Positions 1 through 64,000 of a stretch of 64,000 nucleotides of DNA are shown one piece after another (position 1 is the first letter of the stretch; every line of letters starts with the position of its first letter). The stretch comes from a virus. Lineage: Duplodnaviria > Caudoviricetes. The notes beneath the pieces were generated by a model, which saw only the letters and a program-made list of their open reading frames with translations, was not told the DNA's origin and did not search any database. The translations under genes were made by a program, and so were the position numbers. The DNA is taken from positions 238,582 to 302,581 of the IMG/VR virus record IMGVR_UViG_3300028591_000072. One strand, 5' to 3'.

Positions 1-77
1 ATATTAAAAATATTTATTAAAATGTTATTTTCTTTATATTTAATATAATATACAAATGTTTTTTTAAAAAATCAACT

Positions 78-923
78 ATGGAAAAGAAAGAAATTTCTAA
101 AGAAAAGAAAAAACGTAAGAAAAGTAAGCCAAAAAAGAAAAAAAGGCCAATTGGTAGGCCAAAAAAACGTGGCCCTAAGAAGAAATACAGAAAAAAGAAA
201 AAAGTTCTTAAAAAAAGAGGGAGAAAAGCATTACCACCATTTGCATATAAAATTATTTCGTGCAAAAACGGAAAGCAAAACAAATTGGTGGGAAAATATA
301 GGGATATAAAGGAAGCATATGCCGTTTTTGATGAATTGAAAGAAGAAAGTAAAAAAGTTGTGTTTCCAATGTCTTTTACTGGATGCGAAGAGTTAAAAAA
401 TTCAATAGATGAATATATATTGATTGAGAAGAGTGAAACCAAAGAAAGTTCCATGTTAAGAAATGAATATGGGGTTATTGTAGAGCATAAGACAAATTTA
501 GACGGGTGGGTTATTTTGGATAAATTTAGATATGCTAGGGAGGAGACTTTTTGGGTTTGGGGATATAGTAACAATCGTGACAGAAAGACTTTCATGTGGA
601 TTTTTGAAAATCTTATACTCGATTCGTTTGACAATGTTTATGACTATAAAAGGGTGTGTACATATAAAAACAAGGTCGTTATAAAATCCGATGACGGATA
701 CATGGATATAGTGTTTTGCAAATCTATGGAAGACGCTGTAAGATTTTATAATTTGTTGGAAAAGCATTCAAAGAAGAATAAATTAAAACGAATGCTATTT
801 ATTGGGGATTTTAGTAAATTTGGGAAACAACGTCTCAAACTTGAGTCTGAATTGATTGAATTTACTGGCTTGCCAAAGGAAAAAATACGCATGAAAAACA
901 ATAGCTTTTTCTTAAAAAAATGA
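78..923 (+). CDS. Hypothetical protein with Lys/Arg-rich N-terminus
   Basis: 281-aa ORF with AT-hook-like GRPKKRGP in a very basic N-terminus; no family recognised. Confidence 0.75.
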   Translation: MEKKEISKEKKKRKKSKPKKKKRPIGRPKKRGPKKKYRKKKKVLKKRGRKALPPFAYKIISCKNGKQNKLVGKYRDIKEAYAVFDELKEESKKVVFPMSFTGCEELKNSIDEYILIEKSETKESSMLRNEYGVIVEHKTNLDGWVILDKFRYAREETFWVWGYSNNRDRKTFMWIFENLILDSFDNVYDYKRVCTYKNKVVIKSDDGYMDIVFCKSMEDAVRFYNLLEKHSKKNKLKRMLFIGDFSKFGKQRLKLESELIEFTGLPKEKIRMKNNSFFLKK

Positions 924-999
924 AATAATTGTGCGTTTTTATGCTATTGCTACTATTTATGGTAGATTATTAATAATAACTTAAAAACTAAAAAACAAC

Positions 1000-2292
1000 A
1001 TGCCGGATATTAGACAAAAATTAATTCATTTACACAGTTCTAGTGTAAAAGTACCAACCGCAGCTCAATTAGAGTATGGTGAAATAGCAGTTCAATATGA
1101 TGCTACTGCTCCTGTATTATACATTAAGAATTCAAGCGGCCAAATTGTAAAATTCATTGATGAAGTTGCGGTTAAAGCGCTTTTGACAAATGTATATACA
1201 TACAAAGGAAGTAAGTCAACTTATGAAGAATTACCTGAAAGTGGTAATGTAACCGGCGATGTGTGGAATGTTGTTTCTGCTCATGGAAATGTTCCGGCAG
1301 GTACAAACTATGCATGGGATGGGAGCCAATGGGATTCACTTGGCGGTAGCGTTGATTTGTCAAATTACATTACAAATGAGACGTTTACTGCACACACAAG
1401 CAATAAAGATGTTCACGTATCATCAGCAGAAAAGAATGTTTGGAATAATAAACAAGAAGCATTTGAAAATGCTTCCGTTTTGAAAGAGATTACAGCACAA
1501 CAAGTTTCAAATTGGGATACTGCTGTAACAAGTTTGAGTGGGCACATTGATGATGACACAATTCACGTTACAACGGTACAAACAGGCAAATGGGATGATG
1601 CTGTTTCTGATATAAATACACATATATCAAATGGAACAATACACGTAACAACAGATGATAAGGAAGAGTGGAGTGGAAAACAAGATGCATTTAGCAATTC
1701 AGGCACATTGGCAACAATTACAGATACTAAAGTAACAAATTGGGATAATGCTGCAACAAATTCACACACACATTCTAACAAGGCTTTGCTTGACACTTAT
1801 TTGCAATCAGAATCTGATTTGGCTGACGCTGTTTCAAAGAAGCACAATCACGCTAATTCTGCTGCATTGGAAACGATAACAACAGAAAAAATAGCTGATT
1901 GGGATGAAGCAGCCGCTTCAGCACATACTCATGATAACAAGAGTGTTCTTGATGGAATTGATTCAACAAAGGTTACAAATTGGGATTCTGCATATAATAC
2001 GGTAACTGCTCATACAGCAGACACAGACATCCATGTAACAGCACAAGACAAGACTACTTGGAGCGGAAAACAAGATGCTATTGAAGATTTGACTGACATT
2101 AGAAATAATGCTACATCAGGAAAGAACGCATATGATACAGTTGTGGCCAATAAAGATAATTGGGACGCAGCATATGCAGTTTCACAAAATGCTTTAGTTG
2201 GTATTGAATCAGGTAAAGAAAGCGGTGCTGCTGTAAATGCAAGCAGGAAACTTGATTTCTCAGGCCTTTGTATTGATTGCGGAGAATACTAA
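1000..2292 (+). CDS. Putative virion fibre/structural protein with His/Trp repeats
   Basis: Repeats such as HT.D.DIHVT..DK..WSGKQDA and HTH.NK..LD; N-terminal P...LEYGEIAV...LYIK motif typical of phage fibres; C-terminal IDCGEY; ACTATTTAT motif upstream. Confidence 0.7.
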   Translation: MPDIRQKLIHLHSSSVKVPTAAQLEYGEIAVQYDATAPVLYIKNSSGQIVKFIDEVAVKALLTNVYTYKGSKSTYEELPESGNVTGDVWNVVSAHGNVPAGTNYAWDGSQWDSLGGSVDLSNYITNETFTAHTSNKDVHVSSAEKNVWNNKQEAFENASVLKEITAQQVSNWDTAVTSLSGHIDDDTIHVTTVQTGKWDDAVSDINTHISNGTIHVTTDDKEEWSGKQDAFSNSGTLATITDTKVTNWDNAATNSHTHSNKALLDTYLQSESDLADAVSKKHNHANSAALETITTEKIADWDEAAASAHTHDNKSVLDGIDSTKVTNWDSAYNTVTAHTADTDIHVTAQDKTTWSGKQDAIEDLTDIRNNATSGKNAYDTVVANKDNWDAAYAVSQNALVGIESGKESGAAVNASRKLDFSGLCIDCGEY

Positions 2293-2310
2293 TTAACTGT
2301 TTCTAATAAT

Positions 2311-2341
2311 AAAAAAGGATGTCTTAAAGGCATCCTTTTTT
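2311..2341. terminator. Bidirectional intrinsic terminator
   Basis: aaaaaaggatgtct-taa-aggcatcctttttt between convergent genes. Confidence 0.85.
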
Positions 2342-2344
2342 GTT

Positions 2345-2596
2345 TTATAATGAGAATAAATTTTTTAGCCAACAAGTTTTCTTTTTTTCTTTTGGATTCT
2401 CTTCGGCGTTTAAAACCATCGGAGGAGGTTGCTGAAGCGGAATATATGCTTGATTTGTAAATCCTAGTTCAATTTCTTTTCCGTATTGTTCAATTAGTTT
2501 TTTCTTAAAGGTTTCATTGCTTGCTTTTATTGCAATTTCGCTTGCCTTCAAGTCACCTTTTAAACCATTTAATTCTTTTTTTGTGAAAAAATCCAT
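2345..2596 (-). CDS. Hypothetical protein
   Basis: 83-aa ORF tightly packed in a minus-strand operon. Confidence 0.7.
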   Translation of the reverse strand: MDFFTKKELNGLKGDLKASEIAIKASNETFKKKLIEQYGKEIELGFTNQAYIPLQQPPPMVLNAEENPKEKKKTCWLKNLFSL

Positions 2597-2597
2597 A

Positions 2598-3008
2598 TTA
2601 GTGTACGTTTATTGTATCATTATCTTCTTCAAAATCCTGTATTTGGTTTCCTTGGCCTAAATTTTCAAAGAAACTTTCAACATTATGCATAATCCATACT
2701 ATTCCAGATGTAAAGAAACAGTCTAATATTAAAGCGAGCCACCAGAGGCCAGTTCCTGCCAATAGAATGTTGAATGGTGTGAAAGCTATATCTTTTATCA
2801 AAAACCAATCAATAAGACTTAAAACCCACCCTAAATTAGCTGGAAAGCACATCATACATTTAAATAATGAGCCGAAATGCTCTGAAATCTTATCTGTAAT
2901 GCTTCTTATGTGCTCAAAAATTCTAAATGGCCCGCTTCCAAATACCATCATATTTGAAAACCCATAAGCGGCAATACAATATAGGAATAAAATAAACCAA
3001 TTACTCAT
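2598..3008 (-). CDS. Membrane protein with CxxC (DUF1360-like)
   Basis: Three hydrophobic segments and LFKCMMCFPANLGW. Confidence 0.65.
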   Translation of the reverse strand: MSNWFILFLYCIAAYGFSNMMVFGSGPFRIFEHIRSITDKISEHFGSLFKCMMCFPANLGWVLSLIDWFLIKDIAFTPFNILLAGTGLWWLALILDCFFTSGIVWIMHNVESFFENLGQGNQIQDFEEDNDTINVH

Positions 3009-3471
3009 CTTTATCTTCTTCGTTTTTATTATTTATTTCTTCTTTTTTTTTAATGTCTTGTTTTGGTATAATTAGTGAAGATTCTTGATTTTTTGACTTG
3101 TAGTCAAATTTTAATGTCCTTAATTCTTCTATTGTTATGTTTTCATCTTCAAACAATGATTTTAGTTCTGTTGTTTTTTTTGAAAGCAGTTGTGCCCTTT
3201 CTATTGCTTCTTTCATTCTATCAATATTGTAGTCTATTGCATCAAATAATACCTGTTCACCTGATTCGATGTCGGTACAGAAATAATATTCATTTATATT
3301 TGTTCCTTGGCTTATAGTGACACCGAATTTTTGTTCTAAATCTTCATCTATAATCCATCCGTGTGGGAATGAAACAACTACATATATAACCTGTGAGCCA
3401 TCGTCAACAGTTGTTATTTGCATTTGTTTAAAATATTTTGAAATTTTTTTGATTCTGTCTTTGATATCCAT
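3001..3471 (-). CDS. Hypothetical protein
   Basis: 156-aa ORF overlapping the next start; host-like promoter motif (aatatacaaa on +) upstream. Confidence 0.75.
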   Translation of the reverse strand: MDIKDRIKKISKYFKQMQITTVDDGSQVIYVVVSFPHGWIIDEDLEQKFGVTISQGTNINEYYFCTDIESGEQVLFDAIDYNIDRMKEAIERAQLLSKKTTELKSLFEDENITIEELRTLKFDYKSKNQESSLIIPKQDIKKKEEINNKNEEDKDE

Positions 3472-3567
3472 TATTTCTTTTTAGAAAAATATACAAATTT
3501 TGGTTTATAATGTCAAACAAAAAAAGCCGCTTTTGGCGGCTTATTTGTTAAATATATAAGATAGTTA

Positions 3568-4260
3568 TTATTCGTTATTAAATAAGACTGCAAATGTTGA
3601 TGAATATTTCATTAAGACTCTTCTTATTTCTTCTTTACTTGGGATATTGTCTTTTGATGTATATACAACTCCGATTACGCCTGATGGATTATATGTTCCA
3701 TACATCATTATTGCTGCCATATATACAACATCTTCGTTTTTCAATCTGTAGTAAAGTTCAGGGTCTAAATTCACCAAATAATCAACAGGTTCTGCATAAA
3801 AGTTATTTTGGTATAATTCAGTTGCCCATGGATATCTTGATAGTCTTACATTTTTATATTCGCTTTCAAGCCATTGGTATGCTGATTTTGGTTCTGCATA
3901 TGTAAGGTCAACATATAAGAACGGAAGACCGGCAAGATTTGAGCCACCGTTATGTGTTTCCAATATATAAGCTCTGTCTGCGTTCAATTCTGCTTTTAAA
4001 GCAATTAGGTTTTGTCTTATGGATGGCTCATTGTTTAATCTTTTTATTACAGATTCTGTATGCTGTTCGCTGACGATTTTTTCAAAACGCTTTACCAATC
4101 CTTCTGGATTAAATACAAATTGGCCAACGACAGAAACTAAGAAAACCATCATTAAAGTTATTATTATGTTTTGTATTCCTGCTTTTTTTATAAATCCGAA
4201 TAATTTTTCAAACCATGTTAATGTGGCGTTTACTTGTTCAATTTTTTTATCGTTTTCCAT
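3568..4260 (-). CDS. Single-TM protein with possible GAF-like C-terminal domain (holin-like)
   Basis: N-terminal amphipathic helix, one TM, then LNADRAYILETHNG...GVIGVVY pattern reminiscent of GAF folds; function is inferred. Confidence 0.5.
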   Translation of the reverse strand: MENDKKIEQVNATLTWFEKLFGFIKKAGIQNIIITLMMVFLVSVVGQFVFNPEGLVKRFEKIVSEQHTESVIKRLNNEPSIRQNLIALKAELNADRAYILETHNGGSNLAGLPFLYVDLTYAEPKSAYQWLESEYKNVRLSRYPWATELYQNNFYAEPVDYLVNLDPELYYRLKNEDVVYMAAIMMYGTYNPSGVIGVVYTSKDNIPSKEEIRRVLMKYSSTFAVLFNNE

Positions 4261-4278
4261 TTTTTAACCTCAACTTTA

Positions 4279-5538
4279 TTATTTTATTTTTCTTGCGTTG
4301 TTCAAAGTTGAATTAAAGTTTGCGTCTTCGTTCAGCCTTGAGTTTAATGTTGTGTTTGTGTCTGTTGATGAATATGAATAAAGGTCTTTCATTCTATTTA
4401 ATGCTTCGTTCATACCTTGTTTGTTGCTGTGACTAATGATAACTCCTTTGTTGTTTTTCCATTCAACTAAATAAGTATTACCTGTTTTATCTTTCATTTT
4501 GAATTGTTCGCCTTCAGTTTTAAATTCATCAGGAATTCTTGAAAGCATATGACCTTCAGTTAAGAATTCGGTCTTTTTGAAATAAACAGTCTTAATGTTT
4601 TTGTGTTCCATTAATCCTTGCGCTTTTGTTCCTAATTGTGCATTTTTAACACGTGTCATGAAATCATCATTGTATTCATTTTCACCTGGTGCTGATTCAT
4701 CAACCATAAGTTGCCCATAAATGTCTTTGAATATAACATTTCCAACTCTTGTTATTTCTCTTCCGTGGTAACCATATCCACTTCCAAGTTTTTGCCAAGT
4801 AAATGGAACATATTCACAACTAATTTCATTCCACCAAGACTTTAAATAGTCTTCTAAAGACATACCTTCTTCACTGGCTTCTTTTTCAAAGTTTTCAACG
4901 CTGTTATTCCACCCTATATCATATGATTTAACCATTCCCGGTTCCCCGTATTCACCTCTGTCATCTTCTTCTTTGTAGAAATCATCAAGTGAGCCATCGA
5001 AATTTTCTTGAAGGATTCTCATTTTATTAATCATTTGCTTCATATCAAATCCTTCTTTGCTTTCGTACATTTCTTCTCTGTCAAAAACTTTTTCAGGCCA
5101 TTCTCTTCCTTGAAGCCCGGATTTTTTCATGTATTTTTCTCCGTTGTTGAGTTCTTGTCCGGATTTTTTAATTCCGTTGTAAATGTTTTCGTTATCAGAA
5201 AAGTCTCCTGATTTTTCGATTTTGTTGTTTTTTTCAAGTTCTGAAGTATAACCATTAACTTGTGCTTTTACTCTTTTTTTGTAATCGTCACTAACATTAT
5301 CAGGCTCATAATCTAATGTGGTTCTGTTTGCATCATTTTTTTCGTATTTAACTCGTTTGCCTCCTACGTTTTCAAGGCCACCATCATAATTTTTGGCCCT
5401 TTGTTTTGCATCTTTGTAAGCCTTGTCGTTAATGGACTTATTGTCTTTTTCAACATTCGGGCCGAGAACTGGCTTGAATTCATTTGAACTTTCCGCAATA
5501 AATCTTTTTAAATCGCCTACTTTGAATGTTTTTTCCAT
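4279..5538 (-). CDS. Hypothetical protein, possible internal head protein
   Basis: 419-aa hydrophilic ORF with several (I/L)xE sites. Confidence 0.7.
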   Translation of the reverse strand: MEKTFKVGDLKRFIAESSNEFKPVLGPNVEKDNKSINDKAYKDAKQRAKNYDGGLENVGGKRVKYEKNDANRTTLDYEPDNVSDDYKKRVKAQVNGYTSELEKNNKIEKSGDFSDNENIYNGIKKSGQELNNGEKYMKKSGLQGREWPEKVFDREEMYESKEGFDMKQMINKMRILQENFDGSLDDFYKEEDDRGEYGEPGMVKSYDIGWNNSVENFEKEASEEGMSLEDYLKSWWNEISCEYVPFTWQKLGSGYGYHGREITRVGNVIFKDIYGQLMVDESAPGENEYNDDFMTRVKNAQLGTKAQGLMEHKNIKTVYFKKTEFLTEGHMLSRIPDEFKTEGEQFKMKDKTGNTYLVEWKNNKGVIISHSNKQGMNEALNRMKDLYSYSSTDTNTTLNSRLNEDANFNSTLNNARKIK

Positions 5539-5568
5539 TTTATTTTATTTTATTTAGTTATTATATTC

Positions 5569-5766
5569 TTAATATGGGTAATACCCACCTCTTACTATTC
5601 CAATTGTTCCTGCATTTATATCAAACCCACGGCACATTCTTTGCATTAAAAGTTTTGTTAATTCTTCAGGATTTTGCTCTTTTTTAATTTTTTCGTTTAA
5701 AGAATTAATGTCTTTTACTGCTTGTGGGTCGAATCCGTTATTATATCTGTCTAATGAATTATTCAT
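5569..5766 (-). CDS. Hypothetical protein
   Basis: 65-aa ORF within the operon. Confidence 0.6.
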   Translation of the reverse strand: MNNSLDRYNNGFDPQAVKDINSLNEKIKKEQNPEELTKLLMQRMCRGFDINAGTIGIVRGGYYPY

Positions 5767-6811
5767 CGTAATTGAAAGTTGTTTTTAATATGTTTTTATG
5801 ATTTAATGTTTCATCGTCACCCGCAAACGGGACATCGTATTGGTAGTTTCCCGCATTACTTGTTGCTGTTGCCTCTTTTATATAGTCAATTTGTTCTTGA
5901 GTTAAATATACGCTTTTTCTTTTTATTGGTTTTCCGAATAGTGGTGTTGTAAATTGTCCGCTACTTTGTGCGTTTGTAGCACCAGCAACACCATCCATAG
6001 TTCCACCACCAACAGAACCGCCTTCGCCTTCTTCATTTATTCTTCTTTGTGCAATTGGCGTTTGTTCTGGCGTTGGAATTTCTTTCTGTGCGTTCATTAT
6101 GTCATCCTGATATTGCAATAATGAAACATCCTTGAGGACTTTTTTCAAACTTGATTTTATTTTTCTTGGCTCATCCCAAGAAGATACAAACTCTTCGTTG
6201 TTATATAAACTCCTTACTGCGTTTTTAACTAATTTAATTGCGTATGTGTATTTGTCGCTTAGTTGTATTTCATCGTCTTTGTATTTTTTAAGGAAATCAA
6301 CCAAAACGCCAACGTGTGCCCATAAATTTTGGAAATCATATGAATACATTGAGTTTGAAACATTTGAACACAATACATTTAATGAAATTCCTGCAAATTC
6401 AGATTGTAAATCAAGTGCTGAATCGTTTTGTAGAATGTCATAACCCCAAGCGCCCTCTTCTAATGTTCTTGCTATTAAATTTTGTTCAAACAAATTAGTG
6501 TATAAGTTTCTTAACTTTTTCTTAAAGTCTTTTCTTGGTATGCAATATTTTATTTCAAATGTATCTTTATTTCTGTTTCCATTTTCATCATATCCATTAT
6601 CCTTTATTCGTTCATTTCTTATGATAATTGCACTGTATTCATCATTTGGGTCTGTTTTCATTAAAAGCATTTTAAGTGCTGATGGGGCATCAATACCAAA
6701 TCCATGCAAGAAATCGTCAGTATCTGCCTTTAATGGTTGATTTAACAATTCTTTCATGTAGTCTTTCATGTGCTCAATGAAAGCATATCGTGTCATTTTT
6801 TCTTTACCCAT
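5759..6811 (-). CDS. Hypothetical protein, possible internal head protein
   Basis: 350-aa ORF with INEEG, LEEG and VYLTQEQ-type segments. Confidence 0.7.
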   Translation of the reverse strand: MGKEKMTRYAFIEHMKDYMKELLNQPLKADTDDFLHGFGIDAPSALKMLLMKTDPNDEYSAIIIRNERIKDNGYDENGNRNKDTFEIKYCIPRKDFKKKLRNLYTNLFEQNLIARTLEEGAWGYDILQNDSALDLQSEFAGISLNVLCSNVSNSMYSYDFQNLWAHVGVLVDFLKKYKDDEIQLSDKYTYAIKLVKNAVRSLYNNEEFVSSWDEPRKIKSSLKKVLKDVSLLQYQDDIMNAQKEIPTPEQTPIAQRRINEEGEGGSVGGGTMDGVAGATNAQSSGQFTTPLFGKPIKRKSVYLTQEQIDYIKEATATSNAGNYQYDVPFAGDDETLNHKNILKTTFNYDE

Positions 6812-6814
6812 AGT

Positions 6815-7060
6815 TTATCCCCTTTTGATTTCATCTTCATAGAAGTTACGGCGTTGCCATAATGTCCTGAATAAAGTGTTAACGGATGCGGCTACAAGTT
6901 CCCTAACTCGTTTTTCGATGTCTCCTTTAACCCTGTGGTCTTTTAATGCATCTTTAACGGCAGAAACAATGTCTTCTTTGTTGATTCCATTTTCCTCAAG
7001 AATTTGGTTTTCAACAATCGTTTTCATCATTTCTTCCGTTATTATCACTTTTTTTGACAT
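6815..7060 (-). CDS. Small hypothetical protein, possible internal head protein
   Basis: N-terminus KKVIITEEMM; ACTATTTAT motif upstream on the minus strand (7091-7099). Confidence 0.7.
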   Translation of the reverse strand: MSKKVIITEEMMKTIVENQILEENGINKEDIVSAVKDALKDHRVKGDIEKRVRELVAASVNTLFRTLWQRRNFYEDEIKRG

Positions 7061-7161
7061 GTTATATCAATTAACAATTTTTATTCACATATAAATAGTA
7101 TAAATAAACAAAAAGCCAGTCAAAAGACCGGCTTTTATTATATTATCAAATATAATAACAA

Positions 7162-7677
7162 TTATGATTCTTTAATGTGATTTGCCATTTGCTCAAGCGT
7201 TGATGATTCCATATTCCACTGCTCTTTCCAATTTTGGTAGAATCCGTAAAGTTTGTTAAGGATTTCCAAATTTTTGTCGTTAAGTAAAAGGCCATTTGTG
7301 GTTAAAAAACAACCATCACCAGTATTTGTGCGTAATTTAAATTGGAACTTAAGATTGTTTAGGCAAGGAATAACTCCACTGAATATTAGGTTGTTTTCGT
7401 TTGGCATGTATATAAGTGGAGATTCGCTAACGTTGTTTGAATCTGGCTTTGAAAATTGTGCACCGCTTTCAACAGATACCCTAAACTGTTGTATTTGGTT
7501 TGTCAATGTGTTTTGCCCGAACATTGGGTCATCTGTAATTGCTATTCCGTCAGCTGCTATGTGTTTTTTTTCTTCTTCGTTAAGAAATGTTTTTTTCCTA
7601 TTGCTTGATTCTTCTATTTTTCTGATTTTATCAAGCATTGTTCTTGTGTAGTCAATGTTTTCTATTTTTTTCCCCAT
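7162..7677 (-). CDS. Hypothetical protein
   Basis: 171-aa ORF. Confidence 0.7.
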   Translation of the reverse strand: MGKKIENIDYTRTMLDKIRKIEESSNRKKTFLNEEEKKHIAADGIAITDDPMFGQNTLTNQIQQFRVSVESGAQFSKPDSNNVSESPLIYMPNENNLIFSGVIPCLNNLKFQFKLRTNTGDGCFLTTNGLLLNDKNLEILNKLYGFYQNWKEQWNMESSTLEQMANHIKES

Positions 7678-7679
7678 AA

Positions 7680-8147
7680 TTACATGTCATATCCAATTCC
7701 ATTCCACCAAGAAGTTATGTTATCATTTCTTTTTGTGGAATTTATTATTTTTTCAGCATCCTTTTTTAATAATTGTGCTCGTTTTAATTCTTCTTCTATT
7801 ATTTTTTTTGCCTGCTCCGGCTCTTTTTTTAACTTATCATTAAACGCCTTTTTTGATTCTTCAAAATCGCTTATCTTTTCTTCAGTTTCTTTTATGGAAG
7901 CAATGGCCTCTTGTGTTTTCTTCTCTATTTCTTCTTCAATGCCATTTGTGCTAAATTCTGCATTGACGCTGTTCATTGAATCGTATATTTCGTTGAAATT
8001 CGGTCTGATTTCTGATACTTCTTGCTTTTCTTGCGTGTTTTCAAGTTCGTTTATTTTTTCTTCAATTATGTCAAGTTCACTTTTTTTTACTGTTTTCTTT
8101 TTTTTTGTGACTTGTTTTGAATCTTGATTTTTTGTCTGTTTTTCCAT
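7680..8147 (-). CDS. Coiled-coil hypothetical protein
   Basis: E/K-rich 155-aa ORF. Confidence 0.7.
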   Translation of the reverse strand: MEKQTKNQDSKQVTKKKKTVKKSELDIIEEKINELENTQEKQEVSEIRPNFNEIYDSMNSVNAEFSTNGIEEEIEKKTQEAIASIKETEEKISDFEESKKAFNDKLKKEPEQAKKIIEEELKRAQLLKKDAEKIINSTKRNDNITSWWNGIGYDM

Positions 8148-8220
8148 AAATTATTTATTTATAATAAATATAATGTTATAATAAATATTATCAATAAAAA
8201 GGCGGATTTTTGACACCTTT

Positions 8221-8937
8221 TTATTTGAACGTATCTGATGTGATTGAGTTTTTCAGCGCTTCAGTTCTTAGTTTTTTTAATGCACATTCTTTTATTTGCC
8301 TTATACGTTCTTTTGTTAATCCTATTTTTGCGCCTATTTCTTCCAAAGTAAGTTCTTCAGTATAATTTAGGCCAAAGTAATTTGAAATTACGTATTTTTC
8401 ACGGTCATTAAGTACATTCATTAAATTATTTATTACAGACAAGTCATCTGTTTTTTTTATTTCATCAAAATTAAATACTTCGATAAAATTGTCATGCTCT
8501 ATAATCTCGTATTCTGAATCCTGACTTGATTCTTCTTCGTTGTTTTCTTGTGTAAGTGTTTCATCTCCTTTCAATAAATTTCGTTTTTTTAATGCCTCCA
8601 ATATTGTTTGCCTAATCCACCAAACAGAGTAACTAATTGTCTTAAAGCCTTTTTTGTGGTCAAATTTATCAAGTGCCTTAATCAGCCCAATGTTTCCTTC
8701 TGATATTAGGTCGGAATACGATAATCCCATTCCAATATAAGGTTTTGCAACACTTGCAACAAATTTTAAATTTGATTTAATTATTTTATCTCGTGCTGAT
8801 AAATCATTGTTTTTTTTATATTGTTCCCATAAAGTATATTCTTCTTCTTTACTTAATGGGGACAATTTGCTTATTTCTTTAAAGTAATCCACTGAACTTC
8901 TTTCAAAATCAATAATTTTCTTTTTCTTTTTATGCAT
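8221..8937 (-). CDS. Sigma-70 family RNA polymerase sigma factor
   Basis: Region 1.2 (YFKEISKLSPLSKEEE), region 2 (NLKFVASVAK...DLISEGNIGLIKA..KFD...SYSVWWIRQ), region 4 (TLEEIGAKIGLTKERIRQI); region 3 largely absent. Confidence 0.93.
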   Translation of the reverse strand: MHKKKKKIIDFERSSVDYFKEISKLSPLSKEEEYTLWEQYKKNNDLSARDKIIKSNLKFVASVAKPYIGMGLSYSDLISEGNIGLIKALDKFDHKKGFKTISYSVWWIRQTILEALKKRNLLKGDETLTQENNEEESSQDSEYEIIEHDNFIEVFNFDEIKKTDDLSVINNLMNVLNDREKYVISNYFGLNYTEELTLEEIGAKIGLTKERIRQIKECALKKLRTEALKNSITSDTFK

Positions 8938-8961
8938 TTAACCATATAAGATACCTTATTA

Positions 8962-11331
8962 TTAATAGTTTGATTTAATACTTGAAATATTATTTTCTTT
9001 TACAATTGTAATTATATCTGTATACCAGTCTAAATCAACGTGACATACATTTAAAATGAAATCATAATATTCTGTTATCTTGTCATAAAGTTTTTTCATG
9101 TCATCGTAATTTTCTTTTGCTACTGTTCCTAAGATTTCATCAAGCAATATAAACGGGGGCTTTGATAACTTAGATAATCTTCCAAGAATAACACGCAAAG
9201 CCAAAGATGCTTGTGTTCTTTCAAGTCCTGAAGCGGCAGACAGCCTGGTTTTTATTCCGTCACGTATTAATAAGAAATCAATATCATTTTTATCATTCAT
9301 AGTGATTTCTACGTTAAAATCGGAAACATCGTTAAGAAGTCTATGCAATTCAGCATTGATAATTGGCAATGTATTCCTGAGCACCATTTTACTGATACCA
9401 TCCTTTCCAATCATTTGTAAATAGAGCTTCCAATATTTTTCAACTTTTCTTTCTTCTTCAATTTTCACTATGAAGCTATTTTTTTGTGAAATTGCTTCAG
9501 TTATTCTTGAAATTTCCTTTTCGTCACTTGAAATTGTGGAAACTGAAGCGTTCTTGATTCTGTCTTCGGTCTTTATGTTTGTGTCTATTATATTGATTTG
9601 TGCATCAATTTCACCGTTTTTCGTTATAGCATCCTTGCTTTTGTTTACATCGGATAACAATTGGGATTGCTCTTTATAGTCAAGCCTCATTGTTGAAATG
9701 TCAGACCTTAATGTTGCAATTTTCAATTCTAATTTTGATTTTTCTTGCGATTGCTTTCTTTTTTCTTCTATCAATGCAATTTCTTTTTCAACTTCTTCAA
9801 GCCTTTTCTTTGATTCAATCCCTTCTTTTGTGTATGATTCGATTTTATTTTTATTTTCCTCTATAACTGATGAGTTATCTACATTGTCTAACTTTCGTTT
9901 GCAAGTTGGACAATATTCGGCTTTTTCCAATTTAACATTTGTATCTCTTAAATTGGTAATTAATACTCGTAATTCAGATGTTTTTGAAACCAAAGTTGAT
10001 TTTTCATTGTTTAGTTTCTTGTATTCTTCTTCTGAAAATTCTATATTTCCGTATTGCTTAAGTTGCGATTCAAGGTATTTTAGGTCTTCACCTTTTTTCT
10101 TTCCGTCTTCAACAAGTGATTTAATTTTTGCTTCAAGAGTCGTAACGTTTATTTTGAGCAAAGAAGGGTCTACTTGCTGTTTTGAAGATAATAATACATC
10201 TCTTGTTTTGCTATATTCTGTAATTTTTTTGTCACATTGTTCAATGATTGAATTGTTTTTTTCAATATCTTTTGAAATGGCTTCTTTTTGCTCTTTAAGA
10301 CCGGATATTTCTTCTTCGAGTTGTACCTTATTGTACATATCAGAATATCTTCCAACTGATATTTCTTTGTTCCATTTTTCTCTTGCCCTTACGTCCTTAT
10401 CTTCAATAACAGATAATCCAATCCATCTTGCAAGAAGTCTTCCTTTTTCTGTTTCTGTTAGCGAGATAAGGCTGTCAAGGTCCTTTGCGTTGGCGCTGAT
10501 TATCAAGTCGAAATCACTTTCATTACCGAGTGCTTCTTTAATTATTGCACTTGTTTCTTTTGCTGAAGTTCCTTGTTGGTTTTCATCCGAAAGGAGTTCT
10601 TCACTTCCATCGCAAAGTACCTTATAATATTCAACTTTATTGGTTACTGTCTTTGTCTTTTTACCCTGAGCAGGTCTTGTTAATGTTCTTTTAATGACAT
10701 AATCATCACCATCAATGTTTATACAGCCTTCAACCGTTAATGTTCTTTCATCAGGCAAATAGTTATTAAACAATTCTCCTAATGTTTTTGCCTTATCGGT
10801 GTTTGTTTTTCCAAATAACAAAAAATGCAAAATATCGTATGCAAATGTTGATTTTCCGCTTTTGTTTGCTGGCTCACCGTTGAGAAGGACCAATCCATGA
10901 AGTTTTGTAAAGTCAAAAAAGTTACTTGGACCATATGATAAGAAATTGCTCCACCTAACCCATTTAATGGAATAACTTTTTGCCTTATTGTATAATGTAT
11001 AGTCAATAAGTGAATTTATTTGGCTATCAATTTTTATAATTTCATTAAAGTCAATGTCTTCAATTTTGTTTTCAACAATGTATTGTTTCATTAATTCTTG
11101 TTGAAACTTTGGGTCATTAATGTCTTGAATGGCTTCATATGCAATTGAGCCATCTTTTCCGTGTGATGTTGAAAATTTTGGTTCAACTTTAATGTTCTTT
11201 GATGGTATTCCATATTTTTGTGCCATCAACGAAATTATGCTTTTTTCTTGCTCTTTTGAATAATTTGTTGGTGATACGTTCCACACAATACAAACTTTTG
11301 CGTTTTGGCCTATTTCTATTTTCTTCGTCAT
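8962..11331 (-). CDS. sbcC: SbcC/Rad50 (T4 gp46-like) ATPase
   Basis: NFLSYG, Walker A (NKSGKST), coiled coil with CPTC zinc hook, signature SGLE, Walker B LLDE. Confidence 0.92.
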   Translation of the reverse strand: MTKKIEIGQNAKVCIVWNVSPTNYSKEQEKSIISLMAQKYGIPSKNIKVEPKFSTSHGKDGSIAYEAIQDINDPKFQQELMKQYIVENKIEDIDFNEIIKIDSQINSLIDYTLYNKAKSYSIKWVRWSNFLSYGPSNFFDFTKLHGLVLLNGEPANKSGKSTFAYDILHFLLFGKTNTDKAKTLGELFNNYLPDERTLTVEGCINIDGDDYVIKRTLTRPAQGKKTKTVTNKVEYYKVLCDGSEELLSDENQQGTSAKETSAIIKEALGNESDFDLIISANAKDLDSLISLTETEKGRLLARWIGLSVIEDKDVRAREKWNKEISVGRYSDMYNKVQLEEEISGLKEQKEAISKDIEKNNSIIEQCDKKITEYSKTRDVLLSSKQQVDPSLLKINVTTLEAKIKSLVEDGKKKGEDLKYLESQLKQYGNIEFSEEEYKKLNNEKSTLVSKTSELRVLITNLRDTNVKLEKAEYCPTCKRKLDNVDNSSVIEENKNKIESYTKEGIESKKRLEEVEKEIALIEEKRKQSQEKSKLELKIATLRSDISTMRLDYKEQSQLLSDVNKSKDAITKNGEIDAQINIIDTNIKTEDRIKNASVSTISSDEKEISRITEAISQKNSFIVKIEEERKVEKYWKLYLQMIGKDGISKMVLRNTLPIINAELHRLLNDVSDFNVEITMNDKNDIDFLLIRDGIKTRLSAASGLERTQASLALRVILGRLSKLSKPPFILLDEILGTVAKENYDDMKKLYDKITEYYDFILNVCHVDLDWYTDIITIVKENNISSIKSNY

Positions 11332-11337
11332 ACTATG

Positions 11338-11694
11338 TTATTTTAATTCTCTTGTTCTTTTTTTTCTTGTTTCAGGCTGTTTTTTTGCCTCTTCTATATT
11401 TTCAGTAGGAATTTCATCGGGAAAAACTTCAGTTTTACTAATTGGCGTTACAGGAATTAGTTCTGTTGCAACTGGTTCAATATGCGGCTCAATTGGCTCT
11501 ACATATTTAATGGGAACTACATTACCTTTTAATTGCTCAACAATGCCAAATGGAATGTCACCATATTTTATTGTGTTTAGCCCTTTTTTTAGTAGGTCAC
11601 AGCAAAATACGTTAACTTTCAGTCCGTTTAAATCACAATATTTTTTAATATCGTTATATAAATTATCGTTTATTGATATGCTATGATTTGCCAT
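11338..11694 (-). CDS. Hypothetical protein, possible ribbon-helix-helix N-terminus
   Basis: HSISINDNLYNDIKKYCDLNGLKV. Confidence 0.6.
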   Translation of the reverse strand: MANHSISINDNLYNDIKKYCDLNGLKVNVFCCDLLKKGLNTIKYGDIPFGIVEQLKGNVVPIKYVEPIEPHIEPVATELIPVTPISKTEVFPDEIPTENIEEAKKQPETRKKRTRELK

Positions 11695-11794
11695 TTATAT
11701 TTTTTATATTATATACAAAAAAAATGTGTAAACCACAAACTTTTTATTTACAAAATCAATTAAATATGTTATTTTTTATGAAAATTGTATATAG

Positions 11795-12610
11795 ATGGAA
11801 ATTAATGAGAAAATATATCCGAGAATTATACTTGGAATGGATATAAGCACCGCTTGTATTGGCGTTTGTGTTGTTAAGGATTGTGGAGATGGCGATAAAC
11901 CTGAAATATTGTATATAGGCCATAAAACCCCCAAAGTATCAAATAAGATTAAAGGAATAGAATCTTTGTTCATTAAAAAGCAAATATTTGAAGAAGAATT
12001 TTTGCCTGAAATATCAAATGCTTTTAATATAACAGATGTTATTATAGAAGAGCCATTGCTTTCATCTAATAATGTAAATACGGTTGCTACGCTTTTAAGG
12101 TTCAACGGAATGATTTCGGAGGCAATTTACAGAATAATTGGCGTAGTTCCAAATTTCATATCTTCCTATGATGCGAGGCTTTATTCTTTTCCTGAACTTG
12201 TTTCTATAAGAAAATATAACAAAAAAGGTGAAGAATACCCATTAAAACATATCAAAAAGGCTATAGAAGAACAAAAGGCCGTTTTATTTGGCTCTTATCC
12301 ATTTGATGTGGACAAGAAAATGGTTATGATGAATATGGTGAATGAATTGTACCATGACGGAGAAATTGAATGGATATATAATAAAAAAGGCGAATTAAAA
12401 AAGGAAAATTTCGATGCTTGCGATTCTCTTATATGCGCACTTGCTTATGTAAATATAAATCACCATGGAATTGATAGTGTTAAAATTGAGGAAGCAAAAT
12501 ATTTGCCAATAACAGAAAGCAAAGAAATAAGGATTGATTATAAAGAAAAAATATGGAATAGGGTGTATGACAAGGTTTTAATAATTGAAACTGACTACTC
12601 CCACAGTTAA
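11795..12610 (+). CDS. RuvC-like Holliday junction resolvase
   Basis: ILGMDISTACIG, VIIEEP, FDACDSLICA catalytic motifs; last codons overlap an IS605-end-like hairpin. Confidence 0.8.
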   Translation: MEINEKIYPRIILGMDISTACIGVCVVKDCGDGDKPEILYIGHKTPKVSNKIKGIESLFIKKQIFEEEFLPEISNAFNITDVIIEEPLLSSNNVNTVATLLRFNGMISEAIYRIIGVVPNFISSYDARLYSFPELVSIRKYNKKGEEYPLKHIKKAIEEQKAVLFGSYPFDVDKKMVMMNMVNELYHDGEIEWIYNKKGELKKENFDACDSLICALAYVNINHHGIDSVKIEEAKYLPITESKEIRIDYKEKIWNRVYDKVLIIETDYSHS

Positions 12611-12625
12611 AACTGTGGGGTTCTT
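12591..12625 (-). mobile_element. IS200/IS605 right-end-like hairpin (copy 1 of 3)
   Basis: Reverse complement reads aagaaccccacagttttaactgtgggagtagtcag, nearly identical to 22953-22987. Confidence 0.6.
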
Positions 12626-12746
12626 GGGGCAAGATAATTGGGATTTGTTTAAAAAATTCTATTATGATAATTTTGTTTTGAATTGTGAAAAATTGACAAA
12701 AGGTATGGTAATTGAAATAGAAAAATTTTTAAGATATAGAGGCGTT

Positions 12747-12802
12747 GATGTTAATAAGGTTATAAAGTGTATAAGATGTTAATAAGGCTATAAAGTGTAT
12801 AA
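12747..12802. repeat. 28-bp tandem duplication
   Basis: gatgttaataagg(t/c)tataaagtgtataa twice. Confidence 0.85.
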
Positions 12803-12898
12803 ATAGTATTTGTATTTTTAAAGCGGTTAAAACCGCTTTTTTTATTTTTTAAAATATAGTAATTTTGTGTAAAGATGACTATTTATGATTAAGTAATA

Positions 12899-14008
12899 AT
12901 GAGAAATAAATCTAATTTTATGTCAGAATATTTAAACGACCCAAGAGAAAGGGCCATAAGGCCGGATAAAGGGATTACGCTTGAAGAAGACGATAGATTT
13001 GAAACAATGTATCATTGGGGCGCTATGGTGCTTGATTTGTGCGATTTTCCAATAGAAGAATACATGAAGCCTATGACTGTTATTTGCCAGGGTGGAAGTG
13101 GCGGAGGAGGAGATTCAGAATCAGGTGGCACGCCAACCCCAACAAAAAGAAATGTTTCAATAATAATTGATGTCATAAGTCCTGAAGGCAATGTTATTGG
13201 TCCGGATGGAAGCATAATAGGAACAACTGATGGTGACGGAACGTGGAAAGTAAGATGGGAATGGGATAAGGATTATAGTGTTGTTATTGCATCTTCTGTA
13301 AATCTATATGATAATAATGGGCAAGAGTATGTTGTTAATGCCTTGTTAATGGATAATAACAATAATAAATATGAAGCCATAATACAAGGAATTGGTGACA
13401 ATAGCATTGAAAGGATTGGAAGCTTTGGTATTGGTACAAATCCAAATGAAGCAACAAATACAGATATTAATATTAATGATTCCACATCAAATATTGTTTA
13501 TTCGATAAGCATAAAGCCAAATTCAGGACAGGAATCCATTGAGTATAACATATATTATGGGGCAAAATCAAAAAGTGAGAATTTGCGTAACGATGAACTT
13601 GAAAATATATTATTAAAGGAAGCAAACAATGAAGGAGGAGTTGCTATTGAATTTTTAGTTCCAATTTCAGACGTTTACGAAGCGGAATCTGAATTGTTTG
13701 ATAATGGTGAATCTCCATATGATGGTGACGATGCACAAGATATTTGGGATTCGTGGTCAGAACAATATGAAAATGAAAATAGATATACATTTAGATTATA
13801 TATACCTGTTGAAATAGAAGGAAATTATACCTATAATTTGTTTAATGACAATGCCGGACAATTAACAGATGCAAATCTTGTAAAAACAAATAACACACGA
13901 ACAATTAATGATATTGAATATTCTGAATATGTTAATGAAGATATTAATTATGCATATGATGATAAAATTCGCTCATTTAAATTGGTTTTTATAATAACTG
14001 ATAAATAA
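12899..14008 (+). CDS. Acidic hypothetical protein, probably virion-associated
   Basis: 369 aa with Gly linker; first gene of a structural-looking operon after ACTATTTAT (12878-12886). Confidence 0.7.
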   Translation: MRNKSNFMSEYLNDPRERAIRPDKGITLEEDDRFETMYHWGAMVLDLCDFPIEEYMKPMTVICQGGSGGGGDSESGGTPTPTKRNVSIIIDVISPEGNVIGPDGSIIGTTDGDGTWKVRWEWDKDYSVVIASSVNLYDNNGQEYVVNALLMDNNNNKYEAIIQGIGDNSIERIGSFGIGTNPNEATNTDININDSTSNIVYSISIKPNSGQESIEYNIYYGAKSKSENLRNDELENILLKEANNEGGVAIEFLVPISDVYEAESELFDNGESPYDGDDAQDIWDSWSEQYENENRYTFRLYIPVEIEGNYTYNLFNDNAGQLTDANLVKTNNTRTINDIEYSEYVNEDINYAYDDKIRSFKLVFIITDK

Positions 14009-14016
14009 ATTTAAGA

Positions 14017-16320
14017 ATGGCTAATTTAACTCAAAAACTAAATTATCCAAAAGGCTATGTGGATGAGGTGATGTCCGTTGAGACATTCGCTGATTTGTTG
14101 AATGTACCAAACGGAAATAGATTCATTGGTCTTACTGTTACTGTTTTGAATTTATATAACGGATTTCCTGCTGATTTTTGGCTAGTTGGAGGAACTGCAA
14201 AGAAAAACTGGAAATTAAAGAATTTGCCACAAGTAGATTCAAAAAACGATTTGAATGAAATTAAGGAGTTGTGCGTTTTTTCTAATTCGCAAGGAACTTT
14301 TAATTTAATAGATAATGGTTTTATTGCATCAACAAAGGATGGGAAAAGTTATACGTTTAATGGTGATGCGGGTATTTCTGAGTGGAATGAATATTTTGGA
14401 GAAATGGGGCCACAAGGCTATCAAGGACCACAGGGTGCCGATGGCGCTAATGGTGCTGACGGAGAGCAAGGCTATCAAGGACCACAAGGTGCTGATGGCA
14501 TTGATGGTGCTGACGGAGCGCAAGGCTATCAAGGACCACAAGGTGCTGATGGCATTGATGGTGCTGACGGAGCGCAAGGCTACCAAGGACAACAAGGCGC
14601 TGATGGGGTAGATGGTGTTGACGGAGCGCAAGGCTACCAAGGTCCTCAGGGTTCCGATGGCGTTAATGGTATTGACGGAGCACAAGGTTATCAAGGACCT
14701 AAGGGTTCCGATGGCGTTAATGGTATTGACGGAGCACAAGGCTACCAAGGTCCTCAGGGTTCCGATGGCGTTAATGGTATTGACGGAGCACAAGGTTATC
14801 AAGGACCTAAGGGTTCTGATGGAACAAGCGTTACTATATTAGGAACACTTGGCGATGAATCAGAACTTTATGATATAGAAAATCCTTCAAATGGTGACGG
14901 ATATATTATATACGGTGATTTGTGGGTTTATAATGGAGGCGATTGGACAAATGTCGGACCAATTAAAGGACCACAAGGTCCTCAAGGCGCTGACGGTGCT
15001 GACGGAGCGCAAGGCTACCAAGGACCTCAAGGCGCTGATGGTGCTGACGGTGCTGACGGAGCACAAGGTTATCAAGGACCTCAGGGTGCTGATGGCGCTG
15101 ATGGTGCTGACGGAGCACAAGGTTATCAAGGACCTCAAGGCGCTGATGGTGCTGACGGAGCACAAGGTTATCAAGGACCTCAAGGCGCTGATGGTGCAGG
15201 TATTACAACAAACGATATAATAGTTGCCGGTGGTCCACTTTCAGATGATGTTCAAGATAATTGGCCATCTGAATGGACTGATTTGCAAGGAAATAAAATA
15301 ATACCATCGGGTTCTACACTTGATGAAATTTTATCAAAGTTGTTCAGTAAAGAAACATGGTACATGCCATCTATAACATATGGATGGAATAATACAATAA
15401 CGAAAGCACCAACTGTAAATATTTCAACAGCACAAACTGGGAACATTGGAAACGCAACGTTAGAGGTTGGTACTATAGTATATTTCAATGGAGCAACAGC
15501 AAATACATCAGATGTAACATATAAAGTTGAATCGAGTGGATGTGATAATGGATATAAGAAATTTGAAAACGGCTCTCATATTGAAGGAAACTATTCAAAA
15601 ACATATACTTGCGTAAAAACAGGTGACTATAATTTAGAAGCATATGCAACTGGATTCAAATCTGATACTGGTGGTACAGCAACTGCATATATAACTACGC
15701 CTAATGCTAATTCCAACATTCCTGCTGAAAATAGTCCAATGTATGTGAATGATGGCCAAAATTATGTAACTGCAAGCCAAACAGGAAGAACATATAATCC
15801 TGTTAGCAGTGCCGATTTTGAATCTTTTGTTTTGCTTGCTGCATCAAATATGAATAATTATTCTCAAGATTATTCTGCTGATGTTAACTATTTACAATAT
15901 GAAGGACGTTCAGTAACAGCAAGCGGAACAAAGAAAAGTTCTACTATAACTGGATATCGTAAGTATTTCTATGGATTATTGGATAATGAAATTTCTGCAA
16001 ATATGATTAATTCAAATACGATTAGAAATTTGACAGGCTCAACGGCAGCAGCAAATGGAAACCAATGGACATTAGACATTGTTGCAGGAAAAGCACAAGT
16101 GATAATCGCAGTTCCAAAGTCTCAGTTTAATTCAATTGAAGTTTTCCAAGTATCAATTAATGATAATATACAAAATGTTGCAAGGGCAAATTGGAAAGAA
16201 GTTAATGTGGCGGGAGCAAATGGATATAAGCCAATAACATATGTTGTTTGGAGTTATTCAACGGCATCTGGCTCGTTCCCTGCAAACGATACGTATAAAA
16301 TAACATTTAAAAATGTATAA
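14017..16320 (+). CDS. Collagen-like (Gly-X-Y) fibre protein
   Basis: Long GAQGYQGPQGADG repeat tracts followed by a beta-rich C-terminal region. Confidence 0.88.
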   Translation: MANLTQKLNYPKGYVDEVMSVETFADLLNVPNGNRFIGLTVTVLNLYNGFPADFWLVGGTAKKNWKLKNLPQVDSKNDLNEIKELCVFSNSQGTFNLIDNGFIASTKDGKSYTFNGDAGISEWNEYFGEMGPQGYQGPQGADGANGADGEQGYQGPQGADGIDGADGAQGYQGPQGADGIDGADGAQGYQGQQGADGVDGVDGAQGYQGPQGSDGVNGIDGAQGYQGPKGSDGVNGIDGAQGYQGPQGSDGVNGIDGAQGYQGPKGSDGTSVTILGTLGDESELYDIENPSNGDGYIIYGDLWVYNGGDWTNVGPIKGPQGPQGADGADGAQGYQGPQGADGADGADGAQGYQGPQGADGADGADGAQGYQGPQGADGADGAQGYQGPQGADGAGITTNDIIVAGGPLSDDVQDNWPSEWTDLQGNKIIPSGSTLDEILSKLFSKETWYMPSITYGWNNTITKAPTVNISTAQTGNIGNATLEVGTIVYFNGATANTSDVTYKVESSGCDNGYKKFENGSHIEGNYSKTYTCVKTGDYNLEAYATGFKSDTGGTATAYITTPNANSNIPAENSPMYVNDGQNYVTASQTGRTYNPVSSADFESFVLLAASNMNNYSQDYSADVNYLQYEGRSVTASGTKKSSTITGYRKYFYGLLDNEISANMINSNTIRNLTGSTAAANGNQWTLDIVAGKAQVIIAVPKSQFNSIEVFQVSINDNIQNVARANWKEVNVAGANGYKPITYVVWSYSTASGSFPANDTYKITFKNV

Positions 16321-16334
16321 TGGAGGTATAATAG

Positions 16335-16898
16335 ATGAGTGCTAAAGTATTTACAAAAGAAGAATTATCAAATATTTCTGTTATAAGTTTACCAAAAGCG
16401 TATCAAAGGGCTGACCAAATACCGCTTGACCCAAGTACGATATTTGCATCATATGCAGATGCCATTGAATATGCAAGTGGTGAAAGTACTTATGGGGATA
16501 TTTCATATGCTGGACAAATTTTATCAGTAATAAATCAATCTGAAAGTAGGGTTGATGTTTATAAAATAGATTATGACGGAAGCTTAGTAAAAATTGGAGA
16601 AGGAGAATCTAAAACTCTTTCTGCACAAACATATAGCAGTGCTCTTTTGTTGGCTGAATCTGATAATATAGGAAGTATAATAAATGTAACTAATTCTGAA
16701 ACAATAAGTGGAGAAACATATTCTTCGGGCCTTTATATTGTTACTGGTCAAGGAACCGTTTCAAAATTGGGTGTTACATCAGCAACTGGTGATGTTGAGG
16801 GTGATGTAGAGGCGCTTAAAGGTCGGGTTAGTGTGTTAGAATTAACTGTTTCTGCAATTTCAGAATCTTGTTATTGGATTGAAGGTGATAATGAATAA
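16335..16898 (+). CDS. Fibre-associated hypothetical protein
   Basis: PLDPS...SYAGQILSV motif common in phage fibre modules; short C-terminal coiled coil. Confidence 0.65.
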   Translation: MSAKVFTKEELSNISVISLPKAYQRADQIPLDPSTIFASYADAIEYASGESTYGDISYAGQILSVINQSESRVDVYKIDYDGSLVKIGEGESKTLSAQTYSSALLLAESDNIGSIINVTNSETISGETYSSGLYIVTGQGTVSKLGVTSATGDVEGDVEALKGRVSVLELTVSAISESCYWIEGDNE

Positions 16899-16924
16899 AT
16901 TTTAAAACAGTTTAATGAATAGAT

Positions 16925-17356
16925 ATGGCAAAACACTTAGTTAGAAATTGGAAAGGGTCAAGGGGCTCATATAATTTGTTAAAGGCCAATAATATGATTG
17001 ACCCATGGACAAAGTATTATGTTGTTGACAATGATGGATTTAGTCAATCCATTACTGAATATTTTGGCCTAAACCCAATCAATACAAATAATGGGGATTT
17101 TGTTGCTGTTAATGATATTCTTGACGAAGCGCCATTAGAACCAAATCCATATGACAGATTTTTGATAGGTGATGATGAAAATGGCTATCATATATATGAA
17201 TATACCCCAATTAAAAATAGCGATGTCCTTGATTGCTCAATAACAGATTTTGATTGGAAACGTGGAGTTAGAGTTCGTTCAATGGGCCTAAAATGTTATG
17301 TTTATTTTAATGGCAAACTAATCACATATGATGATGTTGATTGTGGAGAATTTTAA
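16925..17356 (+). CDS. Hypothetical structural protein ending in DVDCGEF
   Basis: 143 aa; shares C-terminal DCGE(Y/F) with the 1000-2292 product. Confidence 0.65.
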   Translation: MAKHLVRNWKGSRGSYNLLKANNMIDPWTKYYVVDNDGFSQSITEYFGLNPINTNNGDFVAVNDILDEAPLEPNPYDRFLIGDDENGYHIYEYTPIKNSDVLDCSITDFDWKRGVRVRSMGLKCYVYFNGKLITYDDVDCGEF

Positions 17357-17461
17357 TATTCGATTTTTTTAATGTATTTATAGAATCCCATAACATTTTT
17401 GTTGTGGGATTTTTTGTTTTTTACAATTAATGTTTGTATCTTAGTATAAAATATTTGTTGA

Positions 17462-18511
17462 ATGCAGAGAATTTATAAAATGATTTCAAATTTGCTTGGA
17501 GAAAGCAAACAGGGGTCATATGATAATGGTATAACTCAATATCAGTTCAATTGTCCTAATTGTGCTGAGGAAAAGGGCTATGTGGACAACAAATATAATT
17601 TGGAAATATCATTTTCTATCGGAAAATATCATTGTTGGTCTTGTGGCGTTTCAGGAAATATATCTTCGTTGATAAAAAATCTTGGAGGAAAAGAACTATA
17701 TAATGAATATTTTAGAATTATTTCAGACATTAAAGAGAGTAAATATTATAATCTTGATTTGTTTAAAGATAATGGTGATATTTTTTCTGAAAAATACATA
17801 AAATTACCATCAACATTTACTAAAATAGATTTATCAACGTGTAAAAACACGAAGTTAGTTTCTTATCTTGAAAAAAGAAAAATAACACAAGATTTGATAG
17901 ATTATTATAATATAGGTATAACAAAGTGGGATGGGGAAGAATATGCTTGGAGAAACAGGATTATATTTCCATCATATAATTCTGCTGGTGATTTGAATTA
18001 TTTTGTTGGAAGAACATATTGCGACACGGACAAGAGGGTGAAATATAGGAATTGTGACGTTGACAAAACACAAATAATTTTGCATGAAGATAAGATTCAA
18101 TGGGACTGTGACATTTATCTTGTTGAGGGTGCAATAGATTGTATATATTTTCCTAACACGATTTCAATGATGGGTAAATTTTTAAAAGAGGATACTGAAT
18201 TATATAAAAAGTTGGTCCAAAAAGCAAATGCAAACATTATAATATGTCTTGATGGTGACACTGAAATAAATGAGACGAAAAGGATATATTGTACACTCAA
18301 CAAGGGTAGATTAAGCGGTAAAATAAAATACATTAGGCTTGGAAGCGATGAACTTCCATGGAAAGATTTCGGTGAAATCTATGAGGATAAAGGAAAAGAA
18401 GGAATAATAATGGCCATGAAATCGGCAAAACAATTTACAACAATAGAAATAACAGGAATATATGGTAACAAAGATAATCGCATGCGCAGATATTCACATT
18501 CCGGCAGTTAA
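17462..18511 (+). CDS. dnaG: DNA primase (DnaG-type)
   Basis: Zn-binding CPNC...HCWSC, YLEKRKI, RIIFP, FVGR, TOPRIM LVEGAID and CLDGD, KDFGE. Confidence 0.9.
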   Translation: MQRIYKMISNLLGESKQGSYDNGITQYQFNCPNCAEEKGYVDNKYNLEISFSIGKYHCWSCGVSGNISSLIKNLGGKELYNEYFRIISDIKESKYYNLDLFKDNGDIFSEKYIKLPSTFTKIDLSTCKNTKLVSYLEKRKITQDLIDYYNIGITKWDGEEYAWRNRIIFPSYNSAGDLNYFVGRTYCDTDKRVKYRNCDVDKTQIILHEDKIQWDCDIYLVEGAIDCIYFPNTISMMGKFLKEDTELYKKLVQKANANIIICLDGDTEINETKRIYCTLNKGRLSGKIKYIRLGSDELPWKDFGEIYEDKGKEGIIMAMKSAKQFTTIEITGIYGNKDNRMRRYSHSGS

Positions 18512-19319
18512 AGGAATTGATGAATTAAAAGAAATTTTATCAAAATTTATTGACCAATGCAAAAATATTATTAATGAAGAAGGAAGCGATTCTGTTAGAA
18601 TTGTTATAGCCGGCGATGTACTTCATAATAAAATTTCAATTACAAACGAATCAATTCTTGCCGCACATTGGTTTTTTTCTGAATTGGATAAATTATGTAA
18701 GACAATTGTTATAATTGGAAACCATGATTTTCTTATGAATAATATGGACAGGGTTGATTCATTAAGTCCTTTGTTTGATATTGGTGGATATAAGCAAGTT
18801 ATTTTCTTGGACAAAGAACTTGGTTGCCAATCTGGGATATATGACGATGATAATGTATCGTGGTGTTTGTATTCTTCGTTTAGTGGCTTTAATAAGCCCG
18901 ATATAGATGCACACAAGGCACTTAATGCAGAAAACGATAAAAAGGATAACTTTTACGTTGGATTAATTCACGGAGAAGTAAACGGCGCAATAACAGTAAC
19001 AAATTACGTTTCTGAAACAGGAGTTTCACAAGATATGTTCGATGGGTGTGATTTTGTCATAGCTGGGCATATACATAAAAGGCAGGAACTTAAAAAGAAC
19101 GATGTAAAGATTGTATATTGCTCAAGCATAAATCAAAAAGATTTTGGAGAATCAATTACAGGTCATGGATTTGTTCTTTGGGATATTGACGTTGATGATA
19201 AATCAGACATATCATACAAATATGTTGATGTACCAAATAAAGACTATGGATTTTATAAATTTGAAATAAACGATATTTCCGATTTGGAAAAAGATGAAGA
19301 AGAATTAATAAATTATTAA
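18462..19319 (+). CDS. sbcD: SbcD/Mre11 (T4 gp47-like) nuclease
   Basis: ADIH, AGD, GNHD, GHIH metallophosphoesterase motifs and SINQKDFGE. Confidence 0.85.
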   Translation: MVTKIIACADIHIPAVKGIDELKEILSKFIDQCKNIINEEGSDSVRIVIAGDVLHNKISITNESILAAHWFFSELDKLCKTIVIIGNHDFLMNNMDRVDSLSPLFDIGGYKQVIFLDKELGCQSGIYDDDNVSWCLYSSFSGFNKPDIDAHKALNAENDKKDNFYVGLIHGEVNGAITVTNYVSETGVSQDMFDGCDFVIAGHIHKRQELKKNDVKIVYCSSINQKDFGESITGHGFVLWDIDVDDKSDISYKYVDVPNKDYGFYKFEINDISDLEKDEEELINY

Positions 19320-19330
19320 AAATTTGAAAT

Positions 19331-19999
19331 ATGCACGAAGATTTTAGAAAATTTGCAGTTAGCAATGGAGTAAATGGACTTGTTTTTGATGATTATGCAA
19401 AAAAAACAAACACTATTATAAGTCCTACAATTGTTGAGGAACGTTCCCTTAATGCAGTTACTATTGATATTTTTTCAGCATTGATTAGGGAAAGAATTAT
19501 ATTCCTTGGAACTGAAATTAATAGCGATGTGTCAAATATCATTACATCACAGTTAATGTATTTGAATTCAATTGATTCTGATTCCGATATTAAATTGTTC
19601 ATTAATAGCCCTGGCGGTGACGTAATATCTGGCTTGGCTATTAGAGATATTATGGATTGGGTTGAACCAGACGTTTCAACATATGCAATTGGTATGGCCG
19701 CTTCCATGGGCTCTATTTTACTTTCATCAGGGGCAAAAGGCAAAAGATTTGCATTACCAAACAGTAGGGTTATGATTCATCAAGTATCATCCTATACTGG
19801 ATGGGCACAGACCTCAGATGTAAAAATCCATTACGAGGAAACAAAATCATTACAAGATACATTGTATAAAATTCTTTCTGAAAACACTGGCAAAAGTTTT
19901 GAACAAATTGAAATTGATGCCGATAGGGACCATTGGTTTTCAGCTGAAGATGCTCTTAATTATGGCCTTATTGATGAAATAATCACAAAAAAGAAATAA
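19331..19999 (+). CDS. clpP: ATP-dependent Clp protease proteolytic subunit
   Basis: RERIIFLG, INSPGG, GMAASMG (Ser), MIHQ (His), DRD (Asp), YGLIDEI. Confidence 0.96.
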   Translation: MHEDFRKFAVSNGVNGLVFDDYAKKTNTIISPTIVEERSLNAVTIDIFSALIRERIIFLGTEINSDVSNIITSQLMYLNSIDSDSDIKLFINSPGGDVISGLAIRDIMDWVEPDVSTYAIGMAASMGSILLSSGAKGKRFALPNSRVMIHQVSSYTGWAQTSDVKIHYEETKSLQDTLYKILSENTGKSFEQIEIDADRDHWFSAEDALNYGLIDEIITKKK

Positions 20000-20005
20000 A
20001 AATAT

Positions 20006-20332
20006 ATGAAGAAATTTGCAACAAACTTAATAGAAGAAACTAAAAGAAACATTTGTTCTCATATCATGGAAATGCTTTGTAAATTAAAAGAATTTAAACC
20101 AATAACAACATTTGTTTCAAATGAGTGTAATATAGAATTACCTTCTAAATATATTATTGATAACATTAAAAAAATTATAATTGAAAATGATAACATATTA
20201 TATTTTGTAAAAAATAATGGTGACCTAGTAAAATTAGAAGAACTTAATTTGTATAATTTTAAAAATTTATCTGATAATCTTGATTGCTTGTATGAGGATA
20301 TTGTTTATAGTGCTGATAAATTTGTGCTGTAA
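20006..20332 (+). CDS. Hypothetical protein
   Basis: 108-aa ORF in operon. Confidence 0.6.
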   Translation: MKKFATNLIEETKRNICSHIMEMLCKLKEFKPITTFVSNECNIELPSKYIIDNIKKIIIENDNILYFVKNNGDLVKLEELNLYNFKNLSDNLDCLYEDIVYSADKFVL

Positions 20333-20369
20333 TTTATATTCTTGAATAATTTAAATAAATTTAAAAACT

Positions 20370-21467
20370 GTGTCAAAAATATCTTACTTTAATCAAGTAA
20401 CTCCTTGGAAAAGAGTGCTTAATGCGGCAAGAAGAACAATAGGGAAGGCTCCGTTAGATAAGGAGCCTTCAGATTCTTGGAAAGCAAAAATGCTTCTTGC
20501 TGAACATAGCCCAATTAGACTTCTTGAATTTGATTGGGTTTGGGATGACATCCAGCAATGGATTACAACACACTTAGTAAGACACCATGAAGGATGCGAA
20601 AAGTTTGTTCATTCACAAAGACAAGACAGACGTGAACTTGGCTGCTCACGTGATGAATTGCCACAAGGTGCTTTAAATGATATGGGAATGTCTGCTAATG
20701 CGCAAGCATTGATTAATATTTCAAGAAAAAGATTATGTTCTTGCGCATCAAAAGAAACTAGAGAGGCTTGGAAACAGGTTGTAGAAAAAATAAGAGAAAT
20801 TGACCCTGTATTAGCAGATAAGATGGTTTGTGAATGTTTGTACAGAAGTTTCTGCCCAGAATGGATGAATTCGTGTGGCTACGTAAATACCCCACAATAT
20901 CAGCTTGCAAGAGTTAGATATTTAAGAACCGATTATAATGACCAATGGACTCCAATTAAAGGATATGAAGGCTTATACGAAATATCTAGATTTGGAATTG
21001 TAAGAAGTATAGAAAGAGTTGTTCCTGATGGCGAAAATCGTTCAAAAACAATTCACGGAAAAGAGATAGCAATCATTCCAAATAAAAACAGAAGAGGATA
21101 TTGTTATGTTCATTTGTTTAAAGAAGGAAAAGAAAAGAGTTGTTTATTGCACAGACTTGTAGCTGAAACATTTATCCAAAATCCTGATAACAAACCAGAA
21201 GTAAACCATATAGACGGCAATAAATATAATAACCAGGTATCAAATCTTGAATGGGTTACTTCGGAAGAGAATAAACAACATGCGTGGAAAAATAAACTTT
21301 GCAATGCAGAACATAGAAAAACTAAAATAAAATGTATTCAAAATGGAGTTGTTTATAATTCTGTAGTTGAATGCTCTAAATTGCTTAACGTTGACAGAAG
21401 AAGTATTTTTAGACAATTAAAAGGAGAAAAAGAGTATGTTAAAGGATATTCGTTTGAAAGAGTTTGA
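20370..21467 (+). CDS. thyX: ThyX-like flavin-dependent thymidylate synthase fused in frame to a NUMOD4-HNH homing endonuclease
   Basis: EHSPIR and HLVRHH...SQR (ThyX-like), then W.PIKGYEGLYEISRFG.VRS (NUMOD4) and HRLVA...VNHIDGNKYNN..SNLEW (HNH); GTG start. Confidence 0.85.
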   Translation: MSKISYFNQVTPWKRVLNAARRTIGKAPLDKEPSDSWKAKMLLAEHSPIRLLEFDWVWDDIQQWITTHLVRHHEGCEKFVHSQRQDRRELGCSRDELPQGALNDMGMSANAQALINISRKRLCSCASKETREAWKQVVEKIREIDPVLADKMVCECLYRSFCPEWMNSCGYVNTPQYQLARVRYLRTDYNDQWTPIKGYEGLYEISRFGIVRSIERVVPDGENRSKTIHGKEIAIIPNKNRRGYCYVHLFKEGKEKSCLLHRLVAETFIQNPDNKPEVNHIDGNKYNNQVSNLEWVTSEENKQHAWKNKLCNAEHRKTKIKCIQNGVVYNSVVECSKLLNVDRRSIFRQLKGEKEYVKGYSFERV

Positions 21468-21555
21468 ATTTATGCGTCTCTGTGGATATTCAAAGACAGA
21501 ACAATTCCAAAAAGATTTGGAAAAATACAGGAGCACAAACTATGAAGACAAATGA
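21466..21555 (+). pseudogene. Displaced original 3' end of thyX
   Basis: Reads EFMRLCGYSKTEQFQKDLEKYRSTNYEDK*, aligning without gaps to EWMNSCGYVNTPQYQLARVRYLRTDYNDQ (from 20859), 12/29 identical. Confidence 0.85.
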
Positions 21556-21702
21556 TTACATGTGTCTTTTGAATATAACTTGCCTTCTTTGAACTTTTTT
21601 ACTCGTGTTTTGGTTTGTTGAATGGACTTGTGGTTTTGTCTTTACAACTTGTTTCACTGCTGAAACTTGCCTTGATGAAGAATTTCCTTTACATGCGCAC
21701 AT
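21556..21702 (-). CDS. Small basic 48-aa protein (MCACKG...), absent from the ORF track
   Basis: Open frame MCACKGNSSSRQVSAVKQVVKTKPQVHSTNQNTSKKVQRRQVIFKRHM*; ACTATTTAT motif upstream (21720-21728, minus). Confidence 0.65.
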   Translation of the reverse strand: MCACKGNSSSRQVSAVKQVVKTKPQVHSTNQNTSKKVQRRQVIFKRHM

Positions 21703-21789
21703 AATATAATAGTTTTAATATAAATAGTTCATAAACAAAAAAAGTCAGCCGTTATATGGATGACTTTTTGCTATTTATTACATTTAATT

Positions 21790-22257
21790 CTACTTTTTAA
21801 TTGGTTCTTCTTTTTTTTCTGCTTCTTTTTCGTCTTTAATCATACACAAAACAGAAAACATTCCATGACTTAGTTCTTTAACAATCTTTTCGGGCCTCAA
21901 TATGAATGCATCGAAAATCTTGTTATCTACTATCTTAATGCTCAATATTATCAATTTGTAAGAATCAACAGAAAGCGCCGAATCATCGTTTGGGGTTTGT
22001 GACATGCTTAGTATCTGATTTATGCTGTTAATATCACTCCTTGTTTTTGGCATTATTGCATAGCATTTATACCCCAATTTAGCGCATGGTATGAAATCTT
22101 CAAGTTTTGTTACTGATAAAATGTTGTTTTTCATACGTTCAAGTATTACACCGAATGAGCTGCATTCATACAGTCTGCATTGTTCTTCTTCATCAAACTC
22201 AGTTCCATCGAAAGCGATGTAAATGTTCTTCTTAATTTCAATTGTTGTTACTCTCAT
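21790..22257 (-). CDS. Hypothetical protein
   Basis: YIAFDGTEFDEEEQCRLYE motif common in phage early proteins. Confidence 0.7.
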   Translation of the reverse strand: MRVTTIEIKKNIYIAFDGTEFDEEEQCRLYECSSFGVILERMKNNILSVTKLEDFIPCAKLGYKCYAIMPKTRSDINSINQILSMSQTPNDDSALSVDSYKLIILSIKIVDNKIFDAFILRPEKIVKELSHGMFSVLCMIKDEKEAEKKEEPIKK

Positions 22258-22575
22258 AATACAGTCTTTTAAAATAAATATCTTTTATATTTGATTTTTA
22301 ATTATTTTTTTTGTATAATATAATAAAATCATATCATTCCTTGCGTGATATTGATTTTAATAAACTGCAAGGTAATAATAATTTAATATTTTTTAAAGTT
22401 ATGAAGTACTAGGTTTTATGGCCCCATTAATCGTTAATTCTTATTATGTTGGGTTAAAAATATGTGAAAACAAAAAAATAATAATTACCTTGCGCTGCTG
22501 ACAGTGCCATTGGATGTATCTAATGTGGTTAATAAGTATAATTTATTAACAAATACATGTTCTTAAAATTGGTTA

Positions 22576-22610
22576 AGAACCCCACGATTTCAATCGTGGG
22601 AGTATGTCAG
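22576..22610 (+). mobile_element. IS200/IS605 right-end-like hairpin (copy 2 of 3)
   Basis: aagaaccccacgatttcaatcgtgggagtatgtcag: hairpin followed by gagtatgtca. Confidence 0.6.
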
Positions 22611-22668
22611 GGAGTACAACGTGCCGTGTGGAAGCGGATGTTTTCAGGTTCGAATCCTGATGTTTGCA
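22611..22668 (+). pseudogene. 3' remnant of a tRNA gene
   Basis: T arm tcagg-ttcgaat-cctga and 3' acceptor strand tgtttgca; no matching 5' strand seen; directly follows the IS-end hairpin. Confidence 0.5.
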
Positions 22669-22744
22669 CAATTTTTTAAAAAAAAATTATTGAAAATTGA
22701 ACTTTTTGAAAAAAAAATTATATTTATATAAGAAGTCTGCTACC

Positions 22745-23255
22745 TTATGTTCACAAAGGGATAAAGAACCTTTCTTGTTGGTTGGAATGGTATGGTAACT
22801 TTCGGATGCCCAAAATCACCTCGGAAAAACAAGAAGGCAAGTCTGAAAACCAAGGGCTAAGCATATATTTGGGACAGGGGAGGGCTACCTCTGTGTGGAG
22901 TTAAAGTAAGTCAATGGGCTATGCTTCCCAAAAGCACAATGTGCTTGCTCCCAAGAGCCCCACGGTTTTAACTGTGGGAGTAGTCAGAAGTGTAAAATAT
23001 TGAAAAAATTAAAGGATTTATGCAATTGATGAGTAATAATATGAGTTTGATTAAAAACACAGGCTGTAATCTCAAAGGCTACGGCAATGGCTCATCATAT
23101 GCATGCTTACCAAGAAAAGATTGGCACTTTAGGAGTAAAGGGAAACGAGCGATAGGAAGTTGAACATAAAAGCACATAGGTTTCTAACCACAACATATTC
23201 CCGACCTCTGAAAAGTTTCCCAATCGAAGAAAAAACTGAATCAGAGGTTTTTTTA
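22745..23255 (+). ncRNA. Candidate large structured RNA of unknown class
   Basis: ORF-free, GC-richer than intergenic DNA; stems cctttcttgtt/aacaagaagg, gctgta/tacggc, atgttca/tgaacat; ends in acctctga/tcagaggt + T tract. Confidence 0.45.
22953..22987 (+). mobile_element. IS200/IS605 right-end-like hairpin (copy 3 of 3)
   Basis: aagagccccacggttttaactgtgggagtagtcag. Confidence 0.6.
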
Positions 23256-23284
23256 TTGCAAAAATTTGAAGAATAAAAAAACTT

Positions 23285-23301
23285 TGGCACGATATTTGAT
23301 A
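23285..23301 (+). promoter_or_regulatory. Sigma-54-like -24/-12 promoter
   Basis: TGGCACG-ATAT-TTGATA upstream of 23334. Confidence 0.7.
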
Positions 23302-23333
23302 GAAACTTATCTGATTCGAAATTCAACTTAAAC

Positions 23334-23585
23334 ATGGAGAAACGAAAATATAGGTCACACTATAAAATAGGTGTAAATGGAATTCTTGAGGAAAAGAAAT
23401 CTTTTGAAACCGAAGGCGAGGCATTAAAAATGGCACAGTTTTTGAATACAAAAGAAAATATCATCCATAAAATGGTCGCCTATAAATGTGAAAAATGCGG
23501 CAAATGGCACGTTGGAAGCAACAACACCGTGCTAACTGATGAGGAAAGAAAAAAAATAAAAAAAAAGTTGCAGAAAAATTTGTGA
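23334..23585 (+). CDS. Small zinc-ribbon protein
   Basis: AYKCEKCGKWHVG. Confidence 0.75.
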   Translation: MEKRKYRSHYKIGVNGILEEKKSFETEGEALKMAQFLNTKENIIHKMVAYKCEKCGKWHVGSNNTVLTDEERKKIKKKLQKNL

Positions 23586-23634
23586 TATTCAAAAATAGTT
23601 TGTATATTTGTTGTATCAAAAGTTCTTTGAAAAT

Positions 23635-23705
23635 AGGCGGTTGGTGTAATGGTAACATAGAGGTCTCCAAAACCTTTGTTGAGGGTTCGAATCCTTCACC
23701 GCCTG
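23635..23705 (+). tRNA. tRNA-Trp(CCA)
   Basis: Full cloverleaf; gaggt-ctccaaa-acctt. Confidence 0.93.
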
Positions 23706-23713
23706 CAAATAAC

Positions 23714-23794
23714 GCTCGTTAGGTCGTATAGGGGATTAGTACACTATAAGCGGGACGCTAAGAAACACTGGTTCGAAACCAGTCCAAACGAGCA
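23714..23794 (+). ncRNA. tRNA-like RNA without a normal anticodon arm
   Basis: Extended acceptor gctcgttagg/ccaaacgagc, D arm, T arm actgg-ttcgaaa-ccagt; only agcg-gga-cgct in the anticodon region. Confidence 0.7.
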
Positions 23795-23799
23795 AAAAT

Positions 23800-23871
23800 G
23801 TTGATGTGGCCGAGTGGTTAGGTAATGCTCTGCAAAAGCATACGACATGGGTTCGAATCCCTTCATCAACT
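23800..23871 (+). tRNA. tRNA-Cys(GCA)
   Basis: atgct-ctgcaaa-agcat; U73. Confidence 0.93.
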
Positions 23872-23880
23872 CAAAAATAT

Positions 23881-23980
23881 GGAGGATGTGATGTAATGGT
23901 AGGCATAGCAGGGTAGACCTGTCGGGTGTAATAAATTGGCCATGAATAAGCCCGTGAAAGTTCGAATCTTTCCGCCTCCG
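23881..23980 (+). ncRNA. tRNA-Ser-like RNA with 5-nt anticodon loop and oversized variable arm
   Basis: ggagg/cctcc-g acceptor, gcagg-gtaga-cctgt, ~32-nt variable arm, intact T arm. Confidence 0.7.
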
Positions 23981-24001
23981 CAAAAAAAGTTCTTTGAAAA
24001 T

Positions 24002-24085
24002 GGGGTTGTAACCGGTAATTGGTAGCCGAAAGGTCTGTAAAACCTTTCCCTTTTGGGACTGGTGGTTCGAGTCCACCCAACCCCA
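24002..24085 (+). tRNA. tRNA-Tyr(GTA)
   Basis: aaggt-ctgtaaa-acctt; long variable arm. Confidence 0.92.
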
Positions 24086-24166
24086 CGAATGTTCAGGTAG
24101 CGCCTGACTGAGTGCAGTTATACATCACGGGGAATCTGCACGAGAAAAAAACAAAAGGTCCGTCAA

Positions 24167-24240
24167 CGGGGTGTGGTGCAGTTGGCTAGCACACGGCATT
24201 TGGGATGCTGAAGTCGTGGGTTCGAGTCCCGCCACTCCGA
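24167..24240 (+). tRNA. tRNA-Pro(TGG)
   Basis: cggca-tttggga-tgctg. Confidence 0.93.
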
Positions 24241-24295
24241 CTCAGGATGTCCACCGAGTAATGCAAGCATAGGTGGAAAATCGTCCTGAACGAAA

Positions 24296-24452
24296 GGTGC
24301 TCTGGCAGATATGGTATATGCACTGGACTGAATACAGAGTAAACTGTAAATCAAACTCTATAGTAATTCAGTTGGTAGAAACGTGAGTCGGTGGTTCGAG
24401 TCCGCCCTATAGAGCAAATCCAGCTAAAGTGGTTCGAGTCCACTGGGCACCA
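24296..24452 (+). tRNA. tRNA-Phe(GAA) interrupted by an 84-nt insert (24333-24416) containing a nested tRNA-like fold
   Basis: Removing 24333-24416 restores ctgga-ctgaaaa-tccag and a complete cloverleaf. Confidence 0.85.
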
Positions 24453-24543
24453 CAACTAAAATAACTAAATTGGTACAGATTAAAAAATAAAATTAAACGA
24501 CAATGATAAAACGAAAGTACATAAAACGAAAACATTTAAGTAG

Positions 24544-24616
24544 GCGCTCTTAGCTTAATTGGTAGAGCTACACACTCTTAATGTGGGGGTTGTGGGTTCG
24601 ATTCCCACAGGGCGCA
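24544..24616 (+). tRNA. tRNA-Lys(CTT)
   Basis: acaca-ctcttaa-tgtgg (27:43 mismatch). Confidence 0.9.
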
Positions 24617-24634
24617 CGAAAATAAAAACAAGAT

Positions 24635-24712
24635 GCGCTCGTAGCTCAGTTGGTAGATAGCACCACACTTTTAATGTGGGAGTCCTGGGTTCGAGTCCCA
24701 GCGGGCGCACCA
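24635..24712 (+). tRNA. tRNA-Lys(TTT)
   Basis: ccaca-cttttaa-tgtgg; encoded CCA. Confidence 0.93.
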
Positions 24713-24715
24713 AAA

Positions 24716-24787
24716 GCCCCAATGGTGTAACGGATAGCACTAAAGTCCACGGAACTTTTAGTGAGGGTTCAAATCCTTCTTGGGGTA
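24716..24787 (+). tRNA. tRNA-Arg(ACG) with C33
   Basis: aaagt-ccacgga-acttt. Confidence 0.85.
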
Positions 24788-24795
24788 CAAAAATC

Positions 24796-24812
24796 TGGCA
24801 CGGTTTTTGATA
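24796..24812 (+). promoter_or_regulatory. Sigma-54-like promoter followed by boxA-like gttctttgaaa
   Basis: TGGCACG-GTTT-TTGATA. Confidence 0.7.
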
Positions 24813-24844
24813 ATGTGCAATGGTTCTTTGAAAAAATGAAAAAA

Positions 24845-25371
24845 AATTCATTGTGCATAGGCGGGAAACCCCTATGTAGAATCTCCTAAATTCGGTGGAA
24901 ATCCTTTGGTGTGCTGGTTAAACTCCAGCCTTGTAGAAATACAAGAAGAGATTTGTCTGACTAGAAAGCACTAACCAATAATGTGTAAGGACTATACCGA
25001 GCGAAAATAAGATGTAAGGGTTGAATAAACAGGTCGGCACTTTAATATGTAGAACAGAAAGAGTGAATTACATCCACAGAAACTTACTATAAACTTATAA
25101 TCGTGTAGACTGAAATGGGAGATACCTAAGTTGATTTTAGCCTCATAGGAGTAATATTCGAGTAGGGAGTATAAACAGGCACTATGTCTGTCTCACTGAA
25201 AGAAGGCTATCTTGCAAGATTTCAATATGGTAATGTCAGTTAAGACTACAACAAGCATTTAGCTCCTTGGTTCGACTCCAAGGGATGCCTGTCACGTGTT
25301 GGAAAAGGTGTCATAAGTGGGTTCCACTTGTTTGGCTATGGTAACATAGTGTGGTAAATATCAATGTAATT
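24845..25371 (+). ncRNA. Exon-less group I intron-like RNA, copy 1
   Basis: P2, P3 (tctcc/ggaga), P4 (ttcggt/accgag), P5 (tcctt/aagga), P7 (gactg/cagtt), P8, P9.0 and P9 in canonical order; no interrupted host gene. Confidence 0.78.
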
Positions 25372-25378
25372 TATATAT

Positions 25379-25453
25379 GGCCCCGTAGCTCAATTGGATA
25401 GTAGCGACAGCCTTCTAAGCTGTAGGTTCTGGGTTCGACTCCCAGCGGGGTCA
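25379..25453 (+). tRNA. tRNA-Arg(TCT)
   Basis: acagc-cttctaa-gctgt. Confidence 0.93.
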
Positions 25454-25487
25454 CAAATTTAGTTCTTTGAAAAAATTGAAAAATACA

Positions 25488-26097
25488 AATTCATTGTGCA
25501 TAGGCGGGAAACCCCTATGTAGAATCTCCTAAATTCGGTGGAAATCCTTTACCTAGATATGAAAAGAAGTAGGAAAATTCATCCTAAGTTTCATTAATTT
25601 GAAATAGGTTCCGCAACACTAACAAATAATGTGTAAGGACTATACCGAGCGAAAATGAGAATAGAATGAAAAGCAAGTACAAGCAGAAGCAATTGCCTCC
25701 TTGTAGACTTCTTTATTTCTTTATATGATACTTATTGGTGGCAATTCGTAAGTATCATTTATTCTTATAAACGTGTAGAGACTGAACGGGAGATGCCTAA
25801 GTTGGAATTATATTAAGACGATGATAGCCCAGGATTCAAAAGAGCACCCATAATGAATGGGAGGTGGTTGGTATGAAATCCAACAATTCGTTGATAATAT
25901 TACTTGCAAGAATTTCAATATGGTAATGTCAGTCAAGACCACAATAAATAAACATACATGTCTAATGGTGAAGACAAGCGACTTGAAAAGAAAGGCTGAT
26001 GTCCGAGAGGAGACGCAAATGTGGCATTGATGTGGGTTCGATTCCCACTATGTTTGTTCGGCTATGGTAACATAGTGTGGTAAATATCAATGTAATT
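25488..26097 (+). ncRNA. Exon-less group I intron-like RNA, copy 2
   Basis: Same core blocks as copy 1 (64-nt and 45-nt identical ends), R-like gtagagactgaacgggag, different peripheral loops. Confidence 0.8.
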
Positions 26098-26105
26098 TAT
26101 ATATT

Positions 26106-26278
26106 ACTCCTATAGTTCAAGGGATAGAACGGAAGTTTCCTATACAAGAGTAAACTTGTTAAAATCAAAACTTCATGTTGGTGAAGATGGTCACACGTGC
26201 GTTAAAATGTCTACACGATGGTTCGAGTCCATCACATGAAGCAAACTTCTAATCTTGGTTCGAGTCCAAGTAGGAGTA
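26106..26278 (+). tRNA. tRNA-Arg(CCT) interrupted by a 101-nt insert (26143-26243) containing a nested tRNA-like fold
   Basis: Removing the insert restores gaagt-ttcctaa-acttc and a complete cloverleaf. Confidence 0.85.
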
Positions 26279-26305
26279 CAAAAAAAAATAACCAGATGAA
26301 AATTC

Positions 26306-26322
26306 TGGCACGGTCTTTGATA
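26306..26322 (+). promoter_or_regulatory. Sigma-54-like promoter
   Basis: TGGCACG-GTCT-TTGATA, 10 nt before a tRNA. Confidence 0.7.
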
Positions 26323-26332
26323 ATATTGCAAT

Positions 26333-26403
26333 GGTGATGTAGTCTAACGGTAGAACGGGGCTCTCATAAGGCCCATACGGAAGTTCAACTCTTCCCATCG
26401 CCA
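26333..26403 (+). tRNA. tRNA-Met or Ile2 (CAT)
   Basis: gggct-ctcataa-ggccc; identity not resolvable by eye. Confidence 0.85.
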
Positions 26404-26411
26404 CAAAACTT

Positions 26412-26428
26412 TGGCACGATTTTTGATA
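26412..26428 (+). promoter_or_regulatory. Sigma-54-like promoter
   Basis: TGGCACG-ATTT-TTGATA. Confidence 0.7.
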
Positions 26429-26518
26429 AGGAATGACTGCTGAGAAAAAATTTTGCAAAATATATTTGTTTTTTTCAAAAAAAAACTATATATTAGCAAC
26501 ATCAAAAGTTCTTTAAAA

Positions 26519-26637
26519 TAATGGTCAGGCAAGTCCAGGCAGCGTTTGGGTTGAGGTCGAAAAACTCCCCACCTTATATAGGTGTAATAATCCAGGTAGC
26601 TCAGACACAGAGATTAAAAAGGTGTTACTGACCATTA
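26519..26637 (+). ncRNA. Unknown end-paired structured RNA
   Basis: 10-bp terminal stem taatggtcag/ctgaccatta; flanked by two boxA-like sites. Confidence 0.6.
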
Positions 26638-26714
26638 AAGTTCTTTGACATATTGTGAAATCTGATAAAATACAAAAAATAAGGTTGTCTGTAGAGATAC
26701 ACACAACCTATTAC

Positions 26715-26802
26715 GGAGGGGTGCCGAAGTGGTCATAACGGCCTAGACTTGAAATCTTGTGTGCTCTTTACGGGCCCGTGGGTTCGAATCCCACCCCCTC
26801 CG
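26715..26802 (+). tRNA. tRNA-Ser(TGA)
   Basis: ctaga-cttgaaa-tcttg; long variable arm. Confidence 0.92.
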
Positions 26803-26819
26803 CAGTTGTAATTGAAATT

Positions 26820-26941
26820 TGGGATGTGGTGTAATGGTAGCACACGTAGCACTTTATGATTTCAGACACGGAATTTTACAGCAATTATTTTAGCGATGAA
26901 TTTGGGTTTCCGTGGTTTTGGTTCGATTCCAGACATCCCGA
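26820..26941 (+). ncRNA. tRNA-Pro(TGG) body with a 51-nt CAGCAA-handle insert (26847-26897)
   Basis: Removing the insert restores cggaa-tttgggt-ttccg; insert holds gatttc-agacac-ggaatt-ttacagcaa. Confidence 0.75.
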
Positions 26942-26951
26942 CTAATATGAT

Positions 26952-27035
26952 GGCCAAGTGTCGTAATTGGTAACCGAGCTGGTCTCAAAAACCAGTGGGC
27001 GAAAGCCCGTGTGGGTTCGAGTCCCACCTTGGCTA
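26952..27035 (+). tRNA. tRNA-Leu(CAA)
   Basis: ctggt-ctcaaaa-accag. Confidence 0.93.
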
Positions 27036-27077
27036 CAATGGTTAAAAACCAAATAATAATTAAATTAAAAATAAATT

Positions 27078-27692
27078 ATGAAGAGAATTTTATCAGTATT
27101 AATGATTGCTTTGATGGCAATTTCTTTGACATCTTGCGATTGGTTTAAAAAGAAAAACGACAATAAGAAAGAGATTGTTGTTGAAAATTTGGTTTCGGAA
27201 GATACCAAGTACATGGTAGAAAATTATGACACATGTTTTGTTTATTACGAGACACAAATTGTTTTAAATAACTATCTTGATGAGGAATGTGATGGTTCAT
27301 TTGAAAGTGTAACAAATATATTCCAAGGATATACACTTGTTGATAGCACGTTCCAACCTACAGTAGTTATTTTTGAACACATTGGAGATTCGTCAAGCAT
27401 TGAAAAGGTTAATGATGCATGGATGGAAGATATGGTAATGAAAAAAAATGACATTGCCATTTCATATAAGGATGCATTCAAATGTATGAACGAAGTAAAT
27501 TATCCAAAACCACACGCAAAGGCTTGTACTTTGAGAAAAGAAGTAGGACCTTGCCAAGCAAACGCCCAATATATTTTTGGTAACGTTGAATCACAATTGT
27601 ATGTTGATGCAATAACAGGCGATGTTTCACCAAATAGTCCAACATTCAGTTGTCTTGGCGCTGAAGAAAATGTTGAAGAAGTGGTCGAATAA
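27078..27692 (+). CDS. Lipoprotein
   Basis: Signal peptide with lipobox SLTSC; C-terminal LYVDAITGDV (PepSY-like). Confidence 0.8.
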   Translation: MKRILSVLMIALMAISLTSCDWFKKKNDNKKEIVVENLVSEDTKYMVENYDTCFVYYETQIVLNNYLDEECDGSFESVTNIFQGYTLVDSTFQPTVVIFEHIGDSSSIEKVNDAWMEDMVMKKNDIAISYKDAFKCMNEVNYPKPHAKACTLRKEVGPCQANAQYIFGNVESQLYVDAITGDVSPNSPTFSCLGAEENVEEVVE

Positions 27693-27711
27693 TGATTAAG
27701 AAATAAAAGTA

Positions 27712-27779
27712 GAAAACCTAACAGCAATTTTTAGTAAAAAATCAGAACTTTCACTTCCGACAATAACTAATGGTTTTCG
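27712..27779 (+). ncRNA. CAGCAA-handle RNA carrying a tRNA-Glu(TTC)-type anticodon stem-loop
   Basis: gaaaacc-taacagcaa ... tcagaa-ctttcac-ttccga ... ggttttc-g. Confidence 0.75.
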
Positions 27780-27846
27780 TTTTTAATAAAAGGTGACACT
27801 TTTAGGATTTTTTGCACACCGATAGACAAGGTAAAAATCCAAGTAA

Positions 27847-27999
27847 GCCTCTTTAGTATAAAGGTTATTACACTTGACTTGTACATCAGAAGGAACTGAT
27901 TAAAACCAAGCTATATTTGAAAGACAAAGCATATGCTGAAACAGCGATAGTTTCATATAGCTCAATCATGAGATGGCAGTTCGATTCTGCCAAGAGGCT
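27847..27999 (+). tRNA. tRNA-Thr(TGT) interrupted by an 81-nt insert (27884-27964) with tRNA-like geometry
   Basis: Removing the insert restores cttga-cttgtaa-tcatg; acceptor gcctctt/aagaggc. Confidence 0.8.
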
Positions 28000-28001
28000 C
28001 T

Positions 28002-28118
28002 AAAATCTTCGAGGGATTGATGCTTGGTTTAGTGTTTTGGTTACCTGACGAGGTAAACTGAGACAATAATAAGGAGTAAGAAGGAAGCATGCACTTGGCT
28101 TACTGTGTAGAAGATTTT
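28002..28118 (+). ncRNA. Unknown end-paired structured RNA
   Basis: aaaatcttc/gaagatttt; internal ttacct-gacg-aggtaa. Confidence 0.55.
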
Positions 28119-28123
28119 TTAAT

Positions 28124-28195
28124 GCGTTGTTAGTACAACGGTCAGTATATGGGCTTCCCAAGCCTAAGATGTCAGTTCGATTCTGATACAGCGCT
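28124..28195 (+). tRNA. tRNA-Gly(CCC)
   Basis: tgggc-ttcccaa-gccta. Confidence 0.92.
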
Positions 28196-28200
28196 CAAAT

Positions 28201-28344
28201 ACGGTGCGTAGTTTACGATATGGGTTTGACACGAACTGGAAGCATGGGCATCAGAGCCGTGCACGAAAGAGAATCAGGAGTGAAGCCTGACTAAACAACT
28301 ATATCAAAGAATGGTACGAAGACCTGGTGACAAGAACTCACCGT
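28201..28344 (+). ncRNA. Unknown end-paired structured RNA
   Basis: acggtg/caccgt; internal gcatgg/ccgtgc and tcagg/cctga. Confidence 0.55.
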
Positions 28345-28387
28345 TACTTGTTAAAAAAGGACCTCATCAGTAGTATCATTTAGATTT

Positions 28388-28469
28388 ACCTCAGTACCCG
28401 AACTGGTATAGGGACTACACTTAGGATGTAGCGGCTGAGCCACTGTGGGTTCGACTCCCACCTGGGGTA
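28388..28469 (+). tRNA. tRNA-Leu(TAG)
   Basis: ctaca-cttagga-tgtag. Confidence 0.92.
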
Positions 28470-28624
28470 CAAAAATAAATGGGTGAAGCTTTGTTATTGA
28501 AGCCATGGATTTTACCGTGAGAAGACGAATGTCCGCCCAAAAACACAGAGGAACTTGCCAAATTGATACTGTACAGCTTTTGGTAATAAGGATAAGTAGA
28601 CTCAGAAGGTTATATTCCTTATAT

Positions 28625-28696
28625 GCGGTGTTAGTACAACGGTTAGTATATCAGCTTGCCATGCTGAAGATGTCAGTTCGATTCTGATACACCGCT
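28625..28696 (+). tRNA. tRNA-Gly(GCC)
   Basis: tcagc-ttgccat-gctga. Confidence 0.93.
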
Positions 28697-28698
28697 CA

Positions 28699-28786
28699 AG
28701 GAAACATGCAGCAATCTTTCTCAGGTTGAAAATTTTGACTGTAAATCAAATAAGGTGGTTCGAGTCCACAAAAATATTGTTTCCTG
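28699..28786 (+). ncRNA. CAGCAA-handle RNA carrying a Tyr(GTA) anticodon stem-loop and a T arm
   Basis: aggaaac-atgcagcaa ... tttga-ctgtaaa-tcaaa, gtgg-ttcgagt-ccac ... gtttcct-g. Confidence 0.78.
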
Positions 28787-28793
28787 TTTTTAT

Positions 28794-28867
28794 GGGAGAG
28801 TAGCGTAGCTGGTTAGCGCAACGGACTGTTAATCCGTGGGTCGTGGGTTCGATTCCCACCTCTCCCG
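28794..28867 (+). tRNA. tRNA-Asn(GTT)
   Basis: acgga-ctgttaa-tccgt. Confidence 0.92.
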
Positions 28868-28872
28868 CTTGA

Positions 28873-29005
28873 AGAAATCTAACAGCAATTAATAAATTCG
28901 TTTGACTGTAAATCAAAAGGTTGTGGGTTCGAGTCCCGCTGTCGCCAAAGATTATATTAGTTGAAGGCGACATAGCTCAATGGTAGAGAAAGAAAATGAT
29001 TTCTG
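28873..29005 (+). ncRNA. CAGCAA-handle RNA enclosing a circularly permuted tRNA-Tyr(GTA)
   Basis: 3' part (28899-28947) precedes 5' part (28966-28988); acceptor ggcgaca/tgtcgcc; handle agaaatc-taacagcaa ... gatttct-g. Confidence 0.85.
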
Positions 29006-29035
29006 AGAAAAACAATGACGCTTAACCGTCAGAAC

Positions 29036-29188
29036 ATGTTTCTAAATTCATTAAAGATTTAGCGCACTTGTAGAGCGATAGGACTACACCTAAACCGAGG
29101 TGAGTGGTGAAGTACCGAGGAAGCTTTATTTGAAAGGTTACGAGCTCTTAAACAGATGATGGCATAGTTAAGAAGGTGCCATAAACAT
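29036..29188 (+). ncRNA. Unknown multi-hairpin RNA
   Basis: atgttt/aaacat closing stem; cacct/aggtg, atggcat/gtgccat, ctaaatt/gatttag. Confidence 0.5.
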
Positions 29189-29201
29189 TTCTTTTTAATA
29201 T

Positions 29202-29274
29202 GGGGGTATGGTTGAATGGCTACAATGCGGGCTTGTCACGCCCTGTGGTGCGGGTTCGAATCCCGTTATCCCCG
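29202..29274 (+). tRNA. tRNA-Asp(GTC)
   Basis: gggc-ttgtcac-gccc; G73. Confidence 0.9.
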
Positions 29275-29353
29275 CAATATTGGGGTTTCGAAAAAAAACG
29301 ATAAAATTGCGTATAATTTGGCTTTCGAAACTATTTATAATAAAACAAAGTTT

Positions 29354-30073
29354 ATGTGTGATGGTTTAAATTTTAAATGTAAACAGTGTGGCGTAACATT
29401 TGAAAAAACAAAGTCTGAGTTATCAAAAAACCATAATGTTGTTCCTGTCTTTTGTTCTAAAGACTGTCAACAAAAATGGTATAAAGAAAATTCGTATATA
29501 ACTGTAGAATGCAAATGTTGTGGAAAAGAATTTACAATAAAAAAAGGTGAATACAATAAAAATAAAAACAAAAACTTTTTTTGTTCACATTCTTGTGCTG
29601 CTAAATTTAATAATAAAACTAGAACAATAAAAAAAACTGTTTTTGAAAAAGATAACAAAATTAAAATATCTAAAAAGAAAGAAGATATATATGGTGTATG
29701 TCCAATTTGCGGAAATAAAAAATTTAAGAAATCAATATTGTGCAAAAAATGTAGAAACGAGCAAAAAAGAAATAACATAAAAAAGAGAACACTTGGATAT
29801 TTTATTGAAGGAAAAAAATATTTGGGTTCAAAATGTAATGAAATAAGAAAAGACGCAAAGAGAACAATTGAAGAAAGCTGTGTCGAAAAAACTTGTGCAT
29901 ATTGTCATAACCACGAGTTTGATGGCATATTAGAAGTACATCATATAAAAGGAATTTTGGAGTTTGATAAAAGCACGACAATAGAAGAAATAAATGATAT
30001 TAATAACCTTGTTTGGTTATGTCCAAATCATCACAGGATGCTTGAACTTGGATTAATTAAACTTGAAAAATAG
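29354..30073 (+). CDS. HNH homing endonuclease with zinc-finger repeats
   Basis: CxxC...FCS..C repeats; LEVHHI...NLVWLCPNHH; start moved to 29354 because the longer frame overlaps tRNA-Asp and ACTATTTAT lies at 29330. Confidence 0.85.
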   Translation: MCDGLNFKCKQCGVTFEKTKSELSKNHNVVPVFCSKDCQQKWYKENSYITVECKCCGKEFTIKKGEYNKNKNKNFFCSHSCAAKFNNKTRTIKKTVFEKDNKIKISKKKEDIYGVCPICGNKKFKKSILCKKCRNEQKRNNIKKRTLGYFIEGKKYLGSKCNEIRKDAKRTIEESCVEKTCAYCHNHEFDGILEVHHIKGILEFDKSTTIEEINDINNLVWLCPNHHRMLELGLIKLEK

Positions 30074-30079
30074 ATTAAA

Positions 30080-30209
30080 AGGAATTTAACAGCAAGTTAC
30101 AATAGGTAAACACATTTGTAAACAAAACAAAGATTGTTGGTTCGAGTCCAACTGCGGCTTTAGGGGAACCGATGGCTGCATAGTGAAATGGAAGATAAAT
30201 AGATTCCTG
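30080..30209 (+). ncRNA. CAGCAA-handle RNA with permuted T arm / closed acceptor stem / degenerate D arm (YrlA-like order)
   Basis: aggaatt-taacagcaa ... gttgg-ttcgagt-ccaac, tgcggct...ggctgca, tagtgaaatgg ... gattcct-g. Confidence 0.75.
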
Positions 30210-30338
30210 TAATCTAAAAAATATAAGGAAAGAAGGACACACGTACCTTAAACAAGTACGAAAAGTTAGTGCTGGCCACATAAAGTCGCCAAGCGTCTCA
30301 GGGTGGATGCACGATAGTGAAATGTAAATTTCTTAGAT

Positions 30339-30411
30339 GGGGAGTTCATTTAGCGGTTTAGGATGCAGGTTCGACAGACCTGTCACTATGGTTCGATTCC
30401 ATAACACCCCA
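30339..30411 (+). tRNA. Atypical tRNA, nominal Val(GAC), with C33 and G38
   Basis: caggt-tcgacag-acctg; one acceptor mismatch; body resembles Glu/Gln/Asp-type tRNAs. Confidence 0.6.
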
Positions 30412-30415
30412 CAAT

Positions 30416-30650
30416 CGGTTTGTTGTTGATAATCAAAGGAAAGTTGAGTTGGACATGGGTTCGAGTCCCATATGGTCCACTAAGTAATTGATTTTCAAGT
30501 AAATACGGGCCATCTTGGTTTTGACAGCTAATGAGTACAATGGAAGTAGACATCCGAGATGCCATAAAATAACTGGCAACGAAAATTATGCTTATGCTTA
30601 TGCAGCAGCCTAAGGCAGTGCATTGAGCAGGTTGGCAGCGAACCAAATCG
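30416..30650 (+). ncRNA. ssrA: Circularly permuted (two-piece) tmRNA
   Basis: Acceptor piece gac-atggg-ttcgagt-cccat-atggtcc-a ends at 30479, before the coding piece gggccat-cttggttttgacag at 30507; G3:U70; tag ataact-GNENYAYAYAAA* (30575-30613). Confidence 0.9.
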
Positions 30651-30658
30651 CTGCACAT

Positions 30659-30734
30659 GGTCGGTTCGTCTAGTCTGGCCTAGGACATCAGGTTTTCATC
30701 CTGGGAATCATGGGTTCAAATCCCATACCGACTA
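30659..30734 (+). tRNA. tRNA-Glu(TTC)
   Basis: tcagg-ttttcat-cctgg. Confidence 0.92.
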
Positions 30735-30740
30735 CATCCA

Positions 30741-30945
30741 GATAACTACAAATCTGCATTGGCAAAGTTGCTTTCCATAACAATGTGCAACCAGTTTCAG
30801 CGTTTCAACTGTAAAAATGCGAGATTTTTATTTGTTTGGCTAAACGAAAACAAATCCTTATAGTTGGTATATTGGTAAAAAAGGCGGAATGGTAGATAAC
30901 CGTTTTTATCCAACATTTATGGCGATTCATGATGTAGCCATAAAA
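30741..30945 (+). ncRNA. Unknown multi-hairpin RNA(s)
   Basis: gttgc/gcaac, cagtt/aactg, atttgtt/aacaaat, aaaggcgg/ccgttttt, tttatggc/gccataaa. Confidence 0.5.
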
Positions 30946-30946
30946 T

Positions 30947-31020
30947 CGGCCTGTAGCTCAGTTGGTTAGAGCATCACACTGATAATGTGGGGGTCGGTGG
31001 TTCGAGTCCACCCTGGCCGA
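30947..31020 (+). tRNA. tRNA-Ile(GAT)
   Basis: tcaca-ctgataa-tgtgg. Confidence 0.93.
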
Positions 31021-31077
31021 CAAAATTTACAAATTTATTTGTTCTTTTAAAAAATAGTTTGTATATTTAAAATAAAG

Positions 31078-31210
31078 AAAGTAAAAATCCCACCAAGGGC
31101 GAAACAATTGGTGGTTAGTTCTATCCCGTTAGTAATCACGGTCACAAGGTAGGAGATAAAGAACTGTAAGAGGCTCAGAAGTCGGATGACAAGAAACGAT
31201 AGTTCACTTT
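31078..31210 (+). ncRNA. Unknown structured RNA
   Basis: aaagt/acttt ends; ccaccaa/ttggtgg, agttct/agaact; follows a tttgtatattt promoter-like motif. Confidence 0.5.
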
Positions 31211-31216
31211 CTAAAT

Positions 31217-31290
31217 GGGCCCATGCCTTCAATTGGTACAGGACCGCCTTTGCACGGCGACATTTATCGGTTCGAATCCGATTGGGTCCA
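31217..31290 (+). tRNA. tRNA-Ala(TGC)
   Basis: cgcc-tttgcac-ggcg; G3:U70. Confidence 0.9.
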
Positions 31291-31309
31291 CATCTTTATT
31301 ATTATTATA

Positions 31310-31455
31310 ATATGAAGATGGTAGCGCCACAACGTAACGTAATTGGTCCCTGATGTTCTTCAAACCAATTCCCTATCGTAGTTAGGGTAAAGTCTTTACA
31401 CGAGTTTCTATAATACGAAAGCCAAAATGTACAGTTTATGTCGGAAGAAACTCTT
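31310..31455 (+). ncRNA. Unknown multi-hairpin RNA
   Basis: aattggt/accaatt, cccta/taggg, gagtttct/agaaactc. Confidence 0.45.
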
Positions 31456-31461
31456 TATAAT

Positions 31462-31586
31462 GCCAAGGTAGCTCAGTGGTTTAGAGCAATGGGAGTGTAT
31501 AAATGATTTTTGATTAAAAATCTAACAGCAACTTCCAAATACCTATGTAAACCCATTGGTCGGAGGTTCGAATCCTTCTCTTGGCT
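31462..31586 (+). ncRNA. tRNA body (Thr-like acceptor, loop remnant tgtaaa) with the CAGCAA handle inserted in the anticodon loop
   Basis: Intact acceptor, D and T arms; atggg/cccat stem encloses gattttt-gatt-aaaaatc-taacagcaa. Confidence 0.78.
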
Positions 31587-31594
31587 CAAAAAAT

Positions 31595-31671
31595 GCATGT
31601 ATGAAAGCAGACGGGATGTGCTTCTGTCGTAATTCGGACAGGATATGTTGGTTCGAATCCAACTGCATGCG
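31595..31671 (+). ncRNA. tRNA-like RNA with 8-nt non-canonical anticodon loop
   Basis: gcatgta/tgcatgc, 5-bp D stem aagca/tgctt, ctgtc-gtaattcg-gacag, canonical T arm. Confidence 0.7.
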
Positions 31672-31676
31672 CAATA

Positions 31677-31751
31677 GGAAAACATACAGCAAGTTTTATC
31701 AAATTCAAGTTACAATCTTTTAAATTGTGGGACTAAATTTTTTGTTTTCCG
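31677..31751 (+). ncRNA. CAGCAA-handle RNA carrying a tRNA-Lys(TTT) anticodon stem-loop
   Basis: ggaaaac-atacagcaa ... acaat-cttttaa-attgt ... gttttcc-g. Confidence 0.8.
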
Positions 31752-31756
31752 TTTAT

Positions 31757-31838
31757 GGGGAAGTGGTGGAACTGGTAGACACGTATGCCCAAGGAGCATA
31801 TGCCGAAAGGCGTGTGGGTTCAACTCCCACCTTCCCTA
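31757..31838 (+). tRNA. tRNA-Leu(AAG) with C33
   Basis: tatgc-ccaagga-gcata; Leu-type D loop and variable arm. Confidence 0.82.
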
Positions 31839-31846
31839 CTTAAAAT

Positions 31847-31917
31847 GCCTTGTTAGTTTAGTGGTAGAATGATACCCTCGTAAAGTATAGACGATGGTTC
31901 GATTCCATCACTTGGCT
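31847..31917 (+). tRNA. tRNA-Thr(CGT)
   Basis: atacc-ctcgtaa-agtat; two U:U mismatches in acceptor stem. Confidence 0.75.
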
Positions 31918-31949
31918 CAATATTTTTAAAAGAAAAAATTATATTAATT

Positions 31950-32189
31950 ATGAAGAAATTATTTTTAACAATTGCTTTTGTTTTTGCATTGCTTACGGGC
32001 TGTTTTGCACAAAGTGGTGATGTATTATTCCAAAAAGAAACGGTTATTTATGAAAGTAATGAAAAGTTTGGTCCTGGACTTCCAGGACATGGACAAAGTG
32101 GTAATCAGTCAGCACCTATTGGTGCCGGAACTGTCTTGCTGATTGGCTTTGGTGCTGCTTATGCAATGTACAAGAAAAACAAAAAGTAA
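31950..32189 (+). CDS. Small exported protein with C-terminal sorting-signal-like anchor
   Basis: Signal peptide, Gly/Pro linker, APIGAG + TM + KKNKK, resembling Bacteroidetes PID-CTERM/PEP-CTERM-type tails. Confidence 0.7.
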   Translation: MKKLFLTIAFVFALLTGCFAQSGDVLFQKETVIYESNEKFGPGLPGHGQSGNQSAPIGAGTVLLIGFGAAYAMYKKNKK

Positions 32190-32215
32190 AAAAACTCAAT
32201 ACTAACGAGTATAAA

Positions 32216-32461
32216 GACAGGCGTACAGCCAGAGGCGTAAACGGTAGCAGTAAGTGCTAAACTGTTAAAATAAAGGCAATAAGGGAGAGGTAACGTTACT
32301 CCTTAAAACTAGCGAATTTCAAGTAGATTCATGGATTATCGAAAGGCTTTAGAAATGTTAAGGAAAAAGACCTTATGCCAGCGAATGAGAACCACATCGG
32401 TTATGTGGCGCACGATGAAACGTGTGGGCTGAAAAAGTGCCAGGGTTCAACTCCACTTGTC
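32216..32461 (+). ncRNA. Unknown ~245-nt structured RNA
   Basis: gacagg/cttgtc ends; T-loop-like ggttcaactcc near the 3' end; ccacat/atgtgg, taagg/cctta, cacg/cgtg. Confidence 0.55.
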
Positions 32462-32482
32462 ATTTTAGGAAATCCATTTTAC

Positions 32483-32557
32483 GGTGTATATAGTGTCAGT
32501 GGTCTAGCACGGTAGATTGTGATTCTACAAGCCTCAGTTCGAACCTGAGTATACACC
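32483..32557 (+). tRNA. tRNA-His(GTG)
   Basis: G-1:C73; gtaga-ttgtgat-tctac. Confidence 0.93.
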
Positions 32558-32615
32558 CGCTAATTTCGACTTTACTTTTTCACCCTTTTTACTATTTATG
32601 TATAAAAGTGGTTTT

Positions 32616-33290
32616 ATGAAAGAAAAAGAAATAGATAAAATAAGCGTGGAACAAATAAACGAAGCTTTTGAAAAGTGTGGTAATCTTAAAGAAGTTGTTT
32701 TTTATTTTGGAAAAAAATACAATGGCGGAAGTCAACGATTTGTATATGCTTTAATGGAAAAAGCCGGAATAAAGTATTCTGATTTTTTCAAAAAAGGGAA
32801 AGAGTATTATAAAAAAAATGTAAAGTATTGTGAAAATTGTGGAAAAGAATTGCCATATGAAAAAAGGAATAATAAATTTTGTTCTTCTTCTTGTGCAGCA
32901 TCTAAAAACAATCTTGGGGTAAGAAGAAACTTTAATCCAAATAAACCAATAATACAAACAAAAGAAGAAAAAGAAAGACTGAAGTTGGAAAGATGGAAGA
33001 ATGGAGAAAATTTTTTAGTTGGCTCTTGTGAAATACCAGTTTTTATAAGAAGATATTTGTTCAGTAAAAACGAATGTAAATGTGAGCGATGTGGGTGGGG
33101 TGAAATAAATGAGGACACAGGAAAAATTCCGTTGCAAATACATCACATAGATGGTGATTGCACAAACAACAAAGAAGAAAATTTACAACTACTTTGTCCA
33201 AATTGTCATAGTTTGACTAACACATTTGGTTCGTTGAACAAAAAGTCAAAAAGATTCCATAGAAAAAAGAAAACTTTAAAAGATATATAG
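32616..33290 (+). CDS. HNH homing endonuclease
   Basis: CENCG...FCSSSC; CERCG...LQIHHIDGD..NN..ENLQLLCPNCHS; start 32616 preferred because the 32598 ATG overlaps the promoter motif. Confidence 0.88.
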   Translation: MKEKEIDKISVEQINEAFEKCGNLKEVVFYFGKKYNGGSQRFVYALMEKAGIKYSDFFKKGKEYYKKNVKYCENCGKELPYEKRNNKFCSSSCAASKNNLGVRRNFNPNKPIIQTKEEKERLKLERWKNGENFLVGSCEIPVFIRRYLFSKNECKCERCGWGEINEDTGKIPLQIHHIDGDCTNNKEENLQLLCPNCHSLTNTFGSLNKKSKRFHRKKKTLKDI

Positions 33291-33516
33291 CAAGTACAGA
33301 CCACTTAGTAGCGTCCAGGGTAAGTCATAGAAGTATCAGCTGTATGTCTATGGCGTAGTCACGGGATTCAAAGCAATCTCACAGCCTGGTGAACGGTGTC
33401 AGTTACCGTGAGGTGCTGTAAGGTGCAACGCAACAGAAGAATAAAATCTAAAATAGATAATGCAATCCTCGTTTAGCCGAGGTTTCTTTAGTCCGTAGCT
33501 CGTAAATTTACTTGCT
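33289..33516 (+). ncRNA. Unknown ~228-nt structured RNA
   Basis: agcaagta/tacttgct ends; gtcataga/tctatggc, acagc/gctgt enclosing acggt/accgt, cctcg/cgagg. Confidence 0.6.
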
Positions 33517-33522
33517 TTTTAT

Positions 33523-33608
33523 GGAGGGATACCCAAGTTGGTGAAGGGGACAGATTGCTAATCTGTTAGGCCTTTATAGGCGCATGGGTTCGAGTCCCAT
33601 TCCCTCCG
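33523..33608 (+). tRNA. tRNA-Ser(GCT)
   Basis: acaga-ttgctaa-tctgt; long variable arm. Confidence 0.93.
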
Positions 33609-33612
33609 CAAT

Positions 33613-33750
33613 AATAAATGAGAGGTGATTTACGGATTGTACAACCGTAATGATGGCCAGTGGGAAAACGGTTACTGCAAATACTAACAATTGCGGGAGT
33701 GTAGCAAAGGAATATGGGTGTTAGTGAAACCCATATGTGTATCATTTATT
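33613..33750 (+). ncRNA. Unknown end-paired structured RNA
   Basis: aataaatga/tcatttatt; ttacgg/ccgtaa, atatgggt/acccatat. Confidence 0.55.
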
Positions 33751-33781
33751 TATTTTTCAGATTTTGCAATGTGTTGTTAAT

Positions 33782-33812
33782 AAAAAAAGCCCCTAATAAT
33801 CGGGGCTTTTTT
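33782..33812 (+). terminator. Intrinsic terminator closing the RNA island
   Basis: aaaaaaagcccc-taataatc-ggggctttttt. Confidence 0.85.
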
Positions 33813-33876
33813 ATAATAAATAGTTGTTTGTTTGGTATATTTTTTGTATAGTAATAATACTAATTTCCAAAAATAA

Positions 33877-34812
33877 ATGTCAAATAATAAATTAAAGCAG
33901 CGTTTTGTAAAAGATTACAATCTTCCAATCAATGTGTTTGATGAAGAATTGTTTAATTATTATATGAATTTGTATCATTTTTTTCCTAAGGAAAAGTGGG
34001 AAAATTTGAAAAAAGACATACAAGACAAATATCGTGGGAATGTTGAAGTATGGCTTGAGTATTGCGCTGAAGTTAGGGATAAGGCCATTAATGGCGTTAT
34101 GGAAACTCAAGAATATAAAGAGTTCAACAACAGTGATTTATCAAAATATAAATTAACGAAAAATATTGGAGAGCATAGTTATTATACCAATGAAACAAAT
34201 GGGTGCAGGTTTGTGTCAATTGATTTGAAGAAGGCAAATTTCCAAGCCCTTAAATACGTTGGTGTTATCGGCGATAAGACATATGGTGATTTTATTGAGC
34301 GTTTTGATGGAAGCGATTACATTAAAGACAGCAAATATTTGAGACAGGTGATTTTTGGTAAGATGAATCCTGGCAGAATTATTACCATAGAAAAATATAT
34401 TATGGAAAAAATAATGTCAATTGCCGATGAGGTTTTACCTCCTGAGTTTAAATTATATTCTCAAAACAGCGATGAACTTGTATATAAACAGACAGGAAGT
34501 TTTTATGGTGACATAAGAATTATATGCGCTGTTATTGAAAAAATGGTTCTTGATAATTTTGGTGTTGAGGTACGTGCTGAATATGTTGAGGTTACAAAAC
34601 TTCCAATTGTTAATTGCAATGGTAATAATGTTGATGCTTTTGTCCGTAAGAACATTAATACGGGAGAAGAGGTTCTGAAAAAGGCATCAACAACATTTTA
34701 TCCGCAGATTTACAAATTATGGAAAGGAATGGAAATTGAAGATAGAGACCTTGTTTTCTATTTCGAGGACCAATTATGTAGATTTAATAATCCTTTAAAA
34801 TTGATTGAATAA
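33877..34812 (+). CDS. Hypothetical protein with polymerase-palm-like motifs
   Basis: FVSIDLKKANF and NSDELVY; function is speculative. Confidence 0.6.
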   Translation: MSNNKLKQRFVKDYNLPINVFDEELFNYYMNLYHFFPKEKWENLKKDIQDKYRGNVEVWLEYCAEVRDKAINGVMETQEYKEFNNSDLSKYKLTKNIGEHSYYTNETNGCRFVSIDLKKANFQALKYVGVIGDKTYGDFIERFDGSDYIKDSKYLRQVIFGKMNPGRIITIEKYIMEKIMSIADEVLPPEFKLYSQNSDELVYKQTGSFYGDIRIICAVIEKMVLDNFGVEVRAEYVEVTKLPIVNCNGNNVDAFVRKNINTGEEVLKKASTTFYPQIYKLWKGMEIEDRDLVFYFEDQLCRFNNPLKLIE

Positions 34813-35543
34813 TGAAAATAATTGCGAGTAGTGACTTTCATGGGCGTATGCCTGAAATAAAAGAGCCTTTTGACTTATTTTTGATATGTGGGGATATTTG
34901 TCCTGTGGAATGCCACGGAAAAAAATTCCAAGAAGATTGGCTTCAAAATGATTTTATTGAATGGGTTAATGGATTACCGTTTAAGACACCTTGGAGCAAA
35001 GTTGTTATGACTTGGGGAAATCATGATTTTTATGGCGAAAAATGTTCTGAAGATGATATGTTTATGCTTGAAAGACTAACAAATTTCAGGCTTAGAATAT
35101 TGAGGCATAATTCATATGAATTTGAGTTTCCTGTTAGTGATGGCATTGATTCTTTGAAAATTTTCGGAACGCCTTATTGCGGACAATTCGGAAGATGGGC
35201 ATTTATGGATGATGATGAGACACTTCGTCACCTTTTTACTGAAATACCAGATGATACTGATATTTTAATTAGTCACGATAGTCCAAACGTTTATGGGCTT
35301 GGAGATATTACACAAGGATATTGGAAACAATCAGGAACAGGAAACAGGGTTCTTTATGACCATGTATTGAGAGTGCGCCCTAAATTGTTTGTGTGTGGAC
35401 ATTTTCATAGTGGAAACCATCAATTGCAAAACATTGATGGAATATATATGGCAAATGTTTCATATATTAACGAAGATTATGAGCCATTTTGGGATGTTTT
35501 AACTATTTATTATGATGAAGAAGCAAGAAAAATAATTGAATAA
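34812..35543 (+). CDS. Calcineurin-like metallophosphoesterase
   Basis: SDFHG, CGD, GNHD, ISHDSP, CGHFH. Confidence 0.9.
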   Translation: MKIIASSDFHGRMPEIKEPFDLFLICGDICPVECHGKKFQEDWLQNDFIEWVNGLPFKTPWSKVVMTWGNHDFYGEKCSEDDMFMLERLTNFRLRILRHNSYEFEFPVSDGIDSLKIFGTPYCGQFGRWAFMDDDETLRHLFTEIPDDTDILISHDSPNVYGLGDITQGYWKQSGTGNRVLYDHVLRVRPKLFVCGHFHSGNHQLQNIDGIYMANVSYINEDYEPFWDVLTIYYDEEARKIIE

Positions 35544-35553
35544 AAAGAATAAT

Positions 35554-36681
35554 ATGGGAAAAGATTTTTTACTTGAAGTCAAGTCATTAATTAATAGAAT
35601 TGAAAATACAGAAACAATAAACGAAACAAAAGTTGGATTCAGGTTTATAGACAAAGCTGAAAATCTTCCTGATTTACTTGCCGGTCTAAAACCAGGCAAA
35701 ATGTTCACTTTTGGATACGTTAATGTGGCCCAAATTGTTGTACCAACAGTAAAAAGAAGAAATCCTGAAACAAATAGGATGAAATCATATGAAGATTACG
35801 CCCAACTTGGCAAAAATTTGGGAGAAGAAGGCGAAGTGGTAAATGTAATTAAATTATCAATGTATAATTTCCCATGGCAGGAACAAAACCGTGTAAAACA
35901 AAGATATTCAGATTGGAGGACTAAAAGGGATGAACTTGCAGGAAGATTTGGCGTTACATATGGAAAAGCAAGATATGGAACTGAAATGAATAATTTCGGT
36001 GGTGGTATAGAAAGTTACAAAGGAAATAATCCAGAACTTTCAGACCACACATATTTGAATTTCAATCTTCATAACATACGCCCATTTAATACTGCCTATT
36101 ATTTGCTTTTTGATGATGGTACAATTAAGCAAGTTGATGAAAAGAAATTGGAATTTAAAGCAAAAAATTCTTATGATGAACTTCAAAAATTAAGAGATGC
36201 CGGAGCAACAGAAGCGGATTTGGTATGCCTTATTGGTATGAATTATCATAAATTTGAAAATTCAAAGATTTTGTTCGTATCAGGAACTGAAATGGATGGT
36301 GTCCCAACACTTTTAATTAATGACAATTTATCTGATAAAATAAGCGGAATAGCTGGTGTAAATCGTGATGCAATTGTTCAAATTGCCAAAGATAGATATT
36401 CAAAAGTGCTTAATGTTCAAGAGGGAAAAGACATTATTTTCAATGAATTAATAAATGAAAACGAAGAATTTATTCCTCAAGGATATAAAGCAGATAGTAA
36501 TTTTGGGGGAAAAGAAATTCAAATAAGCAATAGTGGCGATGCTGCAAGAATTAGAACAAATTATAGCGGACAGCCAGATGAGCCTTCTGAATGGATGGAA
36601 ATACAATTCGATGATGAAGGCGTTGCATATGTGGATACGCCAAACGGTATTGAGAAGTTATCTGATTATATGAAATATTAA
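35554..36681 (+). CDS. Hypothetical protein, possible internal head protein
   Basis: Long ORF with LLE/INE sites; ACTATTTAT at 35502. Confidence 0.7.
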   Translation: MGKDFLLEVKSLINRIENTETINETKVGFRFIDKAENLPDLLAGLKPGKMFTFGYVNVAQIVVPTVKRRNPETNRMKSYEDYAQLGKNLGEEGEVVNVIKLSMYNFPWQEQNRVKQRYSDWRTKRDELAGRFGVTYGKARYGTEMNNFGGGIESYKGNNPELSDHTYLNFNLHNIRPFNTAYYLLFDDGTIKQVDEKKLEFKAKNSYDELQKLRDAGATEADLVCLIGMNYHKFENSKILFVSGTEMDGVPTLLINDNLSDKISGIAGVNRDAIVQIAKDRYSKVLNVQEGKDIIFNELINENEEFIPQGYKADSNFGGKEIQISNSGDAARIRTNYSGQPDEPSEWMEIQFDDEGVAYVDTPNGIEKLSDYMKY

Positions 36682-36782
36682 AGTGAATTATATGTAAGTT
36701 ATCATAAAGTCAGTCAGAAATGGCTGACTTTTTTTTGGTTTTTATTTTTATTTTTGTATATTAATTAAAAATTTAAGTTTTT

Positions 36783-37655
36783 ATGATTAGTAAAGAAGAT
36801 AGATTAAAGTTGTTTGTCAATGAACTTGACGATATTACCGAAGAAAATTTAAGGAAATTTGCTGAAGAGCTTATTTCCAATGCAGATGAATACTTTTTCA
36901 CTGTTGCTGCTTCAACAAGCGGTAAATACCATCCACAGTTTGACCTTGGCGAAGGTGGGCTTGTAAGGCACACAAGGTGTGTTGTGTTTTTTGCTGAGTG
37001 CGAATCAATTTCAAGAATGTTTACTGACCACGAAAAGAATCTTATGATTGTTGCGGCCATAGCACATGACATAAAGAAATTGGGTGATGGAAAGGGAAAA
37101 CATACGGTTGATGACCATCCAAGATTTGCGGCTGAATACATTAACGACACAAATAAGAGAACTGAGTTGTTAAGCGCAGATGATGAGAATATTTTGGCTA
37201 ATATGGTATTATCACATATGGGTAAATGGGGGCATGAAAAGATTGCTGATTTACCATTGCCAAAGACAGAATTGGAAAAGGCATTACAAGCGGCAGACTA
37301 TATTGCAAGCAGAAAAGAACTTCTTGGGTTTGATTTTAGACCGACAGAAAAAGTTGATATTAAAATTGACCCCGTTAAGCCTTGTGATTTTGTCGTTGGC
37401 TTCGGAAAACATTCCGGAAAAACAATAAAGCAAATATATGAAGAAGGTAAAAAAGGTGACACATATCTTCATTGGATGATGAAGCAGGAAGAGTTCAATA
37501 ACCAAGAAGCACGATTAAACGGAATGCTTTATCTTTATGAACTTGGAGAGTTGCCAAAGCAATATGAAAAGGAAATAAGCAATGAGCCACAAAAAGAAGA
37601 AACAACTATTGTTGAACAAAATCAATCAGCGCCTGAAGATGATTTACCATTTTAA
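36783..37655 (+). CDS. HD-domain phosphohydrolase with FGKHxG module and DDLPF tail
   Basis: GKYHP...GGLVRHT, AHDIKK, HMG, ADY; FGKHSGKTI; ends EDDLPF. Confidence 0.85.
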   Translation: MISKEDRLKLFVNELDDITEENLRKFAEELISNADEYFFTVAASTSGKYHPQFDLGEGGLVRHTRCVVFFAECESISRMFTDHEKNLMIVAAIAHDIKKLGDGKGKHTVDDHPRFAAEYINDTNKRTELLSADDENILANMVLSHMGKWGHEKIADLPLPKTELEKALQAADYIASRKELLGFDFRPTEKVDIKIDPVKPCDFVVGFGKHSGKTIKQIYEEGKKGDTYLHWMMKQEEFNNQEARLNGMLYLYELGELPKQYEKEISNEPQKEETTIVEQNQSAPEDDLPF

Positions 37656-37685
37656 TACTATTTAATAATCTAAAATGGTTTAATT

Positions 37686-37868
37686 ATGAAAATAGCAAAG
37701 ATTACTGTCTTTGATGACGGAAAAAGTGTAGTTACACTAAAAGATGGGTTGTTTGAAGAGTGGTACTGGGGTGATGAATTTGTTGACGAAGCAAAAGCAA
37801 AAGACTACACTAAATCGCTCAAATGTACATTTACTCTTGTAGAACACGAACACGAAAATAAAAGTTGA
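37686..37868 (+). CDS. Small hypothetical protein
   Basis: 60-aa ORF after an actattta motif. Confidence 0.55.
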   Translation: MKIAKITVFDDGKSVVTLKDGLFEEWYWGDEFVDEAKAKDYTKSLKCTFTLVEHEHENKS

Positions 37869-37913
37869 AATTAATTTGTAGATTTCAACTTTTTTTGTAT
37901 ATTTGTAATAGTT

Positions 37914-37930
37914 TGGCATGATATTTGATA
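37914..37930 (+). promoter_or_regulatory. Sigma-54-like promoter just downstream of a TAnnTTTG-type promoter
   Basis: TGGCATG-ATAT-TTGATA. Confidence 0.65.
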
Positions 37931-37969
37931 GTGGTATGGTACAACATTAAAATTTAATTAAATATTAAA

Positions 37970-38305
37970 ATGACGCACGAAGAATTGAAAAAGGCCGTTA
38001 ATGACGTTAACGAGTATTACAGAAAACAAATCGAAGAACTTGAAAGCAAAAAGAAGTCATTTGTTCAACAGCTAATGAATGATTGGGCCAATGAAAACTC
38101 AGAATTTAAAGTTGGTAACATCATCGAATCAAATATGAATGTCATTAAAGTCACAAAAATCACTGGTGAATATTCAAAATATGATTCATATTTTTATCCT
38201 GTTTACCATGGAATTATGCTGACAAAGCAATTTAAGCCAAGAAAAGACGGTTCCACTTTTACAATTTATGGCAATAAAGGAAGAGTAATAACTAAACTTA
38301 AATAA
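37970..38305 (+). CDS. Hypothetical protein
   Basis: 111-aa ORF. Confidence 0.7.
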   Translation: MTHEELKKAVNDVNEYYRKQIEELESKKKSFVQQLMNDWANENSEFKVGNIIESNMNVIKVTKITGEYSKYDSYFYPVYHGIMLTKQFKPRKDGSTFTIYGNKGRVITKLK

Positions 38306-38309
38306 AGAA

Positions 38310-38933
38310 ATGACAACGAATAACATTTTTATTTTATTATTAATTCTTGGAATTCTATTCTTGTGTGTTGCAATTTCAAAATTATTAAAAAGAAAAAATT
38401 GCAATCATTCTACAGGGAAGATGCATAATTTTCCTGTAAATGTAGATGGCAAGGAATATTGGATTAGTCGTTCCAATGCTGTTGTTGGTATTGTTTTCAA
38501 ATGGGAAAATGGCCAATATCACATTCTTGCTAACAAGAGAGGTAAGGGATGTCCTGATTATGTTGGTAAGTGGAACATAACATGTGGATATGTTGATTAT
38601 GATGAAAGCATTTTTGATGCTGTTTCAAGAGAAATATTTGAAGAAACAGGACTTTTAGTTCCTAAAAAAGATTGGAAATTATGGGTTGTAAACAGTGACC
38701 CTTCCGATGAAAAGCAGACAATATCTTTCAGATTTTATACCATTTATTGGAATGGATATGGAAATCTCACATCAGAAAATTCAGAGCCTAATGAGGTTGA
38801 TGAAATCAAGTGGATTCCATTTAGCAAAGTAGAAAACTATGAATGGGCATTTAATCAATTGCAAGTTATTAAGGATTTCATTGAAGAAGTGGAATCTGGA
38901 GAATTATCTAATGAAAAAGTAAAAGTGTATTAA
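38310..38933 (+). CDS. Membrane-anchored NUDIX hydrolase
   Basis: N-terminal TM; Nudix box GYVDYDESIFDAVSREIFEETGL. Confidence 0.9.
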   Translation: MTTNNIFILLLILGILFLCVAISKLLKRKNCNHSTGKMHNFPVNVDGKEYWISRSNAVVGIVFKWENGQYHILANKRGKGCPDYVGKWNITCGYVDYDESIFDAVSREIFEETGLLVPKKDWKLWVVNSDPSDEKQTISFRFYTIYWNGYGNLTSENSEPNEVDEIKWIPFSKVENYEWAFNQLQVIKDFIEEVESGELSNEKVKVY

Positions 38934-38935
38934 AT

Positions 38936-39136
38936 ATGAACATTGAAGAATTTAAAAACTTTGTAAAAAAAGAGAATCCTTTTAAATTGGATAGCATTGA
39001 TATGGAACACGGCAGAATGACAATCCATAGATGTAACATTAACAAGTATTTAGAACAATACGCTTGTAAGAACGAAGAGGATTTAAATGACACGCTATGG
39101 TATTCTTATGGCTGTTTGGTAACAGTTATTGATTAA
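38936..39136 (+). CDS. Small hypothetical protein
   Basis: 66-aa ORF in operon. Confidence 0.6.
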   Translation: MNIEEFKNFVKKENPFKLDSIDMEHGRMTIHRCNINKYLEQYACKNEEDLNDTLWYSYGCLVTVID

Positions 39137-39209
39137 TTTTTTTTGGAAATTGAAAAATAATTTGTATATTAATTGAAAAACTTATAAATTAACTTTAAAA
39201 AAATAATTT

Positions 39210-40358
39210 ATGTCACAGGTATTTTTAAGACGAGGTGATTTTTATTCACAAACCGAAGGTAATTTTGAGGTAATGCCAACACTTGATGATGGTATTTACC
39301 AAATACACCAAAACCCAATGACTGGCGAAATTTTCCTTGAGAGAATTGCCGATAAGTTTTATTTTGGGTTTAAACTTTACGGCATTGATGAAACATTTGT
39401 TACTCATGTATTGGATACATATAGTAAACAAGCATCAAAGCATAATTTGGGCGTTCTTTTGAATGGGGCAAAAGGAACAGGAAAAACTGTTACGGCAAAA
39501 ATGCTTTGTAACAAACTTGGTTTGCCGGTACTGATTGTTGACAAGCCGCTTCAAGGCCTTTCAAACTTTTTAGCAGGAATTAATCACGATTGCGTGTTTT
39601 TGTTTGACGAGTTTGAAAAGAATTTTAGATTGACAGATGACGATGGCGAAGATAGGGCTGGCGAATCTTTGCTTTCAATTATGGACGGTGTATATAATGG
39701 TGAAAATTGCCATATTTTCATTATGACAACAAATGAACTTAGGGTTAATGATAATTTGCTTAGTAGACCCTCACGTATTAGATATTTGAAGTCATTTGGC
39801 GATGTCATTGATAGGAAGATTCTTGAAGAGTACGTTGATGACAATCTTAAATATCCACAATACAGGGATGAGATTATGGATTTCTTTGACACATTAACAA
39901 TTGGAACCATTGACATTTTGCAAAGCCTTGTTGATGAAGTTAATCTTCATAATTGTGGGGTTTCTGAGTTCAAGGATTTCTTTAATGTTAAAGAAGCCCA
40001 TTATAGTTACTCTTGCAAGTATTGGAACATTGATTTGACCGAAAAGGACAATCCAACGCTTGAAGAGTTCATTAAACACGCTAAGGCCCCTTATAGTAAG
40101 GAACTTGATTGGAGGCCAAATTGGACAACTCTTAAACTTAAAAAGAGCATTAAGAGATATAAGGTTGGCGAATTCATCAATGAACGCTATAAGATTGAAG
40201 AAATGCACCTTGATAAGAGCGTAATCGTTCTTGTTGACACAAGATATAAAAATAATAAGCAATTTTATTATTTTGAGGATGTTGACGAAAAGCCAAGCAT
40301 CTACGACACAAATTATAGATACACCTACGGATATGGTGGATACTATGATTATGATTAA
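39210..40358 (+). CDS. AAA+ ATPase
   Basis: GAKGTGKT, LFDEFEK, TTN sensor, RPSR arginine finger. Confidence 0.9.
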   Translation: MSQVFLRRGDFYSQTEGNFEVMPTLDDGIYQIHQNPMTGEIFLERIADKFYFGFKLYGIDETFVTHVLDTYSKQASKHNLGVLLNGAKGTGKTVTAKMLCNKLGLPVLIVDKPLQGLSNFLAGINHDCVFLFDEFEKNFRLTDDDGEDRAGESLLSIMDGVYNGENCHIFIMTTNELRVNDNLLSRPSRIRYLKSFGDVIDRKILEEYVDDNLKYPQYRDEIMDFFDTLTIGTIDILQSLVDEVNLHNCGVSEFKDFFNVKEAHYSYSCKYWNIDLTEKDNPTLEEFIKHAKAPYSKELDWRPNWTTLKLKKSIKRYKVGEFINERYKIEEMHLDKSVIVLVDTRYKNNKQFYYFEDVDEKPSIYDTNYRYTYGYGGYYDYD

Positions 40359-40402
40359 TAATAACTAATAAAAATTTAAAAAAACTTAAAAATTAAAAAA
40401 GT

Positions 40403-41524
40403 ATGAAGAGAATTTTTTATTTTTTGATGGCTGCATTTATGATTATGAATGTTGCAGCAAATGCACAAACAATTAAAAATGATGGTGTGTTTTCACACAT
40501 GTACATTGGACTTAACTGTGGCGCAAACCAAAAAACCGTTTCAGATTACTCAAATTGGAATAACGGATTTAAAGAAGGTCTTAAGTCGCTTACTTATAAT
40601 GCCGGTATTGAACTTGGAAAGGATGTTACTCCAATTACAGGGTTTTCATTGCAAGGTGTTGTTTCACCCATCTATCACAATGTGACTAATGGTTCTGGTG
40701 AGTGGAAAATGAATCGTTCAGACGTTTTCGGAAATATAAAGTTCAATCTAATGAACTTATTTGGCGGATACAAAGGCTATCCGAGACGTGTTGAAATTAG
40801 AACAGTTACCGGTATCGGTTGGAATCATGATTTTGAAATCCCAAAAAATGACTTAGCTTTACAAGCAGGACTTGAATTTGATTTTAACCTTGGAAAGAAC
40901 CGTTCATGGTACATCACTTTCACCCCAATGGTGCAAGCGAATGAAATTCTTAAAGGTGAAGAGATTCAATATTTATGGACAGGTGGGCCAAATAAAGACA
41001 AAGCAGCTGACTTGAAAGCCAATATTGGTGTTGCATATCGTTTTGGCCGTGGAAACAAATCACATAATTTCACTATTTGCCCTTATACCTATACGGATGA
41101 ACAATACGCTGAACTTTATAACATGTATGATGAGTGCATGAATAGACCAACAGAAACAACTACGGATACGATTATCGTAGAAAAGATTGTTGAAACGGTT
41201 GTCGAAAAGGTGATTGAAAAGCCGGCAAATACATTTATTGATTTTGAAATTGGGACATCAAAATTAAATCCAACGGCGCAAAGAACAATTGATTTCTTTG
41301 TTGGTCAGGCTGAAAACTTTAAAGACGAAAAGATTAAGGTTATCGGTTCAGCAGATAGTAAAACAGGAACAAAGAAATTGAATGAAAGACTTGCTAATGA
41401 ACGTGCAAATGTAGTAGCTTCTGAATTGGTAAAGGAAGGATTCAAGAACGTTGTTACTGAAGTTGTAATTGACGTTGATGAAGTTGCTGAATCAAGCAGA
41501 TGCGCAATCATTGTTATGGAATGA
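40403..41524 (+). CDS. ompA: OmpA-family outer membrane protein (Bacteroidales type)
   Basis: Signal peptide, beta-barrel with NLMNLFGGY, C-terminal GSADSKTG..LNERLANERANVV. Confidence 0.85.
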   Translation: MKRIFYFLMAAFMIMNVAANAQTIKNDGVFSHMYIGLNCGANQKTVSDYSNWNNGFKEGLKSLTYNAGIELGKDVTPITGFSLQGVVSPIYHNVTNGSGEWKMNRSDVFGNIKFNLMNLFGGYKGYPRRVEIRTVTGIGWNHDFEIPKNDLALQAGLEFDFNLGKNRSWYITFTPMVQANEILKGEEIQYLWTGGPNKDKAADLKANIGVAYRFGRGNKSHNFTICPYTYTDEQYAELYNMYDECMNRPTETTTDTIIVEKIVETVVEKVIEKPANTFIDFEIGTSKLNPTAQRTIDFFVGQAENFKDEKIKVIGSADSKTGTKKLNERLANERANVVASELVKEGFKNVVTEVVIDVDEVAESSRCAIIVME

Positions 41525-41735
41525 TAATAATGCTTTTTGTAAAATAAAAGGTGGCGAATTATTTACCACCTTTTTTTGTTTGTAATATTCATATTGTTTT
41601 AATTGTGTTTCCATACAAGTTAATTGTCCATTCTTCAGGCTTGCTTATCAATTCCATTTATTGATTTTTTATAAATATATTATTGATTTTTTAAAAAAAT
41701 ATTTGTATTTTTATAGAAAAGTAAATTTATTTGTT

Positions 41736-42194
41736 ATGAGTTTAGAAGAAATAATTCAAAATGATTTGTTGAATGCAACAAAAGAAAAAGATACGTCTAA
41801 AGTAGATGCATTAAGACTTGTAAAGTCAGAAATAATGAAGGCAAGAACGGCGCCTGGTTTTGACGAAAGCAAATTTAACGATGAAGCCGTAATGAAGATT
41901 TTGCAAAAAATGTGTAAGGAACGTGAAGAATCTTCTGAAATCTATAAATCAAATAACAGAGAAGACTTAGCTGAAAAAGAACTTTCTGAAAAAAAAATAA
42001 TAAGTAACTATTTACCAAGACAAGCTTCCGAAAAGGAAGTTGAAGCGGTTGTTAAAAGCATTATTTGCGAACTTGGTGCAAAATCCATGAAAGACATGGG
42101 TAGGGTAATCAAAATTGTCTCAAATGAACTTGGTAGCCGTTCAGATGGAAAAACCATAAGTGAAATTGTTAAAAATGCATTATCCCAAAAATAA
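41736..42194 (+). CDS. yqeY: GatB/YqeY domain protein
   Basis: REES..IY..NNREDLAEKE..E..II..YLP...SMKDMGRV...DGK. Confidence 0.9.
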   Translation: MSLEEIIQNDLLNATKEKDTSKVDALRLVKSEIMKARTAPGFDESKFNDEAVMKILQKMCKEREESSEIYKSNNREDLAEKELSEKKIISNYLPRQASEKEVEAVVKSIICELGAKSMKDMGRVIKIVSNELGSRSDGKTISEIVKNALSQK

Positions 42195-42248
42195 TGAGTT
42201 GTGCCTATTTTTTTTATTTAGGTACTACTTATAATAAAAATATTATTA

Positions 42249-43274
42249 ATGGGTAATACGGCAAAAAAAACTTCAGAAATTTTTATTAATCAGGCAAAAC
42301 AAATTCATGGTGATAAATATGATTATTCAAAAGTTGAGTATGTAAACCAAAAAACTAAGGTGTGTATTATATGTCCTAAGCACGGTGAATTTTGGCAAAC
42401 ACCTAAGTCACACTTAATGGGTCATGGGTGTAGACTTTGTGGAAATGATAAGTGTAGTACTGTAAACAAGGGAATAAAAAAACCGTATTTTAAACGCATA
42501 AAATATAATAATGATACCTTTAAAATTGAGGCAAAAAAAATCCATGGTGATAAATATGATTATTCAAAAGTTGAGTATGTAAATAATCGTACTCCAATTT
42601 GTATAATTTGCCCTAAGCACGGTGAATTTTGGCAGAGGCCATACGACCATATAGATGGTAAATCAGGCTGTCCAAAATGTGCAAATGAAAAACGACATGA
42701 TTTTTTTGTTGAAAAAAAAGACAATTTTATAAAAAAATCAACCTTGCTGTTTTTAGGCAGATATTCTTATAATAAAGTTACTTATTACAATAATTCAACC
42801 AAAGTAATAATAACATGTCCAACTCATGGCGATTTTTTATGTACACCTCAGAATCATTTAAAAGGAAGAGGGTGCCCAATATGTAAGGTAGAATTGTATG
42901 TGTATGAAAATAGATTGTATATACTTCTTTTGACACTGTTTAAAGAAGATGAAATAAAAAGACAATATAAAGACACATGGCTTACAAATAACAAATCACT
43001 TGATTTTTTTATACCAAAATATATGATAGCTGTAGAACATCAAGGTGAACAACATGCAAATCCTGTTGCAATATTTGGTGGAATAGAAAAATTCAACAGA
43101 ACAAGAGAACTAGATATTGAAAAATATAATGAATGTAAACAGAATAATGTTAATTTGCTTTATTTTTCATATCAACCAAATGTTCATTTTGATGGATTTA
43201 TTGACAAAGTATTTTTAGATGAAAACAGTTTTATTAATAAAATAAAAGAAATAATAAATAATTTTAATAAATAA
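42249..43274 (+). CDS. Homing endonuclease with HG.KYDYS...CP.HG.F Zn-binding repeats and PD-(D/E)xK-like domain (Hef-like)
   Basis: Three repeats; LDFFIP....AVEHQGEQH. Confidence 0.82.
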   Translation: MGNTAKKTSEIFINQAKQIHGDKYDYSKVEYVNQKTKVCIICPKHGEFWQTPKSHLMGHGCRLCGNDKCSTVNKGIKKPYFKRIKYNNDTFKIEAKKIHGDKYDYSKVEYVNNRTPICIICPKHGEFWQRPYDHIDGKSGCPKCANEKRHDFFVEKKDNFIKKSTLLFLGRYSYNKVTYYNNSTKVIITCPTHGDFLCTPQNHLKGRGCPICKVELYVYENRLYILLLTLFKEDEIKRQYKDTWLTNNKSLDFFIPKYMIAVEHQGEQHANPVAIFGGIEKFNRTRELDIEKYNECKQNNVNLLYFSYQPNVHFDGFIDKVFLDENSFINKIKEIINNFNK

Positions 43275-43280
43275 TCAATT

Positions 43281-45173
43281 ATGAGTAAAATAATAGGAAT
43301 AGACCTCGGCTCTTGTTTAAGTGAGGTTGCAATAATGGAAGGAAATCAGCCAACTATTATTGTGAATGATGAAGGACACAGAACAACTCCATCCGTAATT
43401 TCTTTTTCAAAGGATGGCGAAAGAAAAGTTGGAGATGCCGCTAAAAGACAATCCGTTACTAACCCAAAAGGAACGGTTGTACTTATTAAGCGTTTTATGG
43501 GTAACACTTATGATGAAGTTAAAGAGGCAATTAAACATGTTCAATACGATGTTGTAAATTCAAATGGACAGCCAAGAATTAAAATTAATGACAAAGAATA
43601 CACGCCTGAAGAGTTGTCTGCAATGATTCTTACAAAGATGAAGACAACGGCTGAAAACTATCTTGGTGAAAAGGTAACAGATGCTGTTATTACCGTTCCC
43701 GCTTATTTTAACGATGCGCAAAGAGAGGCAACGAAGAAAGCCGGTGAAATTGCGGGTCTTAATGTAAGAAGAATTGTTGCAGAACCGACAGCTGCTATTT
43801 TGGCATCAAACATTGACATGAACAAGGGAGGTAAATACATGGTTGTTGACTATGGTGGTTCAACCCTTGACTTTTCAATTGCCGACATTTCAGATGGGGT
43901 TGTTGAAATAAAGGCTTCAAACGGCGATGTATATTGTGGTGGTAGTGACCTTGATAAGATTGTTTCTGATTATGTTGTTTCAGAATTCAAAAAGACCGAT
44001 GGTGTTGATTTGCACAAAGACCCAATGGCAATGCAAAGAATTCTTGAAGCCGTTGAAAAAGCAAAGATTGAACTTTCAAATTCAACATCAACTGAAATAA
44101 ATTTGCCATATATAACAGCTGTTGACAACAATCCAAAGCATCTTATTGTTACTCTTACAAAGGCAAAATTCGAATCATTGATTGACAATGAAATCCAAAA
44201 AGTAATTAATTTAGGAAAAGATGCTCTTGTAAAGGCGAATATGCAATCAAGTGAATTGGAAGGCATTCTTCTTGTCGGTGGTTCAACAAGAATTCCAAAA
44301 GTACAGGAAGAACTTACTAAAGCGTTTAATCGCCCATTGATTAAGAATGTAAATGTTGATGAAGTAGTTGCACTTGGTGCTGCTGTACAAGGGTCAATTA
44401 TTAGTGGAGAAAAAACAGATGTTTTGCTACTAGATGTTACTCCATTATCTCTTGGTATTGATACAATGGGAGGAGTTATGGCAAAAATCATTGAAGCAAA
44501 TACAACAATTCCTTGTAAAAGAAGTCAGATTTTCACAACGGCAGAAAATAATCAGCCGGCAGTGACTATTGTCGTTGCACAAGGTAATAGGCCAATGACA
44601 AAGGATAACAAGATGATTGGCATGTTTACTCTTGATGGAATTACGCCTGCGCCAAGAGGCGTTCCGCAAATTGAGGTTACGTTTGATATAGATACAAATG
44701 GAATCCTTTCAGTTTCTGCTCTTGATAAGGCAACCAATAAAGAACAGCACATCACAATTGAAAATTCTTCTTCACTTTCAGACGAAGATATTGAAAGAAT
44801 GAAGAAAGAGGCTGAAGAGCATGCTGAAGAAGATAAAAAAGAAATGGAAAGGGCTAATAAGATTAACGAGGCTGAAAGTTTTGCATTTATGATTGAAAAG
44901 TCGTTGGATGAAGTAAATGTTGAATCTTTAACTGACGATAAAAAGGAAGAGATTAAAACGGCAATTGGAAATCTGAGAGATGAAATCAAAAATGGTGATT
45001 TGGAAAAAATTGAAGAAAAGAAGAAGGAAGTTGAAAACCTTTGGAATCCAATAGCAGAAGAATTGTACAAATCATCTTCAAATAATGAAAACGGACAAGG
45101 ACAAAATTTTGAAGGCGGAAATCCATTTAGTGGGTTTACGGGAGATTTTACAAGCAATCCATTTGCTAAGTAA
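43281..45173 (+). CDS. dnaK: Hsp70 chaperone DnaK
   Basis: [48 protein letters not shown]. Confidence 0.97.
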
Positions 45174-45258
45174 AAATCAATAGTTTTTTTAGATAAAAGG
45201 CAGCACAAAGTGTTGCCTTTTATTTTAGGAATTAATACTATTTATATAAAAACGATTT

Positions 45259-46791
45259 ATGCAAAAAAAGACATCAGAAGATTTTATAAAGAAGGCTATA
45301 GAAATCCATGGTAACAAATACGATTATTCGAAAGTGGAATATAAAGGAAATAAGACAAAAGTATGTATAATATGCCCTGAGCATGGAGAATTTTGGCAAA
45401 CGCCTTCAAATCATTATAAAAACGAATGCCCTTATTGTGCCGGGCATAAAATGGATACTGAAAATTTTATAAAAAAAGCAAGCATAATTCATAAGAATAA
45501 ATATGATTATTCTAAGACTGTTTATGTTAAAGATAAAGTAAAAGTATGCATAATTTGTCCCGAACATGGTGAATTTTATCAAGACCCAAATTCGCATCTG
45601 AATGGATGTGGATGCCCTGAGTGCTTTGGAGTTAAAAAATTAACAAAAGACGATTTTATAACTAGGGCAAAAAAAATCCATGGTAACAAATACGATTATT
45701 CGAAAGTAAATTATAATTCTTTTAACAAAAATGTAATTATAACATGTCCTAAACATGGTGATTTTTTACAAAAGCCTTCAAACCATCTTGATGGATGCGG
45801 GTGTCAAAAATGCGCAAATGAATCACGTGCAAGAATTAAGTCTGATTCATTTGAAAATTATATAAAAAAGGCGAAACAAACACATGGCGAAAAATATGAC
45901 TATTCAAAAGTAGTATATAAAAATGCAAAATCCAATGCGGAAAATGAAATTTTTGACTATATAAAAAGTATTATTAACTTAAAAATAATAAGAAATGCAA
46001 GAAACATAATACCACCTCAAGAAATTGATTTATATATTCCTGAATTAAAATTTGGAATAGAATATAATGGGTTATTATGGCATTCAGATAAATTTAAACA
46101 TGAAAGCAAATATCATTACAATAAAATGATAGAATGCCAAAAAAGAGGAATAAACCTAATACAAATTTTTGAGGATGAATATGTTAACAATAAAGAAATA
46201 GTTTTAAGCAAAATAAGGCACTTGCTATTAAAAGACAATGGCTCAAAAATATATGCAAGAAAAACAAAAATTAAAGAAATTACATATAAAGAATCTTCTG
46301 TTTTTTTGGAAAAAAACCATATACAAGGAAAATGTTCTTCGACTGTATATCTTGGCTGTTTTTACAATGAATGCTTAATTGGAGTGATGCTTTTTAAAAG
46401 AATAAAAGAAAAATATTGGCGTTTAGAAAGGTATGCGTCAGATATAGAACATATTTGCATTGGTGTCGCAGGCAAACTATTGAATCATTTTCTAAAAAAT
46501 TATGAAGTTGAAACAATAGACACATTTGCAGATAGAAGATGGACATTTAATGAAATTGACAATTTATATGTAAAATTAGGATTTAAATTTAATGGGTATG
46601 TTAAACCTGACTATTCATATTATATTCCACAAAAAGGGTTATTTCGTATTCATAAATTTAATTTAAGGAAAAAGCAAATGAATGCAAAATATGGCTTTCC
46701 TTCTTCAATGACAGAGGAAGAAATGCGAAAAAAAATAGGAGCCTATAAAATATGGAATTGTGGGCTAATAAAGTATACGTTTAATTTGTAA
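45259..46791 (+). CDS. Hef-like homing endonuclease with Zn-binding repeats and C-terminal acetyltransferase-like domain
   Basis: Three full and one partial repeat; EIDLYIP...GIEYNGLLWH; FLEKNHIQG...GVAGKLL...FADRRW...LY.KLGF. Confidence 0.8.
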   Translation: MQKKTSEDFIKKAIEIHGNKYDYSKVEYKGNKTKVCIICPEHGEFWQTPSNHYKNECPYCAGHKMDTENFIKKASIIHKNKYDYSKTVYVKDKVKVCIICPEHGEFYQDPNSHLNGCGCPECFGVKKLTKDDFITRAKKIHGNKYDYSKVNYNSFNKNVIITCPKHGDFLQKPSNHLDGCGCQKCANESRARIKSDSFENYIKKAKQTHGEKYDYSKVVYKNAKSNAENEIFDYIKSIINLKIIRNARNIIPPQEIDLYIPELKFGIEYNGLLWHSDKFKHESKYHYNKMIECQKRGINLIQIFEDEYVNNKEIVLSKIRHLLLKDNGSKIYARKTKIKEITYKESSVFLEKNHIQGKCSSTVYLGCFYNECLIGVMLFKRIKEKYWRLERYASDIEHICIGVAGKLLNHFLKNYEVETIDTFADRRWTFNEIDNLYVKLGFKFNGYVKPDYSYYIPQKGLFRIHKFNLRKKQMNAKYGFPSSMTEEEMRKKIGAYKIWNCGLIKYTFNL

Positions 46792-46852
46792 TTAAAAAGT
46801 CAGCCATATGGTTGGCTTTTTTGTTTTTGTCTATTTATACTAAAACAAAGCA

Positions 46853-47518
46853 ATGAACACTTTCAGATTTTTTACAGAAAAAAAAATACGTATAATTTGT
46901 TCCATAATTACTATTTTGATTTTTATGGCGATTGGGTTTTATCTTGGAAGAAAAACCGTTAATATAGAAAGCCCGCATACAGAAGTCATATATGTAAAAG
47001 GCGAAACAATAGTAGATTCAATACCATATCCAGTTCCATATGAAATAATTAAACCAGTGGATACGGCAGATATAATAAGACAATGTGTAAAAGACGGAAT
47101 ATATTCAGAATTGTTCCCCGAAAGGATAATAACAGAACACATTGAAATAATGAAAGAAGACACATCTGAAATAATTCTGGATTGGGGAACGAGAAGGTTA
47201 TATTCTGAACAAATTTTTGACATTGATACAGTTGGGAAATGCACTATTAATGCAAGCGTTCAATATAACAGGCTAACATTGCTTTCATACAATTATGTTC
47301 CAATAACGAAAACGACAACAATTATAGAATCACGAGTTAAGTTATTTAGTCCATATATTGGAGTTGGATTTTTATTTGATAAAGATATTTCAGATTATAT
47401 TCTGACAGCAAATGCAGGGTTTTTCATAAAAGAAAAATATGGAATTAATTTTCAATATGGAAACGTTCCCAAAACTAAAAATAATTTATATGGAATATCA
47501 TTTTTATATAAGTTTTAA
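46853..47518 (+). CDS. Membrane-anchored hypothetical protein
   Basis: N-terminal TM; C-terminal beta strands ending in YKF. Confidence 0.7.
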   Translation: MNTFRFFTEKKIRIICSIITILIFMAIGFYLGRKTVNIESPHTEVIYVKGETIVDSIPYPVPYEIIKPVDTADIIRQCVKDGIYSELFPERIITEHIEIMKEDTSEIILDWGTRRLYSEQIFDIDTVGKCTINASVQYNRLTLLSYNYVPITKTTTIIESRVKLFSPYIGVGFLFDKDISDYILTANAGFFIKEKYGINFQYGNVPKTKNNLYGISFLYKF

Positions 47519-47553
47519 TGCCATTTGACCTATTTATATAAAAAAATAGTGTT

Positions 47554-47868
47554 ATGTCCAAAAATAATGTAAAAAATGCTAAAAAGCCATTAGAAAAATT
47601 TAAGTCAAAAATAAATGAACTTGATGCCAATGGAAGAAAATGGATTGGATATGATGGCCTTTTGAACATGGAAACATTTGCTTTAATAACAATGTTTTTT
47701 ATGATTTTTTTTAATGCATATTTATCAGCTGGATTCAGCTTGATAATCGCACTTATAAAATGTTATACTGACAAAAAGAAAGGGCATTTAAACGAGAAGC
47801 ATGATATAATGTGTGCAGGAATTGGAATAGTTTTTGGATGCATAATTGGTCTTGCTCTTGCAATTTAA
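47554..47868 (+). CDS. Small membrane protein
   Basis: Two to three hydrophobic segments. Confidence 0.65.
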   Translation: MSKNNVKNAKKPLEKFKSKINELDANGRKWIGYDGLLNMETFALITMFFMIFFNAYLSAGFSLIIALIKCYTDKKKGHLNEKHDIMCAGIGIVFGCIIGLALAI

Positions 47869-47890
47869 TTACTTTTAAAAAACAAATTAA

Positions 47891-50800
47891 ATGGAAGAAA
47901 ATAGAAATGTTGGAATTCAGGGTCCAATGGGGCCTCAAGGCCCGTCAGGAAGAAATGGATGTGATGGAATCAATGGTGCACAAGGCTCAATGGGATATCA
48001 AGGTCCTAAAGGTGAAAAAGGTAGTCAAGGCCTTGTTGGAAATATAGGAAAACAGGGATATCAAGGATACCAAGGGAAAATTGGTTTTCAGGGGCCAATA
48101 GGCGTTGGTGAGCAAGGATATCAAGGTGTACAAGGAAAAACTGGTACACAAGGTTATCAAGGTTATCAAGGGCCAATTGGAAAAGGAGAACAGGGATATC
48201 AAGGAAATCAGGGCCTACAGGGATATCAGGGTAGACAAGGAAGAATTGGAGATTATGGCCCTATAGGACCACAAGGCTATCAGGGTTACCAAGGGACAAC
48301 TGGCCAACAGGGTAACCAAGGTAATCAAGGTAGGCAAGGCAGACAAGGATATCAAGGTCCGATAGGCCCACAGGGTAACCAAGGATGGCAGGGCTATCAT
48401 GGATGGCAAGGCTATCAAGGGCTAAATGGTCCACAGGGTAACCAAGGTAATCAAGGTAGGCAAGGCAGACAAGGATATCAAGGCCAGATAGGCCCACAGG
48501 GTAACCAAGGATGGCAGGGTTATCAAGGATACCAAGGAAAAACAGGTCCACAAGGAAGACAGGGTTATCAAGGTGCAATCGGAAAAGGAGAACAAGGATA
48601 TCAAGGTTACCAAGGGACTATAGGTATGCAAGGATTACAAGGACCAATTGGCTTACGTGGATATCAAGGAAGACAAGGATATAAAGGAGATGAAGGAAGT
48701 CAGGGATATCAAGGATACCAAGGAGTTATAGGTGCGCAAGGATTACAAGGTCGCCAAGGAACCATGGGTATGCAAGGATATCAAGGAGAAATTGGTTACC
48801 AAGGGCCTGAAGGAAATGTTGGATATCAGGGATATCAAGGCATTGAAGGAAAACAGGGTAGACAAGGACAAATTGGTTATCAAGGTCCCGAAGGAAGAGG
48901 TGAACAAGGTTATCAAGGTCCTGAAGGAAAACAGGGTAGACAAGGAAGAATAGGCTACCAAGGTCCCGAAGGAAGTCAGGGGCCAAAGGGTGATAGTGGA
49001 AACACTGGTCCAACAGGTAATATGGGGCCAACAGGGCCAACCGGAGCAGATGGGGCGACAGGGCCTGAAGGGGCAACAGGACCAATTGGACCAACTGGAA
49101 GTCAAGGTCCTCTAGGACCACAGGGCCCTGTAGGATATCAAGGACCGGCAAGCGATATAACAGGGCCTCAAGGATATCAAGGCCCAATAGGATATCAAGG
49201 GCCTATTGGATATCAAGGGCCTGCAAGTGATGTTCCGGGCCCACAAGGATATCAAGGGCCAATAGGATATCAAGGACCGGCAAGTGATATAACTGGTCCT
49301 CAAGGTTATCAAGGCCCTATTGGATACCAAGGGTCAAGAGGATATCAAGGGCCTGCAAGTGATATAACAGGCCCACAAGGATATCAAGGTCCAATAGGAT
49401 ATCAAGGACCACGTGGACTTATTGGCGCAACAGGAAATCCTGGTTCTCCAGGTATAACAGGTCCAACAGGACTTCAGGGATATCAAGGACCAAGAGGATT
49501 TCAAGGGGCGGCAAGTGACGTTCCTGGCCCAACCGGTTTTCAAGGATATCAAGGGCCAAGGGGATATGGTGACCAAGGGTATCAAGGAGTTCAAGGGCCA
49601 AAGGGTGAAACAGGCGGAATAGATAGTGCTCCAATAAGTACTATTTCAATTGGTGGTGTTTCTCCAATAAGCCAATATATGAACTTTTTTGCTCAAAATA
49701 GTGAGAATTACAATATACCTTCAGGTGATTTGATTATTAACGGACAAAATTACGGAAAGATACTGAAGTATACAAGTGGAGATATTAATGTTAGCGTGGA
49801 TACTAGCCCAGGAGAATTTGGATTTAATATTGAAGCCAATGATAACCAAAACTATTTAATTTCATCATCGCACGATTTCATAAATGCAACCGATGGAATT
49901 ACAATTGAACATGTTGAACATGATGGACAGCATACATATACTTTTAAAGGAAATGGATTAGATGGACACGGTTCTCAAGGTTACCAAGGTCCACAAGGTG
50001 CTGATGGAAATAATGGTGCTACTGGAGCACAAGGTTATCAAGGAGAACCTGGGGTCGGAGAAATTGGCCCACAAGGTTACCAAGGATATCAGGGTCCTCA
50101 AGGTGCTGATGGTACTGATGGCACAGACGGAGCACAAGGCTATCAAGGCTATCAAGGACCCGGAATAGAAGGTCATGCAGTTCCAATTAGTTATGTTGGT
50201 GAAAGTGTTCTTGCACATGTTTATGTCTCAGATATTGATGTACAACAGATTCTTCTTCATGATTCAGGAGAAGGAGGAAGTGGTCAACAAGGATACCAAG
50301 GTTATCAAGGTCCAGCCGGACCTCGTGGAAGAGATGCAACTGGTCCACAAGGTTATCAAGGTTACCAAGGCATAAATTCAAGATTTTTATACAGATTTAC
50401 AGATGTATTAAATGCATATAGTGATATGCTTTATGTAGTTGAATATTCTGATGAAGAAGCGCTTGGATTCAATCTTAACCATTTATACTTATATAAAGGC
50501 GGAGACCAACGTGAAATATCTAGTTACCATGATTTGGGCTCAATACTTGGTAGACAAGGTAATCAAGGCTATCAAGGCGCAAATGGACCTTCTGGATATG
50601 AAGCAAATTTGTTGGTGCATCATAATTCAGATGATACTTATGAAACCGCAGGAACAATTTATAGCACAACAAATGGGGATATCATAATAGAGGATTATAG
50701 TTCAAATGGTGGAGAAGGTATTGGGCCAAGAGGATATCAGGGATATCAGGGATATCAAGGAGCCCAAGGTTATCAGGGTCCGCAGGGTGCTGATGGCGCT

Positions 50801-53581
50801 GACGGAACACAAGGCTATCAAGGACCACAAGGTGCTGATGGTGCTAACGGAACACAAGGCTATCAAGGACCACAAGGTGCTGATGGCGCTGACGGAGCAC
50901 AAGGCTATCAAGGACCACAAGGTGCTGATGGCTCTGAGGGAGCACAAGGCTATCAAGGACCACAAGGTGCTGATGGCACTGACGGAGCACAAGGTTATCA
51001 AGGACCCGTAGGAACATTTACCGGAAATACAGCAACAGTTACAATTTATCACACATATAATGGAAATTCTGATACTTTTACAATATATGCGCCAGATACT
51101 CAGGAAGATATTACAATTTATGATTATTCAGGAGATTCAGAAAGTGGAGAACCAATTCCAGGCCCAAGAGGATATCAGGGATATCAAGGCTATCAAGGTC
51201 CAATAGGGCTACAAGGTAACCAGGGTAGACAAGGATACCAAGGGCCACAGGGCGCTTATGGAATTGATGGTGCTGACGGAGTACAAGGATATCAGGGTTA
51301 TCAGGGGCCTATAGGGGGACAGGGTAACCAAGGAAGACAAGGAAGACAAGGATATCAAGGAAGACAAGGATATCAAGGAAGACAAGGCTATCAAGGTCAC
51401 AAAGGTGATGATGGCAATGAAGGGGCTCAAGGCTATCAAGGTAGACAAGGCTATCAAGGACCACAGGGTGCCTATGGCGCTGATGGTGCTACCGGAGCAC
51501 AAGGTTATCAAGGTAGACAAGGTTATCAAGGCAGGCAAGGCTATCAAGGACCACAGGGTGCCTATGGCGCTGATGGTGCTACCGGAGCACAAGGTTATCA
51601 AGGTAGACAAGGTTATCAAGGCAGGCAAGGCTATCAAGGACCACAGGGTGCCTATGGTGCTGATGGTGCTACCGGAGCACAAGGTTATCAAGGTAGACAA
51701 GGCTATCAAGGACCACAGGGTGCCTATGGTGTTGATGGTGCTACCGGAGCACAAGGTTATCAAGGCAGGCAAGGCTATCAAGGACCACAGGGTGCCTATG
51801 GTGTTGATGGTGCTACCGGAGCACAAGGTTATCAAGGCAGGCAAGGCTATCAAGGACCACAGGGTGCCTATGGCGCTGATGGTGCTACCGGAGCACAAGG
51901 TTATCAAGGTAGACAAGGCTATCAAGGACCACAGGGTGCCTATGGTGTTGATGGTGCTACCGGAGCACAAGGTTATCAAGGCAGGCAAGGCTATCAAGGA
52001 CCACAGGGTGCCTATGGTGTTGATGGTGCTACCGGAGCACAAGGTTATCAAGGCAGGCAAGGCTATCAAGGACCACAGGGTGCCTATGGCGCTGATGGTG
52101 CTACCGGAGCACAAGGTTATCAAGGTAGACAAGGCTATCAAGGCAGGCAAGGCTATCAAGGCAGGCAAGGCTATCAAGGCAGACAAGGTTATCAAGGCAG
52201 ACAAGGCTATCAAGGATGGCAAGGACATAACTCAAGGGTTTTAACCAATGCTGGACGTGTTAATGTCCCATATAGTGATATGCTTTATAAAAGTCCATAC
52301 ATAGATGATTCTTTTTACTTTTCAGGAGTACAAAATTATCATTTGTATTTATATAGCGGTGGAAGTGCATCGTCAGCTAATAGTTACATTGATTTAGGCT
52401 CAATGCGTGGCCCACAAGGCCCAGCTGGTGATAGTGGTTCTGGACAATCTAATATCGCCCATATAACAGGAGATGACTTAGATATTATGTATCCATTATC
52501 AATGTCGGCTTTGACCGGGTATAGCAATTCTGGGTACACAACAAGTGCAATTGGGTTTACATACAACGGAAATGAACTTGTTAAAAACATTTATTCATCT
52601 GAAATATTGCATAAAATAGATGGGGCACAAGCAGAAATTACAAATCTTCCAATAATAAAATTTAAAGGTAGTAAAATTTATGTTGGAAAATATGAATATA
52701 GTGAACCACGAAATGTTGGTGAAGATATATCAGCGGCGACAGAATCAATTAGAAATACTGGAGAGTATAACTACACAAACAAAGAAACAACTTCATCAAC
52801 AAGAACACAAGTTAACGTTGGAGACAGGCTAACGACTTCAGATGGAGCAAATTATATTGTTAATCATGATGAATATGGACAATATCAAGTGGTTAAATCT
52901 TCTAAAAATGATTATGATTTTGATATTCAAGACGCAGGTGTTATATTTTATCCTAGTCAAAATTCGACAATAAACATAAAAAAGATTGGCTACTATGACG
53001 GATGTGAAATAGCAACATTGTGTAATTTAAGTGGCGTATGTGCGTCAACGATTAGTTATGTTGATGAGTTGTTTGAACACAGTCACACTGTATACCATGA
53101 AGATATAGCAGGTGACCTCGGTAATGTAGGATATGTATTGTTCTCACCAAATTTAGAATCTGAGGCAACAAGTGCTTGGACAACAAATAAAATATATGTT
53201 GATAATACTAATAATAGCACGCCATCAGTGTCATTTATGGATTATCGTGTAAATGCCACATATGGTTTTTATGAAACTTCCGATGCCAATTTAAAGACAT
53301 TTGGTAGTGATATTAATGTTGACTTTGAAAGTTTATTAAATATTCCAAAGAAATATTTTGTATGGAATGATGACAAATGCAATAAATTAAACATTGGTAC
53401 TTCAGCACAGGAAGTAATGAAATATTACCCTGAAATTGTTTCTGAAGATTCAAATGGAAAGTTAACTGTTGATTACGCAAAACTTTCAATAATAGCTCTT
53501 GCTGCAATTGATAAATTACATAAAGAGAATATAGAACTGAAAGAACGATTAAAACGAATCGAGGCAATATTAGGTTTATAA
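47891..53581 (+). CDS. Giant collagen-like tail fibre with C-terminal S74-type intramolecular chaperone
   Basis: Hundreds of G-X-Y triplets (GYQ/GPQ/GRQ); C-terminal TSDANLK...IGTSAQEV..YYPEIV...LTVDY + coiled coil. Confidence 0.9.
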   Translation: MEENRNVGIQGPMGPQGPSGRNGCDGINGAQGSMGYQGPKGEKGSQGLVGNIGKQGYQGYQGKIGFQGPIGVGEQGYQGVQGKTGTQGYQGYQGPIGKGEQGYQGNQGLQGYQGRQGRIGDYGPIGPQGYQGYQGTTGQQGNQGNQGRQGRQGYQGPIGPQGNQGWQGYHGWQGYQGLNGPQGNQGNQGRQGRQGYQGQIGPQGNQGWQGYQGYQGKTGPQGRQGYQGAIGKGEQGYQGYQGTIGMQGLQGPIGLRGYQGRQGYKGDEGSQGYQGYQGVIGAQGLQGRQGTMGMQGYQGEIGYQGPEGNVGYQGYQGIEGKQGRQGQIGYQGPEGRGEQGYQGPEGKQGRQGRIGYQGPEGSQGPKGDSGNTGPTGNMGPTGPTGADGATGPEGATGPIGPTGSQGPLGPQGPVGYQGPASDITGPQGYQGPIGYQGPIGYQGPASDVPGPQGYQGPIGYQGPASDITGPQGYQGPIGYQGSRGYQGPASDITGPQGYQGPIGYQGPRGLIGATGNPGSPGITGPTGLQGYQGPRGFQGAASDVPGPTGFQGYQGPRGYGDQGYQGVQGPKGETGGIDSAPISTISIGGVSPISQYMNFFAQNSENYNIPSGDLIINGQNYGKILKYTSGDINVSVDTSPGEFGFNIEANDNQNYLISSSHDFINATDGITIEHVEHDGQHTYTFKGNGLDGHGSQGYQGPQGADGNNGATGAQGYQGEPGVGEIGPQGYQGYQGPQGADGTDGTDGAQGYQGYQGPGIEGHAVPISYVGESVLAHVYVSDIDVQQILLHDSGEGGSGQQGYQGYQGPAGPRGRDATGPQGYQGYQGINSRFLYRFTDVLNAYSDMLYVVEYSDEEALGFNLNHLYLYKGGDQREISSYHDLGSILGRQGNQGYQGANGPSGYEANLLVHHNSDDTYETAGTIYSTTNGDIIIEDYSSNGGEGIGPRGYQGYQGYQGAQGYQGPQGADGADGTQGYQGPQGADGANGTQGYQGPQGADGADGAQGYQGPQGADGSEGAQGYQGPQGADGTDGAQGYQGPVGTFTGNTATVTIYHTYNGNSDTFTIYAPDTQEDITIYDYSGDSESGEPIPGPRGYQGYQGYQGPIGLQGNQGRQGYQGPQGAYGIDGADGVQGYQGYQGPIGGQGNQGRQGRQGYQGRQGYQGRQGYQGHKGDDGNEGAQGYQGRQGYQGPQGAYGADGATGAQGYQGRQGYQGRQGYQGPQGAYGADGATGAQGYQGRQGYQGRQGYQGPQGAYGADGATGAQGYQGRQGYQGPQGAYGVDGATGAQGYQGRQGYQGPQGAYGVDGATGAQGYQGRQGYQGPQGAYGADGATGAQGYQGRQGYQGPQGAYGVDGATGAQGYQGRQGYQGPQGAYGVDGATGAQGYQGRQGYQGPQGAYGADGATGAQGYQGRQGYQGRQGYQGRQGYQGRQGYQGRQGYQGWQGHNSRVLTNAGRVNVPYSDMLYKSPYIDDSFYFSGVQNYHLYLYSGGSASSANSYIDLGSMRGPQGPAGDSGSGQSNIAHITGDDLDIMYPLSMSALTGYSNSGYTTSAIGFTYNGNELVKNIYSSEILHKIDGAQAEITNLPIIKFKGSKIYVGKYEYSEPRNVGEDISAATESIRNTGEYNYTNKETTSSTRTQVNVGDRLTTSDGANYIVNHDEYGQYQVVKSSKNDYDFDIQDAGVIFYPSQNSTINIKKIGYYDGCEIATLCNLSGVCASTISYVDELFEHSHTVYHEDIAGDLGNVGYVLFSPNLESEATSAWTTNKIYVDNTNNSTPSVSFMDYRVNATYGFYETSDANLKTFGSDINVDFESLLNIPKKYFVWNDDKCNKLNIGTSAQEVMKYYPEIVSEDSNGKLTVDYAKLSIIALAAIDKLHKENIELKERLKRIEAILGL

Positions 53582-53584
53582 ATT

Positions 53585-53614
53585 AAAAAGGGAGGCATTA
53601 AGTCTCCCTTTTTT
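53585..53614. terminator. Bidirectional intrinsic terminator
   Basis: aaaaagggaggc-attaa-gtctccctttttt. Confidence 0.85.
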
Positions 53615-53622
53615 AATTAATA

Positions 53623-53805
53623 TTAAGGTATATCACTTTCTATTTCAAAAGAAATTTCATTTATATGTTTTTTTAATGCTTCAATTGCCGGCTTTATTTT
53701 TGTCAAATCATTTCCAAACTTTTCATGCAATGCTTTTTCTGTGTATTGTAGAAAAAGTTCCTTTAACTTGCTTTCTTTAATTTTTATTACTTTCTTATTA
53801 TTCAT
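53623..53805 (-). CDS. Small protein, possible internal head protein
   Basis: KKVIKIKESKLKEL N-terminus; ACTATTTAT upstream (53820-53828, minus). Confidence 0.65.
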   Translation of the reverse strand: MNNKKVIKIKESKLKELFLQYTEKALHEKFGNDLTKIKPAIEALKKHINEISFEIESDIP

Positions 53806-53831
53806 TTTTTCTTTTTTTTATAAATAGTAAT

Positions 53832-54701
53832 TTATTTTTCAACTACATTGATATAATGTTCGTTTTCTTCTTTTTTGCATCTATCAAGTAATTGCTCGTA
53901 ATTGAATTCTTTGGATTTGTTTTTTGATGATTTAACAAACACCAAAAACATTGAAGTATAACTTCGTGAATGGATTTGTCCTGATTTGTATTTACCAGGT
54001 GAAATTAATCTTGCCTTTGCAAGTAACGTAAACTTATCAATCATTTTAAGTCCAAGTCTTTGAGCTGCCATAAAACTAAATTCTTCAACATTGTGCCTAA
54101 TTCCACCTGAAATCATGGATTGGCATTTGAAAATGCAAATTCCATTATCTTTAAGAACACGACTTGCTTCTGATAACCAATGATAATAAGATAAATACAA
54201 GTTATCAACAGGATAATATGCAGAAAAACGTTTATAAATCAAGCTTGCGCCTTCTTTGTTTGATTTTGCAGATGGTGCATTTTGTGGAGAAATTACAAAC
54301 GGTAGGTCAATAACCAATGAATGTATTGAATTATTTTCAATTGGCAATGCCCCCCATTTTTGGATTTCAATAATATCGTCTCTTGTTGGGCAAACATCCA
54401 TAAGGATTTTGGGTTCAGGAATGCTATAAGCATATCCATGACCTTTGTTATAGAATCCAAGAGAACTTGCAGTCATATCAGCATCAAATTGGTCTGAGCC
54501 ATTGTTATATAGCATCCCAATGTTATGGAGAATTTCTGTTTGGTCATATGAGAAATTTTTGATAATATTTGAATTATTCAATTTTTTCTCGTAATTTTCT
54601 TTATTTCCAATAATGATATTATCATCCATTGAGATTTCTTCATCAAAAAGAGGCTCATCATAGAGTTCTTCATTAAATTCAAGTTTAAATTGTTCATTCA
54701 T
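53832..54701 (-). CDS. Putative DNA amino-methyltransferase
   Basis: DADMTAS.LGFY, SLVIDLPF (DPPF variant), EASRVLKDNGICIFKCQ. Confidence 0.72.
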   Translation of the reverse strand: MNEQFKLEFNEELYDEPLFDEEISMDDNIIIGNKENYEKKLNNSNIIKNFSYDQTEILHNIGMLYNNGSDQFDADMTASSLGFYNKGHGYAYSIPEPKILMDVCPTRDDIIEIQKWGALPIENNSIHSLVIDLPFVISPQNAPSAKSNKEGASLIYKRFSAYYPVDNLYLSYYHWLSEASRVLKDNGICIFKCQSMISGGIRHNVEEFSFMAAQRLGLKMIDKFTLLAKARLISPGKYKSGQIHSRSYTSMFLVFVKSSKNKSKEFNYEQLLDRCKKEENEHYINVVEK

Positions 54702-55908
54702 AATATTTTAGTCTTGCTTCTATTAACAGTTTATTAATCATTTCATAATTAGGCCTTTCAGGAAGTGTACAATGTTTAATTGCCTCTTCCATTTCTTCTT
54801 TTTCTTTGTTAGCCTGAGCCATGATTTCATCATATTCAAGTTTATGGTTTTTAATTGAAAGAAGATATTCACGGTCATATGTGCGTTCAACATTGAACCC
54901 TTGGCCAAGTGCAAGTTCCTTACCCATTCTAGTAAGTCTCATACAGTGGCACATATTTTTACCATCATAGTTTTGGCCAAGATTACTCTTGTATCTTTCA
55001 GGGTTACGTTTTGCTTCCCATTCCTTATATTCCTTATATTCACGGCAATGAACAACATAGCCATCTTTGTTGTATGTCATTGTACAAATAGGTGTTTCGT
55101 ATTTCGGAATTGAACAAAGTCTTACATCGTTTGATTCATCAATGTTATCTGGGTTTACAATGCCAGGATATTTAAAATAATTGTTTATAAAAAGTCTTGA
55201 GTTACAATCCATAAGAGATATTGTTTTAAACTTTTCAAAATAGCCCATATCATTGCACCAGTTATTGAAATCATATAGTCCATATTTATCTTTATCAACA
55301 AATTCAAATTTGAAATATGCAGCAAAGTCGTAATAAACGCCATATGTGCAATTCATATTTGGGATATTGACAAGACCGCAATATTTTTGGTCAAGGTTAT
55401 TCTCTTTAAGCCATTCTTTCATTGGCTGAGAACCCTGTCCTTTAAATGTATAACAGAAATCAAGGACATCTTTTCTTTCGTAAATAGGGTTAACGATTTT
55501 CTTGTTAAGTCCACGAGCTTTACCAATTTGTGAAACTGCATAGCCAGTAAGAGTTTTAAAACATTCTTTTGAAAGAAACATATCTCTATGGTCAATAATA
55601 TATTGAACCATAGGATGTACTTCACCTACAATGCAGCGCTTTGGAATGAAAAGAGATTCCATAGCAGTAGGATTTGACTTTATAAGAAGTTCAACCCATC
55701 GTCCAAATTCATAGAATACTGTGTCATTCTTTTCATCAGCGACTTGTTCAATGTAACTGCCTCTAAGTCCGTAAAGCATTTCTTTTGGGCAAATGAAAAC
55801 GCCGCCATGGTCTTCATCAGATGTCGGGGTGTTAAGCCCATAAGCGTGTGAGCCTCTAATATACTCAAACGCAATCATTCCGCTATTTCTAAGTTCTTCA
55901 ATTGTCAT
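54694..55908 (-). CDS. RlaP/YcgL-like pol-beta nucleotidyltransferase
   Basis: RGSHAYGLNTPTSDEDHGGVF, NPT..E.L, GYA..Q, YDGKNMCHCMRL. Confidence 0.85.
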   Translation of the reverse strand: MTIEELRNSGMIAFEYIRGSHAYGLNTPTSDEDHGGVFICPKEMLYGLRGSYIEQVADEKNDTVFYEFGRWVELLIKSNPTAMESLFIPKRCIVGEVHPMVQYIIDHRDMFLSKECFKTLTGYAVSQIGKARGLNKKIVNPIYERKDVLDFCYTFKGQGSQPMKEWLKENNLDQKYCGLVNIPNMNCTYGVYYDFAAYFKFEFVDKDKYGLYDFNNWCNDMGYFEKFKTISLMDCNSRLFINNYFKYPGIVNPDNIDESNDVRLCSIPKYETPICTMTYNKDGYVVHCREYKEYKEWEAKRNPERYKSNLGQNYDGKNMCHCMRLTRMGKELALGQGFNVERTYDREYLLSIKNHKLEYDEIMAQANKEKEEMEEAIKHCTLPERPNYEMINKLLIEARLKYYE

Positions 55909-56091
55909 AGTTTAATTAATATTTTTAATAAGATACAAAGATAATTCAAATGCATTACACATGCCACTGCAAAAATCACGAACAGAGAATCCAAGTTCTT
56001 TATTGTCTTGTTCGGTTGCTTTTTCTTGCAAATTAAGATAATCTTTTTTTCTTTCTTCGAGTTTTGATATTACTTCTTCTTTTGTCATAAT

Positions 56092-58230
56092 TTAGCAATG
56101 TTTTTCGTAATATTCTTTTGAAACCTTGTATGCTTTGTAATCACACAAACTTTCTTCTGAATCTACAACTTCATCGCCTTCAGGGTCTTTGAATGTGTAA
56201 AGCCAATCCCCATAATCTTCGTCAGCTTCGATTTCAATTATTTCTCCGTAGAATTGTTCGCCCTCATAGTCTGAAGTGATTTCATAATTTGCAAGAAAGT
56301 CTCCAATTTTCCATTTTGGCTCTTTGCCAATGCGCCATTGATTACACCCATGCTCAGGTTGTTTTTGTGCATTCAAAAAATCGTACATTTCTTTGATTTC
56401 TTCCGTGGTAAATGGACTTATGCCGCCATCGCCACAAAATTCGATGGCAAGCTTAATTTTGTCAACAATTTCGTCAATGTTCATTTTCTTTCTTTTTTTC
56501 TAAGTTATCAATAATTTTTTGCGCCAAATCAATCATATTGTCAAGTGACTTTGTAAGTTCTGTTGGCTCATAACATGACATTTCATCATTCTTATATTGG
56601 TCATATGTGTTGTCTTTATTTCTATTATGCCAATTTTCATAGCCTTCATGGTTAATATCGCAATAGTGCTTATACCCTTTGAATTCTTTCATTTTAATGA
56701 AGCCATCGTCATAAATTTCATAAACGTCATCAATATGATGATGCCTACAAGTTCCCATACAATTCTTACAACTCATAATTTATATTTTTAAAGTTATACC
56801 TTACCATTATCAAAAACCGTGCCAGAAATTATCAGTTATACGAATATGACCATAAATTATATGAGCCATCGTACATATTTCCATTGTCATCATACCATGC
56901 ATCCAAAAATGTTTCCTCGTCAAAGCCCCTATATGCCTTAACAACATTATTGCCTTTCTTGATGTAAACAGTCTTAAACGGCTGAGGCAATTCATCTTTA
57001 ATGTCAATCCAATTATTCATCTTTATTTTCTGGTTTATATTTCCAATCTTCAATAACATAAGTTTTGCTCAAATATCTTCTCCCCATTGGGTCTTTTGCA
57101 CATCTTAATACAGCATTAAGAAGACATTCAAGTACGGTGTCACCGTATGCTTTGTTGTTTATTGTTTTAACACAAGCTCCACTAACCACATAAATTGGGG
57201 TTGTACAGCTCCAATCATACCCGTTAAATTCAATATTAAGTCCCCAATCTTCTGTAATTTTTTTGCCAAATTCAACATCTTCAGTTTGCCATTTCTTTGG
57301 TAGCATTGACAATAAATCACCAATGTCATATTTTTTTTTGAGTATCTTGATTCCGTATTTCTCAAGAAGACCCATTTCAAATTCGTCAAGATATTTTCTT
57401 TCCTTTGTCATTTTTAATCAAATTTTTTACCGCAAAAAGGACAATATTGAATGTCTGTTTGTGCGCATCCTTCGCCATATGCTGCAATCCATCCATACCC
57501 CATAACAAGAGAAGTATAGCAATTGTCTTCAAGATGTTCTTTACTTCCTTTTACTCGCTTTAGTTTCTCACAAACACATTCATTAACTTCTTCTTCAGGA
57601 ATTAGCTCAATATCACTATCTTTGTAAAACACGCCTGAAACTTTTTCCATCCAGACATATTTCTTACGAAATTCTTCATTTGTGATTGGTTCAAGTTCAA
57701 CAACTTCACCTGTTAATTTGATTTTTCCCTTTATTGGCTTTAACATAATTTTTCAAATTTTAATCCTGATGCTTTCCAACAAAATATATTTGTGATGATG
57801 CATATGTTTTTGACTTGATAACCCTACCGCTAGGTTCAAGTGAAACACATTCTCCCTCTACATATTCAGCGCCAGCTGGGATAATACAATCAAAAACTTC
57901 AAGTCCCTTGTTTTTATCCACTTTAATTTTTTTGCCTGAAGGGAATGTATGGATAAAATCCTTGCTATATACATACAATTTTTCTGCATTCTCATCAACA
58001 CATTTATACATAACAGTATCCCAAAACGAAATCTTTCCCAAAAGATTCCCTTTAAAATGGAATCCATCGCAAGCAGCAACAAGTGGAAATTCTCCACTCA
58101 TTATGTTCTTTTTAATGTAATGATGTGTAAATGGTGTACGATAGCCCTTTGCTTTCTTTTGCATGACTTTAATGACATGGATGTCGGTCTCAGCAGTTTT
58201 TGTCTTTTTTTCTTTTGAAATGCAACACAT
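56092..58230 (-). other. Cluster of small hypothetical CDSs (56092-56484, 56474-56776, ~56832-57020, 57013-57411, 57414-57746, 57760-58230)
   Basis: Tightly packed co-oriented ORFs; e.g. YCPFCGKK and NWIDIKDELP motifs typical of phage early genes. Confidence 0.7.
56808..56824 (-). promoter_or_regulatory. Sigma-54-like promoter
   Basis: Reverse complement TGGCACG-GTTT-TTGATA upstream of 56776. Confidence 0.72.
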
Positions 58231-58261
58231 AATTTTAATTTTTAAAGTTATGCCTTACACT

Positions 58262-58278
58262 TATCAAAAACCGTGCCA
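58262..58278 (-). promoter_or_regulatory. Sigma-54-like promoter
   Basis: Reverse complement TGGCACG-GTTT-TTGATA upstream of 58230. Confidence 0.72.
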
Positions 58279-58290
58279 GATTTCGATATA

Positions 58291-58911
58291 TTATTGTAAT
58301 GGTTCGACTTTATCTAATTCTTCGTAAAGTTTTTTAATGTACTCATTGCATTCCTTGGCATATTCAACAGCCTTTTTGTATTCATTTTCATGGTATCCAA
58401 TACTCCACTTAATTGCATTGATTTCAGACTTAGCCCATTCTTCAATTGATTGTTCTTTCTTGTCATAGTCATATATTGTGCAATCATACTTAATGCTGTC
58501 GTTAAGTTGGTCTTTCATCAACTTTACCAAAGAGTCAAATTCGCTTGGGGCATCCCATTTTTCAACTTTATCAAGAACAGACAAATAGTTTTCTTTTATT
58601 TCTTCTTTATGCTTTCTTGATTCTTCTTTATCTCCATTGATTAATTTTAAATGTTCTTCATACTTTTTACGCAAGGCATCAGGGTCCTTTTGAAGATTCA
58701 TAAAATCTTCAAGTTTCTTTTTTGCTTTTTCAAGTTCTTCTTTATGGTAGTTACTTGGCTTAATATCAGGGGCCTTGTCTAAAGGAAGCGCACTTTCTCC
58801 GAAGTTTGACGCATAATACCCAAAACCAAGTTGTCTTGCACAAGTCAAGGCGAAACCCCTTAGGGAAGTATCTTCGCCTTCATAAATTTTTGAAGTTAAT
58901 CCTGTAGGCAT
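58291..58911 (-). CDS. Conserved phage hypothetical protein
   Basis: MPTG.T...FALTCAR N-terminus; helical body. Confidence 0.75.
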   Translation of the reverse strand: MPTGLTSKIYEGEDTSLRGFALTCARQLGFGYYASNFGESALPLDKAPDIKPSNYHKEELEKAKKKLEDFMNLQKDPDALRKKYEEHLKLINGDKEESRKHKEEIKENYLSVLDKVEKWDAPSEFDSLVKLMKDQLNDSIKYDCTIYDYDKKEQSIEEWAKSEINAIKWSIGYHENEYKKAVEYAKECNEYIKKLYEELDKVEPLQ

Positions 58912-58942
58912 AATTTAAATTTTTAATGTTACTCTTTTATCT

Positions 58943-58959
58943 TATCAAAAACTGTGCCA
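58943..58959 (-). promoter_or_regulatory. Sigma-54-like promoter
   Basis: Reverse complement TGGCACA-GTTT-TTGATA upstream of 58911. Confidence 0.68.
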
Positions 58960-58965
58960 GAAATA

Positions 58966-59559
58966 TTAGTCTTCGTAAAAATCAGTTTTAAATTTGTATT
59001 TTCTGTTAAGTCTGTCAATTTCTGCGGCAATAAGAGCACCTGCCTTTCTAAGTTCTTTAATTCTGTCATCAGGAGTTGGCTTATAATATTTCTCATCCCA
59101 AGGCCATGTTGGTGGAATACCCAACAATTCACAATCATAAACAAGGTGCATTAAAGCGTCTCTACAATCAGCATCCATAGCATATGTTGCGGCTGCATTT
59201 GCAAGCTGATTTTCTGTATGCTCATCATCATGCTCAGGAGTCCATCCCTCTTTAAGTATTTGCCTATTTCTTTCTTCGGATATTTGCTCAACTCCGTCTT
59301 TAATATATCTGTCGTGGCGACCTTCATATGGTAATTTTACAAAACATACCCCACGGCATCCATTAAGATTACATGGGCATTGTAAAACACCGTCTTTTTC
59401 TTCATTGTCAAGAAAATAACATTTTCTATCTGTTGCAACACCAAAGCACACTTCTTCGCCACAATTGTCTGTTGCTGTGTTTTCTATCAATAATTTTTCT
59501 CCGTTTTTAAGCTCTATAATTGAGCCAGGTTTTTGATTAACTAATTCTTCAAAATTCAT
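58966..59559 (-). CDS. Conserved phage protein
   Basis: ERNRQ..KEGWTPEHDDEH...AA..Y...WPW....KP...ELRKAGALIAAEIDRL domain, widespread in phages. Confidence 0.75.
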   Translation of the reverse strand: MNFEELVNQKPGSIIELKNGEKLLIENTATDNCGEEVCFGVATDRKCYFLDNEEKDGVLQCPCNLNGCRGVCFVKLPYEGRHDRYIKDGVEQISEERNRQILKEGWTPEHDDEHTENQLANAAATYAMDADCRDALMHLVYDCELLGIPPTWPWDEKYYKPTPDDRIKELRKAGALIAAEIDRLNRKYKFKTDFYED

Positions 59560-59911
59560 ATTAAAAATGTTATTTATGAATTATTATTTTTATAATCAGA
59601 TTTCTTTATTAAGTCGGTATAATGCTTTATTAATCGTTGATGGGACATTACTTCCCGTATTCTCTTTTTTATTTTCACTCTTTTCTCTATATCTCGTATC
59701 TTCGTACTATTTCCTGCAAATTTTACTTTCATAATTTAAACATATTTTACTTCATTATTCCAGTCTAAACCTACGAATAATATTAATGTCAACATCATAC
59801 TTTGAATGTTGTTTTTCATCAGTTGAAAAGAATGTCCACTCATCGGTATAACTCCAATCATATTCCCTGATAAGGTTTTCAAGTTTTTCTTTAAATTCTT
59901 CTTTTGTCATA

Positions 59912-61078
59912 TTACCAATCAGTTAATTCATAATTTTCTGGTCTAAAAACTTTTCCATTTGGATACTTTTGCTTAAACTCTTCTACGGTTTCAATTGATT
60001 CAATATATAAGCCATAGTATGATTCTATAACGTGTTTCTTATTCACATCATAAATCATATAACGCTCACGAGGTTCTGACTTGTGAATATTAATGTTTAA
60101 TTCTCCACTGCCAAACAAAGCGTCTTCAACTTCATCGCTGAATATGTCATCCCATGTTTCCAATAGTATCTTCATAGTTCTGTACAATTTTCTCTTAAAT
60201 AATCTCTCAGTTCATCGGGAACCTCAAATTGTATTTGTAGCATTCTACGTATTGGGTATCCTTGGTTAACGTATGTTTTTCCAATATAGGCATTTGTAAC
60301 AGTATTAGCAAAGCCAAGTGTGCCAGAGGTTTCATAGCAAGCAATCTCGCAATCATCATATTTTTCTCCATATCCATTAAGGATGCCTTTAAGTTCTTTT
60401 ACTGTCATTCTCTTGGTAATTTTTCTATATCTTCGCTTATTAGTGCGTATGGAATGTTTTTACAAGAATCGTTATCGTCAACATTTACAAGCATTCCAAA
60501 CCATCCCATTTTATAATTGTAATGAACTTCCAAGTCATAACCCCATTTATTATGAACAATGTCACCACGCTTTAATTTGTTTCCGTTTTTATCTCTTTTG
60601 TTCTCATCGGATTTTAATCTTACTATTTCTGTTGCTTTCATATAATGTTAGTTTATTAAATAATCTTTATTTGACTCGTCATTTTACAATATTCATCATA
60701 TCTCCATTTTTCATTTTCCTCATCAGTTTCAAGGTTAAGATAGCAATATCCTCCTTCTGAACTTTGTCCGTATTTTGTACCTGTACGACCACATAAGTAT
60801 GCATATATTACGGCTTTGATGTCAGAAATGTTTTTTACAGGAATTGAATCGTTCATATCAAAACCGTCAATTGAAATTTTGTAGATTGTCTTTCCATCAT
60901 ATTTTTCAGCATATATTCTACCAATATCTCCATCAAAATAGTAATATTCACTATCTTCTTTAGTAAATGCGTGAATATAAACATATTTATCCCATTTATT
61001 CTTCTTCAATAATTTATCCGTTATAGGAGTTTCTATATCAGGGAACAAATCGCTTTTGTAAAATTCTTTATAGTCCAT
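59912..61078 (-). other. Cluster of small hypothetical CDSs (59912-60187, 60172-60408, 60405-60641 YopX-like, 60656-61078)
   Basis: Overlapping co-oriented ORFs; DKNG..L..GDIV in 60405-60641. Confidence 0.65.
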
Positions 61079-61080
61079 TG

Positions 61081-61896
61081 TTATTTGTATTCTTCAAGCA
61101 CTTTATTTTCAAATTCAAAGCAATTAAAGCCTTTGTCAAAGTCATTAACCTTTTTCCTGTAGGCCCTTATTATTTCCCTATCATTCAATTCATTCTCGAA
61201 ATGGAGTTTCTTTTGTTCGTCTAATTGATTAATAATGGCCTTGTAGCCATTTATGCCTCTTTTTGCTTTGTTGTATTTATCAAGCAATTCAGCATATGTC
61301 ATTTTTTGGTCAGCACCTTCAGCAAGAAGTTGCTTTTCCCTTTCCTGACGGAACTTATCTTTCCATGACAGCATATTGTAATAGAACTTTTCTCCAAGGT
61401 TCAAGTCATCATCAGAATATTTTACATTGTGTAATTTAGGTGCTTGCTTGGCAATACGAAACCATGTAAAATGGTATTCTCCGTCATCAGGAATAATATA
61501 TATCAATCCAGCGTATTCAGGTACTTCATCTACTGTGATAAGACCATCGGGAACAGCATAATAAAAGTAATTAGGCTTTTTGAAATTACTGACCAGATAA
61601 TTCTTTTCGTACATTTTCTGGTATATCGGATTTAAAGTTTCAAATATTGGCAAATGTGTTTGCCCGCCCTCAAGTATGATATGTTTGTCCTTTTTATTGA
61701 AGTCATTCTTGAAATCTGACCTGCTTATCTTAATCTCAAATTCATAAATAAGTCCTGACTTTGTTTCAATCAGTTTGTCAGATTCCCAGTTGAATACATA
61801 AAGGTTCTCAAGAACATATTTCTTTGTGCTCTCAGCAAAGAATCTGTCAAGTTTCTTTTGGATATACTCTTCTGTAAACTTAAAATTATTTTCCAT
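61081..61896 (-). CDS. MmcB-like PD-(D/E)xK nuclease
   Basis: WESD......YEFEIKISRSDFKND...PNYFYYAVP...VPEYAGLI. Confidence 0.7.
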   Translation of the reverse strand: MENNFKFTEEYIQKKLDRFFAESTKKYVLENLYVFNWESDKLIETKSGLIYEFEIKISRSDFKNDFNKKDKHIILEGGQTHLPIFETLNPIYQKMYEKNYLVSNFKKPNYFYYAVPDGLITVDEVPEYAGLIYIIPDDGEYHFTWFRIAKQAPKLHNVKYSDDDLNLGEKFYYNMLSWKDKFRQEREKQLLAEGADQKMTYAELLDKYNKAKRGINGYKAIINQLDEQKKLHFENELNDREIIRAYRKKVNDFDKGFNCFEFENKVLEEYK

Positions 61897-62461
61897 CTCT
61901 GTATTTTTTAAGTTCTTCTTTATATTCCACATCAAAAAAATGTCTCATTTTTGGGCATCTTCCATTATAGCATATTTCGCAATCGTGATGCCATCCTGAA
62001 GGAAGTGATGTCAAAGGAACTTTTTCTGTGCAAGAATTGCATGGATTATGCTCTTCGACCCATTTATCAAATGGTTTCATTCTTTCGATTTCTTGCTTTA
62101 TTCTTTCTTCTCTTTCGTCATTTTCCTTTATTATTCTTTCTCTTGTCTCCGCATTAAGTATGTGCTTTGGCGCAACACCCCACCATTTGCTTTCAAAGTG
62201 AAGATTCTTGAGGTCTAAGTTTCTTGTTTCGTCAGACGGTGCATTAATATAATCGCCATACTCAGTCATATATGAAATGATTTCGTATATATGAAACATA
62301 AGCCCCTCACTATCAATTTGCTCATATACTTCGCCATCTTTATTTTCAGCATGTACATCATACATTGGCTCACTATAGCCTACATTTGTTACTTCGATTT
62401 TTATGTTTCTATCATACCCGAATGAACACAATAAAAGGGTCAAAACATCTTTTCCGCTCAT
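61886..62461 (-). CDS. Hypothetical protein with Cys-rich C-terminus
   Basis: 191-aa ORF in operon. Confidence 0.65.
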   Translation of the reverse strand: MSGKDVLTLLLCSFGYDRNIKIEVTNVGYSEPMYDVHAENKDGEVYEQIDSEGLMFHIYEIISYMTEYGDYINAPSDETRNLDLKNLHFESKWWGVAPKHILNAETRERIIKENDEREERIKQEIERMKPFDKWVEEHNPCNSCTEKVPLTSLPSGWHHDCEICYNGRCPKMRHFFDVEYKEELKKYRDGK

Positions 62462-63774
62462 TTTACTACAATATTTTTTAGTTTAATGTCTTTAATAATT
62501 TCAACGCATTCGTCTCTTGTGATTTTTGGATTCATGAATGCACATTCAAGCAAATGGTCAATTATTGTTTTTACTTCTTTACATGGGCCAATACCACGGA
62601 TTTCCATAATATCATTACCGTTGACAGGGAGTTTGTATCCAATCATTTCCTCAATGTCAATTGTCTTGAGAAAATTAAAAACCCAACTTCCGTCTTTTAG
62701 TCTTGGGAATGATTTTGCAATTGCAACAATGTGGTTGAAGTCTTCAATCGTGTCGCATTCATAAGCAATCTCACGGATTTTGCTTCCAAGTTTCCACTTA
62801 CAAGCAAGTTCAAGCGGAAATGCTTTCATTGCATAGAAGTTGACTTTGTTGATAATATCGTTTGAGTACTTGAATTCCTTTAGGAACTTGTTTCTCTGCT
62901 TTCCTTCGCAATACCAATTTTGAACAAATGCGCCAAGAACAGTTTCAAGGTCGTAGTTGTATTTCTCAACAATCTCCAATACAGATTCAAATGCACCTTC
63001 TTTTGCAGCCTCATTTTTTTCTCCGTTTTCATAAGTGAACAGGTACGGTGTAATAGTATCGAAAAAGCCAATATCATTAAGATAACTCAATCCAATATAT
63101 GGATGTCCAGACATCAGAATCTTGTTGAATTCATCGGTGATTCGCTCTTGAGAAATGATTTTAAGGCGTTCAATGTTCCTTTTCATTGCCTCGAACACAT
63201 CATTGTCAATAAGGAAACCAAGTTTTGCTGAAAACCTTGCGGCTCTTAACAGTCTCAATGGGTCCTCATTGAATATTTCATCAGGAGAAGAACATGTGTT
63301 GATAAGTCCTTTTTCAAGGTCATCAAAGCCTCTACCAGTCAAGTCAAGGTCTTCATCCTTTGAAATGTTGTGGTACAATGAATTGATAGTAAAATCCCTA
63401 CGGAAACAATCGTCATTGATTGTTCCGAATGCTGTTTCAGGGTTACGGCTATTCTTGTCTCTATATGTTTCCTTTCTTGTGTGAACAGTTTCAATCTCTT
63501 CATCAGGAAACTCTTTGAGTTTGAACATGGCAGTACCGAAGTTCTCATATACAACTACAGAACCGTTTGTATAACCATTTGATTCAAGCCATTTTGCAAA
63601 ACGGATTCCACCATCCATAAGGTCAACAACAATGTCAATATCCTTGATTGCATCTGAGCCAAGATGTTTGTCTCGCTCACAACCTCCAACAGAATATACA
63701 TGGCCATCGAATTCAGTGCCATTGACAATGTTCTTGATATAATTTAATATTTCGTAATAAGTTTCAATTCTCAT
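62458..63774 (-). CDS. cca: CCA tRNA nucleotidyltransferase (class II)
   Basis: VGGCERD, DIDI, RRDFTINS, EDPLRLLRAARF, SQERITDEF; most tRNA genes here lack encoded CCA. Confidence 0.88.
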   Translation of the reverse strand: MRIETYYEILNYIKNIVNGTEFDGHVYSVGGCERDKHLGSDAIKDIDIVVDLMDGGIRFAKWLESNGYTNGSVVVYENFGTAMFKLKEFPDEEIETVHTRKETYRDKNSRNPETAFGTINDDCFRRDFTINSLYHNISKDEDLDLTGRGFDDLEKGLINTCSSPDEIFNEDPLRLLRAARFSAKLGFLIDNDVFEAMKRNIERLKIISQERITDEFNKILMSGHPYIGLSYLNDIGFFDTITPYLFTYENGEKNEAAKEGAFESVLEIVEKYNYDLETVLGAFVQNWYCEGKQRNKFLKEFKYSNDIINKVNFYAMKAFPLELACKWKLGSKIREIAYECDTIEDFNHIVAIAKSFPRLKDGSWVFNFLKTIDIEEMIGYKLPVNGNDIMEIRGIGPCKEVKTIIDHLLECAFMNPKITRDECVEIIKDIKLKNIVVK

Positions 63775-64000
63775 ATTATTTCTTTTTTGATATTTTACCT
63801 AATTTACCTGTTGCATAAAAACTCAAAATATGTGACCATTGTTTAATTTCATGATAACGTTCCAAGGAAACCCACCATTTCAATGGTGGGAGGAATTGGA
63901 ACACGCCTTTTGCTATTAAACATTATTCTTATTTAAGATAATATACGTTTTTTTTTGCAAAAAAACAAAAAAAATCGTTAATTTAACGATTTTTTCAAGA

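Follow-up and report, generated by a model that had tools for sequence, protein, structure and literature searches.

The window analysed here is a stretch of 64,000 nt (IMGVR_UViG_3300028591_000072:238582-302581) from a sheep-gut jumbo phage, whose record has 302,581 bases and is 82% complete. It contains three tRNA genes, each split within the anticodon loop by a short insert, as well as a gene for a putative tRNA-maturing enzyme:

24296-24331, + strand: tRNA-Phe(GAA) exon 1, positions 1-35 (ARAGORN; intron-less allele of the same gene in L632 and L641)
24332-24415, + strand: Phe intron, inserted at 35/36 and 84 nt long; the leader (A-U-A, hairpin, linker) spans 24332-24355, strands 24356-24363 and 24407-24414 form the stem, the T arm is at 24390-24406 and the final C at 24415
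24416-24452, + strand: tRNA-Phe exon 2, positions 36-73, then genomic C74
26106-26141, + strand: tRNA-Arg(CCT) exon 1, positions 1-36 (ARAGORN; intron-less allele at L634:18445)
26142-26242, + strand: Arg intron, inserted at 36/37 and 101 nt long; the leader spans 26142-26170, strands 26171-26178 and 26234-26241 form the stem, the T arm is at 26217-26233 and the final C at 26242; its payload scores 31.9 bits as an Rfam tRNA
26243-26278, + strand: tRNA-Arg(CCT) exon 2, positions 37-73
27847-27882, + strand: tRNA-Thr(TGT) exon 1, positions 1-36 (ARAGORN; the syntenic gene in G004 is intron-less)
27883-27963, + strand: Thr intron, inserted at 36/37 and 81 nt long; the leader spans 27883-27908, strands 27909-27916 and 27955-27962 form the stem, the T-like arm is at 27938-27954 and the final C at 27963; an identical intron occurs in L634, where the exons are changed
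27964-27999, + strand: tRNA-Thr(TGT) exon 2, positions 37-73
62458-63774, - strand: phage tRNA nucleotidyltransferase of the CCA-adding type (best match a CCA enzyme, below the curated cut-off)

A preliminary description of this DNA had reported the three inserts and held that excision restores 7-nt loops; both points were borne out, because their removal leaves clean tRNA-Phe(GAA), -Arg(CCT) and -Thr(TGT) of 72-73 nt according to ARAGORN. These had been described as the only such genes in the window, and intact copies are absent from the whole 302,581-base record (82% complete). All three split genes are identical in an ENA assembly, as are those for Arg and Thr in a JGI assembly, and DNA contigs cover the Phe and Thr genes and almost the whole Arg gene. 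Upon folding the three inserts, the 8-bp stems showed pair probabilities mostly of at least 0.9, with 0.45-0.98 for the innermost pair, and the folding z-scores were -3.1, -1.2 and -2.3. The 8-bp stems of the proposed tRNA-like domains thus stand. In the Thr payload, the T loop is non-standard and the D arm is weak.

The inserts had been considered a candidate new class of intron. Sequence comparison instead assigns them to the 'enigmatic' tRNA intron family of the Lak megaphages, where these inserts, their leaders nearly identical, have been on record since 2019 (Devoto et al., 2019; PMC6784885, Fig. 4, Table S6). The top BLAST match of the Phe insert is Lak-A1 (E 2e-3), and the same grammar can be read in Table S6 of PMC6784885 and in the Lak records. 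The Lak Phe intron and the one described here have the hairpin and linker in common, besides the 8-bp stem, the T arm and the final C; further likenesses are the length (79-141 nt), the location in the anticodon loop, a strain-variable presence and overlapping host tRNAs (Phe, Thr). The phages themselves differ, since this lineage has a genome of 302+ kb, 32% GC and code 11, with ca. 35% identity over 40 shared proteins. Of the Lak introns, Devoto et al. (2019) recognised a nested tRNA in that of Thr alone, and gave no shared grammar or mechanism (PMC6784885). A 2026 survey, which repeats the finding of the Lak introns, also refers to introns with the potential to specify a further tRNA (PMC13037316).

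We gathered 42 distinct members of the family from 12 tRNA types. Loose DNA patterns gave mostly chance matches, and all counts use only loci confirmed by a detector that admitted members with at least 7/8 stem pairs. Their common order is N-(U)-A, a short hairpin, an A-rich linker, an 8-bp stem, a T arm and a final C. The stems vary in sequence yet stay paired, as had been noted for the first three: 335/336 cells of the acceptor-like stem are paired over the 42 members, with 34 different stems, compared with a mean of 180 and a maximum of 223 in 5000 shuffles, a contrast somewhat inflated by the relatedness of the members. Covariation was counted on structure-anchored positions; model R1 is sequence-only. 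Members range from 65 to 141 nt, the smallest (65 nt, the Asn intron of L013) consisting of the hairpin and a minihelix alone, and payloads span from a 41-nt minihelix (L013) to near-complete tRNAs, so that the missing anticodon arm, previously taken as shared by all inserts, is not a family rule. Linker and loop differ among members in length and sequence, with the hairpin loop conserved, mostly as A-R-N-N-A-A.

An intron-less allele places all three junctions one base to the left of those originally proposed. The insertion sites are therefore 35/36 for Phe and 36/37 for Arg and Thr, rather than 36/37 or 37/38, and the intron terminates in C, not in CA. The earlier register gives the same spliced sequence in the window, but fails across the family. 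Conversely, excision at one intron-defined register leads to an anticodon matching the tRNA body in 42/42 members and to a 7-base loop, so that the loop restoration already described here extends to the whole family. This register also holds where the third anticodon base comes from exon 2 (Asn, Tyr, Phe, fMet, Lys) and for G37 in Pro. Insertions were found at 33/34, 35/36 and 36/37, with none at 37/38, and the flanking exon base may be A, U, C or G before a junction and A, U or G after it. A rule by which the insert follows a purine at a distance of two bases holds for Asn, Thr, Pro, Ala, Tyr 35/36 and the two Phe sites; Tyr 36/37 and fMet break it, so that the rule is weak.

Comparison of related phages indicates that the inserts are optional, exchange payloads and move between tRNA genes. 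The Phe exons are identical in L638, which has the intron, and in L632, which lacks it, and the Arg-CCT gene of L634 is intron-less. A 121-nt intron occurs in the Arg-CCT gene of one phage and, with 2 bases different, in the Trp gene of another, and the leader sequence is strongly conserved per site while payloads are exchanged. Exons of intron-bearing orthologues carry compensatory pair changes across the insert; for Thr, the intron between the changed exons is identical. An additional, uninterrupted Phe gene is retained by several relatives, and splicing thus need not be essential. A search for a free-standing unit of leader plus tRNA found none, and hence no direct progenitor. In cellular genomes, searched with the Asn/Tyr/Phe-type leader only, a strict pattern gave 0 matches and a looser one gave 36, with 0 members among them. 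An origin as an integrase scar was discarded, because the pairing partner of the nested 3′ half is the 5′ strand of the insert itself and not exon 1.

No Rfam intron family matched the inserts, the only match being that of the Arg payload to tRNA. The view that they are neither group I introns nor archaeal introns with a bulge-helix-bulge was confirmed: a terminal G and a 4-bp central helix were each present in 0/42 members, the central helix having at most 3/4 pairs and mostly 0-2. Likewise, the 5′ GUGYG start of group II introns occurred in 0/42, again without an Rfam match. Group I introns are also mobile and interrupt the anticodon loop of bacterial-type tRNA genes, but the inserts are shorter (65-141 nt), end in C instead of G (0/42) and have no catalytic core. 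Archaeal tRNA introns also move between tRNA genes. Together with eukaryotic tRNA introns, they are removed by proteins (EndA/TSEN plus RtcB or Trl1) and resemble the inserts in being short, without ORF and located in the anticodon loop; here, however, there is no bulge-helix-bulge, no insertion at 37/38 and no EndA in five phage records, and the signals are wholly intronic.

The 3′ junction has the appearance of an ordinary tRNA end. A final C follows the 8-bp stem immediately in 42/42 members and is never able to lengthen it; all 42/42 also show a T arm plus acceptor stem with the junction after the first unpaired base. The tRNA genes of the phage encode C74 alone of CCA, and ordinary tRNA genes end in N73-C74 without CCA in 131/136 cases in these phages, in 30/30 in this genome and in 27/27 in Prevotella sp. 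MGM2. The final C of the intron thus equals C74 of ordinary tRNA genes, which makes the 3′ junction equivalent to a normal pre-tRNA 3′ end and a putative RNase Z-type cut site. The host is inferred to belong to the Bacteroidota, and both RNase Z and RNase Y are present in Prevotella. In Synechocystis, the cut by RNase Z is reportedly shifted past C74. Chloroplast tRNase Z cuts after C74 (PMC3161902), and the mammalian enzyme cuts after the first unpaired base if acceptor plus T stem exceed 11 bp (PMC9141469). Two observations count against this step, namely that mammalian tRNase Z is inhibited by long 5′ leaders (PMC9141469) and that RNase Z of B. subtilis is suppressed by a C after the discriminator (PMC7479834).

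At the 5′ junction there is A or U at +1 in 40/42 members, U at +2 in 40/42 (absent from the Thr intron of this window and from L649), A at +3 in 42/42 and a purine at -2 in 29/42, and the hairpin begins at +4 in 42/42. RNase E/G is present in Bacteroides. RNase E prefers RN|WUU, with U at +2 the most critical base, and cuts 4-5 bases before a stem-loop (10.1101/341578). The 5′ junction therefore resembles an RNase E/G site set by the downstream hairpin, although its +3 base is always A, the hairpin follows after three bases rather than 4-5, and the invariant A with the conserved loop is more sequence-specific than RNase E requires. RNase Y, with its preference for a purine immediately 5′ of the cleavage site (PMC11321564), is less likely, since a pyrimidine occupies this position in 30/42. 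RNase P acting on the nested domain cannot by itself make the 5′ cut, since a leader of 23-33 nt separates this junction from the stem. Leader-less tRNA-shaped inserts, L329 and L245, also carry a nested mimic in the anticodon loop, that of L329 likewise ending in N73-C74; there, in contrast, the stem abuts exon 1, and RNase P would suffice for the 5′ cut.

Direct observation shows that the inserts have fixed ends and a conserved structure, are optional, and may occupy different positions in the loop. They are probably (ca. 0.55) real, mobile tRNA introns, spliced by proteins and carrying their own cut signals. The suggestion that the nested mimic recruits tRNA-processing nucleases and a ligase remains the best reading, with the insert's own structure setting the junctions. 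In the route we propose, the nested domain would offer a tRNA elbow and an acceptor stem with the N73-C74 end found on any pre-tRNA in a Bacteroidota host. The RNase Z of the host would cut after the final C, leaving a 5′-phosphate on exon 2. A leader-guided hydrolytic endonuclease, most likely host RNase E/G, would cut three bases before the hairpin and leave exon 1 with a 3′-OH; an additional RNase P cut at the border of linker and stem may free the 5′ end that RNase Z needs, at no loss to the exons. Both cuts would leave ends fit for an ATP-dependent RNA ligase, and such a phage enzyme would seal the exons, held together by the host tRNA's own stems, without end-healing. The excised RNA would also have ligatable ends, and its ligation into an opened anticodon loop would restore the two cut sites; to become fixed in DNA, the insert would depend on reverse transcription or recombination. 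The RNase Z step is the best supported, the enzyme of the 5′ cut is less sure, and spread is speculative.

Comparable elements exist elsewhere. In MALAT1 and NEAT1, a longer RNA contains a tRNA mimic (mascRNA, menRNA) that lacks a proper anticodon arm and directs tRNA-processing nucleases; the inserts would work alike, but those RNAs are eukaryotic and lack a leader hairpin, and their cuts make ends that are not rejoined. T4 Pnkp-Rnl1 repairs tRNA-Lys cut by PrrC, with end-healing needed. There too a phage ligase seals an opened anticodon loop, but it repairs damage, whereas the cuts proposed for the inserts would be programmed and the phage enzymes found belong to PF09414 (DRB0094/Rnl2-like), not to Rnl1.

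PF09414 ligases occur in 3/3 complete genomes (G005, Lak-A1, G011), a set of intron-bearing genomes only, and in G001 and G003 the gene lies inside the tRNA array. RtcB was found in 1/9 records. RNA ligase, RtcB and Thg1 were not detectable in this 302-kb, 82%-complete record (the T4 Rnl1 search had no positive control); synteny with the complete relative G011 suggests that the absent portion of the genome may contain the ligase region. Two candidate ligase genes, ORFs 33877-34812 and 35536-36681, were dismissed for having no family match, and a scan of G000 and G004 for the KxDG/KxNG motif gave no credible match.

The RNA contigs speak neither for nor against splicing. Two metatranscriptome runs of one sheep sample contain the strain, and their contigs extend over the Phe and Thr genes in unspliced form at a depth of 16-34, like nearby coding regions, so that they may be precursor or DNA. 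Among the RNA contig matches listed, from libraries not enriched for mature tRNAs, none contained an exon joint. One contig of run X21 starts exactly at Arg exon 2 (26243); its strain has no DNA to match, and Arg genes lacking the intron occur at the DNA level (run X1). It is quite unlikely that the inserts are barely or not spliced, being selfish or neutral elements that inactivate dispensable tRNA genes, or that the unspliced RNA with two elbows is a decoy for host tRNA-cutting defences. Besides the lack of an observed spliced form in these matches, phage tRNAs can be dispensable, relatives hold second intact Phe genes and the array contains further mimics; but all 42 members restore loop and matching anticodon at a single register, the exons carry compensatory changes and a decoy would not need single-base precision.

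An unlikely alternative on the protein side is an unrecognised, dedicated phage endonuclease that reads the leader, and maybe the elbow too, with one or both cuts leaving cyclic-phosphate/5′-OH ends joined by host RtcB or by a phosphatase-kinase-ligase set. The strong conservation of leaders per site despite payload swaps, the RtcB of Bacteroides and the metallophosphoesterase and RlaP-type nucleotidyltransferase shared by the phages would agree with it. Nevertheless, five phage records, including the complete G005, lack genes for EndA-type, RNase Z-like and RNase E/G enzymes as well as an RNase P RNA (EndA-type PF01974 is absent from bacterial control genomes as well), no RNase is evident among the proteins common to G011 and Lak G005, a few of them unannotated, and a private enzyme would not need the host C74 signature. 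Catalysis by the RNA, either through a tiny self-cleaving leader or by self-splicing of the whole insert with the tRNA-like domain as scaffold or RNase Z handle only, is very unlikely. Small ribozymes, the theta ribozymes, are known in tRNA arrays of gut phages, and the invariant A at +3 and the conserved loop would suit such an activity, but the 65-nt member comprises no more than hairpin and minihelix, neither linker nor loop is constant in length or sequence, and there is no terminal G, group II start, pseudoknot or Rfam ribozyme match at E up to 5. Finally, repeats in tRNA arrays can mislead assembly, but an artefact or a chance nesting of adjacent tRNA pieces has next to no probability and is refuted by the identical genes in independent assemblies, the grammar shared by 42 members and publication in curated Lak genomes.

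For tRNA splicing assembled from housekeeping parts, we would give a little under even odds: a portable cassette with an RNase E/G-type 5′ end and a Bacteroidota RNase Z 3′ end could be dropped anywhere in the anticodon loop and be cut out by host enzymes, to be sealed only with the phage ligase. This route predicts a Bacteroidota RNase Z that cuts after C74. If true, tRNA splicing in bacterial cells would require neither a ribozyme nor a splicing endonuclease, the supply of mature tRNA would depend on infection, and the cassette may spread by re-ligation. For the Lak introns, unexplained since 2019, the comparison supplies exact junctions, a minimal 65-nt member and a candidate enzyme for each step. 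It also corrects an annotation, since the 'Tyr' introns of Devoto et al. (2019) sit in tRNA-Asn(GTT), according to the intron-less allele. Other tRNA mimics are present in the tRNA array, and standard annotation misses split genes of this kind or mislabels their payloads as tRNAs.

The three split tRNA genes of the window are genuine. Removal of the inserts restores normal tRNA-Phe(GAA), tRNA-Arg(CCT) and tRNA-Thr(TGT), as the preliminary description had proposed, and the 302,581-base record (82 % complete) contains no intact copy of any of them. The junctions, formerly placed at 36/37 or 37/38 with a terminal CA, had to be moved: the true start is the A preceding the first base then assigned to each insert, and the end is the C after the 8-bp stem. 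This register comes from an intron-less tRNA-Asn(GTT) in the complete phage genome G005 (32959-33030), whose exons are the same as those of the 'Tyr' gene of phage Lak-A1, so that a single register is possible; applied elsewhere, it yields G37 for Pro, places a purine at 37 in Lak Thr and makes every anticodon agree with the discriminator. The introns are thus:

24332-24415, Phe intron, at position 35/36
26142-26242, Arg intron, at position 36/37
27883-27963, Thr intron, at position 36/37

When folded, each shows a hairpin followed by an A-rich linker and then an 8-bp stem that stacks on a T arm, and a family-derived model produced strong matches in the window's genome only with these three inserts.

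The inserts are additional members of a published but unexplained family of the Lak phages, and the claim of a new class falls because this family has been known since 2019 (Devoto et al., 2019; PMC6784885). That work described introns in Lak phage tRNAs, including a Thr intron possibly encoding a tRNA, and found the predicted junction of this intron to be off by one base. All four Lak introns in its Table S6 follow the grammar of the window inserts, and the best BLAST match of the Phe insert is Lak-A1. The introns listed there in 'tRNA-Tyr(GTA)' sit in tRNA-Asn(GTT) (L228:30042-30134, minus strand; Lak-A1), as indicated by a short variable loop, G73 and the intron-less allele with the same exons. 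A 2026 survey (PMC13037316) restates the nested-tRNA remark in a single sentence, and the leader, the shared ends and the mechanism are not described in the literature searched, which was incompletely covered. The present analysis contributes the grammar common to the family, its precise junctions, the connection with C74 and a set of enzymes that can be tested; the long-unexplained question of the Lak introns is now directly testable.

The family was gathered from pattern scans, from relatives traced by a neighbouring gene and from entire records; it counts 42 distinct members of 65–141 nt, in 12 tRNA types and at 16 sites. Their leader, of 23–33 nt, has A or U at +1 (40/42), U at +2 (40/42) and an invariable A at +3, with a hairpin of 3–6 bp beginning at +4 in every member. 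The 8-bp stem occurs in 34 sequence versions and is paired at 335 of 336 positions, against a mean of 180 and a maximum of 223 in shuffled controls, with a detector that required a near-perfect stem and that decayed copies would escape, and the T stem at 205 of 210. The outermost stem pair is present in all members, in five types, and the final base is always C (42/42), which can never extend the stem. Insertion occurs at 33/34, 35/36 or 36/37, with variable exon bases on both sides, which argues that the cut signals lie within the intron. There is also a divergent leader subtype whose loops contain pyrimidines and are of other lengths, including an insertion at 33/34 and one in initiator tRNA-Met, at these database loci:

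L496:3746-3823
L646:19279-19386
L647:15882-15955
L648:20680-20760
L649:20390-20491

Phe exons are identical in loci with (L638) and without (L632) the intron, and there are intron-less versions of Arg-CCT in L634 and phage record G004, and of Thr-TGT in G004. At the Phe site, five loci share an identical leader in inserts of 84, 117 or 126 nt with different payloads, and a 121-nt intron is found, with two base differences, in Arg-CCT of one phage and Trp of another. Intron-bearing orthologues show paired exon changes across the insert: in Phe, a U-A pair of the anticodon stem is replaced by C-G, and in Thr the acceptor stem has changed around an unaltered intron. This points to selection still acting on the tRNA fold of the split genes, and stops short of proving splicing. 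The tRNA array also contains two HNH endonuclease genes, possible drivers of gene conversion able to carry introns between strains:

29216-30073, plus strand, HNH endonuclease
32598-33290, plus strand, HNH endonuclease

Ordinary phage tRNA genes from the window array and records G001-G006 stop at a single C after the discriminator instead of encoding CCA (131/136; 30/30 in the window's genome), as do those sampled from Prevotella sp. MGM2 (27/27, loci L593-L622). This suggests a lineage-wide Bacteroidota rule for 3′ processing, with a cut after C74 and then CA addition. Since phage and Prevotella genes both end at C74, the final C of the intron is equivalent to C74 in a nested pre-tRNA, where position −1 forms a pair with base 73. 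If host RNase Z, an enzyme present in Prevotella, cuts after C74, then the 3′ junction would be the normal pre-tRNA cut place of the host. Chloroplast tRNase Z cuts after C74 (PMC3161902) and the mammalian enzyme after the first unpaired base, in substrates of >11 bp (PMC9141469), and both rules predict the same site at the intron end. Counting against an RNase Z cut, the B. subtilis enzyme is suppressed by a C at that place (PMC7479834) and mammalian tRNase Z is inhibited by long leaders (PMC9141469), so that cleavage on the 5′ side, for which RNase P is a possible enzyme, would need to come earlier.

The 5′ junction partially resembles an RNase E site, of motif RN|WUU, in which U at +2 is most critical and the position is fixed by a stem-loop 4–5 bases downstream, another helix lying nearby (10.1101/341578). 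The misfits are the constant A at +3, a gap of 3 bases to the hairpin and, in the window Thr intron, C at +2. RNase E/G was present in Bacteroides in a control search; RNase Y fits less well. RNase P was discarded as the maker of this junction, which is out of its reach at 23–33 bases upstream of the stem.

We favour excision by host RNases plus sealing by a phage ligase, with a probability of roughly 0.55. RNase P would, perhaps, make an earlier 5′ cut allowing RNase Z to act, host RNase Z would cut after the final C, a host RNase E/G-type enzyme would cut at the 5′ junction, and an ATP-dependent phage ligase would join the exons. RNase Z and RNase E/G products carry 3′-OH and 5′-phosphate ends, suited to such a ligase and not to RtcB, which one of nine records encodes. 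Each of the three complete intron-bearing genomes (G005, Lak-A1 and G011) has a PF09414 ligase, as do G001 and G003, where it lies inside the tRNA array; a Thg1-like protein is present in the same three genomes (G011 copy at 43750-44604) and in G001. These counts were taken among intron-bearing genomes. The Thg1 family adenylylates 5′-phosphates, which makes this protein another candidate for the repair or joining of tRNA. Neither protein was found in the window's incomplete record; in G011, a relative, the ligase sits in a poorly conserved stretch mapping between the two ends of this record, so the ligase of the window phage may lie in the missing part. Two other proteins may belong to a set of RNA repair functions:

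54694-55908 of the window, minus strand, RlaP-type nucleotidyltransferase
G000:74026-75357 (the window's own record), plus strand, second protein with a nucleotidyltransferase domain, common to Lak

A dedicated phage nuclease could instead cut the inserts, which we consider rather unlikely; EndA, an RNase Z-like protein, RNase E/G and RNase P RNA were all absent from five phage records. RNA contigs over the window show unspliced genes at background depth, with no joint at intron junctions among the matches listed, a result that speaks neither for nor against splicing. In view of the apparent selection on the exon fold, inserts that stay unspliced appear improbable. Removal by RNA catalysis is more doubtful still, and an Rfam search of the inserts, with E up to 5, returned no intron or ribozyme. 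That the inserts are an artefact is hardly credible, all three split genes being identical in an ENA assembly, and Arg and Thr also in a JGI assembly.

The window is the final 64 kb of a linear record of 32 % GC, best represented, in a sequencing-run comparison, in sheep gut runs. The host is probably a member of the Bacteroidota, given TAnnTTTG promoter-like elements upstream of tRNA groups (23603 and 26461), tRNA gene ends common to Prevotella and an insert family common to Lak phages of Prevotella. ClpP, DnaK and a CCA-adding-type enzyme are also encoded, along with:

about 23,600-33,600, long tRNA array
30357-30657, plus strand, tmRNA in permuted, two-piece form (Rfam RF04321), with a tag that ends in YAYAAA

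Other RNA elements of the window, all on the plus strand, are:

24820-25378 and 25460-26104, two related non-coding elements of ~550-600 nt with group I-like core motifs
26821-26942 and 31462-31587, tRNA-shaped genes with about 50–58 additional anticodon-arm bases that contain the motif ACAGCAA
27712-27780, 28700-28785, 28872-28960, 30080-30165 and 31675-31752, free-standing elements with (A/G)CAGCAA within the closing stem
23714-23790 and 23880-23981, stand-alone tRNA mimics with an acceptor-like stem and T arm

The first pair has 89 bases in common at 95.5 %, a tRNA-like domain close to the 3′ end, no evident exons and no Rfam intron match; RNA contig depth is in the thousands (related sequences summed) versus about 20 nearby, and similar elements are present in L112. 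The anticodon-arm additions differ in kind from the three Lak-type inserts, and may be related to theta ribozymes. Several of the free-standing elements carry a T arm together with an arm resembling that of the anticodon, and the set as a whole gave nothing in Rfam beyond a weak tRNA match; the mimics, which lack a normal anticodon arm, are kept in G004. Two leader-less nested inserts were seen elsewhere, a minihelix ending N73-C74 in tRNA-Lys (L329:1077-1192, plus strand) and a complete tRNA-Phe within tRNA-Arg (L245:4972-5121, plus strand).

Follow-up and report, generated by a model that had tools for sequence, protein, structure and literature searches.

Exon-less derivatives of tRNA group I introns in a phage tRNA array, with a guide that pairs with their own 3' tail

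Group I introns are usually seen as selfish elements whose RNA exists to remove itself. The closest known relatives of the RNAs described here are the IC3 introns of bacterial tRNA anticodon loops, such as those of Azoarcus tRNA-Ile(CAU) and cyanobacterial tRNA-Leu(UAA) (Rfam RF00028). Phage tRNA arrays also house GOLLD and ROOL, large, abundant, highly structured and ORF-less RNAs. To our knowledge, the sole well-described conversion of an intron to another role is GIR1. This lariat-capping ribozyme (Didymium, Naegleria) has an IC3-like origin, a P15 pseudoknot and a reduced J8/7 that is complemented by the linker after omega-G (PMC2219692). Self-targeting (STS) ribozymes, in turn, have been engineered to target themselves end to end, with the P1 helix alone being sufficient (PMC10457212). 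In the literature searched, largely outside subscription papers, phage group I RNAs that lack exons or dock their own tail are not described.

We analyzed a window of 64,000 nucleotides, the last 64 kb of a 302.6-kb virus record (32% GC, 82% complete), which holds two copies of an exon-less group I-derived RNA, together with related loci retrieved from other genomes (L-numbers; about 60 of them by exact scans with P3-P4 and P9 motifs, many carrying several family blocks) and five further phage genomes (G001-G005, of which G002 is complete). Nucleotides of the core are given in Tetrahymena numbering as assigned in this analysis. Similar to IC3 tRNA introns, the two copies have the P2-P9 order, the P3/P7 pseudoknot, the tetraloop/receptor positions and a guide directly 5' of P2. 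However, they have no exons and no upstream P1, the guide is paired to a downstream tail, J8/7 has 4-5 nt instead of 7, G262 and A263 are lost (copy 1), C312 is replaced by A (C312A), the omega position is an A, and relatives carry their own transcription signals. As folded here, with neither exons nor P1 and with an altered G site, the copies are not group I introns; by analogy, they may resemble a group I fold locked in its product state.

The copies share with GIR1 the IC3 ancestry, the lack of a 5' exon, the reduced J8/7, and a short U-ending linker after the omega base that is followed by a helix with the 5' end. In contrast, GIR1 needs omega-G and its P7 site, whereas the copies have canonical P2 and P8, omega-A and no endonuclease mRNA downstream. 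A P15 pseudoknot replacing P1/P2 is absent from both copies, where P2 is an intact hairpin, and a predicted fold with no P15 is not that of a lariat-capping ribozyme. GIR1-type branching takes an omega-G bound in P7 and a U three bases further on; the omega base is an A in both copies and a G in the sister element L060, whose 3-nt linker has a U at its end. The order of guide, ribozyme, omega, spacer and target in one RNA is that of the STS ribozymes, but the latter need a U.G pair and an intact core and circularize long inserts, whereas the natural members have spacers of 3-10 nt and mostly lack the U.G (10 of 12); only L043 and L032, not the window copies, combine U.G with an intact core. 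Like GOLLD and ROOL, the copies are structured and ORF-less and lie among phage tRNA genes, whereas their fold is unrelated and its ribozyme ancestor is traceable; no Rfam match of the copies to GOLLD or ROOL was found.

Two exon-less copies in a phage tRNA array

The tRNA array housing both copies includes at least 26 tRNA genes and a permuted tmRNA, and is preceded by a Bacteroidota-type promoter; a sigma-70 promoter scan gave no signal above that of shuffled sequences. The host is probably a rumen Bacteroidota. The only RNA runs covering half of the window are sheep-gut libraries from one sample, possibly its source. The following features were mapped, all on the plus strand:

24823-24832: boxA-like leader motif ahead of copy 1, present as well upstream of the tRNA array, copy 2 and the exon-less L004 and L021
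24844-25372: copy 1, exon-less group I-derived RNA closed by a 5' leader/tail helix; its copy-specific P8 loop is covered by RNA contigs at a depth of about 199
24849-24853: copy 1 guide, in the IGS position immediately 5' of P2; it aligns to the IGS of 28 tRNA introns and pairs with 25362-25366
25105-25113: copy 1 J6/7 and P7 5' strand without G262 and bulged A263; same deletion in L012, L018, L019, L021, L059, L060 and L062
25232-25241: copy 1 shortened J8/7 and P7 3' strand, with G:U at the G-binding pair in this copy only
25265-25283: tRNA T-arm hairpin in the copy 1 P9 loop
25356-25372: copy 1 omega position (A, 25358) and self-targeting tail
25379-25454: tRNA-Arg(UCU) between the copies, whose processing would free the copy 1 3' end and the copy 2 5' end
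25462-25471: boxA-like leader motif before copy 2
25487-26098: copy 2, exon-less group I-derived RNA that forms a mosaic with canonical introns; 100%-identical RNA contig over 25627-25925, depth 143.5
25658-25903: copy 2 P6 loop, canonical R strand and P8 loop, common to tRNA-Leu introns of other phages
25925-25934: copy 2 shortened J8/7 and P7 3' strand; C312A, hence G:A against the imported canonical R
25950-26053: cloverleaf-like module of the copy 2 P9 loop, with its T-arm at 26032-26048 and a loop heptamer of the Ser(UGA) type; the resemblance is read from sequence
26082-26098: copy 2 omega position (A, 26084) and self-targeting tail

The identical blocks on which the original prediction was built were all recovered: 64 nt at 24844-24907 and 25487-25550 (blastn E 1e-27), a 32-nt P5-P4 block, and 45 nt at 25334-25378 and 26060-26104. 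The 302.6-kb genome holds no copies besides these two. The P2-P9 order is that of tRNA introns, as had been proposed; the P3-P9 core helices are paired, P2 is an 8-bp hairpin with covarying relatives, the P8 receptor is kept, and the P5, P6, P8 and P9 loops cannot be aligned between the copies. The claim that no gene is interrupted also held: removal of either copy does not rebuild a tRNA, in contrast to 28 relatives, and no ORF spans either copy. An upstream partner with U.G for the guide (P1 at the 5' splice site) was found for neither copy. As described originally, each copy follows a boxA-like site, located 31 and 35 nt ahead of P2 in copies 1 and 2, and is followed 6-8 nt past the tail by a tRNA-Arg; the tRNA-Arg(CCU) after copy 2 is itself an insert-split tRNA.

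The proposed pairing of the 3' tail with the IGS-like 5' end was likewise found, and the leader/tail helix extends to 10 bp with one bulge in RNAfold structures (minimum free energy and centroid for copy 1, centroid for copy 2). Folding z-scores of the whole RNAs are modest (-1.7 and -2.7). Further deviations of the core were recovered as predicted: a short J8/7 in both copies, G:U at the G-binding pair of copy 1, G262 facing an A in copy 2, and AAA after P9.0 in both, i.e., omega-A. The cloverleaf-like module in the copy 2 P9 loop was not scored as a tRNA by ARAGORN or Rfam. It should be noted that a search of the copies against Rfam (gathering threshold and E 10) gave no match to group I introns or any other family, and that the long canonical relatives are missed as well, which makes this result uninformative.

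Both copies are represented in RNA. In run X1, contigs 100% identical to the copy-specific loops have depths of 143.5 (copy 2) and about 199 (copy 1), as compared to 5-11 for the neighboring tRNAs and ORFs; in run X2, the depth is about 680 over the copy-specific loops and 8-34 over the flanks. The loops are thus about 15-80 times deeper than the flanks in one sheep sample, where depths are contig means free of strand or end information and small tRNAs are under-sampled, and we read this difference only as accumulation of both RNAs. No circles of copies 1 and 2 were present among the RNA joints listed. A loose contig end in X2 matches the P6 loop of L018, which indicates another exon-less member in that library. 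Across rumen metatranscriptomes, the RNAs of the family are very abundant: its conserved blocks reach a summed contig depth of about 10,000 in two of the runs X1, X2, X3 and X12, far above that of the neighboring tRNAs, with the small-share runs X3 and X12 representing mostly relatives rather than this phage.

Two other parts of the window deserve mention. An ORF at 20370-21467 fuses a Thy1 (thyX) part to NUMOD4/HNH endonuclease domains, which is typical of an intron-split thyX; just after it, region 21467-21933 has a summed RNA contig depth of 1332 (X2) and 1171 (X3), which may reflect the 3' part of a group I intron or a cross-mapping RNA. Region 26820-31750 encodes several tRNA-like RNAs with a common ACAGCAA module, some of them with expanded or partial arms.

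Ancestry and recurrence of the exon-less elements

The conserved blocks of the copies are nearly identical to those of 28 introns from tRNA genes, whose removal at a U|...G boundary rebuilds tRNA-Leu(UAA), Arg(UCU), Lys(UUU), Ser(UGA), Tyr or Met/Ile(CAU). A compact relative sharing the P9 block, L057, matches RF00028 above the gathering score (54.4 bits). All 27 canonical members scored have G-C as the G-binding pair; their J8/7 is 7 nt long, and the remainder of P7 shows covariation. Based on these shared blocks, the bridge provided by L057 and the canonical relatives, we conclude that both copies derive from IC3-like group I introns in anticodon loops of rumen-phage tRNAs. One RNA contig carries a 3'-to-5' joint of a canonical-type relative, which suggests that the parent family is active and yields excised circles.

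Several family loci deviate from the canonical state in other ways. The introns at L009 (2400-2890), L044 (640-1500), L005, L016 and L017 lie in tRNA shells unable to form a normal anticodon loop, and those of L009 and L044, in anticodon-less shells, have a short J8/7 too; the anticodon stem of such shells may serve as the closing helix, providing a second route to a non-splicing RNA. At L011 (4354-4787, minus strand), a family intron with a canonical core has non-tRNA flanks that could form a small hairpin if joined. Broken members include L071 (5941-6425, in a tRNA-Ser, 3' half deleted), L048 (1-460, internal R-P8 duplication) and L031 (5284-5804, 5' tRNA half missing). A weak RF00028 match outside the window, at 93877-94107 of genome C1 (34 bits, E 7e-8), is an unrelated group I intron.

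The exon-less subgroup comprises 13 distinct sequences with six guide types: both window copies, L060, L066 (3' end missing), L018, L019, L059, L062, L012/L065, L021, L004, L043 and L032. About half of them came from scans aimed at the deviant core, and the exon-less share of the family is therefore inflated. A scan of GTDB genomes with the deviant S motif gave 33 matches, none with family blocks, the GenBank phage collection had no matches to the family, and three more viral scans for new tail and leader types returned only already known members.

Several exon-less members are their own transcription units, as judged from signals around them. For example, L019, L059 and L062 have a Bacteroidota-type -7 box 26-27 nt before P2, L004 has a promoter box and a boxA upstream, and the tails of L004 and L021 are a terminator-like hairpin followed by a U run. 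In G002 and G003 the exon-less element lies at least 28 kb from the tRNA cluster, and L060 is located directly between two tRNAs. In a syntenic sister phage, L066 occupies the same site as the window element but carries different loops at P5, P6 and P8. Finally, two exon-less members, L043 (7970-8545, minus strand) and L032 (1350-2105, minus strand), have an intact core, omega-G and a U.G pair in the guide-tail helix; they are the best candidates for natural self-targeting ribozymes.

In a tree built from 186 core columns, with the trait columns removed, the exon-less members require 2-4 changes, and their grouping in one clade is not rejected (p-AU 0.064). The short-J8/7 members are compatible with one clade (p-AU 0.47), and mosaicism weakens the tree. 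These members perhaps form one clade, and the tree cannot tell one origin from several; hence, we count the rebuilt core as one retained event.

Guide-tail pairing and the rebuilt core

A pairing of 5-7 bp between guide and tail was found in all 12 complete exon-less members, always starting from the last guide base, with the tail stretch beginning 3-10 bases after the omega position (the third base behind P9.0). Guide and tail covary. In 12 of 12 cases the guide has its target within its own RNA, 3' of omega, and the six guide/tail types are UAUGAG/CUCAUA, UUUGUG/CACAAA, UGUGUG/CACACA, AUUGUG/CAUAAU, CAUUG/CAAUG (the window) and UUUGGAG/CUUUAAA. Among the 720 assignments of tails to guides across the six types, only 2 reach the score of the real one, and the combined p from shuffled tails is 2e-6, for an offset window chosen after seeing the data. 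Canonical introns score 3-11 against their own 3' flank (n=27), every one of them lower than the exon-less members (12-15). At the cut position, U.G occurs only in L043 and L032, and the other 10 of 12 have C-G or A-U, with A-U in both window copies. Tails of four types fold as anticodon-like hairpins, in several types with omega-G included. By its position in the sequence, the tail would occupy the place where joined exons would bind.

The core of most of these RNAs has been rebuilt. J8/7 is shortened by 2-3 nt (4-5 nt instead of 7) in 9 of the 12 complete exon-less members and in L066, as compared to none of the 27 canonical introns. All ten exon-less sequences with a short J8/7 have C312A, and eight also lack G262 and the bulged A263. 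The P7 changes match on both strands, the top pair and the bulge being lost and a pair gained at the bottom, which leaves P7 at 6 bp. The P3, P7, P8, P9.0 and P9 helices are 97-100% paired in exon-less members, and G264-C311 is kept in 9 of the 11 members scored. Being common to ten exon-less members and absent from the tRNA-splitting introns checked, the rebuilt core is not random decay.

Other deviations are confined to single lineages. G:U at the G-binding pair occurs in copy 1 only, its sister element L060 having G-C and omega-G; among short-J8/7 exon-less members, omega-A is found in this phage only; and in L004 the G-binding site is broken differently, with G:A at the binding pair. A conserved adenosine-binding site formed by omega-A and G:U was considered and ruled out, since relatives keep G-C and omega-G. 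The copy 2 P6 loop is 88% identical over 111 nt to that of L015, and its P8 loop is 98% identical over 94 nt to that of L034. The G:A of copy 2 arose because its P6-R-P8 segment came from canonical introns, and this recombination explains the swappable loops. Loops are swapped through identical blocks across the entire family, in ordinary tRNA introns too. Thus, of the core changes listed in the original prediction, the short J8/7, joined by C312A, recurs in exon-less homologs, while G:U, G:A and omega-A are lineage quirks that do not signal a new function, and neither do the exchangeable loops. T-arm hairpins in loops are likewise found throughout the family: they occur in 3 of the 12 exon-less members and in 7 of the 27 canonical ones, against 0.04 expected per group.

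Possible roles of the exon-less RNAs

Taken together, the elements are real, recurrent and selected, with a function that can be proposed from sequence. Our preferred reading, which we hold at about even odds, is that the copies are domesticated, non-splicing descendants of tRNA group I introns, kept as stable, abundant, self-closed scaffold RNAs. They would be transcribed along with the tRNA array (relatives using their own promoter and terminator) and cut out by processing of the flanking tRNAs. The IC3 core would then fold, and the tail, still tethered, would take the place of the spliced anticodon loop in the P1/P10 substrate site; docked in this way, it would close the molecule and protect its ends. 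The shift in P7 and the loss of 2-3 nt from J8/7 would let the fold survive without the normal guanosine pocket, and catalysis has presumably been lost. The rigid core would display exchangeable hairpin and tRNA-like modules; our guess for the most likely job is to titrate, as a decoy or sponge, host factors that bind RNA or attack tRNAs. Against the scaffold reading, exon-less members carry T-arms no more often than ordinary family introns do, and most of them have none; also, most relatives keep G264-C311 and omega-G, which a dead core does not need. The original prediction had proposed a domesticated group I fold, acting either as a trans-acting or self-processing ribozyme or as a display scaffold. 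Domestication is favored by the recurrence of the exon-less state, tail-guide pairing and short J8/7, by the transcription signals of relatives and by the high RNA depth, and the display scaffold is the option that we prefer.

Less likely, though the strongest of the alternatives, is a self-processing, guide-first ribozyme. Here the tail, docked as P1, would be cleaved by exogenous G or water, or else a U just after omega-G would branch as in the lariat-capping ribozyme; the linker would fill in for the shortened J8/7, and the reaction would mature the 3' end, form a tiny ring or cap the RNA downstream. The layout is that of engineered end-to-end self-targeting (PMC10457212), and GIR1, too, goes back to an IC3-like intron, the linker after omega-G making up for its reduced J8/7 (PMC2219692). 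Retention of G264-C311 in 9 of 11 exon-less members scored, the U at the end of every linker, and the intact cores, omega-G and U.G at the canonical position of L043 and L032 also favor this scenario. However, the window copies have omega-A, A-U at the cut position and G:U or G:A in P7, their intact P2 hairpin leaves no GIR1-type P15, the terminator-like hairpin ending the L004 and L021 RNAs leaves nothing to cap, the rings would have only 6-13 nt, and the flanking tRNAs already supply processing sites. Self-processing may be mainly relevant to L043 and L032 and less so to the window copies. We similarly regard it as rather unlikely that the short-J8/7 lineage is a second natural rewiring of IC3, independent of the lariat-capping ribozyme, producing an RNA enzyme of altered chemistry or specificity that cuts or caps its own tail or acts in trans on tRNA(CAU) anticodon loops with the tail as an auto-inhibitory mimic.

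We find it doubtful that the copies are stranded relics or selfish passengers, with gene conversion by active introns keeping them similar and a nuclease-resistant fold making them abundant. In favor of this reading, copy 2 is clearly mosaic, with segments from canonical introns, the changes to G:U, to omega-A and, in L004, to G:A are sporadic, broken members exist (L071, L048 and L031b), and the entire family is very deep in rumen RNA libraries. But covariation of guide and tail, promoters and terminators of their own, and a matched remodeling of both P7 strands that the canonical donors lack cannot be products of conversion, and the element is kept at the same site in the sister phage and duplicated in the window phage.

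It is improbable in our estimation that the RNAs act in trans to bind or cut the anticodon loops of CAU tRNAs (Met, fMet, Ile2), with the cis tail as an auto-inhibitory mimic displaced by the tRNA. The guides of four of the six types (A-D) can pair over 4-6 bp with a CAU anticodon loop, and that of the window type can do so in a shifted register; CAU tRNAs occur in all phages checked, the loop in G003 and G005 matching the guide 6/6 with U.G; four types have anticodon-like hairpin tails; and just one of the 28 canonical relatives resides in a CAU tRNA. On the other hand, descent from introns of CAU tRNAs explains the match with no current function, the window guide matches no anticodon in the default register, and a tethered tail should beat a free tRNA.

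The tRNA array also contains a separate mobile family of inserts of 80-100 nt in anticodon loops, each composed of a short hairpin, an A-rich linker, a tRNA-like cloverleaf and a CA or CU end. They were found in the window (24296-24455, 26105-26279 and 27847-28000), in L071, in G001 (134-142 kb) and in L066, and are present or absent at orthologous tRNAs, L066 having none in tRNA-Phe and one in tRNA-Tyr. In a pattern scan for inserts, 19 of 20 matches were due to chance, and only L071 was real. RNA contigs span the Phe and Thr inserts in unspliced form, and removal was not seen among the joints listed, which is not evidence given the poor capture of mature tRNAs. RtcB was not found in five phages; a search for T4 RNA ligase had no positive control and carries no weight.

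The suggestion that the copies help to remove such inserts from the Phe, Arg(CCU) and Thr tRNAs by trans-splicing is highly improbable: although both features are present in the window as well as in its sister L066, CAA across the 3' junction of the inserts can pair with the guide triplet of the window type (a post hoc observation, with a chance of coincidence of about 1 in 10) and no RtcB was found in the genome (82% complete), exon-less RNAs and inserts occur mostly in different phages, the guide forms no consistent P1 with the 5' exons of the inserts, and some inserts end in CU instead of A. Specifically, G002 (complete) and G003-G005 (tRNA arrays included) have the exon-less RNA and no insert by profile search, three further phages with the RNA have no insert by a strict pattern, and G001 has five inserts and only a truncated cis intron (60% of the genome covered).

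In these phages, intron RNA is kept, expressed and duplicated with nothing to splice, next to nearly identical splicing relatives in the same habitat. The canonical introns, the exon-less members with an intact core and those with a rebuilt core form a natural series, in which the change from a ribozyme to a scaffold or another enzyme can be tested. The guide-first layout engineered for the production of circular RNA is also used in nature, and the compact core, tolerant of any loop, might serve as a scaffold for display or cryo-EM.

What the first reader, a model, noticed from the sequence alone, without database searches (positions are those of the whole stretch)
26820..31751. Seven-member modular RNA family: covarying 7-bp stem + WWRCAGCAA handle fused to tRNA parts (Y RNA-like)
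Seen: [stem]-WWRCAGCAA...[stem']-G at 27712 (gaaaacc/ggttttc), 28699 (aggaaac/gtttcct), 28873 (agaaatc/gatttct), 30080 (aggaatt/gattcct) and 31677 (ggaaaac/gttttcc). The same handle occurs in inverted order, as a hairpin, inside two tRNA bodies (26858-26885, 31505-31531). Compensatory changes keep the stem while CAGCAA is invariant. Every member has tRNA-derived cargo. Known: bacterial YrlA Y RNAs join a Ro60/TROVE-binding terminal stem to a tRNA-like module in the order T arm, closed acceptor stem, D arm; copies 28873 and 30080 show that order, although the handle is not the Ro60 site I recognise. Inference: a protein-binding handle that displays interchangeable tRNA modules, i.e. a programmable RNP for RNA repair, decoying or tethering. 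No TROVE gene is visible in this window.
Basis: partly seen in the sequence, partly recalled or inferred. Interest (0 to 1): 0.92.

Follow-up and report, generated by a model that had tools for sequence, protein, structure and literature searches.

The report
tRNA-mimic RNAs sharing a protein handle
A giant rumen phage hides seven small RNAs among its tRNA genes; each joins one conserved "handle" to tRNA look-alike parts with swappable anticodons, and they are probably the RNA partners of a Ro60-shaped protein, a pairing I could not find described in the papers I could search.

Summary
Observation confirmed. All seven copies are at the stated places (0.3 expected). Genome-wide the motif has the stem in 8/8 copies inside tRNA clusters and 0/64 outside. 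The 7-bp stem covaries; CAGCAA is unpaired and conserved. The family is widespread: it lies within 4 kb of a DUF2828/DUF7788 gene in 66 of 158 phage and cellular loci, and that protein's model matches Ro60 structures best. Cargo is mostly an anticodon arm (here Pro, Glu, Tyr x3, Lys, a degenerate Cys). It is swapped between related phages (one slot: Tyr, Ser, Gly, Phe) and independently of the acceptor stem, so these are display RNAs, not translating tRNAs. Best reading: a Y-RNA-like particle with its own binding site that presents anticodon arms, probably against tRNA-cutting nucleases. It works like YrlA but fails YrlA membership (no GNCGAA motif, 27 of 69 bits). Caveats: no partner gene in this 82%-complete contig or the three nearest partial relatives; binding, discrete transcripts and function are not shown; one key paper could not be read. 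This scan has noted the same family before on other DNA (at least 64 genomes).

The parts
26820..26941 (+). tRNA-shaped RNA; handle as hairpin (26858-26875) plus motif (26876-26884) inserted after tRNA position 28; Pro-UGG anticodon loop at 26901-26907
   Evidence: orthologues 94-98% identical and paralogues with other bodies and anticodons
27712..27779 (+). Minimal member: 7-bp handle stem and motif enclosing a Glu-UUC anticodon arm (27743-27759, 4 of 5 pairs)
   Evidence: orthologue in L013/L014
28699..28786 (+). Handle in place of the acceptor stem; D-like hairpin, Tyr-GUA anticodon arm (28734-28750), T arm. Same slot carries Ser, Gly or Phe arms in relatives
28873..29005 (+). Permuted form: handle, Tyr-GUA anticodon arm (28901-28917), T arm, acceptor stem closed by a linker (28940-28972), D arm; break at tRNA position 24/25
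   Evidence: YrlA model 26.8 of 69 bits
30080..30209 (+). Permuted form: handle, Cys-derived arm with degenerate loop (30115-30131), T arm, closed acceptor stem (30153-30180), D arm split in the D loop
31462..31586 (+). tRNA-shaped RNA; handle as 7-bp hairpin (31505-31522) plus motif (31523-31531) inserted after position 31; Tyr-GUA-like loop at 31545-31551
31677..31751 (+). Minimal member: 7-bp handle stem and motif enclosing a Lys-UUU anticodon arm (31712-31728)
23635..33609 (+). Host cluster: 25 ARAGORN tRNA calls and a permuted tmRNA, all on the strand of the seven RNAs
   Evidence: covered by identical contigs in a sheep-gut RNA library
54694..55908 (-). RlaP-family nucleotidyltransferase (RNA repair context, link to the RNAs inferred only)
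62458..63774 (-). CCA-adding / poly(A) polymerase family enzyme (context, link inferred only)

Best explanation
The seven elements are small non-coding RNAs cut from the tRNA-cluster transcript. The handle (a 7-bp helix closed by Y-G, followed by unpaired RCAGCAA) is the binding site for a DUF2828/DUF7788 protein, a distant Ro60-like ring (helical repeats plus vWA). The handle works in either permutation, as a terminal clamp or as an inserted hairpin, so one protein can hold many RNAs. What the RNAs present is an anticodon arm, alone or on a tRNA-shaped body that cannot decode properly. The particle most likely acts in the conflict over tRNA: it offers bait to, or stages repair after, host anticodon nucleases, and the anticodon is swapped as hosts change. 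Shown: sequence, structure by covariation, cargo swapping, gene linkage, protein fold. Inferred: processing, binding (about 0.75), anticodon-nuclease role (about 0.4).
For: Stem 70/70 cells paired, 4 of 7 pairs with double changes, 0/500 shuffles reach the covariation score, slid controls 29-56%; 59 distinct stems, arms of different stems cross-pair in only 75 of 3302 trials. Near DUF2828 genes, motif hits chosen without regard to stem have one in 100/317 cases on the gene strand and 7/127 on the other; eight of nine altered motifs give 2-8%; 66/158 loci carry a handle. Of four relatives found by a neighbouring gene and rated complete, three have both protein and handle and one has neither. 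AlphaFold model pLDDT 92; the top 13 Foldseek hits are all Ro60/TROVE, TM up to 0.57. Slot 28699 shows Tyr, Ser, Gly, Phe arms with paired stems under a near-constant handle; one acceptor strand carries six anticodons and 14/37 loops have A32. Lys-UUU is the commonest arm (12 calls vs 1.4 in shuffles); tRNA-Lys and tRNA-Tyr are known targets of PrrC and retron-Eco7 (PMC11555353). RtcB lies beside the protein gene in 9 cellular loci.
Against: No DUF2828, TROVE, RtcB or Rnl2-type ligase gene in this contig, none at the position where relative G021 has DUF2828, and no DUF2828 in the three nearest relatives, which are 29-56% complete. The contig is incomplete (82%; another assembly runs past its end), so absence is not proven. 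Many family members have no tRNA cargo. Known phage rescue from these nucleases uses translating tRNAs, not decoys (PMC11555353). No binding or transcript-end data.
Confidence: 0.6

Rival explanations
1. Same particle, YrlA-like job: the RNA tethers the ring to a nuclease or ligase (as Y RNA tethers Rsr to PNPase) and the tRNA parts only stabilise it or dock on tRNA-binding proteins; anticodon identity does not matter.
For: Ro60-like fold; YrlA-like T-acceptor-D order in 28873 and 30080; phage Ro60-Yrl recruits host PNPase (PMC12135203); the 30080 loop is degenerate among close strains; cargo-less members exist.
Against: The smallest members keep only an anticodon arm with a canonical loop (27712, 31677); swapped arms keep paired stems and 7-nt loops.
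Confidence: 0.2
2. The handle is a splicing signal: a protein-dependent intron removed from interrupted tRNAs, and used to join the halves of permuted tRNAs (as in archaeal bulge-helix-bulge splicing).
For: Removing the insert restores a 5-bp anticodon stem and 7-nt loop in 37 members, 33 of them broken after position 28 or 29, nearly always 8-13 nt after the motif; 26820 gives a tRNA-Pro, and rejoined 28873 a tRNA-Tyr cloverleaf.
Against: Break points differ among the window's copies (24/25, D loop, 28/29, 31/32); products would be mischarged or non-decoding (six anticodons on one acceptor strand, A32 in 14/37, degenerate 30080 loop); the phage has intact Pro-UGG, Tyr-GUA and Cys-GCA genes; three copies have no exons to join; RNA-library contigs run through all seven unspliced and no joint at a handle is listed (contigs show presence only, and 87 joints were not shown).
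Confidence: 0.12
3. In this phage the RNAs are orphans or serve a host or co-infecting phage's protein, because its lineage lost the DUF2828 gene; or the handle is a cis-acting processing or autoregulatory site.
For: No partner gene in this contig or three nearest relatives; minimal handles often sit directly upstream of the DUF2828 gene.
Against: Handles are intact in all close strains while their cargo changes; about 18% of the genome is missing, and relatives keep the gene among homologues of genes from both contig ends.
Confidence: 0.08

Closest known systems
YrlA / YrlB / Yrn1 Y RNAs with Rsr (bacterial Ro60); Rfam RF02553; Chen et al. 2014, PMC4201824
   Same: Terminal stem plus conserved motif near the 5' end; tRNA-like module in the order T arm, closed acceptor stem, D arm (28873, 30080); several RNAs per locus; linked gene with Ro60 fold; RtcB nearby in some bacteria.
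   Different: Motif is RCAGCAA, not GNCGAAN0-1G; protein is DUF2828/DUF7788, 11-15% identical to Ro60; anticodon arm is kept and varied; handle also occurs as an inserted hairpin in unpermuted tRNA bodies; seven to nine copies scattered in tRNA clusters.
Thermus phage phiLo Ro60 with Yrl1/Yrl2 (PMC12135203; PDB 9KOP, 9L5Y)
   Same: Phage-encoded Ro60-fold ring with neighbouring partner RNAs; among the top fold matches.
   Different: Uses a CGAA motif; true TROVE family; two RNAs; 'CAGCAA' does not occur in the paper's main text.
Phage tRNAs that neutralise anticodon nucleases (PrrC, retron-Eco7 PtuAB, PARIS; PMC11555353, PMC11464382, PMC10264068)
   Same: Same anticodons feature (Lys-UUU, Tyr-GUA); same genomic setting.
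   Different: Those are translating tRNAs; these RNAs lack or mismatch the acceptor arm and carry a protein handle.
Archaeal non-canonical tRNA introns and permuted tRNA genes (from own knowledge)
   Same: Inserts in the D and anticodon arms; 3' half before 5' half.
   Different: No bulge-helix-bulge seen at the joints by eye; products would not be proper tRNAs; exon-less members exist.

Membership tests
YrlA (RF02553) | Scores above the Rfam gathering threshold (69 bits) | tested here: not met
   Best 26.8 bits at 28895-29024; 34.7 bits for a relative
YrlA (RF02553) | GNCGAAN0-1G Rsr-binding motif near the 5' end | tested here: not met
   Absent from all seven, as is GGUCCGA (definition from PMC4201824)
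YrlA (RF02553) | tRNA-like domain in the order T arm, closed acceptor stem, D arm | tested here: met
   Met by 28873 and, with a split D arm, 30080 only; not by the other five
YrlA (RF02553) | Encoded within 4 kb of a TROVE-domain gene on the same strand | tested here: not met
   No PF05731 hit in the contig (contig 82% complete)
Y RNAs in the wide sense (Ro60-bound RNAs) | Stem formed by the 5' and 3' ends carrying a conserved protein site | tested here: met
   Covarying 7-bp stem and conserved unpaired motif; five copies terminal, two as internal hairpins
Y RNAs in the wide sense (Ro60-bound RNAs) | Linked gene for a Ro60-fold protein | tested here: inconclusive
   Met across the family; not found in this incomplete contig
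Y RNAs in the wide sense (Ro60-bound RNAs) | Physically bound by the Ro60 protein; accumulates as a discrete RNA | not testable with these tools
   Only assembled RNA-library contigs were available
Translating tRNA with intron, or permuted tRNA | Removal or rejoining gives a full cloverleaf | tested here: met
   26820 and 28873 cleanly; 30080 and 31462 with non-canonical loops
Translating tRNA with intron, or permuted tRNA | Anticodon matches acceptor identity and loop is canonical | tested here: not met
   Six anticodons on one acceptor strand; A32 in 14/37
Translating tRNA with intron, or permuted tRNA | Spliced product exists | tested here: inconclusive
   Unspliced contigs present, no listed joint at a handle; contigs cannot show absence
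Any other Rfam 15 family (skipping-rope, ROOL, GOLLD etc.) | Match at gathering score or a credible E-value | tested here: not met
   Only tRNA and permuted tmRNA reach threshold
Non-coding RNAs of Rot/TROVE and Band-7 repair modules (Burroughs and Aravind 2016, PMC5062991) | Identity with the RNAs described there | not testable with these tools
   Paper not held; only cited in PMC7824862

The most novel reading that the evidence does not exclude
A programmable anti-defence particle: one Ro60-like protein holds a library of RNAs whose anticodon arms are swapped like cassettes to match the host's tRNA-cutting nucleases, acting as decoys or as spare parts for tRNA repair.
Probability: 0.3. Interest if true: 0.9.

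Novelty: new variant of a known kind. Interest (0 to 1): 0.7.

Why it matters
It would add a second, independent Ro60/Y-RNA-like system with its own RNA code, give a function to DUF2828/DUF7788 (hundreds of phage and bacterial copies, plant homologues), and explain many odd 'broken tRNAs' in jumbo-phage clusters. Anticodon swapping makes a direct test possible of whether non-translating tRNA mimics help phages against tRNA-cutting immunity, and of what the tRNA-like module of Y RNAs is for, an open question in PMC4201824.

Tried and rejected
Chance match: rejected. Skipping-rope and other Rfam motifs: no hit. Sigma-70 promoter or terminator role: promoter counts are at chance and no site is tied to the handles. 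Partner gene in the own contig: Pfam TROVE and DUF2828, two custom profiles and a MIDAS motif scan found nothing; RtcB and Rnl2-type ligase also absent. Closing the genome gap through relatives and other assemblies failed: G012 reaches only about 6 kb past our start, other contigs under 100 bases past our end. The first fold on 5 sequences was poor (pLDDT 57) and was not used. Sequence search of PDB gave only E about 0.1 hits, all Ro60/TROVE. RNA runs X3-X12 have small shares and X13 is a relative; no habitat or expression claim rests on them. Depth from contigs cannot rank expression; lack of cover beyond 33750 in X1 is only a hint. My recollection of a 'band-aid RNA' name was not confirmed. 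Reviews PMC10870794 and PMC6047535 were not held. No complex prediction was run: the tool cannot score RNA partners.
Full report
Setting. The window is the last 64 kb of a 302,581-base linear virus record, 82% complete. The finding lies in a cluster of 25 tRNA calls and a permuted tmRNA at 23635-33609. Near-identical sequence is held by a sheep-gut metatranscriptome.

Observation. Seven hits in 4.9 kb compare with 0.30 expected; with a stem required, 0.0045. Over the whole contig, all 8 WWRCAGCAA hits inside the two tRNA clusters have the stem and none of the 64 outside do. The eighth copy and a ninth, imperfect one lie in a second cluster outside the window and have orthologues in a relative. 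Rfam has no family for the element; YrlA scores 26.8 of 69 bits.

Structure. On ten permuted-form members RNAalifold predicts the 7-bp stem unprompted: 70 of 70 cells paired, four pairs with double changes, 0 of 500 shuffles as high, slid controls 29-56%. These sequences are related and were partly picked by their stems, so I added tests that do not select on the stem. Among motif hits near DUF2828 genes, 100 of 317 on the gene strand have a stem against 7 of 127 on the other strand; eight altered motifs give 2-8%, while a ninth, which relaxes the W two bases before C, gives 25%, showing that the true consensus is wider. Fifty-nine distinct stems were collected, every position uses several pair types, and the closing pair is C-G or U-G (my filter required a pyrimidine and a G there). 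Arms from different stems pair in only 75 of 3302 crosses.

Anatomy. The handle comes in two circular permutations. As a clamp it encloses a bare anticodon arm (27712 Glu-UUC, 31677 Lys-UUU), a tRNA without acceptor stem (28699), or a permuted tRNA (28873, 30080). As a hairpin it is inserted in the anticodon arm of an unpermuted body (26820, 31462). In 37 hairpin-form members with a full stem, taking the insert out restores a 5-bp anticodon stem with a 7-nt loop, broken after position 28 or 29 in 33. Tandem arrays in Lachnospiraceae show how the forms interconvert: the 3' half of one unit and the 5' half of the next give the clamp form (inference).

Cargo is swapped. The 28699 slot carries Tyr-GUA here, Ser-UGA and Gly-UCC in close strains and Phe-GAA in another, each with a paired stem, while the handle hardly changes. 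One acceptor strand carries six different anticodons, and 14 of 37 loops have A at position 32. The phage has intact Pro, Tyr, Cys, Glu and Lys tRNA genes. So the RNAs display anticodon arms but are unlikely to translate. Lys-UUU is the commonest arm. tRNA-Lys and tRNA-Tyr are targets of PrrC and retron-Eco7 (PMC11555353).

Partner. A handle-only DNA pattern retrieved 19 viral loci; 6 of 18 searchable records and 3 of 4 complete ones encode a DUF2828-like protein. Among relatives found by neighbouring genes, three of four complete genomes have both protein and handle and the fourth has neither (two further complete records in that tally were found through the protein itself and also carry the motif). 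Conversely 66 of 158 DUF2828 loci carry a handle within 4 kb; a stricter clamp-only count gave 40 on the gene strand, 4 on the other and at most 4 for scrambled motifs. These loci are not independent, since many are kin. The protein (DUF2828 plus DUF7788) models at pLDDT 92 and its 13 best structural matches are all Ro60/TROVE proteins. RtcB, NAD-salvage and tyrosyl-tRNA synthetase genes recur nearby.

The gap in the case. This contig has no such gene, not even at the place where relative G021 has it, and the three nearest relatives, all fragments, lack it too. The contig is cut short, and relatives keep the gene among homologues of genes from both contig ends, so it may lie in the missing part. 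This is unresolved.

Expression. Contigs from RNA run X1 cover six of the seven elements end to end without a difference (26836-29023, 29444-30449, 31020-31730; the last stops inside 31677), in unspliced form, and cover fades beyond the terminator-like hairpin near 33790. This fits a precursor transcript but DNA carry-over is not excluded, and contigs cannot show ends.

Mechanism. Most likely the RNAs are cut from the cluster transcript, bound at the handle by the Ro60-like ring, and present anticodon arms as bait for or in repair after host anticodon nucleases (overall 0.6; binding about 0.75, anticodon-nuclease role about 0.4). Rivals: a YrlA-like tether with indifferent cargo (0.2), a splicing signal (0.12), orphan or cis-acting elements (0.08).

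Known and new. It works like YrlA with Rsr (PMC4201824) and phage phiLo Ro60 with Yrl1/2 (PMC12135203) but fails YrlA membership on score, motif and partner family. Literature searches found no description. Burroughs and Aravind 2016, which covers Rot/TROVE partner RNAs, could not be read, so prior mention there is not excluded. The scan's own notes report the same family in at least 64 genomes; they are not independent support, and I re-tested the main claims here. Verdict: real, a new variant of the Ro60/Y-RNA kind, interest 0.7.

Noticed in passing
window 24296-24449 and 26107-26280: tRNA-Phe(GAA)- and tRNA-Arg(CCU)-like bodies each carry an 85-100 nt insert just after the anticodon: a short hairpin with an AGUAAA loop, then a nested mini-tRNA. 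The Phe insert is conserved in relative G012 with a different nested part. A similar AGU...GUAAA sequence flanks the handle in 31462.
   Followed up: partly
window about 24850-25377 and 25490-26105: Two group-I-intron-like elements (by eye; no Rfam hit) with a T-arm-like hairpin inside, not interrupting a gene. Look-alike contigs reach summed depths of thousands in three rumen RNA runs, against about 15 for the rest of the cluster; much of this may come from relatives.
   Followed up: no
window 30390-30704: Permuted (two-piece) tmRNA, tag GNENYAYAYAAA, directly downstream of member 30080.
   Followed up: no
window 29216-30073 and 32598-33290: Two HNH endonuclease genes inside the tRNA cluster; close strains lack the first, so that 28873 and 30080 are near neighbours there.
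   Followed up: partly
window 27078-27692: 204-aa ORF with a signal-peptide-like start inside the cluster, no Pfam hit, 54% identical copy in G012.
   Followed up: partly
window 23283, 26410 and about 29 places in the contig: Recurrent TTTGGCAYG motif ahead of genes and tRNAs, probably a phage promoter element.
   Followed up: no
window 32180-32480: Unannotated structured non-coding stretch with raised RNA-library depth in run X3 (458-610).
   Followed up: no
L204, L213, L229, L230 (Lachnospiraceae), upstream of DUF2828: Tandem arrays of three to four handle-bearing tRNA-shaped RNAs in cellular genomes; culturable hosts for experiments.
   Followed up: partly

What the first reader, a model, noticed from the sequence alone, without database searches (positions are those of the whole stretch)
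27712..31751. Bare anticodon stem-loops for Glu(UUC), Tyr(GUA) and Lys(UUU) on the handle: possible anticodon-nuclease decoys
Seen: three short members carry little more than a canonical 7-nt anticodon loop on a stem: ctttcac (Glu, within 27742-27760), ctgtaaa (Tyr, with a T arm, within 28734-28750) and cttttaa (Lys, 31712-31728). They lack an acceptor end and cannot be charged, while intact tRNA-Glu, -Tyr and -Lys genes lie nearby. Known: PrrC and PARIS AriB cut tRNA-Lys(UUU), RloC cuts tRNA-Glu among others, and retron Ec78 PtuAB and colicin E5 cut tRNA-Tyr. Inference: RNA-based anti-defence decoys or baits for these nucleases, or for modification enzymes.
Basis: partly seen in the sequence, partly recalled or inferred. 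Interest (0 to 1): 0.84.

Follow-up and report, generated by a model that had tools for sequence, protein, structure and literature searches.

The report
Anticodon-arm mimic RNAs on a handle
Three tiny RNA genes in a rumen jumbo phage each display a copy of a tRNA's codon-reading loop on a conserved "handle". In related phages that handle goes with a Ro60-like RNA-binding protein, and the displayed anticodon is swapped between related phages. This fits a bait for enzymes that read or cut tRNA anticodons, but that use is unproven.

Summary
At 27712-27778, 28700-28785 and 31677-31750 a 7-8-bp closing stem plus (A/G)CAGCAA encloses a canonical 7-nt anticodon loop: CUUUCAC, CUGUAAA (plus a T arm) and CUUUUAA. 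None has an acceptor end. Intact tRNA-Glu, -Tyr and -Lys genes lie nearby.

They are short members of a large, apparently undescribed phage RNA family. I found about 300 distinct members in 120 IMG/VR loci, and this scan has already noted the family in more than 87 other genomes. In the short class, 47 of 126 members carry a canonical anticodon arm, against 5.6 in shuffles. Orthologues keep the handle and loop frame but change the anticodon (UUC to GUA, GUA to GAA, GUU/GCU/UGA), with compensatory stem changes.

The cargo repertoire is skewed. Lys(UUU) plus Asn(GUU) make 12 of 38 distinct arms against 8.6% of tRNA genes.

The handle equals the motif of Dictyostelium Class I RNAs. It co-occurs with a Ro60-fold DUF2828 protein in 7 of 7 complete phage records, but that protein is absent from this 82%-complete record.

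Best reading: Y-RNA-like particles presenting anticodon arms as bait. Nuclease decoy is the leading, untested, use.

The parts
27712..27778 (+). M_a: closing stem (27712-27718 / 27772-27778), ACAGCAA 27721-27727, Glu-type anticodon arm 27743-27759 (loop 27748-27754)
   Evidence: Weak Rfam Class I RNA match at 27712-27778 (13.4 bits). Relatives' RNA-library contigs carry GUA here instead of UUC.
28700..28785 (+). M_b: closing stem (28700-28706 / 28779-28785), handle variant GCAGCAA 28708-28714, Tyr-type anticodon arm 28734-28750, T arm 28755-28769. No D arm and no acceptor stem.
   Evidence: The orthologue in L081 keeps stem, handle and T arm but has a Phe(GAA) arm.
31677..31750 (+). M_f: closing stem (31677-31684 / 31743-31750), ACAGCAA 31686-31692, Lys-type anticodon arm 31710-31730 (loop 31717-31723)
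   Evidence: Lys(UUU) arms recur on at least six different handles in other phages.
28873..29004 (+). M_c: long member of the same family. Stem 28873-28879 / 28998-29004, ACAGCAA 28882-28888. Cargo is a circularly permuted tRNA-Tyr-like body: anticodon arm, T arm, acceptor stem closed by a loop, D arm.
   Evidence: (YrlA 26.8 bits, Class I 14.4 bits). In L081 the cargo is replaced while the handle is kept.
30080..30208 (+). M_d: long member. 9-bp stem 30080-30088 / 30200-30208, ACAGCAA 30089-30095, permuted tRNA-like cargo.
   Evidence: 98% identical in L081.
31462..31586 (+). M_e: tRNA (anticodon GUA) with hairpin plus ACAGCAA (31525-31531) inserted on the 5' side of the anticodon loop
   Evidence: Rfam tRNA 50.5 bits over 125 nt.
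26819..26945 (+). M_g: tRNA-like gene interrupted by a stem plus ACAGCAA (26878-26884)
   Evidence: Orthologue in L081.
24002..24086 (+). intact class II tRNA-Tyr(GUA)
24635..24712 (+). intact tRNA-Lys(UUU)
30659..30735 (+). intact tRNA-Glu(UUC). Its loop is UUUUCAU, unlike CUUUCAC in M_a.

Best explanation
The three elements are genes for small non-coding RNAs of the 'closing stem + ACAGCAA' handle family, a Y-RNA-like and Class I-like family that is widespread in large phages.

Shown: each RNA is a hairpin-like molecule whose ends are clamped by a 7-8-bp stem. The single-stranded handle follows the 5' strand. The variable cargo is a mimic of one tRNA anticodon arm that cannot be aminoacylated.

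Inferred: the stem plus handle is the docking site for a Ro60-shaped ring protein (DUF2828 + vWA domain), supplied from the unsequenced 18% of this phage, by the host, or by a different partner. The anticodon arm is the specificity module. It offers a particular anticodon loop to a factor that reads anticodon loops. The phage changes the displayed anticodon by cassette-like replacement.

Most likely use: bait or decoy that titrates or tethers host anticodon-specific enzymes, with tRNA-cutting defence nucleases the first candidates, so that the phage's and host's real tRNAs keep working.
For: 1. Anatomy of the three elements.

2. Family. There are 300 distinct members. The closing stem is enriched at 53% against 12-23% for controls. 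Cargo length is bimodal at 30-60 and 90-110 nt.

3. Short class. 47 of 126 members have a stem of at least 5 bp with a 7-nt loop, U33 and R37, against 5.6 in shuffles.

4. Orthologues keep the handle and change the anticodon.
- M_a: UUC to GUA, by changes at 27750 and 27752 in contigs of two runs.
- M_b: GUA to GAA.
- L123 group: GUU, GCU and UGA, with 2 of 5 arm pairs changed on both sides and 99% of cells paired.

5. Repertoire skew. Lys(UUU) plus Asn(GUU) make 12 of 38 distinct arms against 75 of 875 tRNA genes (odds ratio 4.9, p = 9e-5, chosen post hoc). No Met, Leu, Val, Ala, Gly, Arg, His, Asp or Trp arm occurs, although these make 45% of background tRNA genes. AriB cuts Lys(UUU), Thr(UGU) and Asn(GUU), and its authors raise tRNAs acting as AriB inhibitors (PMC12409363).

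6. Partner protein.
- DUF2828 is present in 8 of 10 family-bearing phage records and in 7 of 7 that are at least 90% complete.
- Among 5 arbitrary tRNA-bearing GenBank phages, only Ralstonia phage RSP15 has it, and RSP15 carries two handle RNAs about 1.6 kb from the gene.
- A handle RNA lies directly beside the gene in 3 of 7 loci.
- The AlphaFold model (pLDDT 73) has Ro60/TROVE structures as its 13 best PDB matches over the full length.

7. M_a's loop CUUUCAC is the common bacterial-type Glu loop (own knowledge of E. coli tRNA-Glu), while the phage's own tRNA-Glu has UUUUCAU.
Against: - No DUF2828, TROVE or profile match exists in this phage's 302.6-kb record, which is 82% complete.
- The RNA-library contigs cover the region but show no ends, levels or processing, so expression as discrete RNAs is not shown.
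- M_a's arm is imperfect and thermodynamically weak, and M_f's arm is not the minimum-free-energy fold.
- The arm stems are AU-rich and unlike those of real tRNAs. A nuclease that reads the stem, as AriB does at positions 39-41, might not accept them.
- Catalytic nucleases are poorly inhibited by stoichiometric decoys.
- The same module interrupts 41 otherwise normal tRNA genes, which this model does not explain.
Confidence: 0.45

Rival explanations
1. Adaptor for tRNA care, not a decoy. The handle RNP uses the anticodon arm (or a whole tRNA mimic) to recruit tRNA modification, repair or decay enzymes, or to find damaged tRNAs. This would parallel Ro60/Y RNA tethering PNPase and the bacterial rsr-yrlA-rtcB repair operon.
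For: - The partner has a Ro60 fold.
- YrlA-type cargo (T arm, closed acceptor, D arm) occurs on the same handle.
- Every cargo anticodon belongs to a tRNA that is heavily modified at position 34 or 37 (own knowledge).
- Earlier scan notes report RtcB next to DUF2828 in another phage (not tested here).
Against: - This phage has no RtcB, Rnl1, Rnl2 or splicing endonuclease.
- Recruitment of general tRNA enzymes would not need anticodon switching between close relatives.
- The repertoire lacks many modified tRNAs, such as His, Asp, Trp, Leu and Arg.
Confidence: 0.2
2. The module is an intron-like processing signal. Stem + ACAGCAA marks two cuts about 6-12 nt away on either side. In interrupted tRNA genes this would give spliced tRNAs. 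In permuted members it would give circular tRNA-like RNAs. In the three short members it would release or circularise a free 17-35-nt anticodon hairpin.
For: - The same module sits as hairpin + ACAGCAA inside 41 ordinary-looking tRNA genes, always in the 5' strand of the anticodon stem, often after CG and before UA.
- The distance from exon end to hairpin is 6-13 nt.
- Permuted members complete the anticodon stem across the module at similar distances.
- In the short class the arm is flanked by spacers of about 9-12 nt on both sides.
Against: - No spliced or circular joint for M_e, M_g, M_c or the short members was listed in four RNA libraries. The 81-nt intron of another type at 27883-27963 is seen spliced in two of them. 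Contigs can miss such forms, and two further joints were not listed.
- The phage encodes no known endonuclease or ligase.
- Acceptor stems of permuted members are closed by loops of only 1-7 nt, as in YrlA.
- A Ro60-like partner explains the conservation of the handle without cleavage.
Confidence: 0.13
3. Decayed cassettes. The three are remnants of longer tRNA-like members that lost arms by deletion and have no function of their own.
For: - M_b looks like a truncated version of its neighbour M_c, with the same arm sequence and a T arm but no acceptor.
- M_a has a mismatch in its arm and a weak fold.
- The M_b handle has a point change.
Against: - The short class is a distinct length mode and about 40% of the family.
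- Arms are canonical far beyond chance.
- Arm stems covary.
- The M_b architecture (arm + T arm) is kept in L081 at 83% identity with a new, still canonical, anticodon.
- Identical 17-nt arms occur on different handles in different phages.
Confidence: 0.1
4. Codon-specific ribosome ligand. The arm pairs with its codon in an empty A or P site, for example on ribosomes stalled at AAA or AAU when tRNAs are depleted, and brings the ring protein there.
For: - Isolated anticodon stem-loops bind the 30S decoding sites (established knowledge).
- Cargo favours the codons used most in AT-rich phages.
- A permuted tmRNA lies in the same array.
Against: Nothing here tests it. Binding without EF-Tu is weak. 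It does not explain YrlA-like cargo that lacks an anticodon arm.
Confidence: 0.05

Closest known systems
YrlA-type bacterial and phage Y RNAs bound by Ro60/Rsr (Rfam RF02553; Chen et al. 2014, PMC4201824)
   Same: - The ends are clamped by a stem that serves as the protein handle.
- The cargo is a non-chargeable tRNA mimic. Long members have exactly the YrlA order: T arm, closed acceptor stem, D arm.
- The likely partner has the Ro60 fold with a vWA domain.
- The genes lie in phage tRNA regions.
   Different: - The handle sequence is ACAGCAA beside a plain stem, not the bulged Ro-binding helix of the YrlA consensus.
- Rfam scores are far below threshold: 26.8 bits for M_c against 69, and no match for the three short elements.
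- The partner is DUF2828, not a Pfam TROVE protein.
- The cargo here is an anticodon arm alone, which YrlA lacks.
Class I RNAs of dictyostelid social amoebae (Rfam RF01414; Kjellin et al. 2021, PMC7919456)
   Same: - A short stem joins the 5' and 3' ends.
- A conserved single-stranded motif follows the 5' strand directly. The Rfam consensus reads CUUACAGCAAU, matched 13 of 13 in a phage member.
- The rest of the RNA is variable, and size is similar (42-65 nt against 67-86 nt).
   Different: - Those RNAs were reported as unique to Dictyostelia, with their own promoter element and an RRM-protein partner.
- No anticodon-arm cargo is described for them.
- Infernal scores here are only 12-14 bits against a threshold of 41.5.
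Phage tRNAs that defeat anticodon nucleases (T5 tRNA-Lys/Thr/Asn against PARIS AriB, PMC12409363; T4 repair of PrrC damage)
   Same: - Phage-encoded tRNA-derived RNA aimed at particular anticodons.
- Lys(UUU) and Asn(GUU) are prominent.
- An inhibitor role for overexpressed tRNA has been proposed.
   Different: - Those are complete, chargeable tRNAs that replace the cut ones.
- The RNAs here have no acceptor end and carry a protein handle.
- No nuclease is known for the (probably Bacteroidota) host of this phage.
Permuted and interrupted tRNA genes of algae and archaea (bulge-helix-bulge processing)
   Same: - Members M_c and M_d have the 3' half before the 5' half.
- A helix formed by the transcript ends sits at the break.
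- The same module also occurs as an insert in unpermuted tRNA genes.
   Different: - No bulge-helix-bulge motif and no splicing endonuclease are present.
- Acceptor stems are closed by very short loops.
- The three elements of this finding have no tRNA body to restore.

Membership tests
Stem + ACAGCAA handle RNA family (phage; not in Rfam) | Closing stem of 6-10 bp whose 5' strand is followed within 0-3 nt by ACAGCAA | tested here: met
   M_a 7 bp + UA + ACAGCAA. M_f 8 bp + U + ACAGCAA. M_b 7 bp + U + GCAGCAA (one change; the orthologue has ACAGCAA).
Stem + ACAGCAA handle RNA family (phage; not in Rfam) | Location in a phage tRNA array, same strand as the tRNAs | tested here: met
   All seven window members lie on the + strand between 26.8 and 31.8 kb.
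Stem + ACAGCAA handle RNA family (phage; not in Rfam) | Genome also encodes a DUF2828 / Ro60-like protein | tested here: not met
   No match in the 82%-complete record. Present in 7 of 7 complete family-bearing records.
YrlA Y RNA (RF02553) | Ro-binding helix with the conserved bulged sequence of the model | tested here: not met
   The model consensus shown has no ACAGCAA, and the handle has no such helix.
YrlA Y RNA (RF02553) | tRNA-like domain: T arm, closed acceptor stem, D arm | tested here: not met
   M_a and M_f have none and M_b has only a T arm. The feature is met by the neighbours M_c and M_d.
YrlA Y RNA (RF02553) | Rfam gathering score of 69 bits | tested here: not met
   No match for the three elements, 26.8 bits for M_c, and none in 14 family-bearing loci.
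Dictyostelium Class I RNA (RF01414) | Short terminal stem plus the 11-nt motif next to its 5' strand | tested here: met
   The consensus CUUACAGCAAU aligns to the handle. M_a is matched end to end.
Dictyostelium Class I RNA (RF01414) | Rfam gathering score of 41.5 bits; dictyostelid promoter element and taxon | tested here: not met
   13.4 bits (M_a), 14.4 bits (M_c), no match for M_f. The source is a phage, not an amoeba.
tRNA gene | Acceptor stem, D arm and T arm giving a chargeable cloverleaf | tested here: not met
   Not called by ARAGORN or Rfam, and no acceptor strand is present.
Anticodon-nuclease decoy (functional class) | Canonical anticodon loop of a tRNA that such nucleases target | tested here: inconclusive
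   The loops are canonical. Lys(UUU) is enriched across the family (6 of 38 against 31 of 875, p = 0.003), but the Glu/Tyr/Lys set is not (p = 0.13).
Anticodon-nuclease decoy (functional class) | Binds or is cut by the nuclease and protects tRNA or phage | not testable with these tools
   Needs biochemistry or genetics.

The most novel reading that the evidence does not exclude
Large phages carry a programmable anti-defence particle. A Ro60-like ring protein is loaded, through the ACAGCAA handle, with interchangeable anticodon-arm RNAs that capture or neutralise anticodon-specific host nucleases. Swapping the anticodon cassette is the phage's move in an arms race. The same handle chemistry is shared with the unexplained Class I RNAs of social amoebae.
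Probability: 0.22. Interest if true: 0.9.

Novelty: new variant of a known kind. Interest (0 to 1): 0.75.

Why it matters
tRNA cleavage is now recognised as a main route of bacterial immunity. The known phage answers are spare tRNAs and repair enzymes. A class of non-chargeable anticodon-arm RNAs with a protein handle would be a third answer, and it would give Ro60-like proteins in phages a concrete job.

The family is abundant in gut and rumen jumbo phages, absent from Rfam, and not found in the papers I could search.

It also links phage RNAs to Dictyostelium Class I RNAs, whose function has been open for twenty years.

A cultured phage, Ralstonia phage RSP15, carries both the protein gene and two handle RNAs, one of them with an Asn-like arm. 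That makes the question directly testable at the bench.

Tried and rejected
- Rfam at permissive thresholds gave no family for the three elements. Only weak YrlA and Class I matches appeared.
- The phage GenBank collection has no near relative.
- The own record has no TROVE, RtcB, tRNA splicing endonuclease, Rnl2-type or T4 Rnl1-type ligase, DUF2828, or match to a profile of seven DUF2828 proteins. The Rnl1 and DUF2828 control genomes did not ring, so those two negatives are weak.
- RNA libraries were all Logan contigs. They gave no molecule ends, no strand and no spliced or circular joint for any handle member, so they say nothing on expression or processing. A contig joint at 28869>28994 and one at 31728>31755 come from divergent relatives and were not interpretable.
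- The Lak-megaphage 'enigmatic' tRNA introns were checked. Their supplementary intron table has no ACAGCAA, so they are a different insert type.
- Literature searches for the handle, for phage anticodon stem-loop decoys and for phage permuted or interrupted tRNAs found no description of this family.
- I considered and dropped the following for lack of matching motifs or geometry: hammerhead, twister, pistol or hatchet ribozyme; CRISPR-repeat-like processing; integron attC or IS200/605-type DNA elements; invertible DNA segments; pairing of the handle with the nearby group I-like RNAs or the tmRNA.
- The idea that the arms copy the phage's own tRNA arms was rejected. The closest real tRNA arm differs at 2-6 of 17 positions, and the cargo stems are more AU-rich.

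Full report
**Setting.** The window is the last 64 kb of a 302.6-kb IMG/VR virus record that is linear and estimated 82% complete. RNA-library runs that hold it are sheep and cattle gut metatranscriptomes. Between 23.6 and 33.6 kb lies a tRNA array with 25 ARAGORN tRNAs, a permuted tmRNA (Rfam RF04321, 30421-30613) and two HNH reading frames.

**The observation.**
- M_a has a perfect 7-bp closing stem (27712-27718 with 27772-27778), ACAGCAA at 27721-27727, and an arm at 27743-27759 with loop CUUUCAC.
- M_b has a 7-bp stem (28700-28706 with 28779-28785), the variant GCAGCAA, an arm at 28734-28750 with loop CUGUAAA, and a T arm at 28755-28769.
- M_f has an 8-bp stem (31677-31684 with 31743-31750), ACAGCAA at 31686-31692, and an arm at 31710-31730 with loop CUUUUAA.

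None has an acceptor stem, and neither ARAGORN nor Rfam calls them tRNAs. Intact tRNA-Tyr, -Lys and -Glu genes are present.

Taken singly the folds are weak: z = -0.39, -1.83 and -2.43. M_a's arm has an A.C mismatch, and M_f's arm is not the minimum-energy fold. The case therefore rests on comparison with relatives.

**The family.** In these loci plus the window:
- ACAGCAA occurs 582 times, against 115-257 for four scrambled 7-mers.
- 53% of the sites have an adjacent closing stem, against 12-23% of the controls.
- 300 distinct members result.

Cargo length is bimodal. A long class of 90-110 nt carries an anticodon arm, a T arm, an acceptor stem closed by a loop of mostly 1-7 nt, and a D arm. 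A short class of 30-60 nt has no T loop. The stem next to the handle is not free to vary: G at -7 (71%), A at -6 and C at -3 give a consensus near RRGAYNC-WW-ACAGCAA. Stems also resemble each other within one phage.

**The short class.**
- Of 126 short members, 47 have a stem of at least 5 bp closing a 7-nt loop with U33 and a purine at 37. Shuffled cargo gives 5.6 on average and at most 11. Bare anticodon arms on the handle are therefore a recurrent design, not a quirk of this phage.
- Collapsed to 38 distinct arms, the anticodons are Lys UUU 6, Asn GUU 6, Gln UUG 5, Pro 5, Cys 3, Ser GCU 3, Ser UGA 2 and Phe 2, with singles of Tyr and Thr.
- Against 875 distinct tRNA genes of the same loci, Lys(UUU) plus Asn(GUU) are enriched: 12 of 38 against 75 of 875, p = 9e-5. 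This grouping was chosen after seeing the data.
- No Met, Leu, Val, Ala, Gly, Arg, His, Asp or Trp arm occurs, although these make 45% of the background.
- Cargo stems are AU-rich and are not copies of the phages' own tRNA arms. What is kept is the loop.

**Orthologues.**
- Contigs of related phages in two RNA libraries carry M_a with changes at 27750 and 27752, that is at anticodon positions 34 and 36. This turns UUC into GUA.
- The close relative L081 keeps M_b's stem, handle and T arm at 83% identity, but its arm reads GAA in a re-paired stem.
- In L081 the stem and handle of M_c are unchanged. The cargo is replaced by a T arm, closed acceptor stem and D arm without an anticodon arm.
- Six related loci share one invariant 10-bp handle stem yet carry GUU, GCU or UGA. 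Two of the five arm pairs changed on both sides and 99% of cells are paired.

So the loop frame is conserved and the triplet is exchanged.

**The handle.**
- Rfam's YrlA consensus has the same tRNA-like order as the long class but a different protein-binding helix. No family-bearing locus reaches its threshold.
- Earlier notes of this scan gave two leads, and I tested both.
- First lead: the Rfam consensus of Dictyostelium Class I RNAs reads CUUACAGCAAU directly after the 5' strand of a terminal stem. It aligns 13 of 13 to a phage member, although total scores are only 12-14 bits.
- Second lead: a DUF2828 + DUF7788/vWA protein is encoded in 8 of 10 family-bearing phage records, and in all 7 that are at least 90% complete.
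- A handle RNA lies directly beside the gene in 3 of 7 loci.
- An AlphaFold model (pLDDT 73) has Ro60/TROVE structures as its 13 best PDB matches, aligned over the whole length. A sequence profile also touches TROVE proteins weakly.
- As a rough control I took five arbitrary tRNA-bearing GenBank phages. Only Ralstonia phage RSP15 has DUF2828. It proved to carry two unannotated handle RNAs about 1.6 kb from the gene, one with permuted tRNA-like cargo and one with an Asn-like arm.
- Against this, the record that holds this window has no such protein.

**Other topologies.**
- The module also occurs as a hairpin plus ACAGCAA inside at least 41 otherwise ordinary tRNA genes.
- It always sits in the 5' strand of the anticodon stem, often after CG and before UA, 6-13 nt from the hairpin.
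- M_e (31462-31586) and M_g (26819-26945) are the window's examples.
- This suggests either splicing or handle-tagged tRNAs.
- I found no enzyme for splicing in the phage and no listed spliced joint.
- I leave this as the main unexplained fact and as the basis of one rival explanation.

**Mechanism.**
- Shown: the clamp stem, the handle, the canonical non-chargeable arm, the swapping of anticodons, the skewed repertoire, and the co-occurrence with a Ro60-fold protein elsewhere.
- Inferred: the protein binds the handle, the arm is offered to an anticodon-reading factor, and that factor is a defence nuclease.
- PARIS AriB cuts Lys(UUU), Thr(UGU) and Asn(GUU), and its authors raise inhibition by overexpressed tRNA. 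This fits the two commonest cargoes, but it is a parallel from E. coli and not a test.
- I give the bait-on-a-Ro-like-handle reading 0.45. Within it, nuclease decoy is the leading use, at about 0.22 overall.
- The rivals are a tRNA-care adaptor (0.2), an intron-like release of free or circular arms (0.13), decay (0.1) and a ribosome ligand (0.05).

**Novelty.** Y RNAs that mimic tRNA and bind Ro60 are known, and the handle motif is known from amoebae. New here are the handle in phages, the DUF2828 partner, the anticodon-arm-only cargo and its cassette-like switching. This is a new variant of a known kind. The scan has noted the family before in more than 87 other genomes. I found no paper that describes it.

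Noticed in passing
window 31462-31586 and 26819-26945; 41 tRNA genes in loci L009-L128: Hairpin + ACAGCAA is inserted in the 5' strand of the anticodon stem of otherwise normal tRNA genes. It often follows CG and precedes UA, 6-13 nt before the hairpin. This is either a new small tRNA intron or handle-tagged tRNAs. No spliced form was listed in the RNA contigs.
   Followed up: partly
window 27882>27964: RNA-library contigs of two runs from different studies join 27882 to 27964, skipping 81 nt. This is the insert of another type in a tRNA-Thr-like gene at 27848-27999, so that insert appears to be removed at RNA level, or is absent in a variant.
   Followed up: no
L145:636-763 and 772-827 (Ralstonia phage RSP15, LC121084, about 86.5-86.7 kb): A cultured phage carries two unannotated handle RNAs in its tRNA array, about 1.6 kb from a DUF2828 gene (88285-88989). 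One has permuted tRNA-like cargo. The other has handle variant UCAGCAA and an Asn-like arm with loop CCGUUAA. It is a tractable model for the family.
   Followed up: partly
window 28889-28997 against L081: Between two close relatives the stem and handle of M_c are identical, but the cargo is replaced wholesale. The window has a permuted tRNA-Tyr-like body. L081 has a T arm, closed acceptor stem and D arm without an anticodon arm.
   Followed up: partly
window 29216-30073: The HNH endonuclease reading frame between tRNA-Asp and M_d is missing from the otherwise collinear relative L081, so it is an insertion or deletion.
   Followed up: no
window 30421-30613: Permuted (two-piece) tmRNA gene, Rfam RF04321 at 65 bits, with tag peptide GNENYAYAYAAA by ARAGORN. 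It lies inside the tRNA array.
   Followed up: no
L056:5852-6477 (- strand) and L056:187-276 (- strand): A family-bearing phage locus also holds a full ROOL RNA (323 bits) and a partial OLE-like match (52.9 bits) among its tRNAs.
   Followed up: no
window, all seven members; loci L114, L021, L105, L091/L100/L120: Closing-stem sequences resemble each other within a phage (here GRAAAYC-like) and differ between phages, while ACAGCAA is universal. This points to concerted evolution or co-evolution with a phage-specific partner.
   Followed up: no
window 24296-24440 and 26100-26250: Further scrambled tRNA-like pieces occur in the array, including another CUGUAAA-type loop at about 24343. They belong to other insert types noted by earlier readers.
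   Followed up: no
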